64,000 nucleotides of DNA from Candidatus Poribacteria bacterium (GTDB lineage Bacteria > Poribacteria > WGA-4E > PCPOR2b), in the NCBI GenBank assembly GCA_965116925.1, contig OZ220744.1:4064001-4128000 (forward strand). The letters run 5' to 3'. Shown here piece by piece: positions 1-64,000 of this stretch. The position numbers were made by a program, and so were the translations under genes. How positions within the stretch are numbered: position 1 is the stretch's first letter; each line of letters starts with the position of its first letter. The notes below the pieces were generated by a model. The model saw nothing but the letters and a program-made list of their open reading frames with translations. It searched no databases and was not told the DNA's origin.

Positions 1-381
1 AAGGATCTAAAGCGTCAGTTCGTGAGTTTTGAGAGACTTATCCCCGCTGAGGAGCTTGCGTCCGCTAAGCACTTCTCTAATATGGTCGAATGTGAGTTTG
101 CGAAGGGGGATACAGCTTCCCGTCCAATTAATCTTGATCCGGGCTATATTTCGGCGGCAAAGTTGGTTCTCGCTTCGACGAAGGACCATGCACACCGCAT
201 CTATCTCCAAGATGGCATTTATGCCGAGATTACGCTCAAATTTTACCGTAAGACCTTCCAGCCTTGGGAATGGACTTATCCGGATTATCGGACATCCACC
301 TACATCGACATCTTTAATAATATCCGTCGTATCTACATGGAACAACTGAAAGGAATCGGGTTGAATCCGCACCCGTTTTAA
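1..381 (+). CDS. DUF4416-family protein (5' end outside window)
   Basis: Frame open from base 1; motifs RPINLDPGY, ASTKDHAHRIYL, WTYPDY recalled as typical of DUF4416. Confidence 0.75.
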   Translation, partial: KDLKRQFVSFERLIPAEELASAKHFSNMVECEFAKGDTASRPINLDPGYISAAKLVLASTKDHAHRIYLQDGIYAEITLKFYRKTFQPWEWTYPDYRTSTYIDIFNNIRRIYMEQLKGIGLNPHPF

Positions 382-383
382 CG

Positions 384-1568
384 ATGAAAACAAAAATCTG
401 GTCCACCTCTATTTGGTCGTTTGTTTATGTGATTCTGGTCGTTTGTTACGCGTCTCAAGCCTTCCCGTGGGGAAGCAACGCACACGAACGAATGACTAAC
501 GCCGCCTGTGATTCGCTGCCTTCAGAAATTTCCCCGTTTTTCGATAAACACCGCCAAAAACTCGCCTATCACTCGAACGATCCCGATCGGTGGAGAAGGG
601 TGCTGCTGTTTCGGATTGGGTTGAAGTACGAAGAAAATTTGAACAGTGGGCAGTTTACCGAGGATTTGCGCCAAGTGTTTGAGACGCACGGAGTTGACTT
701 CCCACAAGACGCCCCAGTCTCGCTTCGTGGAAAAAATAGAAGATGGTACGTAACGATAGGTGAACAGGAGTACCCGATTCGGAAAGAGGCGGATAAGCTG
801 TATCTGTTGGGAGATAAAGCGGACATTTTTGAAGATCGAAGTGCGGAGCCGGTGCTGCTTGGTTCTGAAGGGGACACCCATTTTGTCCTTGATACACAGG
901 AGAAACTGTTATCCTTGACTAGTCTTAATGTCTACAAAACAGGCGATCCCGCCGAAGGTCCGCGGCATTTTCTCGATATTGATATCTACGGTCCCTATCC
1001 GTTTGTGGAACTTCCCCACGACTATGATGAGGCTGTTGCGAAATTTGGCGTGGAGGCTGTTACAAAACGCGGCTTGGCGACGTGGCGTATCGCTGACTAC
1101 ACACAACTGCTATCTGAGGCAATGAAATCGGGAGACGCCGAAAAAATTGTACAGACCGCCGGTGCACTCGCCCACTACATTGAGGACATTCACATGCCGT
1201 TGCATGTTGTCAAAAATTACAATGGGCAGTTGACCAACCAACATGGTGTGCACCAACGCTTTGAGGACGATATGGTGGATGCTTATGCAGAACAGATCCC
1301 CCTCACACCGAAGATGGCGTCGGAAATTGAAGACCCGTTGGAATATGCTTTTGACATCGTACTTGACAGCTATGTATACGCCGACAATCTTCTTCATGCC
1401 GACCGCAGGGCAAAGTTAGGCGAAGATACCTACGGCACATCGTATCTGGAAAAGCTGTTCCAATTCAGTGGTTGGATAGCGGTGCAACGCATGAGTGACG
1501 CAGCAACCGCGACCGCAAGCTACTGGTATACTGCATGGCTTCTCGCCGGGAAACCTGAATTGAAGTGA
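384..1568 (+). CDS. Secreted S1/P1 nuclease / Zn-dependent phospholipase C-like protein with a ~115-aa inserted domain
   Basis: Signal peptide then WGxxAH, HFLDID, HYIEDIHMPLH, HQRFE zinc-ligand motifs. Confidence 0.75.
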   Translation: MKTKIWSTSIWSFVYVILVVCYASQAFPWGSNAHERMTNAACDSLPSEISPFFDKHRQKLAYHSNDPDRWRRVLLFRIGLKYEENLNSGQFTEDLRQVFETHGVDFPQDAPVSLRGKNRRWYVTIGEQEYPIRKEADKLYLLGDKADIFEDRSAEPVLLGSEGDTHFVLDTQEKLLSLTSLNVYKTGDPAEGPRHFLDIDIYGPYPFVELPHDYDEAVAKFGVEAVTKRGLATWRIADYTQLLSEAMKSGDAEKIVQTAGALAHYIEDIHMPLHVVKNYNGQLTNQHGVHQRFEDDMVDAYAEQIPLTPKMASEIEDPLEYAFDIVLDSYVYADNLLHADRRAKLGEDTYGTSYLEKLFQFSGWIAVQRMSDAATATASYWYTAWLLAGKPELK

Positions 1569-1608
1569 AGTATAATAGCGAGGGAACAAATTGATAAAAA
1601 GACAAAAC

Positions 1609-2757
1609 ATGAGATTATGGTTCTGCTTGTGCTTATGTTTGATATCGGGCTGGATACCTGCTAACTCCGATCAAGGTGGTGGCGTTCCCGAAGGCAGGGC
1701 ACGGGCACGGGATCTCGGTATTAAAATCGGTATCTACGAGCCCGGTAAACACAATGCAATCACGGATGTCGCAGGGGTGAAGGTGGGGCATGTCACGTTG
1801 AAAGCCGGCGATAATGTTCGGACAGGTGTTACTGCTGTCATTCCACGCGACGATATCTGGACACATAAGTTGTTTGGTGCGGGTTATGCGATCAACGGTA
1901 ACGGTGAGGCGACAGGATTGGCGTGGGCTAATGAAGCGGGGTGGATCGAGTCCCCAATTATGCTGACGAATACACTCAGCGTTGGACCTGTCCACGATGG
2001 CGTTGTGCGGTACATGATCAAACGTTACCCGGATAACCACATCATTCTGCCAATCGTTGCAGAATGCTATGACGGTGGACTGAATGACATCAGCGGGCTG
2101 CACGTCACCGCAGAACACGCAGTTCAGGCGATAGAAAATGCTGTAGATGGTCCTGTTGTAGAGGGATGCGTTGGCGCAGGTACAGGAATGCGGTGCTACA
2201 GTTTTAAGGCAGGTATCGGTACATCTTCACGGGTGTTGCCCGCAAATCGCGGGGGATATACAGTCGGAGTGTTGGTTAATTCCAACGGTGGGCGGCGCCA
2301 TCAACTACAGATCGGTGGCGTTCCTGTCGGCAGAGAAATTACAGAGCTCACGCCAGAGTGGGGTCGAGATGGCTCGTTCATCATCGTTGTCGCAACGGAC
2401 GCCCCCTTAGTGCATCGTCAACTGATGCAACTCGCCAAGCGGGTGACACATGGACTTGCCCGTACCGGCACACCGAGTACCGTTAGCAGCGGCGAATTTG
2501 TAATTGCTTTTTCGACCGCTAACACGATTTCGCGTCGGACGGACGATGGGACATTTCCTATCACGATGCTTGCCAATCGTCGGATGGATGCGCTGTATCA
2601 AGCCGTCATTGAAGCAACAGAGGAGGCAATCCTCAACTCTATGACCACAGCAGTGACCACAGTTGGTAGAAATGGGAACACGATCTATGCCATCCCTTTG
2701 GATCGGTTACAAGCTGTGATGAAACAATATGGACAGCTTGGGTCTGAAGGCAATTGA
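1609..2757 (+). CDS. DmpA-like P1/S58 family aminopeptidase
   Basis: RARARDLGI, NAITDVAGVKVGH, NG.GE.TG, GAGTGM, autocleavage G-S in DGSFIIVVATDAP; signal peptide. Confidence 0.9.
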   Translation: MRLWFCLCLCLISGWIPANSDQGGGVPEGRARARDLGIKIGIYEPGKHNAITDVAGVKVGHVTLKAGDNVRTGVTAVIPRDDIWTHKLFGAGYAINGNGEATGLAWANEAGWIESPIMLTNTLSVGPVHDGVVRYMIKRYPDNHIILPIVAECYDGGLNDISGLHVTAEHAVQAIENAVDGPVVEGCVGAGTGMRCYSFKAGIGTSSRVLPANRGGYTVGVLVNSNGGRRHQLQIGGVPVGREITELTPEWGRDGSFIIVVATDAPLVHRQLMQLAKRVTHGLARTGTPSTVSSGEFVIAFSTANTISRRTDDGTFPITMLANRRMDALYQAVIEATEEAILNSMTTAVTTVGRNGNTIYAIPLDRLQAVMKQYGQLGSEGN

Positions 2758-2761
2758 AGCA

Positions 2762-3781
2762 TTAAAGCGTATCGCCCGTCAACTTGTTTAGATTTTGTCG
2801 CTGCTCGTTATCTGCGATGACGATCAAGCCGTCGCCAGCCTCCAACCTCAATCCACCAGAAGGGTTATAGATAAAATCCCCACTCCGCTTATGCACTGCG
2901 ACAACCATCAGGTTCGTTCGATCTGGAATGCGTGCTTCTTCTAGAGTGAGCCCCACTAATGGGGTCCCGACTTGGATGATGGATTCAGCAAAGCGGGTTG
3001 TCTCTTGACTCCGGAGCATAATGTCGAGAAAGTTGACCACGATTGGACGTGTAACTGTCGAAGCCAGCCGCATACCGCCGATATGGTCTGCTAAGACAAC
3101 CTCATCTGCGCCCGCCTGTTTTAGTTTGGAAAGCGAATTGGCTTCAACCGCTTTAGAGGCAATTTTCAATTCCGGATTCAGTTGCTTCGCAGATAGGACA
3201 ACAAATAGGTTATCTTGATCGCGTGACAATGAAGTAATCAATCCACGTGCTCGTTCAACACCCGCACGAATCAAAACCTCGTCTTCCGTTGCATCCCCAT
3301 GAACATACAGGAAACTTTTCGTTTCCAGCAAATGATCGATCCGTTCCTGCTCAAACTCAATAGCAACGAAATCCATGTTCATTTGGAGCATTTCTTCGAG
3401 CGCATGAACTCCCGTATCCCCTATGCCACAAACAATATAATGGTTTGAAAGTTTATTGATTGATTTTTCCATCTTCCTTCGTCGAAACACCTCTCGGAAT
3501 TGGCCTTCAATAACAAAGGCGGTCGCAACACCGATACTATACACAAAGATACCAAGTCCACCAATTAATAGAAAAACGGTGAAAGCCCTTCCTACCTTGG
3601 ACATATTGTCATCGGAGTATCCGACTGTCGTCAATGTAATGACAGTCATGAAAATTGCATCAAACACTGTCCATTTATGGTGTGGATTATCCCCTTCGAT
3701 CATCCAATATCCGACAACCCCGATGGCAAAAAGGACGACCAGCGAAATAATCGCGATGATGAAGTTTCGTTGATACCTCAA
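2762..3781 (-). CDS. Two-TM potassium channel with RCK/TrkA-N and TrkA-C domains (MthK-like)
   Basis: TLTTVGYS pore helix/filter, HYIVCGIGDTG Rossmann motif, C-terminal TrkA-C. Confidence 0.9.
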   Translation of the reverse strand: MRYQRNFIIAIISLVVLFAIGVVGYWMIEGDNPHHKWTVFDAIFMTVITLTTVGYSDDNMSKVGRAFTVFLLIGGLGIFVYSIGVATAFVIEGQFREVFRRRKMEKSINKLSNHYIVCGIGDTGVHALEEMLQMNMDFVAIEFEQERIDHLLETKSFLYVHGDATEDEVLIRAGVERARGLITSLSRDQDNLFVVLSAKQLNPELKIASKAVEANSLSKLKQAGADEVVLADHIGGMRLASTVTRPIVVNFLDIMLRSQETTRFAESIIQVGTPLVGLTLEEARIPDRTNLMVVAVHKRSGDFIYNPSGGLRLEAGDGLIVIADNEQRQNLNKLTGDTL

Positions 3782-4385
3782 GAGATATTCCCCTCAATTA
3801 TGAACAGTTCCGTGCAGTAGGGAAGGCAGACTTTGCCTATGCGTCCCTGGTCCTTTAGAACCATATAGTTGATGCAAAACGGGTTATAGTCCGCTCCGAT
3901 ATTTAGTTTCAGTGATGACGGTCCAATCAGTTTGCGCTGCAATAGATTTTCGATCATCAATTCCATGATACAGCAATCAACACACTATTTGAGTCAACGT
4001 CAAGGAGGGGAGCGGGGTTTCTGAAACCCCTACATCAATCGGTCATTAGACTTTGTTCGTCTTTTGGAGTAAACTTCATCATATATCAAAGCGTCAATTA
4101 GTAATGGTAAGTAATTGTGTCCCCTTAACGACTGTGTTGCGAAAATGATACGGAGTAAAGTGTAAAGTGCTAATTGCCGATGTCCCACCGATTGCGCTTT
4201 CGCGAGTTATTTTCGAGGATGCATTTCTTTGTTTCTATAATGGCACAAGATTTGCTAAAATATCGCTATGATTTTCGGGTGATAAAGGGATCGTATAGAT
4301 CTATATTGAAGTCTCTGATTTTTTCAAATATCTTGACGAAAAAATTGTCAGGACGAAGCGATATTACTTAAAGGAGTGAACAAAA

Positions 4386-5141
4386 ATGCTATCCCGTAAG
4401 TTCCAACTCAACCTCCTCATCCTTTCCATGTTTCTTTTTGCTGGTTTTACCAATTCCAGTCATGCGGAAGTGGAAAGTGTTAAAATCCACCTTTTTGGGT
4501 TCGTCAATGGTGATGATGCCCGACAGATCCGACGTTTATTAAAACCGTGGGCTAATCCGGAAGATGTGAGTTTCTACGCGCCTGTCGATAAAAAGGGGCG
4601 CAAACGTCATTTTACAACCATCGTTGAAGTTACCCCACGACGGGGTAAGAATCCGTACAATGAGGGTCGTACTTTTGACATTTATGACATTATCCGTCAA
4701 CTGAACGATCAACGCTTTCGCGGCAGTCAAAGCGGGAGCAAAGCTTGGGTTACCAAATCTGAAGCGACAGTCACTGGCAATATCTACGCGCATCCGGGCT
4801 TTTCACGGAGCTACATACGCAACGTTCCTTTTTGGCGACGTTGGCGTGCTGACACATCAGAGATCAATCATGCGATGGTTGTGAGTCCGGATCAGAAGGT
4901 CGTCTTTAGTGATGGTGATAAATTTGATGAGTTAATACAAGAGGCAAACCAAGGCGTTAATGGGGTTGAAGTCAAAGGACAGATTGTAGGCTTTGATGGG
5001 GTTTACCCCGTTATATCTGTCCGAGATTTTCGGGTCGAGTACCTAGTTGAACCGAATACGCAAGAGACCGCCGAAGAGGCAGAGGAGACCCCAAAACAAG
5101 AACCTGAGTATCTCAAAGAGACTAAAGATACTGACAAATAG
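4386..5141 (+). CDS. Hypothetical exported protein
   Basis: AAGGAG RBS, signal peptide ending SHA, acidic tail; no family recognised. Confidence 0.7.
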   Translation: MLSRKFQLNLLILSMFLFAGFTNSSHAEVESVKIHLFGFVNGDDARQIRRLLKPWANPEDVSFYAPVDKKGRKRHFTTIVEVTPRRGKNPYNEGRTFDIYDIIRQLNDQRFRGSQSGSKAWVTKSEATVTGNIYAHPGFSRSYIRNVPFWRRWRADTSEINHAMVVSPDQKVVFSDGDKFDELIQEANQGVNGVEVKGQIVGFDGVYPVISVRDFRVEYLVEPNTQETAEEAEETPKQEPEYLKETKDTDK

Positions 5142-5342
5142 ACACGACACCGACTATATAGTAACGAGTTACGATATATGAGGGGTTGGGAACACTACGA
5201 CGAGCACGGAATCGTACTTCCTAACCCCTCAATTTATTAATTGGCTGTATGCGTGCGATTTAGTAGTTAATTGACCGTATGCGTGCAATTTAACCTTGAA
5301 CAGGTTGGGCTGTTCGTTAATTTGATGGTTTAGGAGAATGAT

Positions 5343-6386
5343 ATGCACATTTCTGAATTAGATACACCTGCACTCACTGTAGATCTTGATGTTCTTGAAC
5401 GTAATATCTATAATATGGCCTCCCTTTGTCGAGAGATTGACATCAATTTGCGCGTTCACACAAAAACTCACAAGGTCCCGGAGATTGCCGAAATGCAGGT
5501 TGCCGCCGGTTCAAAAGGAATCACCTCCCAAAAACTTGGTGAAGCAGAGGCTATGGTCGATGGCGGTCTTGATGATATCCTGATTCCCTACAATATCGTC
5601 GGCAAGCCGAAACTGCAGCGATTGACACGGTTAGTCAAACGAGCGCAGATTACCGTCGCCCTTGACTCGGAGGTAACCGCTGCAGGAATCTCTGAACAGG
5701 CAGTGACAGATGATTGCACTGTGCGCGTGGTCATTGAACAGGACACAGGGGGAGGCCGGGTCGGTGTGCAATCCCCCCAAGCCACGCTTGAACTCGCCCA
5801 AAAGATAATTAAGATGCCCGGACTTGATTTTCAGGGTATTATGACCTATGGGAGCAATATCCGTGCAAAGCCTTTCATTGATGAAACGGTAGATCTCCTA
5901 AATGGTGCAGGGATCCCCATCAATATCATCAGTGGGGGCGGGACAGGTGCCGAGCAGGCATCAAAGGATATCGGCTGCACGGAGACACGTAGCGGCTCGT
6001 ATGTTTACGAAGGCATGACGCGCATTTCTGGATCGGAGGCACTCAACCCGGACCGATGCGCCCTGCGGATGATTGTGACGGTCGTGAGCACCCCAACCGC
6101 AGATCGAATCATCGTTGACGGTGGCGCCAAGACGTTCACCAGCTATCCGCCCACGCCCTATGGCCACATCGTCGGACATCCAGATGTCAAGATATATGGG
6201 ATGTCTGTCGAACACGGACATCTTGATGTGAGTGAATCGCAGCAGAAATTCCGCGTTGGCGATCAGTTGGCTGTTATTCCCCTGCATCAAGGGATGACAA
6301 GCAATCTGCACGATGAGTTGGTCGCAGTGAGAAATGAGCAGGTGGAAACTGTTTGGAAAATCGCTGGGCGCGGCAAAGTCAAATAG
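5343..6386 (+). CDS. D-threonine aldolase / D-serine dehydratase-like PLP enzyme (alanine racemase fold)
   Basis: LDTPALTVDL, LRVHTKTHK PLP lysine, SGGGT, SVEHG. Confidence 0.85.
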   Translation: MHISELDTPALTVDLDVLERNIYNMASLCREIDINLRVHTKTHKVPEIAEMQVAAGSKGITSQKLGEAEAMVDGGLDDILIPYNIVGKPKLQRLTRLVKRAQITVALDSEVTAAGISEQAVTDDCTVRVVIEQDTGGGRVGVQSPQATLELAQKIIKMPGLDFQGIMTYGSNIRAKPFIDETVDLLNGAGIPINIISGGGTGAEQASKDIGCTETRSGSYVYEGMTRISGSEALNPDRCALRMIVTVVSTPTADRIIVDGGAKTFTSYPPTPYGHIVGHPDVKIYGMSVEHGHLDVSESQQKFRVGDQLAVIPLHQGMTSNLHDELVAVRNEQVETVWKIAGRGKVK

Positions 6387-6408
6387 CTCCAGCAAACCAA
6401 GTCGAGTT

Positions 6409-7158
6409 TCATAGACCGTAAATTGCCTTCAGATTTCCACCGAGGATGCTTGCAGCTTCCTCGTCGGTAAACCCGATATTTCGGATACCGTTGACGCCAT
6501 TTACAGCGTCTCCGCTAGGCGAGTTAGATCCGAAAACGATGCGATCTGCGCCAATCCGTCCGCCACGTGCAATGCCCTTGATGGTAATCGGTTCAGCAGC
6601 GGCAATAAGGGTTGTACCGAGATAAATATTGGAATTCTCAACTGCGGCTTGTACAGCCAATTGCGTCCACTCACGATAGCCCATGTGGTCCATAATGATT
6701 GTCACATCTGGGTGGCGTTTCGCAAGTGTTCCAATAAACTCTGGTGAGCATCCGCTCATCGGTGAGCCGGAGTGGATGGTAGCCGGAATGCTAAGTGCTT
6801 TGGCAAGTTCCATGACGGGATCAACACAGGGTGCGTCAAGACGATACCGATGTGCTGCTGCCATCAGTTTGACTGTCCGAGCACCTGCATCAACGGATCG
6901 TTTTAAGTCATCGCAAGCAGCGGAACCCATTGTGGGATTAATCAGGCAGCCCGGAACGATACGCGGTTCGCCTTTCGTTTCTTCGAGCAGATGAGCGTTG
7001 ATTTCTGCTGGATTGGGTGGCAATCCGCCGGGAAATACGACACAGACATCAATACCTGCCTTATCGGCAACGGCTATCAGCCCCGTCTTACCGTAAGGTT
7101 TGTCGTTAAAGTCAGCGGGCATATAAGCTTCAAAATCCGCAACAAATTGTGCAGCCAT
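6409..7158 (-). CDS. Amidohydrolase_2 family protein
   Basis: IHSG, IIMDHMG, RIVFGSNSP, ILGGN motifs. Confidence 0.8.
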   Translation of the reverse strand: MAAQFVADFEAYMPADFNDKPYGKTGLIAVADKAGIDVCVVFPGGLPPNPAEINAHLLEETKGEPRIVPGCLINPTMGSAACDDLKRSVDAGARTVKLMAAAHRYRLDAPCVDPVMELAKALSIPATIHSGSPMSGCSPEFIGTLAKRHPDVTIIMDHMGYREWTQLAVQAAVENSNIYLGTTLIAAAEPITIKGIARGGRIGADRIVFGSNSPSGDAVNGVNGIRNIGFTDEEAASILGGNLKAIYGL

Positions 7159-7230
7159 AAAGTTCTCCTTATCTTAACATAAGCGCGAAAAGATTGATAG
7201 AGTGGAAAAACGTTTCCCATATCCGAAGTA

Positions 7231-7659
7231 TCATCTCTGCACCAGTTCAATCAGAATACCATCAGGGTCTCTTGCACAGACTACACCGCCGGCATCCGGA
7301 GCCCCGACCGGATCAGACAAAAACTCCACCCCTTTCTGTTTTAATCTTTCGACGGTTCCCCACACGTCCTCGACGAAGAAGGTGAGCCAGCGCACACCTG
7401 CTGAGAAATCGTAGGAGGGTGTTGACGGCGGCGATTCGATGCTCATCAATTTAATGAGCGTTTGTCCAGCTTGCAGGCGAACTTGGCGAAATCCACGCGG
7501 TGCCAATCCTGCCCCTTTCGCAACATCTTCAGGTATCTGAATATCCAGAACAACCTCCAAACCTAGACATTCGTGGTAGAAGCGCAGCGACTCCTCAAAG
7601 TTACTGCACGTAATAGCAATGTCAACGATGGGATGGGTTAATTGTAACATAGCAATCAA
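7231..7659 (-). CDS. VOC/glyoxalase family protein
   Basis: SLRFY...LGL and RDPDGILIELVQ motifs. Confidence 0.85.
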   Translation of the reverse strand: MIAMLQLTHPIVDIAITCSNFEESLRFYHECLGLEVVLDIQIPEDVAKGAGLAPRGFRQVRLQAGQTLIKLMSIESPPSTPSYDFSAGVRWLTFFVEDVWGTVERLKQKGVEFLSDPVGAPDAGGVVCARDPDGILIELVQR

Positions 7660-7922
7660 TCTCTCCTTTTTGGTGGCATTCTCTTTTTATCTGAGCGGTA
7701 GTGAGATTATATCATGACAGCCTCATACCGTCGAGAGAAAAACATGTAATTGAGGAGAACCAAAATGACACAAGCCGCCTTGCAGACGCGTTTTGTGTGA
7801 AGCTATCCGATAAATTTTAGAGACTGCGGCAGATATATTCTATCAACCTTGCTGCTTGACGATCTGTCTAGCATGGTGTTATTATTTCTGCAATAGAAGA
7901 TTCAAGGGAGGTTTCTTTATTT

Positions 7923-8321
7923 ATGCATTATCAATCTTATGATGGACTACAAAGCAACGTCCGTGAAATGAAAACGCCGAGCATCGAAACTTGGAAAAAT
8001 GAGTATAGCGATAAAGATTACACCATTGAAGTAACGACTCCGGAATTTACGGCGATTTGTCCCAAAACCGGGTTGCCAGACTTTGGAACAATTCAGATTG
8101 CCTATATCCCCGATGAGCGATGTGTCGAACTCAAATCGTTGAAAGAGTATTTTCTATTTTACCGGGATGTTGGAATATTTCACGAACATGTTGTCAATAA
8201 AATTCTGGTAGATTTTGTTGCGGCATGCAATCCGCGGAGGGTCGAGATCGTTGGAGATTTTCACGTCCGTGGGGGCATTAAGACTGTTATCCGTGCTAAC
8301 TATGAACGGGAGGATGTATAA
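7923..8321 (+). CDS. queF: preQ1 synthase (NADPH-dependent 7-cyano-7-deazaguanine reductase)
   Basis: PEFTAICPKTGLPDFG, VELKSLKEY, FHE, RGGI motifs. Confidence 0.95.
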   Translation: MHYQSYDGLQSNVREMKTPSIETWKNEYSDKDYTIEVTTPEFTAICPKTGLPDFGTIQIAYIPDERCVELKSLKEYFLFYRDVGIFHEHVVNKILVDFVAACNPRRVEIVGDFHVRGGIKTVIRANYEREDV

Positions 8322-8358
8322 TAAAAAAACTCATGTTAAAAGAAAGTGTAAAACATAC

Positions 8359-8497
8359 TAGGACTTACGCAGTTGAATGGTCAAAGCCTTGTAGTTCGGC
8401 GATTCATCGCCCGTCCCCCCTCTATCCCCTCGCAAGCAGTGGGAGGGAAGAACGCGCAATGAATTGCGCTACTACAAACTGAAGTGCGTAACTCCTA
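8359..8497. mobile_element. MITE family A (139 bp; TIR TAGGACTTACGCA/TGCGTAACTCCTA)
   Basis: 13-bp TIR (12/13), 5-bp direct repeat CATAC on both sides; near-identical copies at 27154 and 41523. Confidence 0.9.
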
Positions 8498-8570
8498 CAT
8501 ACAAAGCGTAAAACGTGATGCGTAAAACGTAAAAGCACTTTGTTCATTAGTACATTTCCCATCTTTACGC

Positions 8571-9221
8571 CTATCGTGGGCTTATTTCAAAACGATGTAA
8601 CCCGTGCCGGAATACGATAACGTTACCCCCATGAGCTAAAAGCACCTTCATATCATACTGGCTGAACCACCGGATCACCCCTGTGATAATCTCCCCACCT
8701 CTGAGAGTTAAGCGCACCGGAATTTTTGCCTTGCAGCAACGCACAAGCACACGATCGTCAACTTGAAATCGTTCAGATCTGTGAACAATCGAGATCAAAT
8801 TTTGCGCTTTCAACTCCAAATCCACTTCAATATCTTGCACAACTTGAGGCTTTTCATCCCGCTTATACATATACTTGATGTTGAGTTTTTCCAGATGATG
8901 CTCCACTCCATTGACTGATACGACAGCAAGGGAGTAAGTCAATCGGCGGCTGATGATGCCTTCAATATGTTCCCCGTAAAGTTCAAAAACCATCGGTGTT
9001 TTTTTCCGAATCTGCTTTTGAACGTAAGCGCGTCCATGGCTCTCCGCGCGAATCTGAGTCAGCAACTCTGGAGGTAGATGACGGCGTGTTTGTTGTTTAT
9101 GGTGTGAGGACTTACGGTGTCTATCGCGATGTTTATACCGCCGAGGGCTCTGTGAGGAATTCTTTTGTGATTGGGAGGTTAAATCATTCTGCCAAACTGA
9201 AGTTATTGACCGCGCCGCCAA
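8571..9221 (-). CDS. Protein with basic N-terminal tail and two tandem Hfq/Sm-like domains
   Basis: C-terminal KIPVRLTLRGGEIITGVIRWFSQYDM..VIVFRHGL aligns by eye with Hfq Sm1/Sm2; weaker upstream copy KTPMVFELYGEHIEGII..LEKLNI. Confidence 0.6.
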   Translation of the reverse strand: MAARSITSVWQNDLTSQSQKNSSQSPRRYKHRDRHRKSSHHKQQTRRHLPPELLTQIRAESHGRAYVQKQIRKKTPMVFELYGEHIEGIISRRLTYSLAVVSVNGVEHHLEKLNIKYMYKRDEKPQVVQDIEVDLELKAQNLISIVHRSERFQVDDRVLVRCCKAKIPVRLTLRGGEIITGVIRWFSQYDMKVLLAHGGNVIVFRHGLHRFEISPR

Positions 9222-9261
9222 TGGATTGCTCTCCTGTTTAGACGTTCTATTTTAGATATAT

Positions 9262-9298
9262 AAAAAAGGCGTTTGGGAAAGATATCCCAAACGCCTTT
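9262..9298 (-). terminator. Intrinsic terminator downstream of giant TPR gene
   Basis: GGCGTTTGGGA...TCCCAAACGCC stem with A-tract on + strand (U-tract on -). Confidence 0.8.
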
Positions 9299-9338
9299 GC
9301 TGAAATGGAGCTAATGAATCAAAAACATGGGTGGTGTC

Positions 9339-12300
9339 CTATTCGCCGCCACCACCGCCACCGCCGGTACGACGCGGGATGTTTTGATCTCTCATATAAT
9401 TCGTGATTTCAGTAATCTTACTTTGCGAGTATGTCAACGCTCTGTTGACCTGTGTATCGCTGGGTGGAACTTCCGCATATTTACTCCACAGTGCATCAAA
9501 GGAGTCAAGTGCGTCGTTATAATACTCATCATTTTCGACCGCTAACAGCATATACGCTTCACCAATTTGTACCAAAGAGAGATCAGCGTATTTAGTGGTC
9601 GGATATGTTCTGATGATGTCTTGGAACCCAGCGATAGCCTGTTCAACAGCCTCTTTCTGTTGATCTTCAGCTGCGACTCTTGCTCGATCGAAATTAGCAG
9701 TAGCCTGAATATAGACATCTGCTGAGAGAGCCCTGTTCGTATCACGCAGGAAAAGTTCGGCGTTCTCCTTCGATTCCGCATTGATACCGGGCACTGCCAA
9801 TGCCTTCTCATACTGTTCGATAGCCATCGTATAGAAGCGGATACGTTCTGTTTCTTCTACCTCCGGGAGAACACCTTGGTTATAGTAGGTGTTACCGATG
9901 TTGAGAAACGCTTCGGCTGCAAAGGGACTGGTCGGATAGTTCTTTGCGAGAATCTCATTTATCTCAAAGACTTTGTCCAACCACTTCTCTTTCTCTGCTT
10001 CGTCGTCAGTATTTTTTTCCAGCAACGCATAGCAGGTTGAAATAGCGGCAAGAGATTCAGCTGCTTGTGCATGTTGCGGATTGATGCGGCGAACCTTGCT
10101 ATACTCTTCAACAGCTTTCTCGTGCTGTTGGCCTGCAAAGTACGCCTCACCTGCCTGATACTGCCAGAATGGAGCTTCTGCTGCATTAGGGAATCGTCGA
10201 GCGAGATCCTTGAACACACCCGCTGACTGTTCAAAGAACTCAATGGTCTTTTCAGAAAACCCATCGTCGAAACCGAGCTGCATTCGCCCTAGTTCATAAT
10301 AGGTAGGTGCCAAGTAGCCCAATACAGTCTGAATGTTTTTCGCCACATCTGCCTGTGCCGAGGCTGCGAAAATGCCCTTGTCCGCATATTCAACGAATTG
10401 CTTCAGCACTGGAATCGCGCTATTGAGATCATCAGGAAGTTTGATCCCTGTGCCGAGCGAATAGTAAATTTGCCCGGCGGTAAAGAGCGCGTTCTGAACA
10501 AATGGACTTATGGTGTTATCGACCTTATCGACTGGTGCTATATTAGCGGCTTTAACATAGGCGGTTGCGGCATTCCGACTCGCATCAATATATGGCTGTA
10601 AGTCGGTTCCAGGTTTATCTGAGAAGAGTTTCCGCGCTTCACCAAAGTACAGCAAACCAAGATTATATTGTGCGGAGACTTTCTGTGGAACCGTTTGCGC
10701 CGCCTCACGTGCAGCGACTGCTTGAGCGATTGCATCGTCCACACGCCCCAATTTTAGGTAGAGGTCGGACCGACGAATGCCCCCGTCTGCTGCCATGGAT
10801 TGGATGCTGGTATTAGATTCAGCACCGAATTGGCTAATCAAGGTTTCGTATGCTTTCAGCGCATTCTCAGGATCATTCAGTTTTTCTTGATAAATCAGAC
10901 CCATTCGATAGTACGCTTGTGCCCTGATGAGCGTATCTTTAGAAAGCTGAATCGCATTTTGATAGTTGAGGAGCGAATCATCATACTGATTGAGATGTTC
11001 GTCTTGGGCATACGCTATGGAGAAATAGGAGCGTCCCTTCTGATCATCATCGTCAGTATGCTGAATCACATACTGATATTCTCGCACGGCTGCCGCATGG
11101 TCGCCGACAGCGGTATTCAAATCTGCGAGACGGGTATGTGCTTGACGAATTAGATCTTGCCGGGGTTTGTCCTCTGTTTGCCCTTCATATGAGGTAGTCT
11201 GACGAAACGCTGCAATTGCTCCCTTGCTATCATTCAGTGCATGCTTGGCTAGTCCTATGGTGTAATAGGCACTGATTGACGCATCCACATCGGGGTTTCT
11301 GTCAGTAACTTGTGTTGCGGTACTTATAGCATTCTGGAATGCAAGCTGTTGGGCTCCTTCGTCTGTGCTGTTTTGACCGATTTGATAGTAGCAAACAGAC
11401 GCCTGATATAGCGCGTTCGTCACGAGCTCGCTATTGGGGAACATCTGAACAAATGCTTGGTATTCAGCAAGTGCTTTTTCATGCGCCCCGTCACCATAAT
11501 AGAGGTGCCCGATTTTCAACTGCGCTCGTGAACGAGAATCTTCTGGTGCACCGGTATTCTGAGCAATTCGCCTCAAACTCGCAATGAGTTCAGCTTTCTC
11601 TTCTTCAGAATCGATGCCCTGTTTTTCGATGGCGGTTGCTTTGACCAAATCTATATGCCCCAACGTCTTTTGGACTGTGGTGTTATCGCTACTGCCATGC
11701 TGTGCGTAAGCAGTATCGGCAACTTCCAGCACTTTTGGCCATACGCTTGTATTTCCAGCCAGTGCCATGTCACGATAAGCAAGTGCTAAACCGTAATATG
11801 ACTCAACAGCATTCGGACTGTCCGGATAATCCGCAATCGATTTCTCGAAGGCGGCAACAGATTTGTCCAAGAGAGCTGCGTCATCGGCTGCGGCTTTCGC
11901 TGCTTTATAGTAACAAAGTCCGACAAGATACTGTGCATCGTCGGCATATTCACCAGTTGGGTTACCTGCGACGACATTTTCATACTCAGCCGCTGCTTCA
12001 GCATATCGTTCTTCAGAGCGCAGCAGGTCTGCCAACTTAATTTCTGCGAGCGAACGATTGTCTGTATTCAAAGCATCCATTATCGCCTGATAGTGCGCCA
12101 CGGCTTCGCTGTTCTTGCCTTCCTTGACAAGACTTTGTGCAATTAGCAGCTGTGCACGTTGATAGTTATCGCTTTCGGGGAGAATCGCTGTGTAGAGCTC
12201 ACGAGCCTTACCCCATGCATTCAGTTTTTCGTGGGAAAGGGCTTGATTCATAACACATGCCTCGACCTGCATTGGGCGTTGCGGGAAATCGTCATAGCGT

Positions 12301-14039
12301 CCCTGCTCGACACCGGCGAGGAAGGTGCCACTTTCTCCTCCCTGAATCTCTGGTCCCTTGAATTTTTCTATTGCTTGCTGATAAGCATTTACAGCATTCT
12401 GGAGTAGTGCTTCATTAAAGACAGCGTCCGGATCGCCTTCACGATAACCTTCCGGTTTAGATGCTTCGTAGTATGAACGCGCTTCCTGAAATTTTCCGAT
12501 CAATTTAATCAAGTGAAACTTCGGAAAGTCGCGATACTCCCACAATTTAGCGTATTCCGCGGCTGCATCCTCATACTGCTTGAAATCATTAAATTTGAGA
12601 TCTGCAAACTTTAATTGCACTTCAGCAGCAAGAAGGTCAAGCTCATTATCCATGCGGTTTTTATCAATAAATTCCCGCGCAACAGCCTCAAGTTCATCCT
12701 TCCGCCCGAGCGCGTTCAACGCCCAGATAGCACCATAGAGTGCATGAGATGCGACCGGATCTGCCGGGAAGTCATCAACCGCTTTCTGATACCACATAAG
12801 TGCTGTTTCATAAGAGGCATTTGCTGAATCTGTTTCACCAGCATCTTTTAGGTCAGAAGCTAGCTTATAGTTTGATTCTCCCATCTGGTATGTGAGATAA
12901 GGGGCAAAATCGGTCTCTTCCGGGTGCTCGTCCAGCACACGTTGGTACGCCACAGCAGCTTCTGCCCAAACTGACGACTTGAAGTAGCTATCGGCAATAC
13001 CCAGCTTCGCTTCACTAATAAAATCGCATTCCGGATACTCTTCAAGCAGGGTATTGTACGATTCCACTGCGTTGGTGTAATCTTGCTGCTCGTAGTAGGT
13101 ACGACCAATCGTTACCTGAATTTCAGCTTGCAGATCTCGATCGTCGGTATTCTGCAAGGCAAGTTCATAGTTGACTCGCGCATTGTCATAGTCTTTCTGT
13201 TTTGAATAAATCGCGCCTATGTCAAAGTAGGCAGCGGTTACATAACCACTTGTTGGGTGTTCGGTGATAAATTGGGTATATCTACCAATTGCCTCTTCAT
13301 CACGGGCGAGTTGATTCAAACAGAAAGCGGCTTTATACATCGCCTCCGCTTGCAGGTCTGCGAAGGTTTTAAATTCTTCGGTGGCGAGCTTATCAAATTC
13401 TGGGTACGCCTGCTCGTAATTCTTTTCGTTTAGGAAAGACTGTGCAATTAGGTGTTGTGCATCATCTTTGAACTCTGAGTTTGGGAATCCGTCTAGCACC
13501 TCTTTATACGCTCGGCGTGCTGAGTCATACTTTTGCAGTTTATAATTGAGCTGCCCAATTGCATACCAAGCATTTTCGACGAATAGACTATTGGGGAAGT
13601 TTTCAATCAATGTGTGAAACTTCGGTTCGGCGAGTTCAAATTTTTCTTGTTTGTAAAGGACGTGTCCCCATAGGTAGGTTAACCCCTCCTGATGTTTCGG
13701 CACAGTGGCATTTGGTGCAACCTTTTCAATCTGCTCGATTGCATTGTCATAGTAGGTAATATCGCCACTCTGCTCCGCCCATTTAGAATAGTTAACGGCA
13801 ATTTTGTAATTTGCAAGGGTTTGGAAGTCTTTGTCAATAACCTCGGTCTTGACCCCCCATTTAACAGATTCTTCAAGGGCTTGATTGTATTTTTCAATTG
13901 ACCCTTCGTAATCATTTTGACTGTAGAGTTGTTCTGCTTCGTTATAGAGTCGTTCAACTTTTTTAGAACTACCTGCCGGCCAAAACAGAACGACAGCTAA
14001 AGCGACTCCGGCGAGGGCACCTAAAAGTTTCGGATTCAT
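9339..14039 (-). CDS. Giant (1566 aa) membrane-anchored TPR protein (BamD/YbgF-like repeats)
   Basis: N-terminal TM/signal, dozens of repeats ending FP.S/YP.S...A.Y, Gly-rich C-terminus; AAGGAG RBS. Confidence 0.9.
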   Translation of the reverse strand: MNPKLLGALAGVALAVVLFWPAGSSKKVERLYNEAEQLYSQNDYEGSIEKYNQALEESVKWGVKTEVIDKDFQTLANYKIAVNYSKWAEQSGDITYYDNAIEQIEKVAPNATVPKHQEGLTYLWGHVLYKQEKFELAEPKFHTLIENFPNSLFVENAWYAIGQLNYKLQKYDSARRAYKEVLDGFPNSEFKDDAQHLIAQSFLNEKNYEQAYPEFDKLATEEFKTFADLQAEAMYKAAFCLNQLARDEEAIGRYTQFITEHPTSGYVTAAYFDIGAIYSKQKDYDNARVNYELALQNTDDRDLQAEIQVTIGRTYYEQQDYTNAVESYNTLLEEYPECDFISEAKLGIADSYFKSSVWAEAAVAYQRVLDEHPEETDFAPYLTYQMGESNYKLASDLKDAGETDSANASYETALMWYQKAVDDFPADPVASHALYGAIWALNALGRKDELEAVAREFIDKNRMDNELDLLAAEVQLKFADLKFNDFKQYEDAAAEYAKLWEYRDFPKFHLIKLIGKFQEARSYYEASKPEGYREGDPDAVFNEALLQNAVNAYQQAIEKFKGPEIQGGESGTFLAGVEQGRYDDFPQRPMQVEACVMNQALSHEKLNAWGKARELYTAILPESDNYQRAQLLIAQSLVKEGKNSEAVAHYQAIMDALNTDNRSLAEIKLADLLRSEERYAEAAAEYENVVAGNPTGEYADDAQYLVGLCYYKAAKAAADDAALLDKSVAAFEKSIADYPDSPNAVESYYGLALAYRDMALAGNTSVWPKVLEVADTAYAQHGSSDNTTVQKTLGHIDLVKATAIEKQGIDSEEEKAELIASLRRIAQNTGAPEDSRSRAQLKIGHLYYGDGAHEKALAEYQAFVQMFPNSELVTNALYQASVCYYQIGQNSTDEGAQQLAFQNAISTATQVTDRNPDVDASISAYYTIGLAKHALNDSKGAIAAFRQTTSYEGQTEDKPRQDLIRQAHTRLADLNTAVGDHAAAVREYQYVIQHTDDDDQKGRSYFSIAYAQDEHLNQYDDSLLNYQNAIQLSKDTLIRAQAYYRMGLIYQEKLNDPENALKAYETLISQFGAESNTSIQSMAADGGIRRSDLYLKLGRVDDAIAQAVAAREAAQTVPQKVSAQYNLGLLYFGEARKLFSDKPGTDLQPYIDASRNAATAYVKAANIAPVDKVDNTISPFVQNALFTAGQIYYSLGTGIKLPDDLNSAIPVLKQFVEYADKGIFAASAQADVAKNIQTVLGYLAPTYYELGRMQLGFDDGFSEKTIEFFEQSAGVFKDLARRFPNAAEAPFWQYQAGEAYFAGQQHEKAVEEYSKVRRINPQHAQAAESLAAISTCYALLEKNTDDEAEKEKWLDKVFEINEILAKNYPTSPFAAEAFLNIGNTYYNQGVLPEVEETERIRFYTMAIEQYEKALAVPGINAESKENAELFLRDTNRALSADVYIQATANFDRARVAAEDQQKEAVEQAIAGFQDIIRTYPTTKYADLSLVQIGEAYMLLAVENDEYYNDALDSFDALWSKYAEVPPSDTQVNRALTYSQSKITEITNYMRDQNIPRRTGGGGGGGE

Positions 14040-14145
14040 TAGATCTCCTTTCGGATCATAGTTAGAGGGGGTTGTTAACTTAAAATATTCCCCTCACCCC
14101 AATGGGGTTTCAAGCTAGGGAACGCAGATCTGCGTTTTGCATGAG

Positions 14146-14190
14146 AAATCGTAGCATATTTTCGTAAACAGCACAAGTTTTTTGTTGAAA
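14146..14190 (-). promoter_or_regulatory. Putative sigma70-type promoter (TTGTGC-17-TACGAT, extended -10), duplicated at 18830-18874
   Basis: 45-bp block 41/45 identical to 18830-18874; ~105 bp upstream of TPR start. Confidence 0.55.
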
Positions 14191-14218
14191 TTTAGATGGA
14201 AGTTGGGGTTCTGTCTAT

Positions 14219-15169
14219 CTAAAGTTTGACAGAATCATAAACTTCCGTAATTGAGAAGCTCGGTAATGGTACATTCATCAACATCTCAACAACACCATTT
14301 AGTGAGCGATTGTCACTCCAACCAATTTCCGCTGAAGTAGGAATAGCCACAACCCCCAAGGGCTGTGAAAAATCTTCTTTCGCGGCAATCGGTTCAGGGC
14401 TTGATAACTGAGCAACCGTCATTAGGTCGGGGGAAGCATCATCAATCGCCATTGCTTTGAACGTATCACTATCGTTAATGAAATTACTGTCGCTAACGGG
14501 GTCTGGTTGGTAGCCCTCCCATCTTGACAATTCTGCGAGTGATTCAATAACCTCAATCTCCTTATCGATACTTTGTCCGCTCTGAACAACATTTTCAGAA
14601 AGTGTCTGTGTCGTTGCAACAAGCCGTTCTCGGTTGCTGATTAATTCTCGATTTTCACCCTCCTTCGGAGGAGAGGTTGGCTGGACTTTTACAACCTGCG
14701 ACAAGTTTACAGTGTGAGAACGATCTTGTTCTTGGGGTTGGAAGGCTTGATATGCAGACAGACCGATAAGAATGACGAGTAGCATCCACGCATAAGCAGG
14801 AGACTGTTTAACCCAACTTATAGGCAAACTAATTAGCTTGCTGAAAGAACTAGTAGATTGATGTAGAAACTGTTGAAATCTCCAAGCCGTTGTTTGGGCA
14901 AACGCGGTAATGCCCCACCATATAGGACGAGGTTGCTTTTCAATCAGCCGCTGCAACTGCTCCCCAAATTGATCGTAATACCCCTCCGGGGGTTGTGGAG
15001 GGAGATGCACACGAAGCAGTGCCTCTATCCGTCGCAAAGATTTCAATTCGAGTTGGCAATCCCGACAAAATCGTAGATGTTGCGCCACGATGATGGTTTG
15101 CCGAGCTGAAAGTGTATAGTCTATATAATCAGACAAACACCGTTGAATTGAGCGGCATTGAGGTTTCAT
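14219..15169 (-). CDS. Zinc-finger (zf-HC2) transmembrane anti-sigma factor
   Basis: C..IQ..LSDYID...HL..C..C motif, one TM, directly downstream of ECF sigma. Confidence 0.85.
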   Translation of the reverse strand: MKPQCRSIQRCLSDYIDYTLSARQTIIVAQHLRFCRDCQLELKSLRRIEALLRVHLPPQPPEGYYDQFGEQLQRLIEKQPRPIWWGITAFAQTTAWRFQQFLHQSTSSFSKLISLPISWVKQSPAYAWMLLVILIGLSAYQAFQPQEQDRSHTVNLSQVVKVQPTSPPKEGENRELISNRERLVATTQTLSENVVQSGQSIDKEIEVIESLAELSRWEGYQPDPVSDSNFINDSDTFKAMAIDDASPDLMTVAQLSSPEPIAAKEDFSQPLGVVAIPTSAEIGWSDNRSLNGVVEMLMNVPLPSFSITEVYDSVKL

Positions 15170-15226
15170 GTTTTCCTCGCTATGTTTCGGGCTAAGTCGT
15201 GCAACAACTTGGGTACATTTGCGGGT

Positions 15227-15832
15227 TCAACCGTTTTTTGTTGTTGGAGGAGAGTCTGTTGCGTCCACATAAGGCTTCAACAAATCTTTCAATTTATGCC
15301 TAGCGTAATGCAGCCGGGAACGCACTGTTCCCTCGGAGCAGTTGAGAATCGAAGCAATTTCTGGATGTGTTAAGCCTTCAAACTCGTGGAGAATAACGAC
15401 GGTTCTTTGTTTGAGTGGCAAACTATTTACCGCTTGGGTGACCCATCTTTGCCGCTCTTTTCTTTCAAGGTTCAGGTGAGGATTATTTGCTAGATCTGTG
15501 GCTCGCCTCAGCTCCGGATGAATCTCCATCTCACTAGTGCTTGAAAGTGGGGATTCACGACGGCGCTCCCGACGCTTGACGAGATTCGTAGCATGGTTGA
15601 CAACAATGCGATAAAGCCATGTTTCAAAAGCAGCCTCCTTGCGAAAGCTGTGAATAGACTCATACACTTTCAGAAACGTATCTTGCATGACATCATTTGC
15701 GTCTTCATGGTTTTTTGTAATCTGAACAGCGACTCGATAAACGAGCCGCTTGTACTTTTCAACCAGAATCGCTAATGCGGTCATATCTCCTTCACGGAGT
15801 TCATCAATAAGCAACGTTTCGATTCGTTCCAC
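15227..15832 (-). CDS. ECF sigma-70 factor
   Basis: DANDVMQDTFLK, FETWLYRIVVN region 2; EIASILNCSEGTVRSRLHYAR region 4. Confidence 0.95.
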   Translation of the reverse strand: MERIETLLIDELREGDMTALAILVEKYKRLVYRVAVQITKNHEDANDVMQDTFLKVYESIHSFRKEAAFETWLYRIVVNHATNLVKRRERRRESPLSSTSEMEIHPELRRATDLANNPHLNLERKERQRWVTQAVNSLPLKQRTVVILHEFEGLTHPEIASILNCSEGTVRSRLHYARHKLKDLLKPYVDATDSPPTTKNG

Positions 15833-16036
15833 AGAACTTTCTCCCCGATTTTGCTGCTTTCAACCGTTTAGACAACTCAACCTCAGGAACCGTTCAAAAA
15901 ATTTGGCAGATTTTGATCCTTTATTAAAAAGCCAGATTAGATTAGTGCTATTTTATCAGATTTTGTGTTCTTTGTAAAGTCCTTTGATGGCAATCTTGCA
16001 AACAGACTTATATGATTCCTTGGAAACTTCTCATCC

Positions 16037-16076
16037 AAAAAAAAGGGCAACATGCCTATGACACGTTGCCCTTTTT
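16037..16076 (-). terminator. Intrinsic terminator after Ig-like lipoprotein
   Basis: GGGCAAC...GTTGCCC stem flanked by A8 and T5. Confidence 0.8.
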
Positions 16077-16109
16077 CAAAAATTGACACCGAAGAATAAA
16101 ACGGTTTAT

Positions 16110-16844
16110 TTACTCTTTCGGTTTGGTGACGAAGGTAATCGATGATTGCAGCGCATTACCGGAACCATCTGCAACATCAATCTCAACCTTGTAGGTTGTT
16201 TCGTTGGCGAGTTCCTGTCCTGCAACCGCGGTCAACGTTGCCGTCTGACCAGCGACGTTTGCGATCCAGTTGAGATCTGCACCCGCTTCGTCGGTCAACT
16301 TAACGCTGCCTGTGACCGGTTCGTCGAAATCAAACCGGAAACCACCCGCATTGATCGGCGCGGGATCGACATCTGCGGCTCCATCAGCCACTGTGCCACT
16401 CGTAACGACGGGAGGATCTGTATCCGGGTCCTCAACAGTATAAGGACCAACCGCTTGGGAACCGGTGGAACCACTTCGGTTTGTCCACCCGATATTCAGA
16501 CTTTGCCCCGGTCCTTGCTGCAATGCCGGTGATGCGGTCCAGTTGAGACCAGCCCCGGTGGCTGCAGCACCATTGACTGTTGCCGCGGTAACACCCTGAT
16601 CAAACGTCAGTGAGAACTGGGTATTTGATGGAATTGTCGCCCCCGGAGCAGGATCTACCGTGACCATTGTTGCATCAGGTGGCCCCTCAGCGTCGTCGTC
16701 ATCATCATTTCCTACTGTTGTAGTAGTATCATCATCATCATCATCATTGCCTCCACCACAACCGGTGACCACAAAGGCAACAAACATGACGGATATTATA
16801 AGGGCTAGTACGCCCCAGAATTTGTGCTGCGTGAATTGGTACAT
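16110..16844 (-). CDS. Lipoprotein with poly-Asp linker and two SbsA/Big_5-like Ig domains
   Basis: Lipobox VTGC, NDDDDDD tracts, P.GAT...F...V and 'TTY.V.I...D..GN.L' Ig-like motifs; AGGAG RBS. Confidence 0.75.
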   Translation of the reverse strand: MYQFTQHKFWGVLALIISVMFVAFVVTGCGGGNDDDDDDTTTTVGNDDDDDAEGPPDATMVTVDPAPGATIPSNTQFSLTFDQGVTAATVNGAAATGAGLNWTASPALQQGPGQSLNIGWTNRSGSTGSQAVGPYTVEDPDTDPPVVTSGTVADGAADVDPAPINAGGFRFDFDEPVTGSVKLTDEAGADLNWIANVAGQTATLTAVAGQELANETTYKVEIDVADGSGNALQSSITFVTKPKE

Positions 16845-17314
16845 TTGTTTCGTATCTCCTATTGTTTGCCGCAACTCATTTTTTGTATGCTAAGGTTTAC
16901 GAATCTTATGTCGTATGAACTTTTTGTGTCTCTCGTTTATGTGAGAGCCTCTCAAGTTCAATTGACTCCGTTCTGGCAAGGGCAAGTTGCGACTAAAAAA
17001 ATAACTTGCTTCCAACGAAGCCAGACATCAAAAGCATTCACAGAATGGTCATTTTGACCTTTGCGTTTCTACTCGCGGTGACCTTCTCATACTTTGGGAA
17101 AGCTTCCCGCGTGTGGCCACAACGCAGGTTAAACGTTGTTATCCATTTAGCCTATCAAACTTTGTGACTTTTGTAAAGAGAAATCTTCACATTTTTTTCA
17201 AAAATTTTGATTGCCAAATGTTTGATGGGCGATATTCTACCAAACTTTGGAAAAAAAGTAAAGTAAAAAACGAAAAAAGGCAATATTATCCACAATAGCA
17301 TCTGTATTAATTGA

Positions 17315-17450
17315 GTCAACTACCCCGCCCTGAAGGACGGGGCTTGTGATACCGTCCACGGGGACTTACGGGTTTCGCGCTTCTTTCCCCGATGAATCGG
17401 GATTTTTCGGGGGTGTTTGCTACCACCGCACCTCCACGCAAGGCGATAGC
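17315..17450 (-). ncRNA. Putative omegaRNA (reRNA) scaffold overlapping tnpB 3' end; boundaries approximate
   Basis: Established TnpB architecture; sequence after the NAA.NI codons is conserved with element #2 (GCCTTGCGTGGAGG, GAAGCGCG, CAAGC.CCGTCCT..AGGGCGGGGTA). Confidence 0.6.
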
Positions 17451-18539
17451 CGCCTTTTTGATGTTTATTGCAGCGTTATGGTCACGGTCTAACTGTAAAC
17501 CACAATTTGGACAATCGTGTATTCTAACAGATAGCGACTTCTTGGCAATCGTATCACAACCTGAACATTTCTGAGAGGTATCCTTAGGATCTACTTTCGT
17601 CAACTGTTTGCCAGCCTTTGCAGCTTTGCTTTGCAGTATCAATTGAAAGGTTCCCCAACCAGCGTCAGAAATACTCTTAGCGAGGTGACGGTTTTGCACC
17701 ATGTTACGGATTGTCAAATTCTCAACGGCAACCTCGTCGCATTGTGAAAACAGCCGATGTGCCGTTTTGTAGTGGAAGTCACGGCGTTGGTTGGCAATAT
17801 GTTCATGTATTTTAGAAACAATTTCTCTTTGTTGTTGATAGCGAACGCTTCCCTTGTCACGACGAGACAGTATCCGTTGGGCTTTACGGAGTTGCTTTTC
17901 TGATTCACGGAAGTGGCGGGGGTTATGAACTTTATCACCATCAGAAGTGGTCAGAAATGATTCAAGTCCAACATCAATACCAGTAGTTGTTTGAGCTTCA
18001 ACTTCGGCTACATCGGCAACCTTAACAGCGATATTTGCATACCAACCACTTGCCTTGCGTTGGATAGTTAAGTTCTTGATTGTGCCGTCAGGCAATGGAC
18101 GGTGATAGCGGATAGCGACATGCCCGACTTTCGGCACGACTATCCGAGCCATACGCTTGCGGACGTTACGAATCAGTTGCTTAGACAAATGGCTAAAGGT
18201 CATTGAGCGGTAACGACCTTTGCCCTTAAAGCGTGGGAAACCGGGGTCTTGACCTGCCTTGGCACGCCGAAAGAACGCTTGATAGGCTTTATCCAGACGG
18301 CGTAAGGTGTCTTGAAGCACGTCAATATGAATAGATGACCAGAAATGGGATTCTTGACGCAAGGGGGTTAGGTAATTCGCTTGTATCTTGTAACTCAAGG
18401 ATTCACCATGTTTCTCGTAGGCTTGTTTCCGCATAGCTAGAGCTTGGTTATAAAGCGTTTGACACGCTTCAAGAACTTCTTCAAGCGTCTTACGTTGTTT
18501 AGTAGTCGGATAGATTCGGTATTGGTATGTTTTAACCAT
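17316..18539 (-). CDS. tnpB: RNA-guided endonuclease TnpB (intact)
   Basis: HTH N-term YRIYPT, GFPRFK, RuvC GIDVG / VENL / DRDHNAA, Zn finger CSGC..CPNC. Confidence 0.95.
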   Translation of the reverse strand: MVKTYQYRIYPTTKQRKTLEEVLEACQTLYNQALAMRKQAYEKHGESLSYKIQANYLTPLRQESHFWSSIHIDVLQDTLRRLDKAYQAFFRRAKAGQDPGFPRFKGKGRYRSMTFSHLSKQLIRNVRKRMARIVVPKVGHVAIRYHRPLPDGTIKNLTIQRKASGWYANIAVKVADVAEVEAQTTTGIDVGLESFLTTSDGDKVHNPRHFRESEKQLRKAQRILSRRDKGSVRYQQQREIVSKIHEHIANQRRDFHYKTAHRLFSQCDEVAVENLTIRNMVQNRHLAKSISDAGWGTFQLILQSKAAKAGKQLTKVDPKDTSQKCSGCDTIAKKSLSVRIHDCPNCGLQLDRDHNAAINIKKAAIALRGGAVVANTPEKSRFIGERSAKPVSPRGRYHKPRPSGRGS

Positions 18540-18829
18540 TGCGATTCGGCTTTCTGGCTTTCATATCCGGTGCGAACCGTTGTGGGAGACCTCCCGATGG
18601 GATCCGGACGTAGCACACTTCCACGAAAACCAATGTAATTGTACCCGATTCACACTGTTTTTTTCAACAAGAAAGAGACGCAGTTTCCTCCCCGCTCTAA
18701 AGAACGGGGGCTCCGCTGCGAAGATTTGATGAGTTTAGACTCAAAATGCTAAAGCAATCTGTATAGGCTGCGCCCCAACTGCTCCAAACATAAATGTTTG
18801 GGTTTTAGACCTAAAGGAAATTTCGATAA

Positions 18830-18874
18830 AAATCGTAGCATATTTTCGTAAGAAACACAAATTTTTTGTTGAAA
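18830..18874 (-). promoter_or_regulatory. Second copy of putative promoter block (TTGTGT-17-TACGAT)
   Basis: 41/45 identical to 14146-14190. Confidence 0.5.
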
Positions 18875-18936
18875 GACAGAAGGTAGCAGTCTGCCTCCCC
18901 AAGATTGATTGGGCGTGAGACCTCACCACTATAGAC

Positions 18937-19875
18937 CTAAAATAGATCCATCTGTTCCTCTGTGAGGTGAGCGGCTTGAATTTTTTCTAGATGGTCGGGG
19001 TCCGACAAAACATCAACGACCTTATCTAGCTGGTTCAGCGAGATAGGGTAAGCACCCTGCTGAATGAGCTTGCGCGGTCCCTCACTTAATCGAGAGCGAT
19101 TCTCCCAGTTGCAGGTAAACACGAGACGTTCTTGCTCCAAAGCAAAAGCAGCCGTGCGAATTGCACCGCCATTTTCCTCCGATTCAATAACGATTGTTGC
19201 TATTGAAAGCCCACTGATGATTCGATTCCGAAGGATAAGATTGGTGGGTGTTGGTTGCGTCGTAAAAGGGTGTTCGGAAAAAAGTGCGCCGTTTTCACAA
19301 ATCTGTTCGGCGAGTTCCTGCTTTTCGCTTGGATAGATTGAGAGCAGGTCGCTCCCCACGACACCAACGGTTGTGCCATTAGCGGATAGTGCTCCGCAGT
19401 GTGCCGATTCATCAATCCCTTTGGCAAGTCCACTAACGACCATCAATCCTGATTGAACAAGGCGTGTTGAAAGCTCAAGCGTCGTCACAATTCCCAGCTC
19501 TGTGGGGTTTGTTGTACCGACAACAGCGACCGCTTTCTCACTGACTTGGGATAAGTTCCCTTTTTTACAAAGGATTGCCGGGGCGTTTGAGATTTCCTTG
19601 AGTTGCGTGGGATAGCCTTCATCTTCAACACAGAGAATATCAATACCGCGACTTTTGAACCACTTGATGTGTCGGCGAAATTCAGCAACCCGTATCCTTG
19701 CTTTTAGGATCCGTGCTGCCAAGAGTGGATTGAAGAGTGGCACCCGCGCGATTTCGGAAAGTTCCGCATCAAAGATAGCTTCAATTGTCCCAAAGCGATT
19801 AATCAAACGCTTAATTCGCATTGGTCCCACACCGTCAACCGACGCGAGCGCGAACCAAAATTCTTGTCCGGACAT
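18937..19875 (-). CDS. dprA: DNA-processing protein DprA
   Basis: YP..LKEI..AP, VSGLAKGIDE.AH, RNRIISGLS, VIE...GG. Confidence 0.95.
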   Translation of the reverse strand: MSGQEFWFALASVDGVGPMRIKRLINRFGTIEAIFDAELSEIARVPLFNPLLAARILKARIRVAEFRRHIKWFKSRGIDILCVEDEGYPTQLKEISNAPAILCKKGNLSQVSEKAVAVVGTTNPTELGIVTTLELSTRLVQSGLMVVSGLAKGIDESAHCGALSANGTTVGVVGSDLLSIYPSEKQELAEQICENGALFSEHPFTTQPTPTNLILRNRIISGLSIATIVIESEENGGAIRTAAFALEQERLVFTCNWENRSRLSEGPRKLIQQGAYPISLNQLDKVVDVLSDPDHLEKIQAAHLTEEQMDLF

Positions 19876-19929
19876 AATTAATTCATTGTCAACCTCAGGG
19901 GGCTTTCTTCAGTTGTATAGGGTCATTTA

Positions 19930-20148
19930 TAGTGGATCTTAGAATTAATGAGACACGCCAAACCGGTGCGGTTGAATGAAAATTAAAAAACAGTTCGGTA
20001 ATTTGTTAGCGACACCGGCGCGGGGGAAAACCGCGCCTACCGTGTGTTTCGAGGAAAATCGAGATTGCCGATTTAAATACTTAAATCTCATAAAACCGCA
20101 CCTACCAGGTGGAGGGCGAAAGTATCTATTTATTTTTAGATTTCACCA
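19930..20148. mobile_element. MITE family C (TA-duplicating; TIR TAGTGGATCTTAGAATTAAT) containing a family B MITE
   Basis: TA at 19928 and 20149 within TTTAAA; imperfect ~20-bp TIR; homolog at 41295-41513. Confidence 0.8.
19976..20091. mobile_element. MITE family B (IS630-derived, ATGAA...CAT ends) in REP loop
   Basis: Ends match TIR of IS at 58211; inserted in GGTGCGGTTGA|AAAACCGCACCTAC with 1-bp A duplication. Confidence 0.85.
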
Positions 20149-20167
20149 TAAAATATAAAAAACTTGT

Positions 20168-20256
20168 GGCTTATAAAAAGAAAGTGCAGAGCAAGAAGAG
20201 AAACCGAGTTTTGCCGAAAAAACTCGGTTTCTTTGCACTAAATCTTAACATGAACG
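20168..20256. mobile_element. MITE family D (GGCT..., 8-bp TSD)
   Basis: Flanks AAACTTGT/AAGCTTGT; internal hairpin GAAACCGAGTTTT..AAAACTCGGTTTC shared with 42558 and 63644. Confidence 0.75.
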
Positions 20257-20285
20257 AAGCTTGTAATATTTTGGAATGGAAAATT

Positions 20286-21527
20286 TCACTTGTACACATA
20301 ACGGCGTGCTAGAATAACGGCGTGCATCTGGTGCTGTACCACATCAATCCGCAAGGGGGACTCACGGCTATGGTTTTGGACCCCGCCTATCGCGAGTGGA
20401 TCATCCGTCGGTTGGCTGTGTATAAATTTGTTCATCAATGGACTGCCCACTTGCCACGAGGTTAATTTTGTCAAGCCAGTCTCAATAACATGGGCAAATT
20501 TCTCGATATGCTGAGTATCGTTGCGCTGCACGGCAAGTTGATAGGCATGGATAATGCCTTCATACGCATAGGCAGTGTTACGTGTTCGTTCGAGGGTTTT
20601 GTGAACGTCAATCATCCAGTTAGCGAGGTCAATGACGTAATCGGCATATTTCTCCGTATTGGGCCAGCCGGAGGTTGCGATTTCAAAGAAAGCCATGGAA
20701 CTCCACTGATAGTATCCTTTCGTTATAGAGGAATCGGGATCTTTCTGAAGTGCCTCTTGAATATTGTGAAGATAGCCTGCATCGGCGGAAGCGATAATAG
20801 TGGGCTGCAAATCTTCGCGTCCCATATACTTCGCTGCTTTAGTGAGCGCGAGAAGGGATTCACCATCGAAGTAGGGAGAAGGCTTGCCGTATGGATGTCC
20901 GTCGGCGATGCTGTATCCTTGATGCCAGAGCCCTGCTGTTGGGCCCGTCTGTATTCGCGTCCTGATGAGAAATCCAAGGTATTCTTTGAGTAGTTGGCGA
21001 TAGTGTTGGAATTTCTCTTCGGTAATCTGAGATTTGGCAGCCTGCAGGTAATCAATATGAGAAAGCGCACAAAGTGCCACAGTTCCTATCCGTCCGGCCT
21101 TGTCCCCCGGATAAGTTACATAACGATGACCATCGGGAGTAAGTTTTGAGTTTTGAGCAAAGAAATCCATCGCCTTCTCAACGGCTGCTCCGACTTCTGG
21201 GTTCGGGGCATCGTTATATATCGTCGCTAACCCCCACATCGCTCCAGCCTGTCGCACCTGACTGTCGCCGGGAACATAAGTTTTTTTAAGCCAATCGTAG
21301 ATGTAGGTAAAATTGCCCTCCGAATTTTGATGATTGAGCAAAAACTGTGTACCGAGTTCGAGTGAACGGTCAAGAATTGCGCGGTTTAGTGGTTTCGGTC
21401 GATCAGAATCGCAAGAAAATAGTAGGAGAGCAAAAGACGTTACGAAACCTATTACTCCTGCGACCAAGGCGATGTGCCGTAATAGTTTACTCATTTTCGT
21501 GGTCGGATTTGTGTTTTTTTTATTCAT
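20286..21527 (-). CDS. Uncharacterised lipoprotein, probable (alpha/alpha)-barrel, RQAG / GE.LLAL / RIDxxQH motifs
   Basis: Lipobox-like LFSC; motifs shared with adjacent paralog. Confidence 0.65.
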   Translation of the reverse strand: MNKKNTNPTTKMSKLLRHIALVAGVIGFVTSFALLLFSCDSDRPKPLNRAILDRSLELGTQFLLNHQNSEGNFTYIYDWLKKTYVPGDSQVRQAGAMWGLATIYNDAPNPEVGAAVEKAMDFFAQNSKLTPDGHRYVTYPGDKAGRIGTVALCALSHIDYLQAAKSQITEEKFQHYRQLLKEYLGFLIRTRIQTGPTAGLWHQGYSIADGHPYGKPSPYFDGESLLALTKAAKYMGREDLQPTIIASADAGYLHNIQEALQKDPDSSITKGYYQWSSMAFFEIATSGWPNTEKYADYVIDLANWMIDVHKTLERTRNTAYAYEGIIHAYQLAVQRNDTQHIEKFAHVIETGLTKLTSWQVGSPLMNKFIHSQPTDDPLAIGGVQNHSRESPLRIDVVQHQMHAVILARRYVYK

Positions 21528-21533
21528 AACATC

Positions 21534-22880
21534 CTACTGGAAGTAATCACTCCCTTGCACAGCGGGCGGTATTTGATAAATAAAGCGTAACCCTTTTACA
21601 AAACCACTAATCGCATGTTGTGTGTTGTCAATCCGTAATTGAGAGTCGGTGAGGGTCTTGCGAAATCCGCCCTGTGCCATATCGGGCCGTTTCAAAGCGG
21701 CGGCATCGGATTCCCCATATTGAAGCAGGAACAGCCAGCGATATCCCATTTTTGCACGTTCTTGATATAGCTTTAATCGTTTCTTATCTTTTATCAATCG
21801 TGCAACATGGATAGCGTCGCCGAGTCCCTCCATGTAACTTCCCGTGTTCGCGGAAGGTATGCTATGAAAGCTACCATAAGCTTCATCATCAGCTTCTAAA
21901 TTTTGTTGCGTCAGTAGTTGATCGCTCAAGAAAAAAACATAGTCTGCGTATTTCTGTTCGCTAGTTTGCTCATAGAGCGATGCGAAAGCGGAAATGGTCC
22001 ACGGGAGGAAGGCGTGTGATTTCCATTTTTCTCTATAGTAGAACTCTAACGCCCAATCCATACTCTGTTTATAACGGCTATCGCCGAAAGCCTGATACAT
22101 GCCCGCTAACGCATAAAGTGCTTCGCCGGGATAAATTCGTGATTCCCAACCGGAGTTTTTTTCATGTTCGTAGTCGCCAAGGTACACATAGGTGCTTTTA
22201 TATTGACCTGTGTTATATTTTTCCTGTAGAAACAGAATCATGTTTGCTAATTTCGCCAAGATCGCATCGAATTCAGTGGTTCCGGTTAGCTGACGAATTT
22301 TGAGCATTGTCAACATGGGGAGACTAATGCCGCCGAGTTTCGCTTTCTGGCGGAAAAGGAAGTAGGCTTTGTCGGTATCGAGTAGTTCTATGAAAGCCAG
22401 TAGGTACTGGACACTCTTCTGTGCTGCCTCAAGATAACGGGGATCTCCTGTCATTTCATAAACCAACGCCAGTGAGAATGAAGTGCCTGCTTGACGTAAA
22501 AAGTTATCATCATCTTTCTTGCTGAATTTATCGCTAACAGGATCATACCAGTATTGAAATCGCCCGTGATGTTCTTGCATACCGACGATCCAATCGGCAC
22601 CGAGACGTATTGAATGCTCCAGTGTTTCTGCGGTCACATGCGCGTAGCGTTCAGGCTGCGGTCCTGGAGGAAAAATATTCTCCCAGAACCGTTTTATTTC
22701 CAAGCTAATTGCTTGGCGTTTTTCAGATCCGGAAAGATTTTTCCAGTAATTCCACTCTTTAGGATACTGGCGTGTCAGATAGTAGCCTGTTCCAATTCCA
22801 GCGACTAGTAAGACCAAGCACACTATACCTATCAGCCGGAATTTACGGGGCAATTGATCGATTTTCATTGGTTCTCCCAT
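21534..22880 (-). CDS. Uncharacterised membrane-anchored paralog of 20286-21527
   Basis: N-terminal TM; G.F.Y.YD, RQAG, YPGEALYAL, RIDNTQH. Confidence 0.65.
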   Translation of the reverse strand: MGEPMKIDQLPRKFRLIGIVCLVLLVAGIGTGYYLTRQYPKEWNYWKNLSGSEKRQAISLEIKRFWENIFPPGPQPERYAHVTAETLEHSIRLGADWIVGMQEHHGRFQYWYDPVSDKFSKKDDDNFLRQAGTSFSLALVYEMTGDPRYLEAAQKSVQYLLAFIELLDTDKAYFLFRQKAKLGGISLPMLTMLKIRQLTGTTEFDAILAKLANMILFLQEKYNTGQYKSTYVYLGDYEHEKNSGWESRIYPGEALYALAGMYQAFGDSRYKQSMDWALEFYYREKWKSHAFLPWTISAFASLYEQTSEQKYADYVFFLSDQLLTQQNLEADDEAYGSFHSIPSANTGSYMEGLGDAIHVARLIKDKKRLKLYQERAKMGYRWLFLLQYGESDAAALKRPDMAQGGFRKTLTDSQLRIDNTQHAISGFVKGLRFIYQIPPAVQGSDYFQ

Positions 22881-23028
22881 TGTGTATTTCTGCTTATTTT
22901 ATCACGCAGTATAAAAAATTGAAAGCAAAAAAGGGCCTCTATATCTGATATCTGTATCGCTCAAGCAGCTATGAATCGTTGCATCGGATTCAGGCGAACT
23001 TGAACACCACCGAGAGGTCAGTTTTTTA

Positions 23029-23685
23029 TCATGCTAGGGAACGTTCAACAGACCAGTGCCGGTCTGAACTTTGGACGACAATAGCGTCGGTGAGGCGTGC
23101 TTGAGCGAGCATCACTTCAATTTCAGGAATGGTAAGGGCAGCAAGAAAGGAATCGTAGAAAAGTTTCTTTTGGTAGGGGGTATCGTCAGCGGCGTAACGG
23201 TCAACGAGGGCTTGGGCAGCTTCAGGCGTATCGGGACGCATCAGATCGCGGATGAGAATCAAACTGCCGGGGCGGCTGACACGGCTGATTTCCCGAAAGG
23301 CAGCCATCGGATCGGGGAGATGGTGGATAATACTGTTGGAAATCACACCATCAAAGGATTGATTGGGGTAGGGCAGATCTTTTGCGTCAACACATTCCAA
23401 TGAGATGCGATCCGCTAACCCGGCTTCAGCGACGTGCTGCTCACCGAGTCGGAGCATGTTTACTGAGAGGTCAATCCCGGTGATTCGGATCTTAGGGCAA
23501 CTTTGGACTAAAAAGATGGGAATTTGGGCGGGGCCTGTGCCGAGATCGAGAAAATGTCCTTCGCGCGCACCAAGTTCAACCACACGTTCCACAAACGCCG
23601 CATTGACAGCAGAGTGATCCATGGCATCATACGCTTCCGCTTCTTCACGGGTGTCCATAACCTCGGGTTCTAAAATCCGTTTCAT
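23029..23685 (-). CDS. Class I SAM-dependent methyltransferase
   Basis: LDLGTGPA, GIDLS..ML, SNSIIHH. Confidence 0.9.
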   Translation of the reverse strand: MKRILEPEVMDTREEAEAYDAMDHSAVNAAFVERVVELGAREGHFLDLGTGPAQIPIFLVQSCPKIRITGIDLSVNMLRLGEQHVAEAGLADRISLECVDAKDLPYPNQSFDGVISNSIIHHLPDPMAAFREISRVSRPGSLILIRDLMRPDTPEAAQALVDRYAADDTPYQKKLFYDSFLAALTIPEIEVMLAQARLTDAIVVQSSDRHWSVERSLA

Positions 23686-24025
23686 CGACTCTCCTTTTGG
23701 ATTGTGTACGGTCTAATTAACGCAAGTATTTTGTCGAGATATGAATCTTGACCTACAATCTACTCTTGTACCCCGATCTGCTAGATTGTGATCCCAGCCT
23801 GCAAACTAACAGTTTGTGCTACTAATCTAACGCAAGTTGCTAGTTGAAAAACACCGTTAAAAAATCTTTGGATTTTTCATAGTTTTCATAGTTTTTTGAA
23901 AAGTTTGATAAAGATGAAAAAAGGGGAAACCCACGCTATGACTGGTTTTGGTGCAAATTATGCGGGAAGGCTATTGAGACATACTATGAAATTCACACCA
24001 TTTTCTATCTTGGACATTTGGCGGA

Positions 24026-24796
24026 TTAAATGAGACGGGTAATCAGTGTCGCGTTGTCACAAATCTGATTGAGATGACCTTTTGTATACATCCCAACTGC
24101 CATAGCGTCGATCGGCTTGATATGTTCGAGTGCGAATCGAAACGCTAGCAGCGGTTCACTTCTGCCTGCGGCGAGGACTTTAATCGAGATTACCGGAAGA
24201 TGCACGGCTTGAATTGCTGCAATTGCTGCGTCCCGATCTGCATCAAGATACATCTCACGATGGCGGGTATGATTATAAAGCGCGCAGACGTAGAAGTCAA
24301 CATCGTATCCTTCGTGATAGCACTGTTTCATAATGTGAGGCTCGTGCGTTCCCAAACCGGGGGAAAACCCCAAATCTCGGATCAGTTTCAACGCATCGTG
24401 CAACGTATTCAATTTTCCGTCGTCGTAAAGCTGATCCGTTGTTCCCCCGTGATGATAGATAGCAATTGGTTGATAGCGGGCAATCAATCGAATATGCGCC
24501 GCCAGATCGGTATACTCATTCCCCTTCGCTGTCTGTGCAATCCACTCAATCTTTCCACCACTGTTTCGGTATTCATTCAGGATCCGCATGATATGGCGAT
24601 CCGCTCGTGCTAGGACGGTGTTAATCCCGCACCGTTCCGCTTCGCGCAGGTCTGCCATAATCTGATCAGCGGTATAGTAATCCTCCATCTCCTTTGACTT
24701 TGCCGGGGAATGGTGGGAAATGCCGCTATATGGGTTACCACCAATAATTAGGCGGCTCACCCGGTGGGATCCAATGGCAATTGTTGGCAATTTCAT
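24026..24796 (-). CDS. Aldo/keto-reductase-like TIM-barrel protein
   Basis: VSRLIIGGNP N-terminus, IKVLAAGR. Confidence 0.6.
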   Translation of the reverse strand: MKLPTIAIGSHRVSRLIIGGNPYSGISHHSPAKSKEMEDYYTADQIMADLREAERCGINTVLARADRHIMRILNEYRNSGGKIEWIAQTAKGNEYTDLAAHIRLIARYQPIAIYHHGGTTDQLYDDGKLNTLHDALKLIRDLGFSPGLGTHEPHIMKQCYHEGYDVDFYVCALYNHTRHREMYLDADRDAAIAAIQAVHLPVISIKVLAAGRSEPLLAFRFALEHIKPIDAMAVGMYTKGHLNQICDNATLITRLI

Positions 24797-24949
24797 GACA
24801 AACTCATACCTTTACTTTGAATTATTGAATTTGTCATGTAGTGCAGGTTATATGCCAGTCAAAAAGTCCCATTTTCAGAGTTTAGAACGGCTCGATTGCA
24901 CGGAATTGGGCAAATTCGCCCGACCGGCTAGTGACAGTTTGGTGCGAGT

Positions 24950-25981
24950 TTATTTTTCGGCTTGCTTCAACCGTCCCCATACCGTCATTCGCTTACCTAC
25001 CGGAGAAACAGAAAAAGTAACAGTGGGTTGCCAGTCATCTGCTGGGTGGTTTGTGAGCTGGCGGATGTTAGTTCCGTCGGCATTCATCATATAAATGTCA
25101 TAATTTCCCTCTCGGTTTGAGGAAAAGACAATCTTTTGACCGTTGGGAGCCCACGCTGGCAGGATCTCATCACTTGGATCTTTTGTTAAACGACGGATGT
25201 TTTTTCCGTCGGCGTTCATAATATAAATGTCGTAGTTTCCAGCGTCAAAGTTTCCGTCGCCAAAATTTCCGACCCGTATAGAAGCAAACACGATCTGATG
25301 ACCATTTGGCGACCACATGGGATGCCGGTCGCGTCCAGGGTGTTCTGTCAAGTTTCGGATGTTCTTACCATTGGCAGCCATGACGTAGATGTCATCGTCC
25401 AACCCTACAAGCCGATTTCGATCCGATTGAAAAGCAATTCTATGTCCGTCAGAGGACCAAGCGGAGTGGTAGTCCAATGCGGAATGGTCGGTGAGTCTAC
25501 GAACGTTTGCACCATCAGCCTGCATAACATAGATTTGGGGACCTGAATCCCCGGCGTAATAGCGATAGGATGAAAAGGTAATTTGACGGTTATCAGGGGA
25601 CCAAGCGGGTTGACCAGCACCTTCAGGATTGTATGTCAACCTACGGACGTTCTTTCCATCAGCACCCATCACGTAGATAGCCGAGTGTCCATGTCCAATC
25701 CCACCATGCCTGAAGGAACTGAAAACAATATCTCGACCATCAGGAGACCACGCTGGATCTCTGTCAGTATCAGGATTATTCGTTAGATTGCGGAGATTTT
25801 TTCCGCCTCCATCTATTACATAAATTTCGCTATTTCCTTCCCGATTGGAGACAAAAGCAATCTGCATCTTTGGGCGCACTTGTGCGTAAAGGTGTGTCAA
25901 GGGAATTACATCACTTAACAAAGCGACCAGCACCATTCCAAATGTGACCCGTGCGAACCTTGAGGCACTCATTCGGTTCAT
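24950..25981 (-). CDS. TolB-like PD40 (WD40-like) repeat secreted protein
   Basis: About six repeats P.WSPDG..I.F.S...IYVM.ADG.N.R.LT; C-terminal VSPVGKRMTVWGRLK tail. Confidence 0.9.
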   Translation of the reverse strand: MNRMSASRFARVTFGMVLVALLSDVIPLTHLYAQVRPKMQIAFVSNREGNSEIYVIDGGGKNLRNLTNNPDTDRDPAWSPDGRDIVFSSFRHGGIGHGHSAIYVMGADGKNVRRLTYNPEGAGQPAWSPDNRQITFSSYRYYAGDSGPQIYVMQADGANVRRLTDHSALDYHSAWSSDGHRIAFQSDRNRLVGLDDDIYVMAANGKNIRNLTEHPGRDRHPMWSPNGHQIVFASIRVGNFGDGNFDAGNYDIYIMNADGKNIRRLTKDPSDEILPAWAPNGQKIVFSSNREGNYDIYMMNADGTNIRQLTNHPADDWQPTVTFSVSPVGKRMTVWGRLKQAEK

Positions 25982-26075
25982 CTCGTACTCCTTTCTATAG
26001 TTAAAAATCAATGGAGTACGGGCAAGGAATGTGCCAACCGATTTTTTGATACTGCATAAAATTTACACACGAATA

Positions 26076-26810
26076 TTAGTATTTTATCCGTAATAGTGAC
26101 AAACCGTGTGGCGGTACAGAAGCACCAGCTGCTGACCTATCCCGTGCCTCCAGAATTTTGTGCAATTGATTGACGCCATCTTCTCTGTCGTGCAGCTTCA
26201 AGATGGTGCCGACGATGGCACGAACCATACCCCGCAGAAAGGCATCCGCCTCAACTTCAAAATAGACCAGATCTTGTTCCCGCCAACATCGGCATTCGTA
26301 AATCTCACAGATTGGATTAATCCGATCGCTGCCGGAGCGTTGAAAGGAGGAGAAATCCCGCACCCCGACGAGTGATTGGCAGGCTGCGTCCGCACTTTGC
26401 ACATCAATTTCGTCGGGAAAAAAGTAGGCATTGTTCCGTAGGAGTGCGGAGGGATATGTACGATTGAGAATCGTGTATCGATAGGTCCGACTCGCTGCGC
26501 TGAACCGGGCATGGAAATCTAGCGAGGCCTCTTCTGCATCAACAATGACAATGTCCCGCGGCAGGGTGGCATTGAGTGCTTTCTGAAATGCAATCGGCGG
26601 CATCTGGGAATGGGTGTGGAAATTGGCAACCTGACCGGCGGCGTGTACCCCTGTGTCCGTCCTCCCCGCTCCAATGATTTGCGTCTGTGTCTTGGTAATT
26701 TTTGTGAGTGCATCTTGGAGGGCTGCTTGAATCGTTATAGCGTTGGGTTGAATCTGCCAGCCGTGATAGTTTGTACCGTCGTATTCGATTGTGAGTTTGA
26801 TATTTCGCAT
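26076..26810 (-). CDS. truA: tRNA pseudouridine(38-40) synthase
   Basis: YDGTNYHGWQ, GRTDTGVHA, FHARFSA, FLRGMVR. Confidence 0.97.
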   Translation of the reverse strand: MRNIKLTIEYDGTNYHGWQIQPNAITIQAALQDALTKITKTQTQIIGAGRTDTGVHAAGQVANFHTHSQMPPIAFQKALNATLPRDIVIVDAEEASLDFHARFSAASRTYRYTILNRTYPSALLRNNAYFFPDEIDVQSADAACQSLVGVRDFSSFQRSGSDRINPICEIYECRCWREQDLVYFEVEADAFLRGMVRAIVGTILKLHDREDGVNQLHKILEARDRSAAGASVPPHGLSLLRIKY

Positions 26811-26856
26811 CGTTATTTTTAGCCGCGCAATACGTTCCGCACATCATTTTTTCCGC

Positions 26857-26885
26857 TTGATTCTTTTTTTTCGTAATGCTAAACT
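26857..26885 (+). promoter_or_regulatory. Putative sigma70 promoter (TTGATT-17-TAAACT, extended -10 TG) just upstream of tnpB element #2
   Basis: Consensus-like hexamers with 17-bp spacer. Confidence 0.5.
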
Positions 26886-26994
26886 ATCGTGAAATCAGTT
26901 TCTACATTCACCAAAATCTTAGCAGTAGCAGCCCCGTCCTTTAGGGCGGTGAGGAAACTGCGCTTCCTTTCTTGATTGATTCAAAGCATTGATT

Positions 26995-28308
26995 ATGAAA
27001 AAGACTTATGAATACAGAGCCTATCCAACAGTCAAGCAAGCCGATATACTGGTCGCATGGCTTGAAATCCTTCGCAACTTGTACAATCAAGCACTTGCAT
27101 GGCGTAAGGAAACCTACGAACAGACCGGTCAGTCCGTTAAGAAATCAACCCAATAGGACTTACGCAGTTGAATGGTCAAACCCTTGTAGTTCGGTGATTC
27201 ATCGCCCGTCCCCCCCTCTATCCCCCGCAAGCAGGGGGAGGGAAGAACGCGCAATGAATTGCGCTACTACAAACTGAAGTGCGTAACTCCTACCCAAGAA
27301 AAAGCCTTAACGCCGTTTCGCCAAGAATCAGACACACTCGCATCGCTTCATATTGACGTTTTGCAGGATACGATTGACCGATTAGACAAAGCCTATCAAG
27401 CGTTTTTTCGCCGTGGTAAGAAGGGCGAAAACCCCGGCTTTCCACGCTTCAAAGGTGCCGGTCGGTATCGGTCAATGACGTTTAAGCACTTGGCAAAGCA
27501 GTTGGTACGTGCTATCGGCAAGCGGACAGCGCGAGTCGTCGTGCCGAAAATCGGCCATGTTAAAATCCATTACCACCGGCCGTTGCCCGATGGGAAAATT
27601 AAGACGTTGACGGTACGGCGCAAAGCGAGTGGGTGGTATGTATGTATAGTGGTTGAGATACCAGACCCTGTTGAGCTTCCCGTTGAAACCACAATCGGGA
27701 TAGACGTAGGACTGAAATCCTTCCTGACCACTTCAGATGGTGATAAAGTCGCCAACCCTCGACACTTCCGCCGGTCAGAAAAGCAACTTGGTAAAGCGCA
27801 ACAGATATTGTCTCGTCGTAAAAAAGGCAGTGTCCGCTATGAGAAACAGCGGGAGCATGTTGCCAAGATACACGAACATATCGGCAATCAACGCCGTGAT
27901 TTTCAGGGGAAGACCGTGCATTGGTTGTTCTGCCAATGCGAAGAAGTTGCTGTTGAAGACCTGAAAATCAAGAACATGCTAAAGAATAAGTATCTATCTA
28001 AGAGCATATCCGACGCTGGCTGGGGCCGCTTTCGATTAAGACTTCAAAGCAAAGCTGCAAACGCTGGCTTGACGTTGACGAAAGTTGACCCTAAGCACAC
28101 CAGTCAGAAATGCTCAGGTTGTGATTCAGTTGTACCCAAATCGTTATCAGAGCGTGTCCATGCCTGTCCACACTGTGGGTTAGTATTGGATAGAGATTAT
28201 AACGCTGCAATAAACATTAAAAAGGCTGCTGTAGCCTTGCGTGGAGGTGTGTCGGTAGTGAACGACCCCGCCCCCCCTGTCCGGGGACAGAAGCGCGGAA
28301 CTCGGTAA
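26995..28308 (+). pseudogene. tnpB: tnpB interrupted by MITE A after codon 53
   Basis: ATG 26995 gives MKKTYEYRAYPT...KKSTQ then TAG of the MITE; removing the MITE plus one CCCAA restores TQEKALTPFRQES, colinear with tnpB #1; RuvC D/E/D intact. Confidence 0.9.
27154..27292. mobile_element. MITE family A inserted in tnpB
   Basis: TIR as at 8359; 5-bp TSD CCCAA. Confidence 0.95.
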
Positions 28309-28370
28309 GACCCATTGGGCGGATAAACAAGCACCGTCCTTTAGGGCGGGGTAACTGACAGAGGGAAAAA

Positions 28371-29111
28371 ATGCGGATCAGTGAAGCACAGAAAGAGCAG
28401 TTTCAAGAAAAGGGATTTTTCGTCCTTGAAAATATCTTCAGTGAGGCGGAGATTGATAATCTCACCACTGAGATTGAGAGGTATGTCGACGAAGCGAACC
28501 AACAACTTAAAGCGGATGGCGGAAAGGGGATTAGTCGCCCGGACGAGATTGTGTTTACTTCCTTCATTGCGGAAAAAAACGAGAAGATTCTATCCTTCGT
28601 CAAACAGGATAAATTTGTTCAACTGACGACAAATCTCATCGGTCCAAATGTCCGTCTCTACTGGAATCAGGCGGTCTTCAAATATCCTGAAACACCCCAA
28701 GAGTTTCCGTGGCATCAGGACAACGGATATACACCACTCGATCCGGAACAGTATTATACCTGTTGGCTGGCACTGAGCGATTCAACACTGGAAAACGGTT
28801 GTATCTGGGTGCTGCCCGAAACTCATAAGCTCGGCACGCAGCCACATGAGCGAACAGTGTTAGGACAGGTCGGGTACTCCGGCGATAATCCGGGGGTTTC
28901 CGTACCGCTGAAAAAGGGGAGTATGGCGGTTTTCTCATCGTTACTTTTTCATCGGAGTGGTCCGAATCTGACAGAGGGCGTCCGCAAAGCGTATATCATT
29001 CAGTATATACCGGCTCACACGAGAAACGCAAGAAATAACGAACCCTTTACGGATAGGCTCTGGGTTGCGAAGGACGGGAAACGGTATGATGGCGAGGACT
29101 TGGTCGGGTAA
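28371..29111 (+). CDS. Phytanoyl-CoA dioxygenase (PhyH) family protein
   Basis: PWHQD, WLAL.D...NGC, HRSGPN...R. Confidence 0.9.
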   Translation: MRISEAQKEQFQEKGFFVLENIFSEAEIDNLTTEIERYVDEANQQLKADGGKGISRPDEIVFTSFIAEKNEKILSFVKQDKFVQLTTNLIGPNVRLYWNQAVFKYPETPQEFPWHQDNGYTPLDPEQYYTCWLALSDSTLENGCIWVLPETHKLGTQPHERTVLGQVGYSGDNPGVSVPLKKGSMAVFSSLLFHRSGPNLTEGVRKAYIIQYIPAHTRNARNNEPFTDRLWVAKDGKRYDGEDLVG

Positions 29112-29118
29112 AATCGGA

Positions 29119-29250
29119 GACTCATGTCAGAAGACAGTACAAACCGCAAGGAGCGTGAAACGTGATGCGTGAAACGTGAAAATCATTTGTTTATTGGTGC
29201 AGTCGGGCTAGGCAATCCCGATTTTGTCGCACGGTTTCTTAACATGATCC
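29119..29250. mobile_element. MITE family D, degenerate, carrying heptamer (CGTGAAA-like) repeats
   Basis: Ends GACTCATGT / AACATGATCC; flanks AAATCGGA/AAACCGGA. Confidence 0.6.
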
Positions 29251-29302
29251 AAACCGGAAAATAGTTTTTGATGCCTTGGATAGGAGCAGGGGAAAAATTA
29301 AC

Positions 29303-29728
29303 ATGGATGACATCACATTCGAGTATTCAATCGATTCTGTCAACTGGACAGAATTGGTTGAGGTGTATCGCTTGGCACCGTTGGGCAACTACGATCCGGA
29401 ACGGCTACAATGCGCTTACGAAACGAGTCAGGTCTGCTGCTTTGTATACCGCGGTACTCAGTTGATTGGTGCCGGACGAGGATTGTCTGATGGGGAATAC
29501 TTCGCTTTCATTTGTGATATCGTTGTACTACCGGAATTTCAACGACAAGGGATAGGGACACGCATCATGAACGCGATGTCGGAGAGGTTAGCCGCTGAAA
29601 AAGTACTTCTGGCTTGTGTGATTGGGCAGGAAGACTTCTATAGAAAGCTGGGGTTCTTGAAACATAAATCCGTCATGGCTCTGTATCCGAATGCTGAACA
29701 GTATAAGGAAATCGGGCTTTTGGAATGA
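29303..29728 (+). CDS. GNAT N-acetyltransferase
   Basis: DIVVLPEFQRQGIG, FYRKLGF. Confidence 0.9.
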   Translation: MDDITFEYSIDSVNWTELVEVYRLAPLGNYDPERLQCAYETSQVCCFVYRGTQLIGAGRGLSDGEYFAFICDIVVLPEFQRQGIGTRIMNAMSERLAAEKVLLACVIGQEDFYRKLGFLKHKSVMALYPNAEQYKEIGLLE

Positions 29729-29739
29729 AGGAGGGCAAC

Positions 29740-30510
29740 ATGGAACGTCTTGAATACGGAAACACAGGACTCGAAATTTCGCGCCTTTGCTTTGGTGCGG
29801 GACATCTCAATAAGGTCTGTGCAAGCTACGCAGAGGGCGGTAACTTGTTACGTGAGGCATTTGATCAGGGGATTACCTTCTGGGATACGGCTGAAGGGTA
29901 TGGCAGCCAGCCACATTTGGGTGCGGCGTTGAAGGGACTTGCGCGTGACCGAGTGGTTATCCAAACGAAAACGGGGGCCCTGGATTATGACGGTGCCCGC
30001 AAGAGTATCGAACGCTCCCTCCGGGAAATGGGGACCGATTACATCGACGTGCTTTTGTTGCATGGCGTTTCCTCACCTGAAGATTTGGAATCGCGGGATG
30101 GAGCTTTGTCAGCATTTCTGGATGCCAAGAATGAAGGGATTGTTCGTGTCATCGGTTGCTCGACGCACCTCTTTACGGGACCTGTGATGGACGCCGTCAT
30201 CGATCACTCTGAGATTCAGGTCATCTTGGCAACAGCGAACAAGGAGGGTAGAATGTTGGAGGGTGGTCCGTTTGATCGGCATCTTGAGTATCTCCAGCGT
30301 GCTTACGACCTCGGCAAGGGGTTGAGTATTATGAAGGTCATCGCAGCGGGAGATCTCCCTGAATCAGAGCTTGAAGATTGGATCCGCTGGGGATTTGAGT
30401 TAGAGATTGCACACGGCATCAATCTCGGTATGTCCAACCGTTCAGAGATCGATTTCGATGTACGGATCGCGCGTCAACATGCGAGGCAACGTCTGCGCAA
30501 GGTTGCGTGA
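29740..30510 (+). CDS. Aldo/keto reductase
   Basis: GNTGLEISRLCFG, DTAEGYG, TDYIDVLLLH. Confidence 0.9.
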   Translation: MERLEYGNTGLEISRLCFGAGHLNKVCASYAEGGNLLREAFDQGITFWDTAEGYGSQPHLGAALKGLARDRVVIQTKTGALDYDGARKSIERSLREMGTDYIDVLLLHGVSSPEDLESRDGALSAFLDAKNEGIVRVIGCSTHLFTGPVMDAVIDHSEIQVILATANKEGRMLEGGPFDRHLEYLQRAYDLGKGLSIMKVIAAGDLPESELEDWIRWGFELEIAHGINLGMSNRSEIDFDVRIARQHARQRLRKVA

Positions 30511-30551
30511 AAAGCCCTGAGAATTTTTCACCTGTCAAAGGAGGTTTCAAC

Positions 30552-31580
30552 ATGACAGAACATACGCATAACGCTTCACCTACATCTACCGTGATTCCTG
30601 CTTCCGAGACGGCTGAACGGATGGCAGTCGCCTGCGCGAACTTTTTAGAGACCTTGACGCCGGCGCTGCGGCGAAAGACAGAATTCGCGTTTGAAGATGG
30701 TGAACGTCAACGCTGGCACTACATCCCACGCGAGATGTTCGATCGCAAAGGGGTATATCTCCAAGAAATGAATCAGAAGCAACGAGAGGCGGCGTTCAGT
30801 CTGCTCGCCACCGGATTAAGCCGGACAGGCTATCAGAAAGCAACAGCAATTATTGATTTGGAAGCTACACTCGGTGAGCAGGAGCGGATGGAAGGGGTTG
30901 CACAACTTGCCCGAGATCCCGAACTCTACGCTTTCAGCGTTTTTGGAGATCCGACGAACCACGGTCCTTGGGGATGGCGGGCGGAAGGACATCACGTCTC
31001 GCTCCATTTTACCGTTGTGAACCGGGAGTTGATTACGCCAAATCCGTTTTTCTTTGGATCCAATCCCGCAGAGGTTCGACATGGACCCGATAAGGGGCTG
31101 CGGATATTGTCCGCAGAAGAAGACCTTGCCAGACAGCTTCTGGGATCTTTCAATCCAGATCAGAAAAGCAGAACGGTTATCCACGAAACGGCCCCCGCGG
31201 ATATCCTGACGCGAGATGTTCCAAAAGTCCAACTTGATGCCGCTGAAGGGTTGGCAGTCGAGTCGATGACAACCGCACAACGTGAGGTTTTAGCGCAGCT
31301 TATTGACACTTACATCGATCGTTTACCTGAACAGTTGGCGAAAATTGAGGAGCAGAAGCTGCGCGATGCGGGTATAAATGATATTCACTTCGCTTGGGCA
31401 GGACCGGCGAATCGCGGCCAGCCGCATTACTACCGGCTTCACGGTCCCTTCTTCTTTGTGGAATATGACAACACGCAAAACAGCGCAAACCATATCCACA
31501 CCGTTTGGCGACATATCGAGGATGACTTCGGTGTAGATCTGCTCCGTTCCCACTATCAGAACGGACACCATCACGCCTAA
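30552..31580 (+). CDS. DUF3500 family protein
   Basis: WGWRAEGHHVS, PFFFGSNP, FAWAG, YYRLHGP, NHIHTVWR. Confidence 0.85.
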   Translation: MTEHTHNASPTSTVIPASETAERMAVACANFLETLTPALRRKTEFAFEDGERQRWHYIPREMFDRKGVYLQEMNQKQREAAFSLLATGLSRTGYQKATAIIDLEATLGEQERMEGVAQLARDPELYAFSVFGDPTNHGPWGWRAEGHHVSLHFTVVNRELITPNPFFFGSNPAEVRHGPDKGLRILSAEEDLARQLLGSFNPDQKSRTVIHETAPADILTRDVPKVQLDAAEGLAVESMTTAQREVLAQLIDTYIDRLPEQLAKIEEQKLRDAGINDIHFAWAGPANRGQPHYYRLHGPFFFVEYDNTQNSANHIHTVWRHIEDDFGVDLLRSHYQNGHHHA

Positions 31581-31633
31581 AACGGAGTTCGACACTGATG
31601 AACCGTGCGGAGGTGCAGATTCTTCGCACGGTT

Positions 31634-32557
31634 TTATGACTCGAGCCGGTTCGCCCGAAACCACTCATATATCAACACACTCCCCGCCACCGCCACGTTG
31701 AGCGATTCCACCTTGCCTGTCATAGGTAGCCGCGCCCACCCTTCGACTTGGGCCCGCACAGCATCGGATATGCCTCGCACGTCATGCCCCAGAACGATGG
31801 CGACCCGACCTTTCCAGTTTTCCTGATTCCAGAATTTGCCGAGATGCGGATCCGCTCCCATCGTTCTGAATCCTTTTTCATGCAACCATCTAAAAAGCCC
31901 TGGAATGTCAGCTATCTCCATAAGGGGGACGCTGAACAGTGAACCGTGACTTCCTCTTACAGATTTAGGGTGGAAGATGTCCACGCAGGGTGGGATCAGA
32001 AAAACGGCTGCAGCGCCAACGGCATCTGCAGTACGGAGAATCATCCCTAGATTGCTTGGCGTTTGTGTTCCATCAAGCACAAGGATTAGTTCATCGCCGG
32101 TCAAAGCGATGTCCTGAAAGGACACCTCAAATCGGGCAAAAGTTGCCACAATATGTGTCTGTATGACATGGGGCGGTGCCTTATTGGGGGATGCGTATAC
32201 GTTGCCTGCAGCAGCCGATAGTGTATGCAACACTTGAGTCGATACTGGAGCAAGGGTTGCGCCCGCTTTTCGCAAGCGATTGAGAAGCTGCTGTACTGCT
32301 TTCTCACCGCATTGTTCTTCACAGTAGAAGACTTCGATCGGTTGTATCCCTGCATCCAGTGCTAGGTGCAAGATTTCAAACCCCTCAACGAGGAAGCGTC
32401 CTTGACGCTGACGGTGTTTGCGTGTCTGAAGTTTGCGGGCAGCGACAACTCGCCGGTTGTTGACGCTAGTAATAATGGAATGGTGCTGAGGGGATATGGG
32501 TTTGTGTTTCGGCAAGACACTGTTCTCCTGCGCCGTATGGAAGCGGCCTAGGATCAC
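31634..32557 (-). CDS. TrmH/SpoU family RNA 2'-O-methyltransferase
   Basis: P.NLG.ILRTADA, LPM.G.VESLNVAVA; start uncertain. Confidence 0.9.
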   Translation of the reverse strand: MILGRFHTAQENSVLPKHKPISPQHHSIITSVNNRRVVAARKLQTRKHRQRQGRFLVEGFEILHLALDAGIQPIEVFYCEEQCGEKAVQQLLNRLRKAGATLAPVSTQVLHTLSAAAGNVYASPNKAPPHVIQTHIVATFARFEVSFQDIALTGDELILVLDGTQTPSNLGMILRTADAVGAAAVFLIPPCVDIFHPKSVRGSHGSLFSVPLMEIADIPGLFRWLHEKGFRTMGADPHLGKFWNQENWKGRVAIVLGHDVRGISDAVRAQVEGWARLPMTGKVESLNVAVAGSVLIYEWFRANRLES

Positions 32558-32598
32558 AATCTAACAGATTGCGGTACAAAAGACTACTTTTATGAAAT

Positions 32599-32730
32599 GG
32601 CTCATATAAAAAGAAAGTGCAAAACACAAAGCGAAATCGTAGGGGCGGGGTCTCCCCGCCCGCCGTAAGGGTTGGGGGACCCAATCCCTACGAACATTCA
32701 GTTTCTTTGCACTAAATCTTAACATGAGCG
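32599..32730. mobile_element. MITE family D carrying a GTAG-REP doublet (REPIN-like)
   Basis: GGCTCAT...CATGAGCG ends, exact 8-bp TSD TATGAAAT; internal GTAGGGGCGGG..CCCTAC. Confidence 0.85.
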
Positions 32731-32899
32731 TATGAAATAAACTTGAGGAAAAGAGACGCCCCGATGAAAAACTGAGTTGGGTTTCACTCTATCCGTCTAT
32801 AAGCAGGTGTTGTTGAACGACCAAGTCTCTATTGCACTTGATAGGGATTGACGTTTAACCGTTCAACCCAACCTACGGACCGTCAAATGTTAACAAAAC

Positions 32900-33757
32900 C
32901 TAAACACTGGCGAGAACCACACGCTCAATACCAGCATAATCTTTGATAACTTCACAGCGTTTATATGCTAGTTGTGATTTAATGAGGTCTTGAACAGGGT
33001 GGCTTTGATTATAACCGATCTCCAAGATGAGTTTTCCCTCCGGATTCAGAAACTGTGGTGCGTCTGTTACGATCCGTCGAATGATGTCAAGACCATCAGT
33101 GCCAGCAAAGAGCGCGATTTCCGGCTCGTGCTCTCGTACATCCAAGGGAAGGGTTGACGCCTCGTCTGTGCCCACATAAGGCGGGTTGGAAGCAATCCAG
33201 TCAAAACGGGGGTTGGGTAGTTGTTGCAGCGGTTCAAACAGATCGCCCTGTAGGAACGTGAGTCGATCTGTGCAGTCGTGAGTGAGTGCATTCTGCTGAG
33301 CAACTTCTAAGGCTTCCGTTGAGAAATCTGTGGCAATCAACTCCCAATCAGGGCGGTGATGACCAGAACTAATCGCAATGGCACCGCAACCTGTTCCGAT
33401 ATCCACGAACCGGCAAGGCTCCTGCTGATGCTGTAATACTGTCTCAACTAGAGTTTCTGTCTCGGGTCGTGGAATTAGCACACGTGAATCTACATAGAAG
33501 TCCAATGACATAAACTCTTTGTGGTTGGTAAGGTAACTCACAGGCGTGTGCGCTATCCGTTTTTTGATTAGCTCCCGAAATTTCGATAACGCCTCTTGGA
33601 ACACAGGCATCTCGAAGGAGAGATAGAGTTGTAAACGGCTCTTTTGCAGGAGGTGTCCGAGCAACAATTCCGCGTCTAACCGCGGGGTGGGGATTTCGTG
33701 ACGTTCAAAATACTCTGTCGTCCACTCGATAAGATCGATCACGTGCCAAGTTTTCAC
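32900..33757 (-). CDS. prmC: Release factor glutamine methyltransferase
   Basis: VLIPRPETE, DIGTGCG, SNPPY; overlaps prfA stop. Confidence 0.95.
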   Translation of the reverse strand: MKTWHVIDLIEWTTEYFERHEIPTPRLDAELLLGHLLQKSRLQLYLSFEMPVFQEALSKFRELIKKRIAHTPVSYLTNHKEFMSLDFYVDSRVLIPRPETETLVETVLQHQQEPCRFVDIGTGCGAIAISSGHHRPDWELIATDFSTEALEVAQQNALTHDCTDRLTFLQGDLFEPLQQLPNPRFDWIASNPPYVGTDEASTLPLDVREHEPEIALFAGTDGLDIIRRIVTDAPQFLNPEGKLILEIGYNQSHPVQDLIKSQLAYKRCEVIKDYAGIERVVLASV

Positions 33758-34824
33758 GACGATAGGTTCTTTAATTGCTCTGCTTGGTCAGCGTCTATCA
33801 AGGCATCAATGAAAGTGTCGATGTCTCCATCTAAAACTGCATCTAACTGATGAACGCTTAGACCGATCCGATGGTCTGTCACCCGACTCTGGGGAAAGTT
33901 ATACGTGCGAATTTTTTCACTTCGATCGCCGCTGCCAATCATAGATCTCCGCGTTTGCGCACGTTCAGCGTCCTGCTCAGCTTGCATCTGCTCAAGTAGA
34001 CGGGATCGCAGAATCTTCATTGCCTTGGCTCTGTTTTTATGTTGAGATTTTTCATCTTGGCAGGATACGGTGAGCCCTGTAGGAATGTATGTGACTCGTA
34101 CCGCTGAATCGGTTGTATTGACGCTCTGGCCGCCTGGTCCTGATGAACGGAACGTTTCAATCTGCAAATCTTCTGCGTCAATCTTGAGATCAACCTCTGC
34201 CGCCTCCGGCAAGACGGCGACAGTCACCGCGGATGTGTGGATGCGACCACTGGCTTCCGTTGTGGGGACGCGCTGCACACGGTGTGTACCGCCTTCAAAC
34301 TTTAGCCGGCTATATGTCCATTTTCCATTAATCGAAAAAATAACCTCTTTGAAACCTTTCAAGCCGGTTGCATTGGAGTTGAGGAGCTCTATTTTCCAGC
34401 CCTTCTGGTCGGCATATCTTGAATACATCCGGAAAAGCTCTCCGGCAAATAAGCTGGCTTCTTCGCCCCCTGTTCCCGCTCGGATCTCTACAATCACATT
34501 CTTCTCGTCGTTTGCATCCTTCGGGATTAACAAGATTTTCAACTCTGTTTCTAAGTCGTTTTTCTGTTCAGTAAGCCCGTCAAGCTCTTGCTTGGCAAAG
34601 GCGATGAATTCAGCATCGGTCTCTTGTTCAAGCAGGGCGGCGGTTTCCTCAATCTCTTTCGTTGTTTTTTGATACGCCGTATACTTTGAAACAATCGGTG
34701 CGAGTTCTGCGTGCGACTTTGCAAGGTTTTGCAGGTTTTGCTGATCAGCAATCTGCGCAGGATCGGCTAAACTTTTTTCGATTTCCAGATATCTTGTTTC
34801 TATCTCTTTTAACTTCTCAAGCAT
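33754..34824 (-). CDS. prfA: Peptide chain release factor 1
   Basis: GGQ motif, PxT (VPTTE) motif, RTYNFPQ. Confidence 0.97.
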   Translation of the reverse strand: MLEKLKEIETRYLEIEKSLADPAQIADQQNLQNLAKSHAELAPIVSKYTAYQKTTKEIEETAALLEQETDAEFIAFAKQELDGLTEQKNDLETELKILLIPKDANDEKNVIVEIRAGTGGEEASLFAGELFRMYSRYADQKGWKIELLNSNATGLKGFKEVIFSINGKWTYSRLKFEGGTHRVQRVPTTEASGRIHTSAVTVAVLPEAAEVDLKIDAEDLQIETFRSSGPGGQSVNTTDSAVRVTYIPTGLTVSCQDEKSQHKNRAKAMKILRSRLLEQMQAEQDAERAQTRRSMIGSGDRSEKIRTYNFPQSRVTDHRIGLSVHQLDAVLDGDIDTFIDALIDADQAEQLKNLSS

Positions 34825-34845
34825 AATTGGGTTATCACTTTAATA

Positions 34846-35688
34846 TTAAGCGGAGGTTGACACCGTTTCATTGGTAGCGTTGAGATTTGGATTTTCCATC
34901 CCGAAACCAGCTTCGCGCCGTTTGGTCGATTCGATTCGCGCTTTCTTGTACCACGCCTTAAACTCAGGCGTCCAAGCACTGTCGTGTAATGTTGCTCGTT
35001 TGCGATAGGGGACGTAGTTGCCCAGATGCCAGAGTGTATTTCGGTAGAGCGCGAAATCCCCTGCTTCTAGATGCAACTGTACCGCTCCGGGCATACTGCG
35101 ACAGTATTCGAGGCAGAGCGGTTCCCGCTCTTCAGCGGATTTGCCGTCAAGGTCCACACCCGGTATCGGTCGATCTGGGAAGCGTTCAATTTCCGCTGGT
35201 AAGTCTCGCCTCAGATGACTACCGAAGACAAACCATGTCGAACTGTCTTCATACAAGGCGCAATTGATCTGATTGAAATGGTTGATGTCGTTAAACACCT
35301 CATCCCACATTGAGAGTAGCAAACCTGCGGCGTTATCGCGCCAGTCACGGTGCCACGGCGTGCAATATGGCAGATCCGCAGGTTCAAACAGAATGCCAAA
35401 GTGGTCTCGATCGCCATGCCGATGACGCGGCGTTAGGATCTTAGCGATGGCATCAACTAGTGGTGGTAGATTGGCGTAGTCAATGAAAGGTTGCTGGTCA
35501 AGGTCGTAGTTTGCAACAGGTTGGAGTCGCTGCACTTGAGGACCACTTTGCTCACGGGCAATTGCTCTCGCCCTATCACTGATTTGTCGCAGATCTCGAA
35601 TCAGTGAAGGGGGAAGAATCTTTCGGAAAACTGTGTAACCGAGCATATGGTATTCTTCAATATGTTTATCAGATACTTGAAACCCCAT
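34846..35688 (-). CDS. PhyH-like dioxygenase family protein
   Basis: GY.VF..I N-terminus, WHRD, LWH.G...RATLH. Confidence 0.75.
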   Translation of the reverse strand: MGFQVSDKHIEEYHMLGYTVFRKILPPSLIRDLRQISDRARAIAREQSGPQVQRLQPVANYDLDQQPFIDYANLPPLVDAIAKILTPRHRHGDRDHFGILFEPADLPYCTPWHRDWRDNAAGLLLSMWDEVFNDINHFNQINCALYEDSSTWFVFGSHLRRDLPAEIERFPDRPIPGVDLDGKSAEEREPLCLEYCRSMPGAVQLHLEAGDFALYRNTLWHLGNYVPYRKRATLHDSAWTPEFKAWYKKARIESTKRREAGFGMENPNLNATNETVSTSA

Positions 35689-35886
35689 GCGTTACTTTCT
35701 CCTCCACCTTCTATTTACTGCGATTTTTTTCAGAACCTCAGAAGGGCAGACGGTCGCTTGTACAATTTATCAGTTGACCCCTGCCCTCTCCTGTTTGATA
35801 GCCCCCCATTCAGTGCTGTCACGACACAACGCTTGCATTCTGAAGGGTTCAGCTGCCGGCCTTTATGACTAAACTTTATGGCTCAT

Positions 35887-36096
35887 TTAATTTTCATCGG
35901 CAAGACCGTATCTGCGACGGAAGCTTTCTACACGTCCCGCCGTATCAACAATTGTCTGCTGTCCTGAATAAAATGGGTGACACTTTGAACAAATTTCTAC
36001 GCGGATTTGGGGTTTTGTAGAATAGGTTGTATATGTTGCACCACAGACACAATTGATGACGCATTCCATTGTTTCTGGGTGGATATCTGATTTCAT
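35887..36096 (-). CDS. rpmE: 50S ribosomal protein L31 (Zn-binding type A)
   Basis: [25 protein letters not shown]. Confidence 0.97.
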
Positions 36097-36137
36097 GAGG
36101 ATCTTCACCTCCTTGTTGCTTAATGGTCAACTCAGCC

Positions 36138-37469
36138 CTACCACTGATACCGTCCACTGCGGGCGGGCCCGTTAGCTTTGGTGTTGTTTATCATCATATC
36201 AATAAACTGCTCATTTGTCTCTGTTTTTCCTAAGTGTTCGACAAGGAGTTCCATTGATTCAGCGGTGTTCATCTGCCCCATGAATTTGCGCAGAATCCAT
36301 GCCTTGCTGAGTATCTCTGGTTTTAGCAGCAGTTCCTCGCGTCGGGTCTTTGATTTGCCGATGTCGATGGATGGGAAGATACGCCGCTCTAGCAGAGAAC
36401 GCTCTAGGTGGATCTCCATGTTTGCAGTCCCTTTTAGTTCTTCATAAATATGCTCATCGCCTCGGCTTTCGGTATCAACCAATACGGTGGCTATAATCGT
36501 TAAGCTGCCGCCTTCCTCAAACTTTCGTGCCGCCCCGAAAAACTGACGCGGTTTCATAAATGCCAGTGCGTCAATACCGCCTGACAATGTTTTACCACTG
36601 TGCGGTGCGACAACGTTACAGGCTCGCACGAGACGTGTCATGCTATCGAGCATAATCACCACATCTTTGCCATATTCGACCCATCGCTTCGCTTTTTCAA
36701 TGACCATATCCGCAACTTGCACGTGTCGTTCTGGATGCTCATCAAAGGTTGAACTGATAACCTCCCCTTTTATGGACCGGGAAACATCTGTCACCTCTTC
36801 CGGACGCTCATCAATCAACAGGAAAATGAGCATCACTTCCGGATGATTCTTCTCAATACCGTGTGCGATATTTTTTAAGATTGTGGTTTTGCCGCTGTAA
36901 GGTGGGGCTACAATCAGTCCACGCTGCCCCTTACCGATCGGGGACATCAAATCCGTAATACGTGTAGAAAACTCTTTCGGATTATGTTCAAGTATTAGTT
37001 GCTCATAAGGGTAAACAGGGGTCAAGTTATCGAAAAGGATTTTATCCTTTGCGACTGCTGGGGCTTCGTCATTGACTTTTTCAATTTTCAACAATGCGAA
37101 GTAAAATTCATCTTTATCGCCTCCCTTTTTAGGGGGCCGGATTTGTCCCTGAACCTCGTGACCTGTACGAAGATCAAATTTTCGTATTTGCGAGGGCGAG
37201 ACATAAATATCATCGGTACTTTGCAAATAGTTATAGCTTGATGACCGAAGAAACCCGTATTTTTCTGGTAAAATTTCAAGGATACCCTCTCCGAACAATA
37301 GGCCGCTGCTTTCTGCTTTGGCTTCAACAATTTGGGCAATGAGCTCCTGTTTGCGGAGGCTACTGTATCCTGTCAGCCCCAGCTTCCGAGCCATACCATT
37401 CAATTCGGAGATCGTCATCTCTTGAAGTTTGACAATGTCCACATTCTCCATAATTTTGTTGCTCCTCAT
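36138..37469 (-). CDS. rho: Transcription termination factor Rho
   Basis: [33 protein letters not shown]. Confidence 0.98.
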
Positions 37470-37971
37470 TGCGAGATTCTAACTGCTTGCAGATTGCCTA
37501 ATACTCATGTCTTTCATACTAATCCAAAATTGCACAAAGCATTTGCAGTAGACACTCCACGGTTAACGCTACGTTTCGGGAAAAGATGGTATACGCCGGA
37601 CGATCATGTAACAGGTAAGTAGCAACCTCATAAAAAAAGATGTGCAATTACTCACTAGTTTGTTTTTATAGACTACAACTTATGATCGTTGGCAGCATAG
37701 TGGTGGGAAATTATCGAAAAGAAAGTTGGATTAAATTAAGATAGAAAGACAAGGATACGCAGAATAGTGGTTGGTTAAGTGGTGAATTATAAGGAATTCC
37801 CAAACGGGTAACATAGAAGAGGCATCAAATCGGTGTTTGAAGGCGTTCAAGATAATACGAAATATAGCAGCGGACGGCTGTCGGTGGGAATTATTCCTAT
37901 TGATGCTAAAATTATACATTAATGGACCGTACAACGTCAAGCATTTTATTTGAGAACTATAAAAATATTCA

Positions 37972-38112
37972 TAGGGCTTACGCGAATTGAACAGAAAATT
38001 GGTATATTTTGCTGAAAAGTCGTTATTTGGTCGCATCTAACCCCCTAAATCCCCCTTGTCAGGGGGACTTTGGAAGATCAGGGGGACTTTAAGAGGAAAT
38101 GCGTAAGTCCCC
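37972..38112. mobile_element. MITE family A, subtype with CCCCTAAATCCCCC..GGGGGACTT cargo
   Basis: Ends TAGGGCTTACGC/GCGTAAGTCCCC; 5-bp TSD ATTCA. Confidence 0.8.
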
Positions 38113-38199
38113 ATTCAAACGGATGAATAGATAAAACCTTCAACCTTAGTGACTTTTCTCAATTTTCCCGATGAGAATGAACGGGAACGGTTATGAATC

Positions 38200-39210
38200 T
38201 TACGGCTCTAAACTTGCTGCATCGTCCGTCTGTGTCTCACTTTCTACGCCGGCTGTCAGCTGCAAGAAAAGTTCCTCGAGTGTCATTTCGATGGAACGCA
38301 TCTCAAGCAAATTCCAACCGTGCTGAATGATGCTTGATGAAACTGCTGCGCGAATATCTGTATTCAGTTCATAATTGATGTGGAATGTTGGATTGACGTT
38401 ATCGTTTAAGCCTCGGCTTTCGACACGGCTGACACCGGGGAGATTTTCGAGGACGGTTTTGACCTCTGCTTCTGGACCCGATACCTCTATATAAAGGGTT
38501 TTGGTATCGCCCAACTCTGTATGCCCATCGTCACCTGTGTCAATGGAAACGGCGCGCCCTTCCGAAAGTTTTACACCACCGGCGATCTTACCGTCATTAA
38601 TCACAATCAACCGCTCACAGGTCATACTCGCTTCGGGGAGGATGTGTGTACTGAGGATGATTGTGTGTTCCTTGCCAAGTGCCTTGATCAGTTCACGGAT
38701 TTCAATAATCTGCCGTGGATCGAGTCCGGCTGTAGGTTCGTCGAGAACAATGACATCTGGATCGTGGATTAGTGCCTGCGCCAAACCAACACGCTGGCGA
38801 TAGCCTTTGGACAACTGTCCGATAATCTGACCTCGCCGCTCGGTCAAACCACAGGATTCAACCGCCACCTCCAATCGCTCGGTACGCTTGCTTCGCGGCA
38901 CGCCTTTAATTTTTGACACAAACTTGAGATAGCCGGTGACGGTCATTTCTGGATAGAGCGGCACACTTTCGGGTAGGTAACCGATATGCTTACGAACATC
39001 CAAGGATTGTTTGAAAACATCGTATCCTGCGACCGTTGCATTTCCGCTGCTGGCGGGCATAAAGCAGGTCAAAATTCGCATGGTGGTGGTTTTACCAGCA
39101 CCATTTGGGCCCAAAAAACCGATAACTTCGCCTTTGTCGATACGAAAGGAAATTCCTTTTAATGCCTGAAATGGTCCGTAATTTTTTGTGAGATTTTCAA
39201 CTTCGATCAT
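38200..39210 (-). CDS. ABC-2 type transporter ATP-binding protein (GldA-like)
   Basis: GPNGAGKTT, LSKGYRQR, LDEPT, STH. Confidence 0.92.
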   Translation of the reverse strand: MIEVENLTKNYGPFQALKGISFRIDKGEVIGFLGPNGAGKTTTMRILTCFMPASSGNATVAGYDVFKQSLDVRKHIGYLPESVPLYPEMTVTGYLKFVSKIKGVPRSKRTERLEVAVESCGLTERRGQIIGQLSKGYRQRVGLAQALIHDPDVIVLDEPTAGLDPRQIIEIRELIKALGKEHTIILSTHILPEASMTCERLIVINDGKIAGGVKLSEGRAVSIDTGDDGHTELGDTKTLYIEVSGPEAEVKTVLENLPGVSRVESRGLNDNVNPTFHINYELNTDIRAAVSSSIIQHGWNLLEMRSIEMTLEELFLQLTAGVESETQTDDAASLEP

Positions 39211-39586
39211 CCACCGATCTCCAGTAATAAATCTGTTTGCCATCATCAAGGAGTCATTGCCCTTCAAGCTGCGGCGTTGCTACGAAGTATCGCTTGAAAA
39301 TCCCGATGCCTTCCATATCATTATTTTCCTTAACGTTGGTGCAGCTACTTTGGTTACCAGACTCAAGCAATCGATAAAATAAGAGATGAATACACAATAA
39401 GGTTTAGGCTCCTGCTGTATTGATTTTACCTCTGTGAACGCTTTGACGGGATTTTGGACATAAGGTTGATTAGATGTTCGCTCCGACTATAGGATGTAGC
39501 AGAAATTTTTCGAGAATCGTAAAATTTGATATTACAACTGCTCTCGACAATCCTTTAAGATCCTTTAATTCTTCGGGCGGGGCAAG

Positions 39587-39819
39587 ATGAAGATTAATTT
39601 ATTAATTGGGTAATTTCCGAGCGATGTCCGGTGCGGTTGGATGAAGATTAAAAAAATAATTCGGTAATTTGCTAGCGACGCCGGCGCGGTTGAAAACCGC
39701 GCCTACCGTGTGTTTGGAGGCAAATCGGGATTACCGATTTAAATACTTAAACTTCATCCAACCGCACCTACCGGGTCTGGGGAAATATAGAATTACCCGT
39801 TTAATTTCTTAAAACCCAT
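39587..39819. mobile_element. Nested family B MITEs (outer 39587-39819, inner 39641-39757) in a GTAG-REP hairpin
   Basis: GGGCGGGGCAAG|outer|GATGCCCCGCCTAC (1-bp G dup); inner left end identical to IS630 left end; empty REP at 39683-39706. Confidence 0.9.
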
Positions 39820-39990
39820 GATGCCCCGCCTACGGATTCGGATCATTCCAAAATCACTCAAAAAACCGAAAGCTAAATAGCCCTAGCAATCCTTGAAATA
39901 CCGTTGACGCTCTCCGCAATCTTTGATATACTGAGCGCAGTTTGAGATACGATTTCATCTACTTAAAATCAATCCATCAAGGAGTGCAGC

Positions 39991-41118
39991 ATGAAAATTG
40001 ACAAAATCGAATCCTTTTTCATCGGTGGTGGTTACGTGGTTCGCATTCACACCGATAACGGTATCAGTGGCATCGGTCAGACCGCCTGCTGGGGCTATCC
40101 CGAAGCGGTCGACAGAATCGTCGCAACCTTTGAAAAGTATCTAATCGGTCAAAACCCCCTGCGCATCGAACATCACTGGCAGTATCTCTACCGCATGGGT
40201 CCGTTTCGCGGCACCGCCCTCTGTGGTGCGATCAGTGCGGTAGATATTGCGTTGTGGGACATCAAAGGTAAGCATTTCGGTGCACCGGTATGGGAGTTAT
40301 TGGGTGGGAATTGTCGCGACAAGATTCGCCTACATCTTATGGCGGGTGGATCGACTCCGGAGACAATGTTTCAGAGCGCGAAAGATGCGGTGGAAGAAGG
40401 ATTCACTGCGCTGAAGTTTGATCCGGTAATCGGTGGCTATCAGGATATGGCGTTGGATCGCTTGGTCAAGACCGCTCGCGATCTGGTTGCAGCGGCGCGA
40501 GAGGGAGGTGGTCCCGATCTCGACCTCATCGTCGAGGTCCATCGCAAACTCACGCCGATGAATGGGATTGTCTTGGCAGAAGCGTTGACACCTTTTAATA
40601 TTTACTTCCTTGAGGATCCCATCCAGATTGACAGCATTGTGTCGCAGGCGGAACTTGCCAAACGGATGACCGTTCCCTTGGGGAATGGTGAACGTCTGAC
40701 GACGATCTGGGAATTTCGTGAATTGCTCGCTGCGGGTGGACCTCAGTATGTCCGACCGGATGTGGCGTTGGCGGGCGGATTGACCCAATGCAAAAAGATC
40801 GCTGCAATCGCTGAATCGTACCACAGTGCAGTTGTTACGCACAATTTCTTGGGACCGTTGGTTACGACAGCTTCGTTACACCTCGACGCGAGTATCCCGA
40901 ACTTCATCACCCAGGAGTACACCAAGGGCGACGAATCACCCGACAATGCGGTTTATAAAACGTGCTATCAGCGTGAGGGCGGTTATATTCCCATTCCCGA
41001 AGCACCGGGACTTGGCGTGGAATTGGACGATAGTCTGATAGAGCAGAGACCCTACCAGCCGATGAACACCGGTCAGACTCTGTTGAGGAAAGATGGTTCG
41101 GTCGCTTATGCTGTATGA
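39991..41118 (+). CDS. Mandelate racemase/enolase superfamily dehydratase (galactonate dehydratase-like)
   Basis: SAVDIALWDIKGK, KFD, EVH, EDP, GERL, PGLGVELD. Confidence 0.85.
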   Translation: MKIDKIESFFIGGGYVVRIHTDNGISGIGQTACWGYPEAVDRIVATFEKYLIGQNPLRIEHHWQYLYRMGPFRGTALCGAISAVDIALWDIKGKHFGAPVWELLGGNCRDKIRLHLMAGGSTPETMFQSAKDAVEEGFTALKFDPVIGGYQDMALDRLVKTARDLVAAAREGGGPDLDLIVEVHRKLTPMNGIVLAEALTPFNIYFLEDPIQIDSIVSQAELAKRMTVPLGNGERLTTIWEFRELLAAGGPQYVRPDVALAGGLTQCKKIAAIAESYHSAVVTHNFLGPLVTTASLHLDASIPNFITQEYTKGDESPDNAVYKTCYQREGGYIPIPEAPGLGVELDDSLIEQRPYQPMNTGQTLLRKDGSVAYAV

Positions 41119-41193
41119 CGGATAAGCGGTTAGGATACCACTTCCCGATTTATCGGGATACTGTTTCCAACTGTGCCTATGCGGTGCGGTTGA

Positions 41194-41717
41194 ATGAAAA
41201 TTAAAAAAACAGTTCGGTAATTTGCTAGCGACACCGGCGCGGTTGAAAACCGCGCCTACCGTATGTTTCGAGGAAAATAGGGATTACCGATTTATAGTGG
41301 ACCTTAGAATTAATGAAACACTCCAAATCGGTGCGGTTACATGAAGATAAAAAAACAGTTCGGTAATTTGCTAGCGACACCGGCGCGGTTGAAAACCGCG
41401 CCTACCGTGTGTTTCGAGGAAAATCGAGATTACCGATTTAAATACTTAAATCTCATCAAACCGCACCTACCAAGTGAGGGGCGAAAGTGTATATTTATTT
41501 TTAGAATTCACTATAAATACTTTAGGACTTACGCAGTTGAATGGTCAAAGCCTTGTAGTTCGGCGATTCATCACCGCAGGATACTGTTTCTCATACCCGA
41601 TGAATCGGGCAACTACAGTATCCCCCTCTATCCCCCCGCAAGCAGGGGGAGGGAAGAACGCGCAATGAATTGCGCTACTACAAACCGAAGGGCGTAACTC
41701 CTATACTTAAACTTCAT
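41194..41717. mobile_element. Composite nest: MITE B (41194-41717) containing MITE C (41295-41513, itself containing MITE B 41341-41456) and MITE A (41523-41703)
   Basis: Duplications readable for every layer: A (1 bp), TA, C (1 bp), TACTT (5 bp). Confidence 0.9.
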
Positions 41718-41798
41718 AAAACCGCACCTACCGGCCCCGATAATTAGTTTACCCCGATTTATCGGAGGGATCGAAATCGAGGGGGCGAAAGTGTATAT

Positions 41799-42515
41799 TT
41801 ATTTTTCAGATTCACTATAAATGCCCAACAGATCTGGCAACGCATGTAAGGTCTGGATGGTCTCTCCCCATTGTCCAGTCTGCGTTCCATCTCTGTCTAG
41901 GAGAATCGCACGGATGCCGGCGGCGTGCGCTCCCATGATGTCTGCCTCGAAGGAATCTCCGACGTGAACTGCTTCTTCTGGGGAAACACCAACGGCATTC
42001 AAAGCGTATTCAAAAATGGCTGCGTCCGGTTTGGCACTCCGTACCCGCTGATCATGGGAGGCGACGATTACCTCAAAATAGGGGGCAAGTCCAAGTCCTT
42101 CAACCATGGCGTGTAAGGGCGTATCCCAGTTGGAAATGATCCCCATCTTTAGGTTCATCTGCTGCAATCGGTCTAAAGTTGGCAAGACATCTTCGTAAAG
42201 CGTGGCGTTGTTACGAGAAAATAGGGCGTGTTCGTATTGCAAAACTTCCCACGCAATCTGATCTATATGTTCGTGCACTCCCAATTTTTTAAGAAAAACG
42301 CAGCAGGCATCAAGTTGTCTGAATATTGTATCTCGTATGTTATCTGTCGGTTTTGAGGCTTCATACGCTTCGGTTAGAATTGCCCGCGCTTCGTCGTAGA
42401 CAGACCAATCTAGACGCAGTTGATACCTATCGCCAATTTTACGAGTAGTTACACGCAGCGGCTGCGTCCAAAAGATGAGTGTCGCAAAGAAATCGAAGAA
42501 AACGGTTTTTGTCAT
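41799..42515 (-). CDS. HAD-superfamily hydrolase (C-terminus supplied by a MITE C end)
   Basis: FFDFFATL motif I, ISNWD, KPD, HVGD...D. Confidence 0.9.
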   Translation of the reverse strand: MTKTVFFDFFATLIFWTQPLRVTTRKIGDRYQLRLDWSVYDEARAILTEAYEASKPTDNIRDTIFRQLDACCVFLKKLGVHEHIDQIAWEVLQYEHALFSRNNATLYEDVLPTLDRLQQMNLKMGIISNWDTPLHAMVEGLGLAPYFEVIVASHDQRVRSAKPDAAIFEYALNAVGVSPEEAVHVGDSFEADIMGAHAAGIRAILLDRDGTQTGQWGETIQTLHALPDLLGIYSESEK

Positions 42516-42557
42516 TGAAGTTCTCTATTATATGGACGAAATTTGGTTATACATCAT

Positions 42558-42649
42558 GCCTCAAATAAAAAGAAAGTGCAAAGCACGAAGAGAAACCGAG
42601 TTTTCAAGAAAAAACTCGGTTTCTGTTGCATGATTTCTTAACATGAGCA
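42558..42649. mobile_element. MITE family D
   Basis: Exact 8-bp TSD TACATCAT; internal GAAACCGAGTTTT/AAAACTCGGTTTC hairpin. Confidence 0.85.
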
Positions 42650-42727
42650 TACATCATTTGTCTTTCGACAGCTAAACCCAGAAAAAGTTTACAGTCTTTT
42701 CAAGATACTCAGTTGAGGAGGTTTTCT

Positions 42728-44071
42728 ATGATACCGTGGATTTTTGTCCATAGCCCGCTTGAACATTGGCTGCCCGACTACCGACGGACATTCGACGCTT
42801 GGGAGGATGGGGGTGTGCGTGGCATCGTGTTCGGTTACTTGCAGTTCATGCAGGATGACGGCACAACGATTCGGACCTTTGCACCTGACCCGGAGGTATA
42901 CAGATCATTTGGGGTGAGTCCACCGCCGGAGGCACCGCGTGATTTGGAGAAAGCGAAACAGCTGCACGCCATGTTGGACGATGCTGCCTCACGCGATTGG
43001 CATATTATGACCTTCAGCGTCCCCGGCGGCGGTGGGACGCGACCGTTGGAGGAAGATCCTTATGGTGCGGTGGGATTTGCCGCCAGCGTTCAGGATACGA
43101 TGAACGCCTACCCGCAAGCGCACGGTGTTATCATTGATGGTCCGGGGGAACAGCACTACGAATTAGCCTTCCATCACGGTGGGGAATTGCTTGAGATCCG
43201 TGAGCATGAGCGGCATCGTTTCGCGGCTTTAGGGAAGGACATCCCCCGTTTGGAGCGAGGTATCGCACACTTATGGGAACGGCTTCACAACCTGACGCCG
43301 TCTCTGGTACGGTATCAGGCGCCGGGTGGAATGCTGGCAGCACTGACACTATTTGATATCAATGAGGATGTGCTTTACTGGTTGCGGACCCGTCAAGAAA
43401 CTGCCTTGGGTTATATGCAGGCTGTACGCGCCCAACTCGACCAGTTGGAGTGTAAAGTGGAATTGGGTGGTATCCCGCGCACGGCGACCTTTTCTTCGCT
43501 CACCGGACAGAACTATCAACAGATGGCGTCGCTTTTCGACTACATCTTCCCTAAGCACTATTTCTGGCACCGGGGCTTTGATGGGATGTACGGAACGATT
43601 GCCCGTTGGGTGCAGATACTTTCTGAGTGGAATCCCACGTTGACGGAAGCGGATTGCTTTGCGGTGGTAACATCGTTATTTGGTATTGACCTGCCGGGCG
43701 TTCACTCGTTGATGGATATGGAGATGGGGTTCCCGGAGGAGTTCTTCTCGGAGGTTGTGTGGAGCGAAACGCAACGTGCGTTAGAGGCTATCGGGGACGA
43801 TGATAAGGTCGTCGCTTGGGTGTCTACGGGGCGCAGTCCGCACGCTGGCGACGCGATGACGGCAAGAGATCTTCATAACATCTTGGCAACCTCCGAACGG
43901 GCAGGGCTGAAGCGATTTCTGTTTCACCCAGATCCAGACCTCGGTGCGGCGGAATGGCGGGTGATTTCGGGGTTGTGCGGGAATTTGTGGCGGGAAGACC
44001 CCAACGGATATTGGCCCTCTGACACTCAGAAGCCGGATGCGTTCAGCGGTGGTAGAAAACCGTCACGCTGA
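42728..44071 (+). CDS. Hypothetical protein (possible TIM-barrel)
   Basis: Long ORF, GAGGAGG RBS, apparently co-transcribed with oxidoreductase; no family recognised. Confidence 0.7.
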   Translation: MIPWIFVHSPLEHWLPDYRRTFDAWEDGGVRGIVFGYLQFMQDDGTTIRTFAPDPEVYRSFGVSPPPEAPRDLEKAKQLHAMLDDAASRDWHIMTFSVPGGGGTRPLEEDPYGAVGFAASVQDTMNAYPQAHGVIIDGPGEQHYELAFHHGGELLEIREHERHRFAALGKDIPRLERGIAHLWERLHNLTPSLVRYQAPGGMLAALTLFDINEDVLYWLRTRQETALGYMQAVRAQLDQLECKVELGGIPRTATFSSLTGQNYQQMASLFDYIFPKHYFWHRGFDGMYGTIARWVQILSEWNPTLTEADCFAVVTSLFGIDLPGVHSLMDMEMGFPEEFFSEVVWSETQRALEAIGDDDKVVAWVSTGRSPHAGDAMTARDLHNILATSERAGLKRFLFHPDPDLGAAEWRVISGLCGNLWREDPNGYWPSDTQKPDAFSGGRKPSR

Positions 44072-44089
44072 AGGAGTTGAATTGGGAAA

Positions 44090-45178
44090 ATGAATAAGTA
44101 TAGAGTTGCGGTTGTCGGTGGGGCGGGAACTTGGGGGAGCAGGTATCTACACGCCTACGCCACCCATCCAGCCTGCGAAATTATTGCATTGGTTGACCGT
44201 GCCAAAGACCGCAGACAGACTTTCGCTGACCGATACAGCGTTGAAGTTGTCTTTGATTCGTTAGATGATCTGTTAGCGAGAGAAGTTCCCGACATCGTTT
44301 CGGCGATTCTCCCGACTTCGCACAATCCTGATGTGGTGATCGCCTGCGCTGAGGCTGGCGTCAAGGTGGTCTCATGCGAAAAACCGATAGCGGTTGAACT
44401 GTCTCAGGCGGATGCGATGGTGCGTATTTGTCGTGAGCGGGGCACCGTTTTCAGTTGCGGTAGTGTCTACTCAGGTGTTCCGTATCTGTTAGAGACAATT
44501 GATTGGATCGGTGCCGGGAATATCGGCAAGCTTACCGCTGCTGCGATTCCGAGTGGATTGCCACGTGAAGTATCGGGCGGGGGCTGCGTTCAACTGACGC
44601 TGCTTCCGTTGCTCACCGGTATGGAGGTGGAATGGGTCGAAGGTTGGACGTTACCGCCGGACTTGGACTGGATGCCGCCGGTTGATGTTTCTGCGTCGGA
44701 GATTGACTGTCCCGCCTATGGTCGTCTGGGGTTGTCCAACGGCATCGTCTGTGAGATTCCTGTGCCACCGACCGAACCGGGTGGATCCTGTCCGGTCATG
44801 GTCGCGGGGGAGAATGGGCAGGTGTGGATGACCGGTCCTAAGCCTGTGTTTATTCAAGGAAGCGGTGCAGCTTCGACTCCGGTTTACCCTGATTTTCTTG
44901 ACACCCCTTCACCCGACGACTTCTTTACGCGCCGGATTGAGTGGCTCATGCAGGCGTTTGATACGGGTCGGGATGTGCTGGACAGTGGGCATGGATATCG
45001 TCAAGCGTTGGAAATTGCGATTGCGCTGAAGCAATCTACCGAGGGTGGACACCGACGGATTTCTTTGCCGTTGGCGGATCGCTCGTTGCGGATAGTTCCG
45101 CATCCCTATCGACTGTTGGGGGGTGATGTGGCGGGTTGGGAGAGTATTGGCTATAGGGGTCCGCCGAACGCTGAGTAG
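44090..45178 (+). CDS. Gfo/Idh/MocA family oxidoreductase
   Basis: VAVVGGAG, CEKPIA motif. Confidence 0.9.
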   Translation: MNKYRVAVVGGAGTWGSRYLHAYATHPACEIIALVDRAKDRRQTFADRYSVEVVFDSLDDLLAREVPDIVSAILPTSHNPDVVIACAEAGVKVVSCEKPIAVELSQADAMVRICRERGTVFSCGSVYSGVPYLLETIDWIGAGNIGKLTAAAIPSGLPREVSGGGCVQLTLLPLLTGMEVEWVEGWTLPPDLDWMPPVDVSASEIDCPAYGRLGLSNGIVCEIPVPPTEPGGSCPVMVAGENGQVWMTGPKPVFIQGSGAASTPVYPDFLDTPSPDDFFTRRIEWLMQAFDTGRDVLDSGHGYRQALEIAIALKQSTEGGHRRISLPLADRSLRIVPHPYRLLGGDVAGWESIGYRGPPNAE

Positions 45179-45347
45179 ATTTATGGGATAGGTGTGAGGA
45201 GGTTCAGGGTGCACGTTCAATCCAGCCTACGGACTGATATAGTTGTCTGAATCGCGGATTAAACTGATGACGCGGATTGCGCGGATTATTGTTTGCGTGG
45301 ATTATTGTCTGAATCAGGATTTAAGGATTAGCAGGATAAGAACTACT

Positions 45348-47456
45348 ATGAAATCTCCGTTCTCTCGTCTTCTCGTTTTCCCGTCCTCCCATTTTCTGAT
45401 TTTTGCCGTCGTGGCAACCCTTCTCATATCCCAAGCAGCTGCTCAAGTGGTAGAAATCCCCGACCCAAACCTTGAAAGCGTCATCAGGGAAACTCTGAAT
45501 ATCCCCGACAACAGTCCTATCACCCAGCAGGAGATGTTACGACTTACCAAACTCAATGCAAGACAGAAACAGATAGCAGATCTAACAGGTTTAGAATATG
45601 CTATCAATATAAGATCGCTTATCCTTCCGCACAACAACATAAGCAACCTTAACCCACTGGCAAACCTAACCAAGTTAGATCATCTAGGGTTGTGGGTAAA
45701 TCCGATTTCAGATTTATCTCCACTCCAGAACCTCACCCAATTAAGAGGGCTTGATCTCGCCGGTTGCCGTATCTCAGACCTAACGCCTTTATCTCAGCTA
45801 ATACGATTACAATGGCTGACCCTCCAGTGGCAACAAGACACATGGATAACTGACATCACGCCACTAGCGAATCTAACAAACCTACGTGATGTAAAGTTGA
45901 GTGGCAACCGGATTGTCAATACAAGTCCCCTTGCAAACTTAACCATGTTAGAAATCTTGTGGCTTGATAACAACAGAATCAGTAATCTCAACCCACTCGC
46001 TCAACTGACCCAGTTAACAGAGCTTCGTATTGAGGGTAACTCGATTATTGATTATACTCCACTTGATGAATTGTCCTTGACAGATCTTATTCGTGACGAA
46101 GTTTGTAAACTCCCCGGACTTCCAATCCAAGACCGAATCGAAAATCGCAATCTGCCCGCTATTTTCGCACCCTGGAGAGAGACAATCATTAACCGTCCCG
46201 ATCTATCAAGTGAAGATCGACTGTCATACCACGATTTGTATTGGCAGTATCCTCCTTTCGGACTTCGGTTCAAACTCACCCCACAAGGTTATGAACTCAG
46301 CGGTAACATAGGAGACGCACTATCAAGACGCGATGCGTTACTCGCCAAGACCCCCAACATGCTTATACTCGCTGAAATCCGTGTGCGGGATGCAGATATC
46401 GGTTTTCATTATCCCGAAGATTGGCCACATTGGCTGAGAGATGAGGCAGGAAATCTAGTTAAGAATCCAGAAACGGATTCTGTTTTCTTAATAGATTTCA
46501 GGAAGCCCGAAGTCCAAGACATCATCATTCAAAGAGTCGCTGCTGTTTCACAATGCGGATTATACGACGGCATTTTGATTGATTGGTGGAACGAAGGCAG
46601 CGTTACACTCGCAAGTCCCGACTGGTCTATACACTACACCACCGCAGCAGAAGAATTGGAGATAAAAACCTCACTGCTCAGGCGTATCCGCGCCCAGGTC
46701 CCCAACGATTTTCTGATAATCAGCAATAACAATCGACGCAAACTTCCGTTCTCAGCACCGTACATGAACGGCAGCTTTATGGAAACCTTCCGAGACAGAG
46801 TAAACGGACACTTTGAATATACCCGTGAGGGAATTATCGAAATTGAAGATGCACTCATCTGGTTAGAAGCGAATATGAGAGCACCCCAAATCAACTGCTT
46901 AGAGGGGTGGGGTATCCCAACCGAATCGCCAGACAGCCCGAATAATCGGCGATGGATGCGTCTCTTTACCACCATGAGTCTCACGTTGTCCGACGGGTAT
47001 GTGCTTTATAACGTCGGGTGGGACAGGACTCAATCTTTCCCCGGACACCACCATCACTGGTATCCGTTTTGGGATGCGAATCTCGGACAACCCGCCGGAC
47101 CCACCGCACAACGCTATCAAAACATCGAGGGATTGTATATTCGAGAGTTCACCAACGGTTGGGCTGTGTATAACCGCAGTGGTAAAGCCCAAACCATCTC
47201 TCTGCTAGCATCTGCTACCCCTGTCTCCGATAGGGGAAACAACGCTGTATCTCAGACCCACCTCCTCCCTGACCTTGACGGCGAAATGTATCTCAAAGCC
47301 AAAAATCCCGCTGATGTCAACGGCGATGGAAAAGTCAACATTTTGGATTTGGTACAGGTCGCCAACGGACTCGGTAAATCCGCTCCAGACCCCAATGGTG
47401 ATGGCGTGGTCAACATTCTCGATTTGGTCTTTGTCGCCCAAGCCTTCAGCCAGTAG
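45348..47456 (+). CDS. Secreted internalin-type LRR + putative glycoside-hydrolase-like domain + dockerin-like protein
   Basis: IPDPNL cap, ~8 LRRs (L..N.ISDL.PL..LT.L), DG..ID TIM-like region, DVNGDGKVNILDLV duplicated. Confidence 0.8.
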   Translation: MKSPFSRLLVFPSSHFLIFAVVATLLISQAAAQVVEIPDPNLESVIRETLNIPDNSPITQQEMLRLTKLNARQKQIADLTGLEYAINIRSLILPHNNISNLNPLANLTKLDHLGLWVNPISDLSPLQNLTQLRGLDLAGCRISDLTPLSQLIRLQWLTLQWQQDTWITDITPLANLTNLRDVKLSGNRIVNTSPLANLTMLEILWLDNNRISNLNPLAQLTQLTELRIEGNSIIDYTPLDELSLTDLIRDEVCKLPGLPIQDRIENRNLPAIFAPWRETIINRPDLSSEDRLSYHDLYWQYPPFGLRFKLTPQGYELSGNIGDALSRRDALLAKTPNMLILAEIRVRDADIGFHYPEDWPHWLRDEAGNLVKNPETDSVFLIDFRKPEVQDIIIQRVAAVSQCGLYDGILIDWWNEGSVTLASPDWSIHYTTAAEELEIKTSLLRRIRAQVPNDFLIISNNNRRKLPFSAPYMNGSFMETFRDRVNGHFEYTREGIIEIEDALIWLEANMRAPQINCLEGWGIPTESPDSPNNRRWMRLFTTMSLTLSDGYVLYNVGWDRTQSFPGHHHHWYPFWDANLGQPAGPTAQRYQNIEGLYIREFTNGWAVYNRSGKAQTISLLASATPVSDRGNNAVSQTHLLPDLDGEMYLKAKNPADVNGDGKVNILDLVQVANGLGKSAPDPNGDGVVNILDLVFVAQAFSQ

Positions 47457-47840
47457 TATCACGTCTCTTTGCCTTCCTCCCACCATCAAAACGGATTCGT
47501 AACGCTATTCGCAAAACAATTTCTTCCATCTACCACCTGAAATCTGATATAATGGACGACTAAAACGTGAAACGTGAGAAGAAGGCTCTTGCCGTGTTCT
47601 GTACCTGAATCTGGATTTGGGGGATTTATACATCAGTCGCTCCACGATTGATTGAACTGACGAACCCGATACATAGCACTCCGCTGGAGTGCGGGGATTG
47701 GACGCATTGCTTTTCTATAGACATATCGCTCCTCTGGAGCGAAGGGAAGAGTACTTCAGCTTTAACGGAAAAACCGATGGATTTGCAATAGGTGGCATTT
47801 AGGTTAATTATAATTGATACTTTTGAAGGAGATACAAATA

Positions 47841-48431
47841 ATGGAAGCATTTAAGGAACATGTTGGACTTGCAGCACCGTTGAATCGGTTGAATGTAGAC
47901 ACCGATCAGATTATTCCTAAGCAGTTTCTCAAACGGATTGAACGTACCGGTTTTGGACAGTTTCTGTTTTATGACTGGCGGTTTCACGATAATGGAGATC
48001 CGAATCCGGACTTTGTCCTGAATGATCCCCGTTATCAGGAGGCGAGTATTCTGGTTGCTGGGGCGAACTTTGGCTGCGGCAGTTCGCGGGAACATGCGCC
48101 GTGGGCGTTGCAACAGTACGGGTTCAAGGCAGTTATCGCGCCTTCATTCGCAGACATCTTTCGTAACAACTGCTACAAAAATGGCCTCCTACCCATCGCT
48201 CTGTCGGACGATGTGATTACTGGCCTGATGAAGCAGATCGAAGCACAGGAAGGATATAGGTTGATGATTGATTTGGAGGCGCAGCAGGTGGTTCAGCCTG
48301 ACGGGACCGCACACCCCTTTGAAATCGGTGATTTTGAGAAGCATTGTTTGTTGAATGGCTTGGATGAGATTGGCTGGACGTTGCAATTTGATGAGCAAAT
48401 CTCAGCGTATGAAGGGCGAATCGGAGATTAG
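47841..48431 (+). CDS. leuD: 3-isopropylmalate dehydratase small subunit
   Basis: [33 protein letters not shown]. Confidence 0.97.
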
Positions 48432-48594
48432 TATAATCTAATTGGTGCATTTGTTCATTTCACAAGCTGGGAACCCTGATTTCATTGAGGCAGGCTCTAC
48501 GGTACGATCACAGATTAGGAAATCTGTGGCTACGAGGGAGGACGGCATACGGAGCCCCGATAAAATCGGGCCTGGAGTGTGGGAGGAGAGCTCT

Positions 48595-51123
48595 ATGACT
48601 GAAAAACAGGTTACACTGCCCATAACAGGGATGCACTGTACAAACTGTTCGGAAACCGTCGCCCGTGAGCTAGGGAAATTAGAAGGTGTGAGCGCGGCAA
48701 ATGTCAACTACGCCACCGAGAGAGCAACGGTCGCTTTTAACCCATCTGTACTGGATGAAAATGTCATCATTGAGAGAATTAAAGACAGCGGCTACGGGGT
48801 GGCGATAGGCGCAATCGAATTGCCGATCACGGGGATGCACTGTGTCAACTGTGCCGCGAGCGTCGAAAAGGCACTTAACACGCTGCAACCGGGCGTGGTC
48901 TCTGCGACAGTAAATTTCGCTACAGAGAAGGCACAGATAACATATCTCCCCGGTCAAGTGACTCCCACCGATCTTATTTCTGCCGTTGAAGGGGCAGGCT
49001 ACGGTGTCGTCGAAGCGGATCCCGATCAGCAACTAGAAGATGTTGAGCAGGCTGCCCGCAAAGCCGAAATCGACGAACAGACGCGGAAGTTTTGGACTGG
49101 TGCCGCTTTTTCCCTCCCGCTCTTTATTTTTAGCATGGCTCGCGACTTTGCGCTATTAGGGACTTGGTCTGACGCCCTTTGGGGCAACTGGTTGATGTTT
49201 GTTCTTGCCACGCCGGTACAATTTTACGTAGGGTGGGACTACTACACAGGTGGCTTCAAAGCGTTACGCAACGGTGCTGCCAACATGGACGTGTTAGTTG
49301 CGATAGGGTCGTCCGCTGCCTTCTTTTACAGCTTGCCTGTCACCGTTGCGTTGACGTTGGGCAGCACTGCCTTAGGCAGCCATGTCTATTTTGAAACTGC
49401 GGCGGTCATAATCACCCTAATCAAACTCGGTAAACTGTTAGAGGTTCGTGCGAAGGATCAGACCAGTGCTGCGATCAAAAAGTTGATGGGTTTGCAAGCG
49501 AACACAGCATGTGTGGTGCGTAACGGTGAAGAGATTGATATTCCCATTGAGCAGGTGGCTGTTGGCGACGTGGTGATCGTACGACCGGGAGAGAGGATTC
49601 CTGTTGATGGAGTTATTGTTGAGGGCAATTCTACTGTTGACGAGAGTATGCTCACCGGAGAGAGCATACCGGTGGATAAGGGAGAGGGTGACCCGGTAAT
49701 TGGTGCGACCATCAATAAACAGGGGCGGCTCAAGCTTGAAGCGCACAAGGTTGGTGCAGAGACCGCGCTCGCACAGATTATCCGACTCGTCCAAGAGGCG
49801 CAGGGGAGCAAAGCACCAATTCAGCGTCTCGCTGATCGGGTGGCGAGTGTTTTTGTGCCCGCTGTCATTGCAATAGCGACTGTGACCCTGCTAGTTTGGT
49901 GGTTTATCATAGACGTTGGTTTTACACCATCAATGATCCGGATGGTAGCGGTATTGGTCATCGCTTGCCCTTGCACACTTGGGCTTGCTACGCCGACTGC
50001 TATTATGGTCGGCACAAGCAGAGGGGCGGAACAGGGGATCCTTTTCAAAGACAGCCAGGCACTTGAACTTGCTCATTCGCTCAAGGTGGTCATTCTTGAT
50101 AAGACTGGCACGATTACGACAGGTGAGCCATCGGTGACGGATGTAGTGATTGCAGAGGGTGACAGGTCAAGCGTTATCACCAAAGCGTTAGGGAATGGGG
50201 GCGAAATAGAAGAGAGACAGAAGGAAGAAGCTGCAATTCTCTGGTTGGCTGCTTCGGCGGAGCGGGGGAGTGAACACCCGATTGGTGAAGCCATCGTACG
50301 AGCGGCGCAGGAACGTGGGCTGTCATTAGCGGAGCCCTCCCGGTTTGAAGCCTTAGCCGGACATGGCATCCTCGCTCAGGTCGAAGAGCATCAGGTCGTC
50401 TTGGGCAACCTCAAGATGATGGGCGAGCAGAATGTCGATCTCAACGATTTGGGAGCTGAAGCGGCGAAGTTACAGGCGGGGGCGAAAAGCGTGATCTGGG
50501 TTGCTGTTGACGGCAAAGCTGCCGGGCTGATCGCTGTGGCGGATACCATCAAACCCGGTTCCAAGGAAGCTATTGATCAGATGCACCGTCTCGGTTTGCA
50601 GGTGGTGATGGTCACCGGCGATAACCGAACTACGGCAGAAAATATCGGCAACGCTCTCGGAATTGATCAGATCCTCGCTGAAGTCCTGCCGGGGGATAAG
50701 GCGGCGGAAGTGAAGAAGCTACAAGGAAACATGGAGGGGGAATCTCAAGCTATCGGAGGTGTGGCGATGGTTGGCGACGGTATTAACGACGCACCGGCAT
50801 TAGCCCAAGCGGATGTGGGCATAGCCATCGGCACAGGCACCGATGTGGCGATGGAAGCGGCTGATGTGACTCTGATAAGCGGTGACCTGCGGTCTGTGCC
50901 ACAAGCGATTGCCCTCAGCAAAGCGACGATGCGCGTTATCAAGCAAAATTTGTTCTGGGCTTTTTTTTACAATGTCCTCCTCATTCCGGTGGCAGCGGGT
51001 GTGCTGCACCCGTTCACCTTCCTGCCGATGATGTTACGGGCACTGCACCCGGTGTTGGCTGCCTGCGCTATGGCTTTTAGCAGTGTGACCGTTGTCTGCA
51101 ATAGTTTACGGATGAAGCGATAA
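48595..51123 (+). CDS. copA: Cu(+)-translocating P1B-type ATPase
   Basis: Two GMHCxxC HMA domains, [24 protein letters not shown] and MAFSS motifs. Confidence 0.93.
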
Positions 51124-51131
51124 TTGATTTA

Positions 51132-51238
51132 TGGTAGATTTTAGAATTAATTAGACGCTCCCAATCCACAACCAACCCCCTAAATCCCCCTTATCAGGGG
51201 GACTTTGGTAAATGTCTACTTATTTCTCTGATTTACCA
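51132..51238. mobile_element. MITE family C variant with CCCCTAAATCCCCC cargo
   Basis: TA|TGGTAGATTTTAGAATTAAT ... ATTTACCA|TA. Confidence 0.65.
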
Positions 51239-51274
51239 TATTTTGTGAAGGTCCAATACCACAAGGAAACAACC

Positions 51275-53593
51275 ATGAAGATTTGTGAGCCCCTTAGAGG
51301 TATCGTTTTCTCTGTGATGTTCCTGATCTACCCCGTTTCGGCCTTGGCTGACGACTATTTCGATCAGATCACAGTTTTCTCTCACGGCAGGATCACCCGC
51401 TTTGTCGAAATGCCGATAACTGTTTATATTACACCGGCGTTACAAGCGGCATACCTTCCCGCGCTGCGGTATGCGATGCAGCAGTGGGAAGCGGTCTCCG
51501 ATGGAAACATTCAGTTTCAAGAGTTACAAACGAGTAAGGACGCTGATATTTGGGTGCGTTGGGGACATGGCGAAGCAGCCTACATGGATATGACCTATGG
51601 AAAGGCGGAGCTCACACGCCACCGCACCGGGGATTTCTCCGTCGAAATTATCCTCTCACTACCTAAGCCTTCGTTATCAGAAAAAGTGTCGCAGGAAGAG
51701 ACTCGAACAGTTTGCCTTCATGAATTTGGACATGCTATCGGGCTGTGGGGGCATAGTCCTGATCCACTTGACGTGAGTTTTTGGGCGTCAATTGCACAAC
51801 GTCCAACCGCTCGGGATCGAGCAACATTACTGAAAGTTTATGCCACGCCACAAAACACGCCTCAACACGATGCTGCCATTAACATCTTAAAAAAGCAGCT
51901 CGCAACCAACCCAATGAACGCACGCACACATTACCTGCTAGGGACCATCTACGACGACAAGGGAGAGACTGAGTTAGCTGTTGCTAGTTTCAAAGCCTGT
52001 CTTGAAATAAACCCAGACTTCGACCCGGCACGGGAAACCCTTCTACAGGTATACCAGAGAGTTGGTCTCTCCCAACAAGCGGTGGACCTACTTGAAGAAA
52101 CACTCAAGCAGATGCCTTCGTCCAATGATTACAACACAATCGGTGTGATGTACTATCGGACCGGAGAAATCGACCAGTCCGTAGCTGCTTTCCGAAAATC
52201 GCTCGAAATGAACCCCTACGACCCGACGCCTCGGAATAATCTTTATCAGATATTTCGGGAGCGAGGTATCGAGGCACTGAACGTTAAAGCGTATCAAAAA
52301 GCGGCGATGTATTTTGGCGAAGCACTCCAGTTCAAGCCGGAGGATGCGCTTCTGTATCGCCTTATGGGCGATGCTTATGCGAGGGAGGGTAGCCTCAAAA
52401 ACGCCATCACGCAATACCGTAAGGCATTTGAATTCGATCCAGCCGACTTGGAAATCAAACAGAATCTCGCGGGGTATCTGAGCAATTATGGTGTAGAGTT
52501 GACAGGCACCCGGCGTTGGGAGGAGGCAATCGCTGCCTATCAGGAAGCACTACAATTGACTCCAACGCTGAATATCGCGTATGCAAACCTAGTGGATGTC
52601 TTGTGGAAACGCGCCAATACGCATCGCAAATCAGGGCATATCGACAAGGCGATTGATGCCTATCTCCAACTTATTCAGGTAGATGCTGATGCCGATGCAC
52701 ACAGTTTACTCGGCGAACTGTATCTGAAAAAGGGGGCATATCCACAGGCGATTGAGGCATTCCGGTCAGCGTTTTCCGCAAAACCTGATGATTGGCAATC
52801 TCGTAAGAACCTCGTTGCTGCCTACCATCATTACGCACAACACCTCGACAGCAAAGAACGGTACAATGAAGCAATAGGTCAGTTACGGCTTGCGCTTGCG
52901 CTGTCTCCCAAACAGGTGAACCTCCGCTTGAGTCTCATCAATACTTATCAACTTGCCGGCGACTTTTCAAGTGCCGAAAAAGAGTTGGAGTGGCTTTTGG
53001 AAAATACACCTGAGAGTTTACAGGCAGAAAACATCTCAAAGAATCTACACGTTGCACGCGGGAATACGCTCATGAATCAAAGAAGCTATACCGCCGCGCT
53101 TGCCGAGTTTGAAAAGATCGCCCCCTCGGCAAAAACCACAGAAATTTATAACACCATCGGTTATCTTTATCTGTTGAGAAGACAGCCAATTTTAGCGATA
53201 GCGGCTTTTGAATCCGCGTTAGCTCTTACGCCGACAAATAGAATTGCTTATCAAAATCTGTTGTCAATTGAATCCCAATTTGAGCGGCAGTTTGTCGATG
53301 ACCGGCATTCACCACGCATTAAGAACCACCTTGCTCGTGCGAGAAATAGTCTTGTCGTGTGCTATATCCATCGTGATGAACTTCTAGACGCTGTAGAGGA
53401 ATATCGCGCAGCGTTAGATGTTGAACCAACGGCGAAGGAAGTGAAAGTCGCACTGAGAGATACCGGCAGACAGTTAATATTGGTGTTACAAGAAAAGAAT
53501 GCACGTCAGCAGATAAGCGATGTAATGGATTGGATTCAGGAATTGGACGTTGACAGTTTGAGCGTTGAACAGTTACTCGACGGTGACAATTAG
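51275..53593 (+). CDS. Secreted matrixin-like (metzincin) peptidase fused to long TPR array
   Basis: HEFGHAIGLWGHS zinc motif; >10 TPRs; signal peptide. Confidence 0.85.
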   Translation: MKICEPLRGIVFSVMFLIYPVSALADDYFDQITVFSHGRITRFVEMPITVYITPALQAAYLPALRYAMQQWEAVSDGNIQFQELQTSKDADIWVRWGHGEAAYMDMTYGKAELTRHRTGDFSVEIILSLPKPSLSEKVSQEETRTVCLHEFGHAIGLWGHSPDPLDVSFWASIAQRPTARDRATLLKVYATPQNTPQHDAAINILKKQLATNPMNARTHYLLGTIYDDKGETELAVASFKACLEINPDFDPARETLLQVYQRVGLSQQAVDLLEETLKQMPSSNDYNTIGVMYYRTGEIDQSVAAFRKSLEMNPYDPTPRNNLYQIFRERGIEALNVKAYQKAAMYFGEALQFKPEDALLYRLMGDAYAREGSLKNAITQYRKAFEFDPADLEIKQNLAGYLSNYGVELTGTRRWEEAIAAYQEALQLTPTLNIAYANLVDVLWKRANTHRKSGHIDKAIDAYLQLIQVDADADAHSLLGELYLKKGAYPQAIEAFRSAFSAKPDDWQSRKNLVAAYHHYAQHLDSKERYNEAIGQLRLALALSPKQVNLRLSLINTYQLAGDFSSAEKELEWLLENTPESLQAENISKNLHVARGNTLMNQRSYTAALAEFEKIAPSAKTTEIYNTIGYLYLLRRQPILAIAAFESALALTPTNRIAYQNLLSIESQFERQFVDDRHSPRIKNHLARARNSLVVCYIHRDELLDAVEEYRAALDVEPTAKEVKVALRDTGRQLILVLQEKNARQQISDVMDWIQELDVDSLSVEQLLDGDN

Positions 53594-53611
53594 AACAACT
53601 GGAGGGGATAA

Positions 53612-54973
53612 ATGGAGGGACTACGGAATATCAATTCAAGGTTAGAGTTGTTTGTAGATGATTGGCTGATCGAGGAGATGAATGGCGTTGACCTTCAAAT
53701 GCACAGTCCCATCTCTCAAGAGGTCGTCCTTGAGTTCAATCAGCCGTGGGAGGGATCGATAAGTTATGACCCGGTGGTGATGAAAGAGGGCGATCGCTAT
53801 CGGCTGTGGTATCGGGGGTGCGGTTCGGAATCGACATGGGAAGACCAATGTACAGCCTATGCAGAGAGCACAGATGGCGTACATTGGGAACGTCCTACGT
53901 TGGGAATCTTTGAGTTCAACGGGAACCGGGAAAACAACATCGTCCTGCAAGGGACCGAGGCGAAGGCGTTGTGTGTTTTCAGAGATGGCAACCCGAATAC
54001 GTCAGACTCGGAACGCTACAAAGCGATTGGGGTAGGTCCTCCAATAGATAAACGTGCGACATTGCGAGGGTTTACCTCCCCAGATGGAGTACATTGGCAG
54101 ACGCTGGATCGAGATCCGATCTTGATAGCACCAGACGATCCGTGGCCCATGTTTGATTCCCACAACGTTGCATTCTGGGATACGATGCAAGACCGGTACG
54201 TGATATATGCACGGGGTTGGATTCCGCCGGGCATCCGATCCATTCGCCGAAGTGTTTCAGATGACTTCCGTCATTGGTCCGACTTGGAATTCATTGATCT
54301 GGGAAATTCGCCAATAGAACATCTCTACAAAAACGCCTGCACACAGTATTTCCGCGCGCCCCACATTTACCTGATGTTCCCCAAACGTTTTGTCCCTGAC
54401 CGTAAGTTCGATAAGGATTGGCCAGCCAGCGGTCTCTCCGAAAGTGTTTTCATGACCAGCCGCGATGGCGTACACTGGGATCGGCGTTTTATGGAACCAT
54501 TCTTGGGGCTTGGATCCGATCCCGACAGTTGGACAGACCGAAATCTGTACATTGGCGTGGGTGTTGTTCCAACGGGATCTGCAGAAATGTCGGTCTATTT
54601 TATGGAGCATTACCGGCGTCCATCTATCCGCCTCCGGCGCGGTGCACTCCGAACCGACGGATTTGTCTCCGTTAATGCGCCCTACGCCGGCGGTGAATTT
54701 TTGACGAAACCGTTGATTTTTGAGGGAGATAAGTTAGTCGTTAATTACACGACATCTGTAGCGGGAGGCTTGCGCGTTGAAATCCAAGACGCCAACGGAC
54801 AGCCAATTGATGGGTATCGGTTATCTGAGTGTGTTGAGATTTTTGGGGATGAAATTGAGCGGGTTGTCAGATGGGAGAACGGCAGCGATGTTAGTTCGTT
54901 GGCGGGTAGGGCGGTTCGTCTCCGCTTTGTTATGGCAGCGGCAGACCTGTACGCTATACAGTTTCGAGTATAG
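53612..54973 (+). CDS. Hypothetical beta-propeller glycosidase-like protein
   Basis: Repeated S.DG.HW Asp-boxes, LR.DGF.S motif. Confidence 0.6.
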   Translation: MEGLRNINSRLELFVDDWLIEEMNGVDLQMHSPISQEVVLEFNQPWEGSISYDPVVMKEGDRYRLWYRGCGSESTWEDQCTAYAESTDGVHWERPTLGIFEFNGNRENNIVLQGTEAKALCVFRDGNPNTSDSERYKAIGVGPPIDKRATLRGFTSPDGVHWQTLDRDPILIAPDDPWPMFDSHNVAFWDTMQDRYVIYARGWIPPGIRSIRRSVSDDFRHWSDLEFIDLGNSPIEHLYKNACTQYFRAPHIYLMFPKRFVPDRKFDKDWPASGLSESVFMTSRDGVHWDRRFMEPFLGLGSDPDSWTDRNLYIGVGVVPTGSAEMSVYFMEHYRRPSIRLRRGALRTDGFVSVNAPYAGGEFLTKPLIFEGDKLVVNYTTSVAGGLRVEIQDANGQPIDGYRLSECVEIFGDEIERVVRWENGSDVSSLAGRAVRLRFVMAAADLYAIQFRV

Positions 54974-55006
54974 ATTAGGAAAAGATGATAGAGATGCGTG
55001 ACAAAA

Positions 55007-55432
55007 TTATTCATCTTTATCCTTTTGCTCTCCATGATGACCTTCCGGTTGCTGATTGTTTATACCGATGAGATGAAAGAATAGTTTGTCCAGTTTGTCC
55101 TCAATTCTGTCCATTCTTGCATTGAGATTACCTGACAGATTATCTATTTTGCCGTTCAGTCCTTTTTCTATGCTGTCTATTTTGCCGTTCAGTCCTTTTT
55201 CTATGTTGTCTATTTTATCGTCCAGTCTGTTTTCCCTGTTGTCGATTTTCTTATCCAGACCATCTATCTTCTTATCTAAACTATCTAACTTGTCGTTAAT
55301 ATAGGTTTGTTTGAAGTGGATTCTTACGACATAGGCTATTAAACCAGCAAAAACAGATAGACTTGCGACAACGCGAAAAACTATTGAAACCCAATCTTCA
55401 AAGATGAGATTTTCCATGATATAGTCCTCCAT
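55007..55432 (-). CDS. Small membrane-anchored coiled-coil repeat protein (Bdr/DUF1640-like)
   Basis: One TM then KID repeats; 33-bp tandem duplication encoding IDxIEKGLNGK; AT-rich. Confidence 0.6.
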   Translation of the reverse strand: MEDYIMENLIFEDWVSIVFRVVASLSVFAGLIAYVVRIHFKQTYINDKLDSLDKKIDGLDKKIDNRENRLDDKIDNIEKGLNGKIDSIEKGLNGKIDNLSGNLNARMDRIEDKLDKLFFHLIGINNQQPEGHHGEQKDKDE

Positions 55433-55628
55433 GGCTCATGTTAAAAAACCGTGCAACAGAAACCAAAATGTAAAGTGTGATATTGGAAGGATGGAAGGTT
55501 GGTTTGCCTCCTTCCATCCTTTCCCATGGCATCAGCAGAAACTTGGAAGATTGGTCTTTCTTGCTTTGGTTCTACCCATGTTGATAGCATACGAATGTGC
55601 CAAATTCACACTGATGAATAATCGCTTA

Positions 55629-56588
55629 CTAGCCGATATTTAGGTAACGTGCTGCATCGGCTTCCTGCCATTGGAACTGTAGGTGTGCTGTTTCGTGTGG
55701 CTTGAAGGGCTTTATCACCTCATCAATAGGTGTGCCTAACACATCAATCCGCTCAAGATCTGCGACCCCGTAACCCATTTCATCCGCATAGTGGAACAGA
55801 CCGATCTCCAACGGTTCAAATCCCATCGCCTTCGTGGTTACGGCGTCCGCAGCAAACACATCAGCACTGGCAACAGCAATTCCGAGCGGAATCGAATCTG
55901 TACCTCCGGGACCGTTCCCCTGCAAGCCAAGGGTGCCGTCAATCACAGCGATATCCGGGCACAGATGGCGTGACAGGCGAATCAGATTGATGTTCAGCGT
56001 TTGCGCCTCACGCGGCAATTCTCGATCGGCGTGGCTATGGTAGCCGTGCATTTTGATACGATCTGAGAGATGGAGCGTTCCCATAATCATGTTTTTGAGG
56101 GCAAGCGTCACCACATCGACATCGTGCGTTTTTGCAACCGCAACAGAAATTGTGCATGGACAATCGAGCACAGTTTTGGGCATCCGCACGGGCACTTCGC
56201 TGCGATCAGCAAGAACGACGGGAGTCTCTTCCCAATTCTCATCTTGATGCAGGTCTACTAGCCGAATCGGAATGGCATATTCGTCGAGCAAAGATTTGTA
56301 ACCGAAATTCTCGAACGCCTCTCCCGAAAATGCTTGGTTGGCACCTTCTGCGATGATAATCTCTTTTGGTGGTTCCGGCACAGTCAGCAAGAAGTCCATT
56401 GCGCCACGGATTGCGTCAACGTGTGATGAGGCGAGCTGATTTGTGCTGGAAAGGAAATTCGGCTTCAACATCACCTGCTCGCGCAACTTTGGTGTGACAT
56501 CGTCGCGCACGAGGTCCAGAGCGGTGAAGACATTTTGGCGTCGCTCGCCGGTTCGGGCAAGTCCGACTCTCGTTTGATTGGTAGCCAT
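55629..56588 (-). CDS. DUF362 family protein
   Basis: LKPN, KTH..VTLALKN..G, IDG..G..GNGP, D..AAD. Confidence 0.85.
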   Translation of the reverse strand: MATNQTRVGLARTGERRQNVFTALDLVRDDVTPKLREQVMLKPNFLSSTNQLASSHVDAIRGAMDFLLTVPEPPKEIIIAEGANQAFSGEAFENFGYKSLLDEYAIPIRLVDLHQDENWEETPVVLADRSEVPVRMPKTVLDCPCTISVAVAKTHDVDVVTLALKNMIMGTLHLSDRIKMHGYHSHADRELPREAQTLNINLIRLSRHLCPDIAVIDGTLGLQGNGPGGTDSIPLGIAVASADVFAADAVTTKAMGFEPLEIGLFHYADEMGYGVADLERIDVLGTPIDEVIKPFKPHETAHLQFQWQEADAARYLNIG

Positions 56589-56709
56589 CGGCATCCTCCT
56601 TGTTTGTTTCACATTTCCACATTTTCCTCGCAATATAACATCTGAGGAATAGAGCAATTCAGGAAAAGTCGTTGAGTGGTAGCGGGCGAGATGAGATCGC
56701 CCGGACTGT

Positions 56710-57477
56710 CTAAACTAGAGAGTTCAGCATCTGGGCAAAACGGGGAACGGCGGTCATTGCATCCTCGGCGGCTTCATATTCAATTGACAGATACCCTTTG
56801 TAACCCTGTGCCTTGAGCATCCTGACGATTTCGGAAAAATCTGCTTCCTCCTTGTCGTCGCTTCCTTTTGGGATCTCTGTCTTTGCATGGGCGGTTACGG
56901 CGTAAGGGGCGACACGCGCCAGCGAACCGTAGGGGTCTTGACGGAAGTTGCCTGTATCCAAATTCACGCCGACCCACTCGGAATCAACCGACGTAATCAG
57001 ATCGATAACCTGATCTGCTGTAGACGTTATCCCTCCGTGATTTTCCAAAGCCAGCAAGACACCGCGAGGCGCAGCGTATTCCGCACACTCCTTCAAACCG
57101 TCGATTGTCCATTGGCGGGCTTCCGCCTCACTATGCCCTTCAGGCGTTCCTCCCGCAAACAAACGCAGGCAGGGTGCTCCAAGTTTAACGGAGATATCAA
57201 CCCAATCCTTGACATACTCGATCTGTGCTGCACGTTCACCGGGGTCAGGGTCTGTGAAGCGATTTCCAACAGCTGCTGCCGAAACCTGTAACCCAAGAAG
57301 GTAGCATTGACGTTTCAGGGTGTACAAATAATCATCGTCCGTTGACGGGAAATAGTAAGCGGTCAATTCGACGCCGTCTACGTCCATTTCGACCGCTTTT
57401 TCAAGAAAACCTTCGAGACTCATTTCAGCACTTGTCAAATACTGGCGAAATGAGTAGGCGGCACATCCAATCTTCAT
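56710..57477 (-). CDS. Sugar phosphate isomerase/epimerase (AP endonuclease 2 TIM barrel)
   Basis: LALENH, NLDTGN, HAK, SIEYE. Confidence 0.9.
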   Translation of the reverse strand: MKIGCAAYSFRQYLTSAEMSLEGFLEKAVEMDVDGVELTAYYFPSTDDDYLYTLKRQCYLLGLQVSAAAVGNRFTDPDPGERAAQIEYVKDWVDISVKLGAPCLRLFAGGTPEGHSEAEARQWTIDGLKECAEYAAPRGVLLALENHGGITSTADQVIDLITSVDSEWVGVNLDTGNFRQDPYGSLARVAPYAVTAHAKTEIPKGSDDKEEADFSEIVRMLKAQGYKGYLSIEYEAAEDAMTAVPRFAQMLNSLV

Positions 57478-57484
57478 GGTTGGT

Positions 57485-57874
57485 CTATGCCTCCTTACGT
57501 TCCAGCAGCTCAATTTCGTAGCCGTCCGGATCGTCAATGAACGCCATCTTCATGCCGCCCGATGTGAACTGTTCGCGCCAACCGTCGGGCCAAATTTCAA
57601 TACCGTCCTTCTCCAACGTGTCACAGTAAGCGACGAGATCTGGAACCCCAATGGCGAAGTGCATTAAATCCTCCGGGACATTGAGTTCATAATCGGGTGA
57701 ATAGGTTAGCTCGACGGTGTGCAGGTTACCGGGTAGTTCCAGATGTGCAATCTGATTACCGGCAGGCGATTTGTCGCTTCGACTTTTAACGACAAAACCC
57801 AGATGATCGCAATACCAATTAATTGATTTATCGAGGTCACTTACTCGAACGCGGGTGTGTAAAAAAACAGCCAT
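57485..57874 (-). CDS. VOC family lactoylglutathione lyase-like protein
   Basis: LHTRVRVSDL, ELTY, HFAIGV, DPDGYEIELLE. Confidence 0.9.
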   Translation of the reverse strand: MAVFLHTRVRVSDLDKSINWYCDHLGFVVKSRSDKSPAGNQIAHLELPGNLHTVELTYSPDYELNVPEDLMHFAIGVPDLVAYCDTLEKDGIEIWPDGWREQFTSGGMKMAFIDDPDGYEIELLERKEA

Positions 57875-58210
57875 TTGGTTTCCTTTCTGTTGTCGATTTT
57901 GGATGAATCAATTGAGGCAGAAATGCTATGAATAATGATAACACACCCTCCACTATCAAGCAAGCCCTTTTACAACTGAATCCGATCTCAGGGGACTTTC
58001 GGAATATTCGTATTGAAAAATGGTGTTAGATGTGAGATAGTTATAGAAAGTTCATTGGTTTATTGATTGATTGAACTGATAAACTCTATACATCGCGCTC
58101 CTCATGAAGATTAATTTATTAATTGGGTAATTTCCGAGCGATGTCCGGTGCGGTTGGATGAAAATTAAAAAAACAGTTCGGTAATTTGCTAGCGACACCG
58201 GCGCGGTTAA

Positions 58211-59451
58211 ATGAAGATTAAAAAAATAATTCGGTAATATTGTTATTTGTGTTATCGTAGTGCCAAAGGAGGTATTCTCTGATGGCAAAACATCATACAC
58301 TTGAATTGAGTGAATCCGAAATCCAAGCCCTGGTTGAACTCCGAGATAAAGGCGAACCGGCTTATCTCCGAGAACGAGCAACGGCACTGTTGAAAATACA
58401 TCAAGGCGTTTCTCCGCATGAAGTTGCACGTAAGGGCTTGTTGAAAAAACGCGACCCTGACACCGTCTATGCGTGGTTGCGTCGCTATCGCGAACAAGGT
58501 CTGCGTGGGCTGTCTCATAATCCCGGTCGGGGTCGAAAACCTGCTTTTTTCCCCAAGTCGGCTGAAATGGCCAAATCAGAACTCTTACAAGCTATCGGTC
58601 AAGATCCGGGGCAAATCCCTCCGTATCAAACCCGCTGGACGCTGCACACACTCGGTCAGGTCGTACCCTGGTTGCGGGACATCTCTGTGCCGGGCATTCA
58701 CCAAATCCTCTCACGGGTGGGGATCAGCTATAAGCGTGCCAGAGACTATGTGCGGAGTCCGGATGTCGATTATACTGAAAAACTTTCTTGCGTCCAGCAC
58801 GCTTTAGAAACTGCACGTGACACGCTGGAAACTTGCGTTGTGCTTTACCAAGATGAGTTTAGCTTCAAACGACAACCGACCCTCGCAACAGACTGGGCAG
58901 AGACCGGCACGAAGCAGCCCTTGGCACGGCGCAGTCACTGCTCCGAAGAAACCTGTTATGGCATCGGTGCGCTCAATCCACACACAGGGGAGGTCATTTA
59001 CCAGCAGGTCGAAACCTGCACAGTGGTCGCACTGCATACCTTTTACACACAGATTTGCCAACACTACCCAAAAGCCGAACGTATCTATCTGGTTCAGGAT
59101 AATCGAGCGATACACTTTCATCCGAACCTCACCGCAGCGCTCCTGCAACAGACAACGACGTTTGCCAAACCCACACCGCCTAACTGGACAGGCAAACCGT
59201 CAAACAAAATCGGCAAACTCGCCAAACTCCCTATTGAGATATTGCAACTGCCGACCTATGCCGCGTGGACAAACCCAATTGAGAAGTTGTGGCGCTGGGT
59301 GCGTCAGTCGGTTATACATCTCCATCGGCTCAGTAATGACTGGCAGGCACTTCAAGACAAAGTGCTTGCCTTCATGCAGCAGTTTAAAGACGGGTCACAG
59401 CAACTGCTACACTATGTCGGATTATTACCGAATTAATAAATTAATCTTCAT
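58211..59451 (+). mobile_element. Autonomous IS630-family insertion sequence (1241 bp)
   Basis: 29-bp imperfect TIR ATGAAGATTAAWWWAWTAATTCGGTAATA; single transposase ORF ending in right TIR. Confidence 0.92.
58282..59436 (+). CDS. IS630-family DDE transposase
   Basis: HTH N-term, GRGRKP, YQDE, QDN...H, LPTYAAWTNPIEKLWR; AAGGAGG RBS. Confidence 0.95.
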   Translation: MAKHHTLELSESEIQALVELRDKGEPAYLRERATALLKIHQGVSPHEVARKGLLKKRDPDTVYAWLRRYREQGLRGLSHNPGRGRKPAFFPKSAEMAKSELLQAIGQDPGQIPPYQTRWTLHTLGQVVPWLRDISVPGIHQILSRVGISYKRARDYVRSPDVDYTEKLSCVQHALETARDTLETCVVLYQDEFSFKRQPTLATDWAETGTKQPLARRSHCSEETCYGIGALNPHTGEVIYQQVETCTVVALHTFYTQICQHYPKAERIYLVQDNRAIHFHPNLTAALLQQTTTFAKPTPPNWTGKPSNKIGKLAKLPIEILQLPTYAAWTNPIEKLWRWVRQSVIHLHRLSNDWQALQDKVLAFMQQFKDGSQQLLHYVGLLPN

Positions 59452-59615
59452 AAAACCGCGCCTACCGTATGTTTCGAGGAAAATAGGGATTACCGATTTA
59501 AATACTTAAACTTCATGAAACCGCACCTACCGGGTCTGGGGAAATATAGAATTACCTGTTTAATTTCTTAAAACCCATCTGGAGCGAAATTGGTTATGCC
59601 GATTGTTAGTATGGT

Positions 59616-59650
59616 GTTGGGTTTCACGATTCGCGTTCAACCCAACCTAC
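59616..59650. repeat. GTAG-type REP-like hairpin (similar to 32777-32876 and 45200-45230)
   Basis: GTTGGGTT...AACCCAAC-CTAC. Confidence 0.6.
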
Positions 59651-59705
59651 ACAACCCTATCAACTATCGGGTCGAAATAAGAGACTTGAATTATAGGACT
59701 TTATC

Positions 59706-60947
59706 ATGAATACGATTAAATATTTCCTTATTCTTGCGACGACAATCGCCGTGGTTTCGGTTGGATTGGCTCACGAACCAACAGAAAGCCCTGAACTAGA
59801 TTCCAAATTGTATGAACTCCATTTTCAAGAGGGCAGGGCACACAATGATGGCGGGGATAGAGCACTCGCTCGGAAGCATTTCCTGATGACAATCTACCTG
59901 CATCCCGACCACGCTGGTGCGAACTATCAACTCGGACTGATGGCATATAGCGACAATAATTATTCGGCTGCCATCTCTTTTCTGGAAAGAGCGAGCGTGG
60001 AAATGTCCGATAAGATTGAACTCTATTACTGGCTTGGGGGCGCGTATTGGAAAAAGAGCCAAGCAGAAGGGGCGATAGAGAACTATCGAAAAGCGGTTGC
60101 ACTCGATTCGCAGCACGAGAATCCTTATTCGCTCTATGCGTTAGAGAACCTCGCCGAAGTCTATACCCGGACGGAACGTCTCCAAGAGTCGATGGATGCT
60201 TATCAGGCAGCACTGAAGCGTGAAACACGAAGCGGATGGATTTCTAAAATTAGAGATCAGATTGCTGAGCTTCATTTGACGATGGGCACTTATCAAGACG
60301 ATGGTAATACGCGCTACAATGAAAGAGGCGAAGCGATAGGTGGTATTGGCGATGGGGATATGCGCACCAATCGTTACTTCGAGATAGCGAGACATACGAC
60401 GGATCCGGTTAAAGAGGCAATTTATTATGAGAAATCGATCGAAGCGGATCCAGGGATGTACCAGTCCTATTTTAATTTGGGTTGGGCGTTGACTCGACAA
60501 GGGAAATACGCTGAAGCGGTTCCTGCTTTTATCCGTTCAGACGAAGTTTGGCGACAAGATCGGAACTGGAATCCAGAAGCGTCCCCCAAAATCGACGCGC
60601 ACGCATTTTTAGCACTCTGTTATGTCGAATTAGGGGAACCGGAAAAGGCACTTGATTACGCCGAAATAGCGTTGGGTTCCGCTCCAAATTACTATTACGG
60701 CTTGCTGTATAAAGCGAGAGCGTTGACCAAATTGGATCGTCCTCAAGAGGCAACACAGATTCTGGAAGGGTTGGTTGATGCAAATCCGGACGAAGCCGAA
60801 ACATTGTACGCGCTTTACGAGGGTTATAGCGCAGCTTTAGAGCCAAAATTGGCACTTGCTGCGCTACACCAAGCTGTCCGCGCTCAGGTGGACAGTCAAC
60901 AGAAAACACGTTGGCAACAAGAGATCAACGTGCTGAAAGGGAAATAA
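59706..60947 (+). CDS. Secreted TPR protein
   Basis: Signal peptide; multiple TPR motifs. Confidence 0.85.
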   Translation: MNTIKYFLILATTIAVVSVGLAHEPTESPELDSKLYELHFQEGRAHNDGGDRALARKHFLMTIYLHPDHAGANYQLGLMAYSDNNYSAAISFLERASVEMSDKIELYYWLGGAYWKKSQAEGAIENYRKAVALDSQHENPYSLYALENLAEVYTRTERLQESMDAYQAALKRETRSGWISKIRDQIAELHLTMGTYQDDGNTRYNERGEAIGGIGDGDMRTNRYFEIARHTTDPVKEAIYYEKSIEADPGMYQSYFNLGWALTRQGKYAEAVPAFIRSDEVWRQDRNWNPEASPKIDAHAFLALCYVELGEPEKALDYAEIALGSAPNYYYGLLYKARALTKLDRPQEATQILEGLVDANPDEAETLYALYEGYSAALEPKLALAALHQAVRAQVDSQQKTRWQQEINVLKGK

Positions 60948-60955
60948 TTATCAAT

Positions 60956-61092
60956 CAGGACTTACGCGAATTTAGCATACGAGGGGTAGATGCTTGATTT
61001 TTAACCCCCTAAATCCCCAACCCCCTAAATCCCCCTTGTCAGGGGGACTTTGGAAAATCAGGGGGACTTACGAACGCGCTGCACAAGTCCTA
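60956..61092. mobile_element. MITE family A, CCCCTAAATCCCC-cargo subtype
   Basis: CAGGACTTACGC...GCACAAGTCCTA; 5-bp TSD TCAAT. Confidence 0.85.
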
Positions 61093-61136
61093 TCAATATC
61101 TCTTTCGTAAATTTAACCTAAAAAAGGAGAAGTATC

Positions 61137-62018
61137 ATGACAAGATTCAACCGTTATGCCCTGATTGTGGGCATGATAGCTGCGATGATTTTATCAACGG
61201 GAGCTTTCGCTGCTGAGAATCCGTGCAACCCATGCGGTGGAGCAGCGACAAATCCGTGTAATCCCTGCAATCCATGTTCGGGGATGAAACACTTTGGAAT
61301 TGATGACCCCAGAGGTAGAGATGTACTCACTTTCGATTCCAAGGCTCCGCTAGAAAAAATTGTCGGCACAACCAGCAAAATCACGGGTAGTGTTCAGGTC
61401 AACCCAAAGGACATCATGAAGGGATTGAAGGCCTCCTTTGTATTGGATCTCGCCAGCCTGAAGACAGGGATCGACAAACGCGATGAACATATGCGGGATA
61501 ATTTCTTGGAGACAGCCAAGTATCCCAAAGCGATGCTCACCATAGACAAAGTAATCAAAGCCTCTGATAACATGCTCATGGATGGGAAGACGCTCATGGT
61601 GGACGCTGAAGGCACTTTATCACTGCACGGGGTTAAGAACACCGTTCAACTAAAAGATATTACGGTCACCTATTTCGACGAGAGCGAAGCCACCAAGGGG
61701 AGGCTGCCGGGTGATCTCCTGATAATCAACGGCGGTTTTTCGCTGAATCTTCCCGATTATAATATTGAAGTGCCGCAATTCATCTTTCTCAAATTGGCAG
61801 AGACAATAAAGGTGAGCGTGGATTTGGCCGGTTCGACAGCTACAGCAGTGGTAGCTAATCCTTGTAACCCGTGTAATCCATGTGCAGGAGTGAATCCTTG
61901 CAATCCGTGCGCGGGCGTGAACCCCTGTAACCCGTGTGCAGGAGAGAATCCCTGTAATCCTTGCAATCCATGTGCAGGAGTGAATCCTTGCAACCCGTGC
62001 AACCCCTGTGGACAGTAG
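61137..62018 (+). CDS. Secreted YceI-domain protein flanked by 18 Asn-Pro-Cys repeats
   Basis: Signal peptide (AFA), YceI motifs [29 protein letters not shown]; 5 N-terminal and 13 C-terminal NPC units. Confidence 0.85.
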
Positions 62019-62091
62019 GGTTAAGGAAGCACATATCTTCAGGGGAGGGTTTCAAACCCTCCTCTGACAAATAGGTTTGGAAGTATGCCAA

Positions 62092-62772
62092 ATGAACGTA
62101 TCCGTTATTATCCCCGCCTTCAATGAAGAGGAATCTATTGGCAAGGTCATCGCTGATATTCCCAAGGGGTGCGTTCAAGAGATTATTGTCGTTGATAACG
62201 GTTGTCTTGACCGAACGGCTGAAGTGGCTCGCGCTGCGGGAGCACGGGTAGTAAGAGAAGAACGCAGAGGTTACGGCTCTGCGTGTCTTGCTGGGATTGC
62301 TGCGCTAAACGCACCAGAAATTGTGGTCTTCCTCGATGGCGACTATAGCGACTTTCCGTCAGAGATGCCGCTGCTTATCCAACCGATTCTCGCTGGGGAC
62401 GCAGAGATGGTGATTGGTTCGCGGATTCGTGGTGTACGTGAGAAAGGGGCTTTGCTTCCGCAGGCTCGTTTTGGCAATGCTCTCGCCACCTTTCTGATTC
62501 GGCTGCTGTTTCACGTTCACTACACTGACTTGGGTCCCTTCCGCGCGATTCGCTATGAGCAGTTGTTAGCGATGGATATGCAGGACAAGACCTTTGGGTG
62601 GACGGTTGAGATGCAAGTCAAAGCAGCCAAGATGGGATTACGTGTGTGCGAAGTACCGGTTAGCTACCGGAGGCGGATTGGACAATCGAAAATTACAGGA
62701 ACCGTTAAAGGGACAATTTTAGCCGGATATAAAATTATTACAACAATTCTTCGTTACGGTTTGGTACGATGA
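62092..62772 (+). CDS. Glycosyltransferase family 2
   Basis: IIPAFNEE, VVDNG, FLDGD, TDLGPFRAI, GWTVEMQ. Confidence 0.92.
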   Translation: MNVSVIIPAFNEEESIGKVIADIPKGCVQEIIVVDNGCLDRTAEVARAAGARVVREERRGYGSACLAGIAALNAPEIVVFLDGDYSDFPSEMPLLIQPILAGDAEMVIGSRIRGVREKGALLPQARFGNALATFLIRLLFHVHYTDLGPFRAIRYEQLLAMDMQDKTFGWTVEMQVKAAKMGLRVCEVPVSYRRRIGQSKITGTVKGTILAGYKIITTILRYGLVR

Positions 62773-63524
62773 AAAGACTAGAAAAAATTTGGTATCTGAA
62801 ACATTTTGATATTTTCAAGGATTTGACCGACAGAGAAATCGACGTTATTGACCGTATTTCATATATGAAGCATTACAAGCGACGTGAACGGATTTACGGT
62901 CAAGGTGATCCGGGGGATGTGGTCTACCTGCTCAAAGAGGGACGGGTCAAGATCTATAAGCTATCGCCCGATGGCAAAGAGTTGACGTTGGCAGTGCTTG
63001 AAAACGGTGAAATCTTCGGTGAGATGGCGTTAATCGACGATGGTCCCCGCGGCACAATCGCGGAGACGCTAGACGATTCAGATATCTGTGTGATACGGCG
63101 TCGGGATTTTGAGATGCTGCTGAAGAAGAAGCCGGACCTAGCGATGCATGTCACCAAACTGATCGGACTGCGACGGCGGGAGATCGAGAACCAACTTGAA
63201 AAGTTAGTATTCCGAAATGCACCGTCTCGACTTGCCGCCCTGCTGATGTCGTTAGCAGAGAAGCACGGTGTGCGTGATAGCCAAGGTATTATCCTGAACG
63301 TGAAATTTTCGCAGCAGGAACTAGCAAATTTGATTGGAACGGCACGGGAAACGACAAGTGCACTCCTTAATGAGTTCAAGCGGCTCGGTTTGATAGATAT
63401 CCGCCACCGGCGAATCAAGATCTTGGAACAGTGGCAGCTTAAAAAAATCGCAGACGCCAAGATGAAGGAGTTTCCAATCAAGGAGGTTGACCGCGAAGAG
63501 GAAAGCGAAGTTGCTGTCCAATAA
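62769..63524 (+). CDS. Crp/Fnr family transcriptional regulator
   Basis: cNMP domain (FGEMAL..PR) and HTH QQELANLIGTARETTS; ATGA overlap with GT2. Confidence 0.95.
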   Translation: MKRLEKIWYLKHFDIFKDLTDREIDVIDRISYMKHYKRRERIYGQGDPGDVVYLLKEGRVKIYKLSPDGKELTLAVLENGEIFGEMALIDDGPRGTIAETLDDSDICVIRRRDFEMLLKKKPDLAMHVTKLIGLRRREIENQLEKLVFRNAPSRLAALLMSLAEKHGVRDSQGIILNVKFSQQELANLIGTARETTSALLNEFKRLGLIDIRHRRIKILEQWQLKKIADAKMKEFPIKEVDREEESEVAVQ

Positions 63525-63597
63525 TCATACCTTTCCATTGTCGATGCCCTTCCTGCAATCCCCCTTGTTACCATAAATTCCACCGATTTGAAATTTA

Positions 63598-63840
63598 CAG
63601 GACTTACGCAAATTTAGTACGCAGCGCGCGATTTTTTATTTTTGGCTCATGTTAAGAAAGCGTGCAACAGAAACCGTAGGGGCGGGGTACCCGCCCCGAT
63701 TTATCGGGGTTGGGCAACCCAACCCCTACAAAAACTCGGTTTCTCTTTGCGCTTTGCACTTTCTTTTTACATGAGCCTTATTTTTAACCCCCTAAATCCC
63801 CCTTATCAGGGGGACTTATGAATCAACTGCGTAAGTCCTA
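63598..63840. mobile_element. MITE A (63598-63840) containing MITE D (63644-63777) containing a GTAG-REP doublet
   Basis: CAGGACTTACGCA/TGCGTAAGTCCTA ends (TSD not clear); inner GGCTCATGT/ACATGAGCC with exact 8-bp TSD TTATTTTT. Confidence 0.85.
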
Positions 63841-63959
63841 TAGAATTTAATTGTCACGCGCCTCTTTTTGTTTTATACTGATAACGTTTCAAAACGAAAA
63901 TCTTCAGCGAAAATTGGTATACTTACGCAGCATATAAAAATGAGACAAAGGTGGAGAAG

Positions 63960-64000
63960 ATGTCACTATTTGAAAAACTCGGCATTGTAACCAATATTTG
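63960..64000 (+). CDS. Start of an ORF running off the window (MSLFEKLGIVTNI...)
   Basis: GGAG RBS and ATG, open to window end. Confidence 0.5.
   Translation, partial: MSLFEKLGIVTNI

Follow-up and report, generated by a model that had tools for sequence, protein, structure and literature searches.

The 6.47-Mb genome of a sponge symbiont assigned to Candidatus Poribacteria (G000 in the comparisons below) was found to carry a full-length insertion sequence (IS) of the IS630 family, buried in a nest of shorter non-coding elements, in the 64-kb window that is the whole stretch of DNA analysed here (Table 1). The IS belongs to the ~1-1.4 kb class of elements with one ORF and terminal inverted repeats (TIRs); its TIRs, starting ATGAAGATTAA, are imperfect, with 25 of 29 positions matching when counted by eye. 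It lies in a miniature element (MITE) of a type designated M2, which lies in a MITE of a second type, M1, and this in turn occupies the loop of a host hairpin, CGCTCC-TC/CT-GGAGCG, where the slash, here and below, marks the place of the inserted element. A sequence-only reading of the same DNA had described ATGAAG...CTTCAT ends and a nest of the order hairpin > MITE > MITE > IS, and on re-reading of 58104..59578 its coordinates, ends and nesting order were all retained. The hairpin of M2 is the host site of both full IS copies in G000, the second of which (G000:1430426-1431666) is 98.6% identical to the copy in the window and has unequal flanking bases, GA/CA.

Table 1 Features of the IS nest and of the other insertions in the window (positions of the whole stretch).
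Feature	Position	Strand	Description
Full-length IS630-family IS	58211..59451	+	1241 bp, start ATGAAGATTAA, end TTAATCTTCAT
Transposase gene	58282..59436	+	384 aa, single ORF of the IS; N-terminal HTH and DDE_3 catalytic domain
Outermost host hairpin, left half	58096..58103	+	Stem CGCTCC and loop bases TC
Outermost host hairpin, right half	59579..59586	+	CT and stem GGAGCG
M1-type MITE, left arm	58104..58157	+	115-bp family; ends in own hairpin arm GGTGCGGTT and GG
M2-type MITE, left arm	58158..58210	+	117-bp family; ends in own hairpin arm GGCGCGGTT and AA
M2-type MITE, right arm	59452..59516	+	AAAACCGCGCCTACC ... AAACTTCAT
M1-type MITE, right arm	59517..59578	+	GAAACCGCACCTACC ... AAAACCCAT
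M1 copy with nested M2	39587..39819	+	M1 in hairpin GGCGGGGCA-AG/GA-TGCCCCGCC(TAC)
M2 nested in internal hairpin of M1 copy	39641-39757		Flanks GG/CC, perfect palindrome; breaks the same-base rule
M2 copy in GGTGCGGTT REP	41194..41717	+	Flanks GA/AA
Further M2, filling REP of TA-duplicating MITE	41341-41456		Flanks AC/CA
M2 copy in GGTGCGGTT REP	19976..20091	+	Flanks GA/AA; REP carried by TA-ended MITE

The transposase scored 161.1 bits with the IS630 model NF033545 (NCBIfam; cut-off 100) and 71 bits with DDE_3 (PF13358, Pfam; cut-off 28.6), and HTH domains matched as well; only IS630/DDE_3 and HTH models reached their curated cut-offs. A direct sequence search of the PDB gave no transposase match, but a Foldseek search with an AF2 model of the protein (pLDDT 92.4) placed the Mos1 mariner transposase (3HOS, 5HOO and 4U7B, E values of 1e-9 to 1e-8) at the top, with Sleeping Beauty (5CR4) also among the best PDB fold matches. 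As in Mos1, the modelled protein has an RNase-H-like catalytic fold and a pair of HTH domains at its N-terminus, and together these matches support the membership of the IS630 family that had been proposed from the sequence. Alignment and invariant columns propose D191, D273 and E334 as the putative catalytic triad. In the IS630 family the second aspartate and the glutamate are usually ~35 residues apart; here the spacing is 61 residues (DD61E), because a lysine-rich insert of 26 residues, located at ~290-317 and conserved in the hairpin-using clade described below, lies between them.

The element ends occur eight times in the window. The same single base had been noted on both sides in seven of the eight copies, and indeed the flanks are A/A at 19976, 41194 (right end 41717) and 58211, G/G at 39587 and 58158, and C/C at 41341 and 58104, the exception being G/C at 39641, within GGTTGG/CCAACC. 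As had also been stated, CCTAC follows the right arm in seven of the eight, and the empty analogues pointed out at the time were found, GGCGCGGTTGAAAACCGCGCC at 39683 and CGCTCCTCTGGAGCG at ~47728. The outermost hairpin of the nest, CGCTCC-TCT-GGAGCG, is uninterrupted at ~47728 and, in the relative G014, at the orthologous spacer; at locus 58104 G014 has two CGCTCC hairpins and G000 one. The right arm of the M2 at 41194..41717 is split by a TA-duplicating MITE that carries a REP. For the window's own eight insertions no orthologous empty site was obtained in the sister genomes compared: at 19976, 39587, 41194 and 58104, the genomes G018, G004, G005, G008 and G007 lack either the nest as a whole or the hairpin itself. 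The public contigs of four runs over 40900-59900 contained repeat-driven joints only, and no usable empty allele or footprint.

The insertion sites were then counted over the whole 6.47-Mb genome, using simple full-length MITE copies of 115-117 bp defined by homology. There are 97 of these, 74 of the M2 type and 23 of the M1 type, the latter 87-100% identical and mostly 95-100%, a sign of recent spread. They are short, non-coding and multi-copy, and their outer ~30 nt match the IS at both ends. With a palindrome defined as an unbroken run of five or more Watson-Crick pairs beginning no more than 3 nt from the junction, 83 of the 97 copies sit within one, against 0.32% of 200,000 random positions (binomial p ~1e-190). 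Exactly two nucleotides per side are unpaired at 74 of these 83 sites, and most of the 14 copies outside this definition lie in what can still be recognised as a hairpin, one arm of which has a mismatch or was later interrupted by an insertion. The same base stands on both sides in 77/97 copies, compared with 26.8% at random positions (p ~5e-27). Flank matching is thus far above chance and the insertions are not mostly outside hairpins, in line with the sequence-only reading. In the other 20 copies, about one in five, the flanking bases are unequal. The elements take either orientation relative to the CCTAC tail; cumulative GC skew of the genome, calculated to relate orientation to the direction of replication, is monotonic and allowed neither an origin nor a terminus to be placed.

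The main target is a REP, a short, imperfect palindrome that is abundant in the genome and carries a GTAG/CTAC tail. In G000 the sequence G[CT]GCGGTT-loop-AACCGC[GA]CCTAC occurs empty and tail-oriented 205 times, and in 192 of these copies the loop is 3 nt long (GAA 55, ACA 52, GGA 36, GCA 17, and others). The halves of filled REPs fit the pattern xy/yz expected if a loop xyz had its central base doubled: AC (21) goes with CA (24), GA and AA (15) with AA (17), and GG and AG (13) with GA (11).

The duplication itself is shown directly by five insertions for which the orthologous site is an empty 3-nt loop whose central base is doubled when filled. The copy at G000:929987-930113 reads TA/AT, and TAT when empty in G011 and G005; G018:3258010-3258126 reads TC/CT, and TCT when empty in G000; G000:6197564-6197680 reads TC/CC, the empty loop being TCC in four genomes and TCT in three; G000:4926031-4926145 reads GG/GA, with GGA in four genomes and GGC in one; and a full IS in G008 reads AA/AC, with AAC in G000, where alignment extended over 420 bp on the right side but was only partial on the left. 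Further loci were less informative. At G000:2957354-2957470 the orthologous spacer is AT-rich with indels and the loop at G000:4904154 is divergent among the species, so that neither comparison is clean; the flanks of G000:1421244 and 3443072 are repetitive and no orthologue was found in the sister genomes; and for the G018 copies L164, L165 and L162 the hairpin is missing or diverged in G000.

These empty sites bear on where the element ends. Every copy's ATG...CAT can also be parsed as AT + GAAG...CTTC + AT, and a 2-bp duplication would be normal for IS630, as seen in two TA-flanked relatives described below; alternatively the true ends might lie further out, next to a TA. Such mis-set ends are hardly credible. 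No AT or TA is present at the junction of the empty sites TCT, TCC, GGA and AAC, and an AT duplication would need 3 nt more than the TAT site has, so that GAAG...CTTC with an AT duplication is refuted by the orthologous empty sites. Moreover, in the sister IS the homologous ATGAAC ends lie directly against TA, so the element must begin at the A of ATGAA.

Nor is it at all probable that the hairpin arms are long variable terminal repeats of the element, or REPs built later by RAYT, with no targeting involved, even if inverted repeats flank every copy and REPs are themselves mobile. The same hairpins are uninterrupted at orthologous places in sister genomes, near-identical MITEs have differing arms belonging to 15 stem families, and REPs of the two main types that hold no element number ~188.

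Integration is therefore centred on the dyad axis of short palindromes, whatever their sequence, most of them REP-type hairpins with a 3-nt spacer; exactly two nucleotides separate the element from either arm, and the duplication consists of the one base pair at the centre. The 2-nt offsets together with the single duplicated base pair imply a one-nucleotide stagger between the strand transfers. Drawn on paper, the 3'-OH of each transposon end would attack, on its strand, the phosphodiester bond immediately 5' to the middle nucleotide of the loop.

The stem sequences used in G000 fall into 15 unrelated families in which nothing is conserved beyond a Y..R closing pair. As the arms share no sequence, recognition would have to read symmetry or structure and not bases, and the structure read may be an extruded hairpin or cruciform, or a sharply deformable palindrome centre. 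The 15 families, the orthologous 3-nt empty loops and the ends that do not lie further out beside a TA all speak for the structure-directed targeting put forward earlier. Recognition of a sequence, or of a host protein bound to REPs as proposed for other REP-seeking ISs, is an unlikely substitute for recognition of DNA structure. It would suit the concentration of most insertions (94) in one REP family, GG[CT]GCGGTT, as well as the 5'-Y..R-3' closing pair of 13 of the 15 stem families and the mostly R-N-A loop, but it does not account for the use of unique non-REP palindromes (CATCGTT, CAACAACA, GCCGAGTTT, ATTATT and AATATCAA), nor for the very different stems chosen by relatives in other genera, namely CCCCCCTT, GTCCC and GAATGCC.

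Insertion at hairpin centres is shared by an IS clade that spans three genera and whose proteins are 57-100% identical. In one genome 10/10 full IS copies have same-base flanks and lie inside hairpins. All 35 further full copies of the clade (57-84% identity) have ATGAAG..CTTCAT ends; in 20 of them the arms match and the flanking bases are identical, in eight the arms match but the bases differ, and in seven the arms are mismatched (recombinant). Three full copies in G007/G008 read GT/AC, while paralogous empty hairpins in G000 have GTT or GCT; either these copies were altered once in place, or the 1-bp copy does not hold strictly.

Outside this clade but within the same phylum, a sister IS (G079/G057) that is 36% identical has homologous ATGAAC..GTTCAT ends and is TA-flanked in 5/5 copies, and IS2, a second IS630 element of G000, is TA-flanked in 4/4. 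IS2 and the sister IS have no insert and are DD35E and DD36E, respectively, as opposed to DD61E in the hairpin clade. The change of target would accordingly map to the transposase clade with the conserved 26-residue lysine-rich insert, and the insert is a candidate determinant of hairpin targeting, as suggested by this one evolutionary contrast between transposase sequences. Taken together, the data make it likely that an active IS630-family IS, with M1 and M2 as its non-coding derivatives, has a transposase that left TA for the dyad centres of palindromes and that makes a 1-bp duplication.

Distant insert-bearing relatives were sought at 80 loci from other metagenome records by a motif-anchored end search, which located ends at 24 of the 80, 22 with both flanks. 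These relatives have ATGAAC ends and a perfect palindrome surrounds 8/22; the junctions over the 22 loci include TG/AA (8), TT/TA (5), TA/TA (2) and CTT/AAG (1), of which TG/AA is no simple 1-bp copy. They raise the possibility, which we regard as somewhat improbable, of a ruler in place of a fixed 1-bp duplication: the ends would be joined 2 nt from the base of each arm, so that loops of 2, 3 and 4 nt yield duplications of 2, 1 and 0 bp, the TA duplication in CTAG would be an ancestral special case, and unequal flanks would mean that the copy had entered a 4-nt loop. Besides these junctions, the predominance of 2 + 2 unpaired nucleotides in G000, the two nucleotides per side kept even by the listed rule-breaking copies at REP sites, a copy in G040 that reads CTTGAA-TA/TA-TTCAAG, and the empty AGGA loops (4) that exist beside filled AG/GA sites would all be explained. 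Against the ruler, 4-nt loops make up only 10/205 empty REPs, none of them GACA, ACAA or GGCC; the paralogous empty forms of the GT/AC sites are not GTAC; no empty site was seen for any of the unequal-flank copies; and a rigid transpososome should not accept three staggers on B-DNA.

A broader form of the same idea can be offered only tentatively, namely that a widespread, unrecognised branch of IS630, marked by a basic insert of 25-27 residues that separates the second catalytic aspartate from the glutamate, reads DNA shape and not TA, with the ruler setting a 2-, 1- or 0-bp duplication. Each end would then be joined two nucleotides from the foot of the hairpin arm, and the loop, not the enzyme, would set the duplication; TA within CTAG would again be the ancestral case, and the branch would extend beyond sponge symbionts. 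If this were true, REP-carrying MITEs would spread both their own targets and REPs for the RAYT system.

Returning to the hairpin-centre insertion seen in G000, its products can themselves become targets. An intact internal REP-type hairpin is present in 21/23 M1 copies and 59/74 M2 copies, with the loop GGA in 14/23 and GAA in 41/74, respectively. Since both MITEs carry such a hairpin, each new copy provides one more potential target, which leads to nests of the kind seen at 58104..59578. The MITE-borne GGCGCGGTT sites are filled in 10 cases and empty in ~60, compared with 84 filled and ~128 empty GGTGCGGTT REP sites; MITE-borne hairpins are thus filled less often than other REPs. Of the self-seeding strategy suggested by the sequence-only reading, the self-nesting stands, whereas the lower use of MITE-borne hairpins leaves the word strategy as an interpretation.

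The Tc1/mariner/IS630 transposases are textbook examples of a fixed TA dinucleotide target and a fixed 2-bp stagger. The IS described here resembles IS630, ISY100, Mos1 and Sleeping Beauty in its DDE_3 and HTH domains, Mos1-like fold, single ORF, short TIRs and MITEs, and its termini are homologous to those of the TA-duplicating sister IS. It departs from the family, for which TA is the norm (PMC5481204), in having neither a TA target nor a 2-bp duplication, but a palindrome centre, a 1-bp duplication and a DD61E spacing. In literature listings and abstracts, together with sections of PMC2817692 and PMC1525189, no IS630 member that targets hairpins or REPs or that makes a 1-bp duplication was found.

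Other families are known to occupy such sites. IS1397 and ISKpn1 of the IS3 family duplicate 3-4 bp. According to PMC1525189, they insert in REPs or palindromic units, with a specificity attributed to the transposase; like them, the hairpin IS is a DDE-type element that inserts in REP hairpins, but it takes unrelated palindromes instead of one REP type, copies 1 bp, and has a transposase encoded by a single ORF instead of OrfA/OrfB. The IS110-family elements IS621, ISPpu9, ISPpu10 and ISPa11 occupy REPs with high selectivity, according to PMC1525189, PMC12288879 and PMC11208160. They use a DEDD-type recombinase and a bridge RNA that pairs with one target sequence, and have no TIRs, unlike the DDE_3 transposase, clear TIRs and many target sequences found here. 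M1 and M2 compare well with Correia/NEMIS of Neisseria and RUP of S. pneumoniae, described in PMC2817692 as IS630-type MITEs mobilised in trans, in being short, non-coding, TIR-bounded derivatives. They differ from these TA-inserting elements in entering hairpin loops and in carrying a target-type hairpin themselves, which makes self-nesting possible.

A 2006 survey lists IS3, IS110, IS4, IS256 and IS5 as families that use REPs (PMC1525189), and IS630 now joins them. The hairpin-seeking IS offers a mechanism for the dense repeat nests in Poribacteria spacers, and in principle hints at a structure-directed, sequence-independent integration activity. A clade found in nature retains the fold and transposon ends of its family and yet inserts at the tips of small hairpins with a 1-bp duplication; with a TA-using sister and a discrete 26-residue insert at hand, the way in which target and stagger are set by a DDE transposase can be tested directly by swaps between close relatives.

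The segment 58104–59578 of the window was found to be a nest of four layers, in which a hairpin is occupied by M1, M1 by M2, and M2 by the IS630-family element (hereafter the IS), each inner layer being placed between two hairpin arms borne by the next layer outward. M1, M2 and the IS all start with ATGAA[AG] and finish with CAT, the terminus being CTTCAT in the IS and M2 and AAAACCCAT in M1. The sequence-only reading, in which the element was taken to enter REP-like hairpin loops with a 1-bp duplication and to build self-nesting MITE stacks, had described five other insertions in the window and two analogues of the empty site; all five match their description exactly, and both analogues are present as described. 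The genome (G000) is a single contig of 6.47 Mb with 49% G+C, of which the window is C1:4064001-4128000, and contains only two full copies of the IS, 98.6% identical, each lodged within an M2 copy, in its internal hairpin. Its cumulative GC skew climbs near-monotonically (minimum at 0.31 Mb, maximum at 6.26 Mb), and the usual two-armed pattern is absent.

Table. Layers of the nested locus, insertions with orthologous empty sites, and copies of IS2, the second IS630 element of G000. The bar marks the inserted element and the letters beside it the loop bases on its left and right.
Feature	Location or site	Remark
Outermost layer	CGCTCC-loop-GGAGCG hairpin	sequence reading
M1 MITE, 115 bp	arms 58104-58157 and 59517-59578	sequence reading
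M2 MITE, 117 bp	arms 58158-58210 and 59452-59516	sequence reading
IS, 1241 bp	58211-59451	sequence reading
IS ORF, 384 aa	58282-59436	
Filled in G000	CATCGTT-TA|AT-AACGATG	empty TAT in G011 and G005
Filled in G018	CGCTCC-TC|CT-GGAGCG	empty TCT in G000
Filled in G000	GGGCAGGTT-TC|CC-AACCTGCCC	empty TCC in four genomes, TCT in three
Filled in G000	GGCATAC-GG|GA-GTATGCC	empty GGA in four genomes, GGC in one
Full-length IS, filled in G008	CACAATCT-AA|AC-AGATTGTG	empty AAC in G000; right flank aligned 420 bp, left partial
IS2 copies	G000:C1:5427283, 4551166, 3213319, 3110021	all outside the window

For a census of G000, MITE ends were set by homology alone, which gave 97 simple full-length copies (74 M2, 23 M1). 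Of these, 83 stand between inverted repeats that pair perfectly over 5 bp or more, against 0.32% of random positions (n = 200,000), with exactly two unpaired bases per side in 74 of these 83; the other 14 copies mostly lie in one-mismatch hairpins or have an arm hit by a later insertion. An identical base stands on both sides of 77 of the 97 copies, versus 26.8% at random. Both frequencies are far above random. The targets comprise 15 stem families with no sequence in common, the sole regularities being a 5'-pyrimidine...purine-3' closing pair (13/15 families) and a mostly R-N-A loop, and at the main REP type both element orientations relative to the CCTAC tail were found. Copies are highly identical to one another (M1 mostly 95–100%, M2 87–97%), and activity is therefore recent. 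Two favoured targets are themselves multi-copy elements, namely a dispersed double-hairpin repeat, GTAGCGCGAACT-GTT-AGTTTGC ... GATCACAATCT-AAC-AGATYGTGGTAC, and the CGCTCC hairpin with about 50 bp of left context.

The one-base duplication is backed by REP loop lengths, orthologous empty sites and the termini of a sister IS. Uninterrupted tail-oriented REPs have 3-nt loops in 192 of 205 cases (among them GAA 55, ACA 52, GGA 36 and GCA 17), and the two-base halves beside inserted elements occur at the frequencies expected for xy|yz of such loops. Alignable orthologous empty sites exist for five insertions (Table); this comparison, proposed in the sequence-only reading, disclosed a 1-bp copy at all five and speaks decisively for the one-base duplication. 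The same sites exclude a reading of the element as GAAG...CTTC plus a duplicated AT, as well as any TA duplication for the hairpin-seeking element, and, since they already hold the hairpins, also the construction of hairpins around the elements. The sister IS, a TA user with 36% protein identity from Poribacteria genomes G079 and G057, has homologous ends (ATGAAC...GTTCAT) directly abutted on both sides by TA in 5/5 copies, within CC-TA-GG. The terminus is therefore the A of ATGAA, and TA insertion is shown to be the ancestral behaviour. At the loci orthologous to G000:4926031 in G007, G009, G010 and G011 (L217, L219, L222 and L229), the GGCATAC-GGA-GTATGCC hairpin has a different small insert in or beside its loop, GCCCCGATGAATCGGGATTCAAAGCAA-like and longer in some genomes; hairpin loops may therefore serve other elements too.

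The same-base rule is broken by one copy in five, and two unequal classes recur. The first consists of perfect palindromes xy|y'x', found at 39641 (GG|CC) and, as GT|AC, in three full-length copies of the IS for which the empty paralogous hairpins have GTT; the second combines A with C, the second full copy of the IS having GA|CA, for example. Palindromisation after insertion, within the long arm-plus-TIR hairpin, is a possible source, as are inter-copy recombination and insertion into rare 4-nt loops. In one genome, G091, the flanks of the three copies are cyclically exchanged (re-paired, they read GG|GA, AA|AC and TA|AC), and hence inter-copy recombination scrambles flanks. The internal loop of M1 and M2 is flipped in some genome copies (TCC for GGA, TTC for GAA, TGC for GCA), as if it could invert between its arms.

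The nests are real, with at least four of M2 in M1 besides the two IS copies in M2, and the internal REP-type hairpin is intact in 21/23 M1 and 59/74 M2 copies. A self-seeding strategy is nonetheless conjectural; MITE-type hairpins (10 filled versus about 60 empty) are less occupied than GGTGCGGTT REPs (84 versus about 128). The latter are borne mostly by a TA-duplicating MITE, TATAGTGGA...TCACTATA, which is the chief supplier of targets. This carrier also encloses the REPs at position 19976 and at the second full copy of the IS; within the M2 copy at 41194-41717 it lies, with its GGTGCGGTT REP, at a TA of the right arm (~41287-41516). A small element in the same arm (~41517-41699), TAGGACTTACGCAG...CTGCGTAACTCCTA, has TACTT on both sides, an apparent 5-bp duplication, and its end also adjoins the second IS copy.

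The transposase was present in 35 of 151 sampled Poribacteria genomes, in three genera and two families, one genome having 10/10 full copies in hairpin loops with same-base flanks. Another 35 full copies (57–84% identity) all have ATGAAG...CTTCAT ends; in 20 the arms match and the flanking base is shared, in 8 they match but the bases differ, and in 7 the arms do not match each other. A clade member of 68% identity (L280, G040:C4:388362-390513) is flanked by CTTGAA-TA|TA-TTCAAG, which is perfectly palindromic with TA apparently duplicated, and may be intermediate between the two modes of targeting.

The IS630 assignment is supported by Pfam DDE_3 and several HTH matches, by 161 bits against the NCBIfam IS630 equivalog (cut-off 100), and by a Mos1-like fold, the top PDB matches of the AlphaFold2 model (mean pLDDT 92.4, 40-sequence alignment) being structures of the Mos1 mariner transpososome and the catalytic domain of Sleeping Beauty. 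Hairpin-clade proteins were aligned with those of the TA-using sister IS and of IS2, a 906-bp element with ends TGGTAGAT...ATCTACCA, a 284-aa DD35E transposase and TA at 4/4 copies; one IS2 copy occupies the right hairpin arm beside an M1 copy. The hairpin clade has a conserved segment of ~26 residues, roughly TTTFAKPTPPNWTGKPSNKIGKLAKLP, that separates D273, the second catalytic Asp, from the Glu (E334); their spacing is therefore 61 residues, versus 36 in the sister IS and 35 in IS2. The model places the segment confidently, without regular secondary structure. Among 1.84 billion representative proteins, this insert occurs in many distant relatives (31–46% identity) and is missing from others. 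For the insert-bearing distant group 80 metagenome loci were fetched, ATGA..TCAT ends being placed in 24 and both flanks in 22. Of the 22, 8 lie in palindromes that are perfect over 6 bp or more, and several others in imperfect ones; the junctions (TG|AA 8, TT|TA 5, TA|TA 2, CTT|AAG 1) are unlike a simple one-base copy. Given these frequent palindromes, palindrome-centre targeting probably extends well past Poribacteria. One clear contrast and this wider pattern are suggestive of the insert as a candidate determinant of hairpin targeting.

With the insertion point, 2+2 geometry, one-base duplication, sequence independence and lack of orientation bias established, two strand transfers would occur one nucleotide apart around the dyad, either one falling 5' to the middle base of the loop on its own strand. 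Since the arms are arbitrary in sequence yet necessarily complementary, the recognised feature would be arm-arm pairing, as an extruded hairpin or cruciform, or unusual deformability of the palindrome centre, and the insert near the active site may fit a TA-flipping enzyme to such a target. That the transposase reads target structure has about an even chance. A ruler rule, joining each end two nucleotides from its arm, is rather improbable, and is retained partly because in a cruciform the two loops would lie at a distance that a compact transpososome could hardly span.

As to known systems, a 2006 multigenome survey places REP-targeting ISs in the IS3, IS110, IS4, IS256 and IS5 families, IS630 not being among them (PMC1525189), and among the openly licensed papers screened by listing and abstract none describes hairpin or REP targeting by a member of IS630, or a 1-bp duplication. 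The present element is an IS630 member by protein and fold, yet it fails the TA duplication that defines that family.
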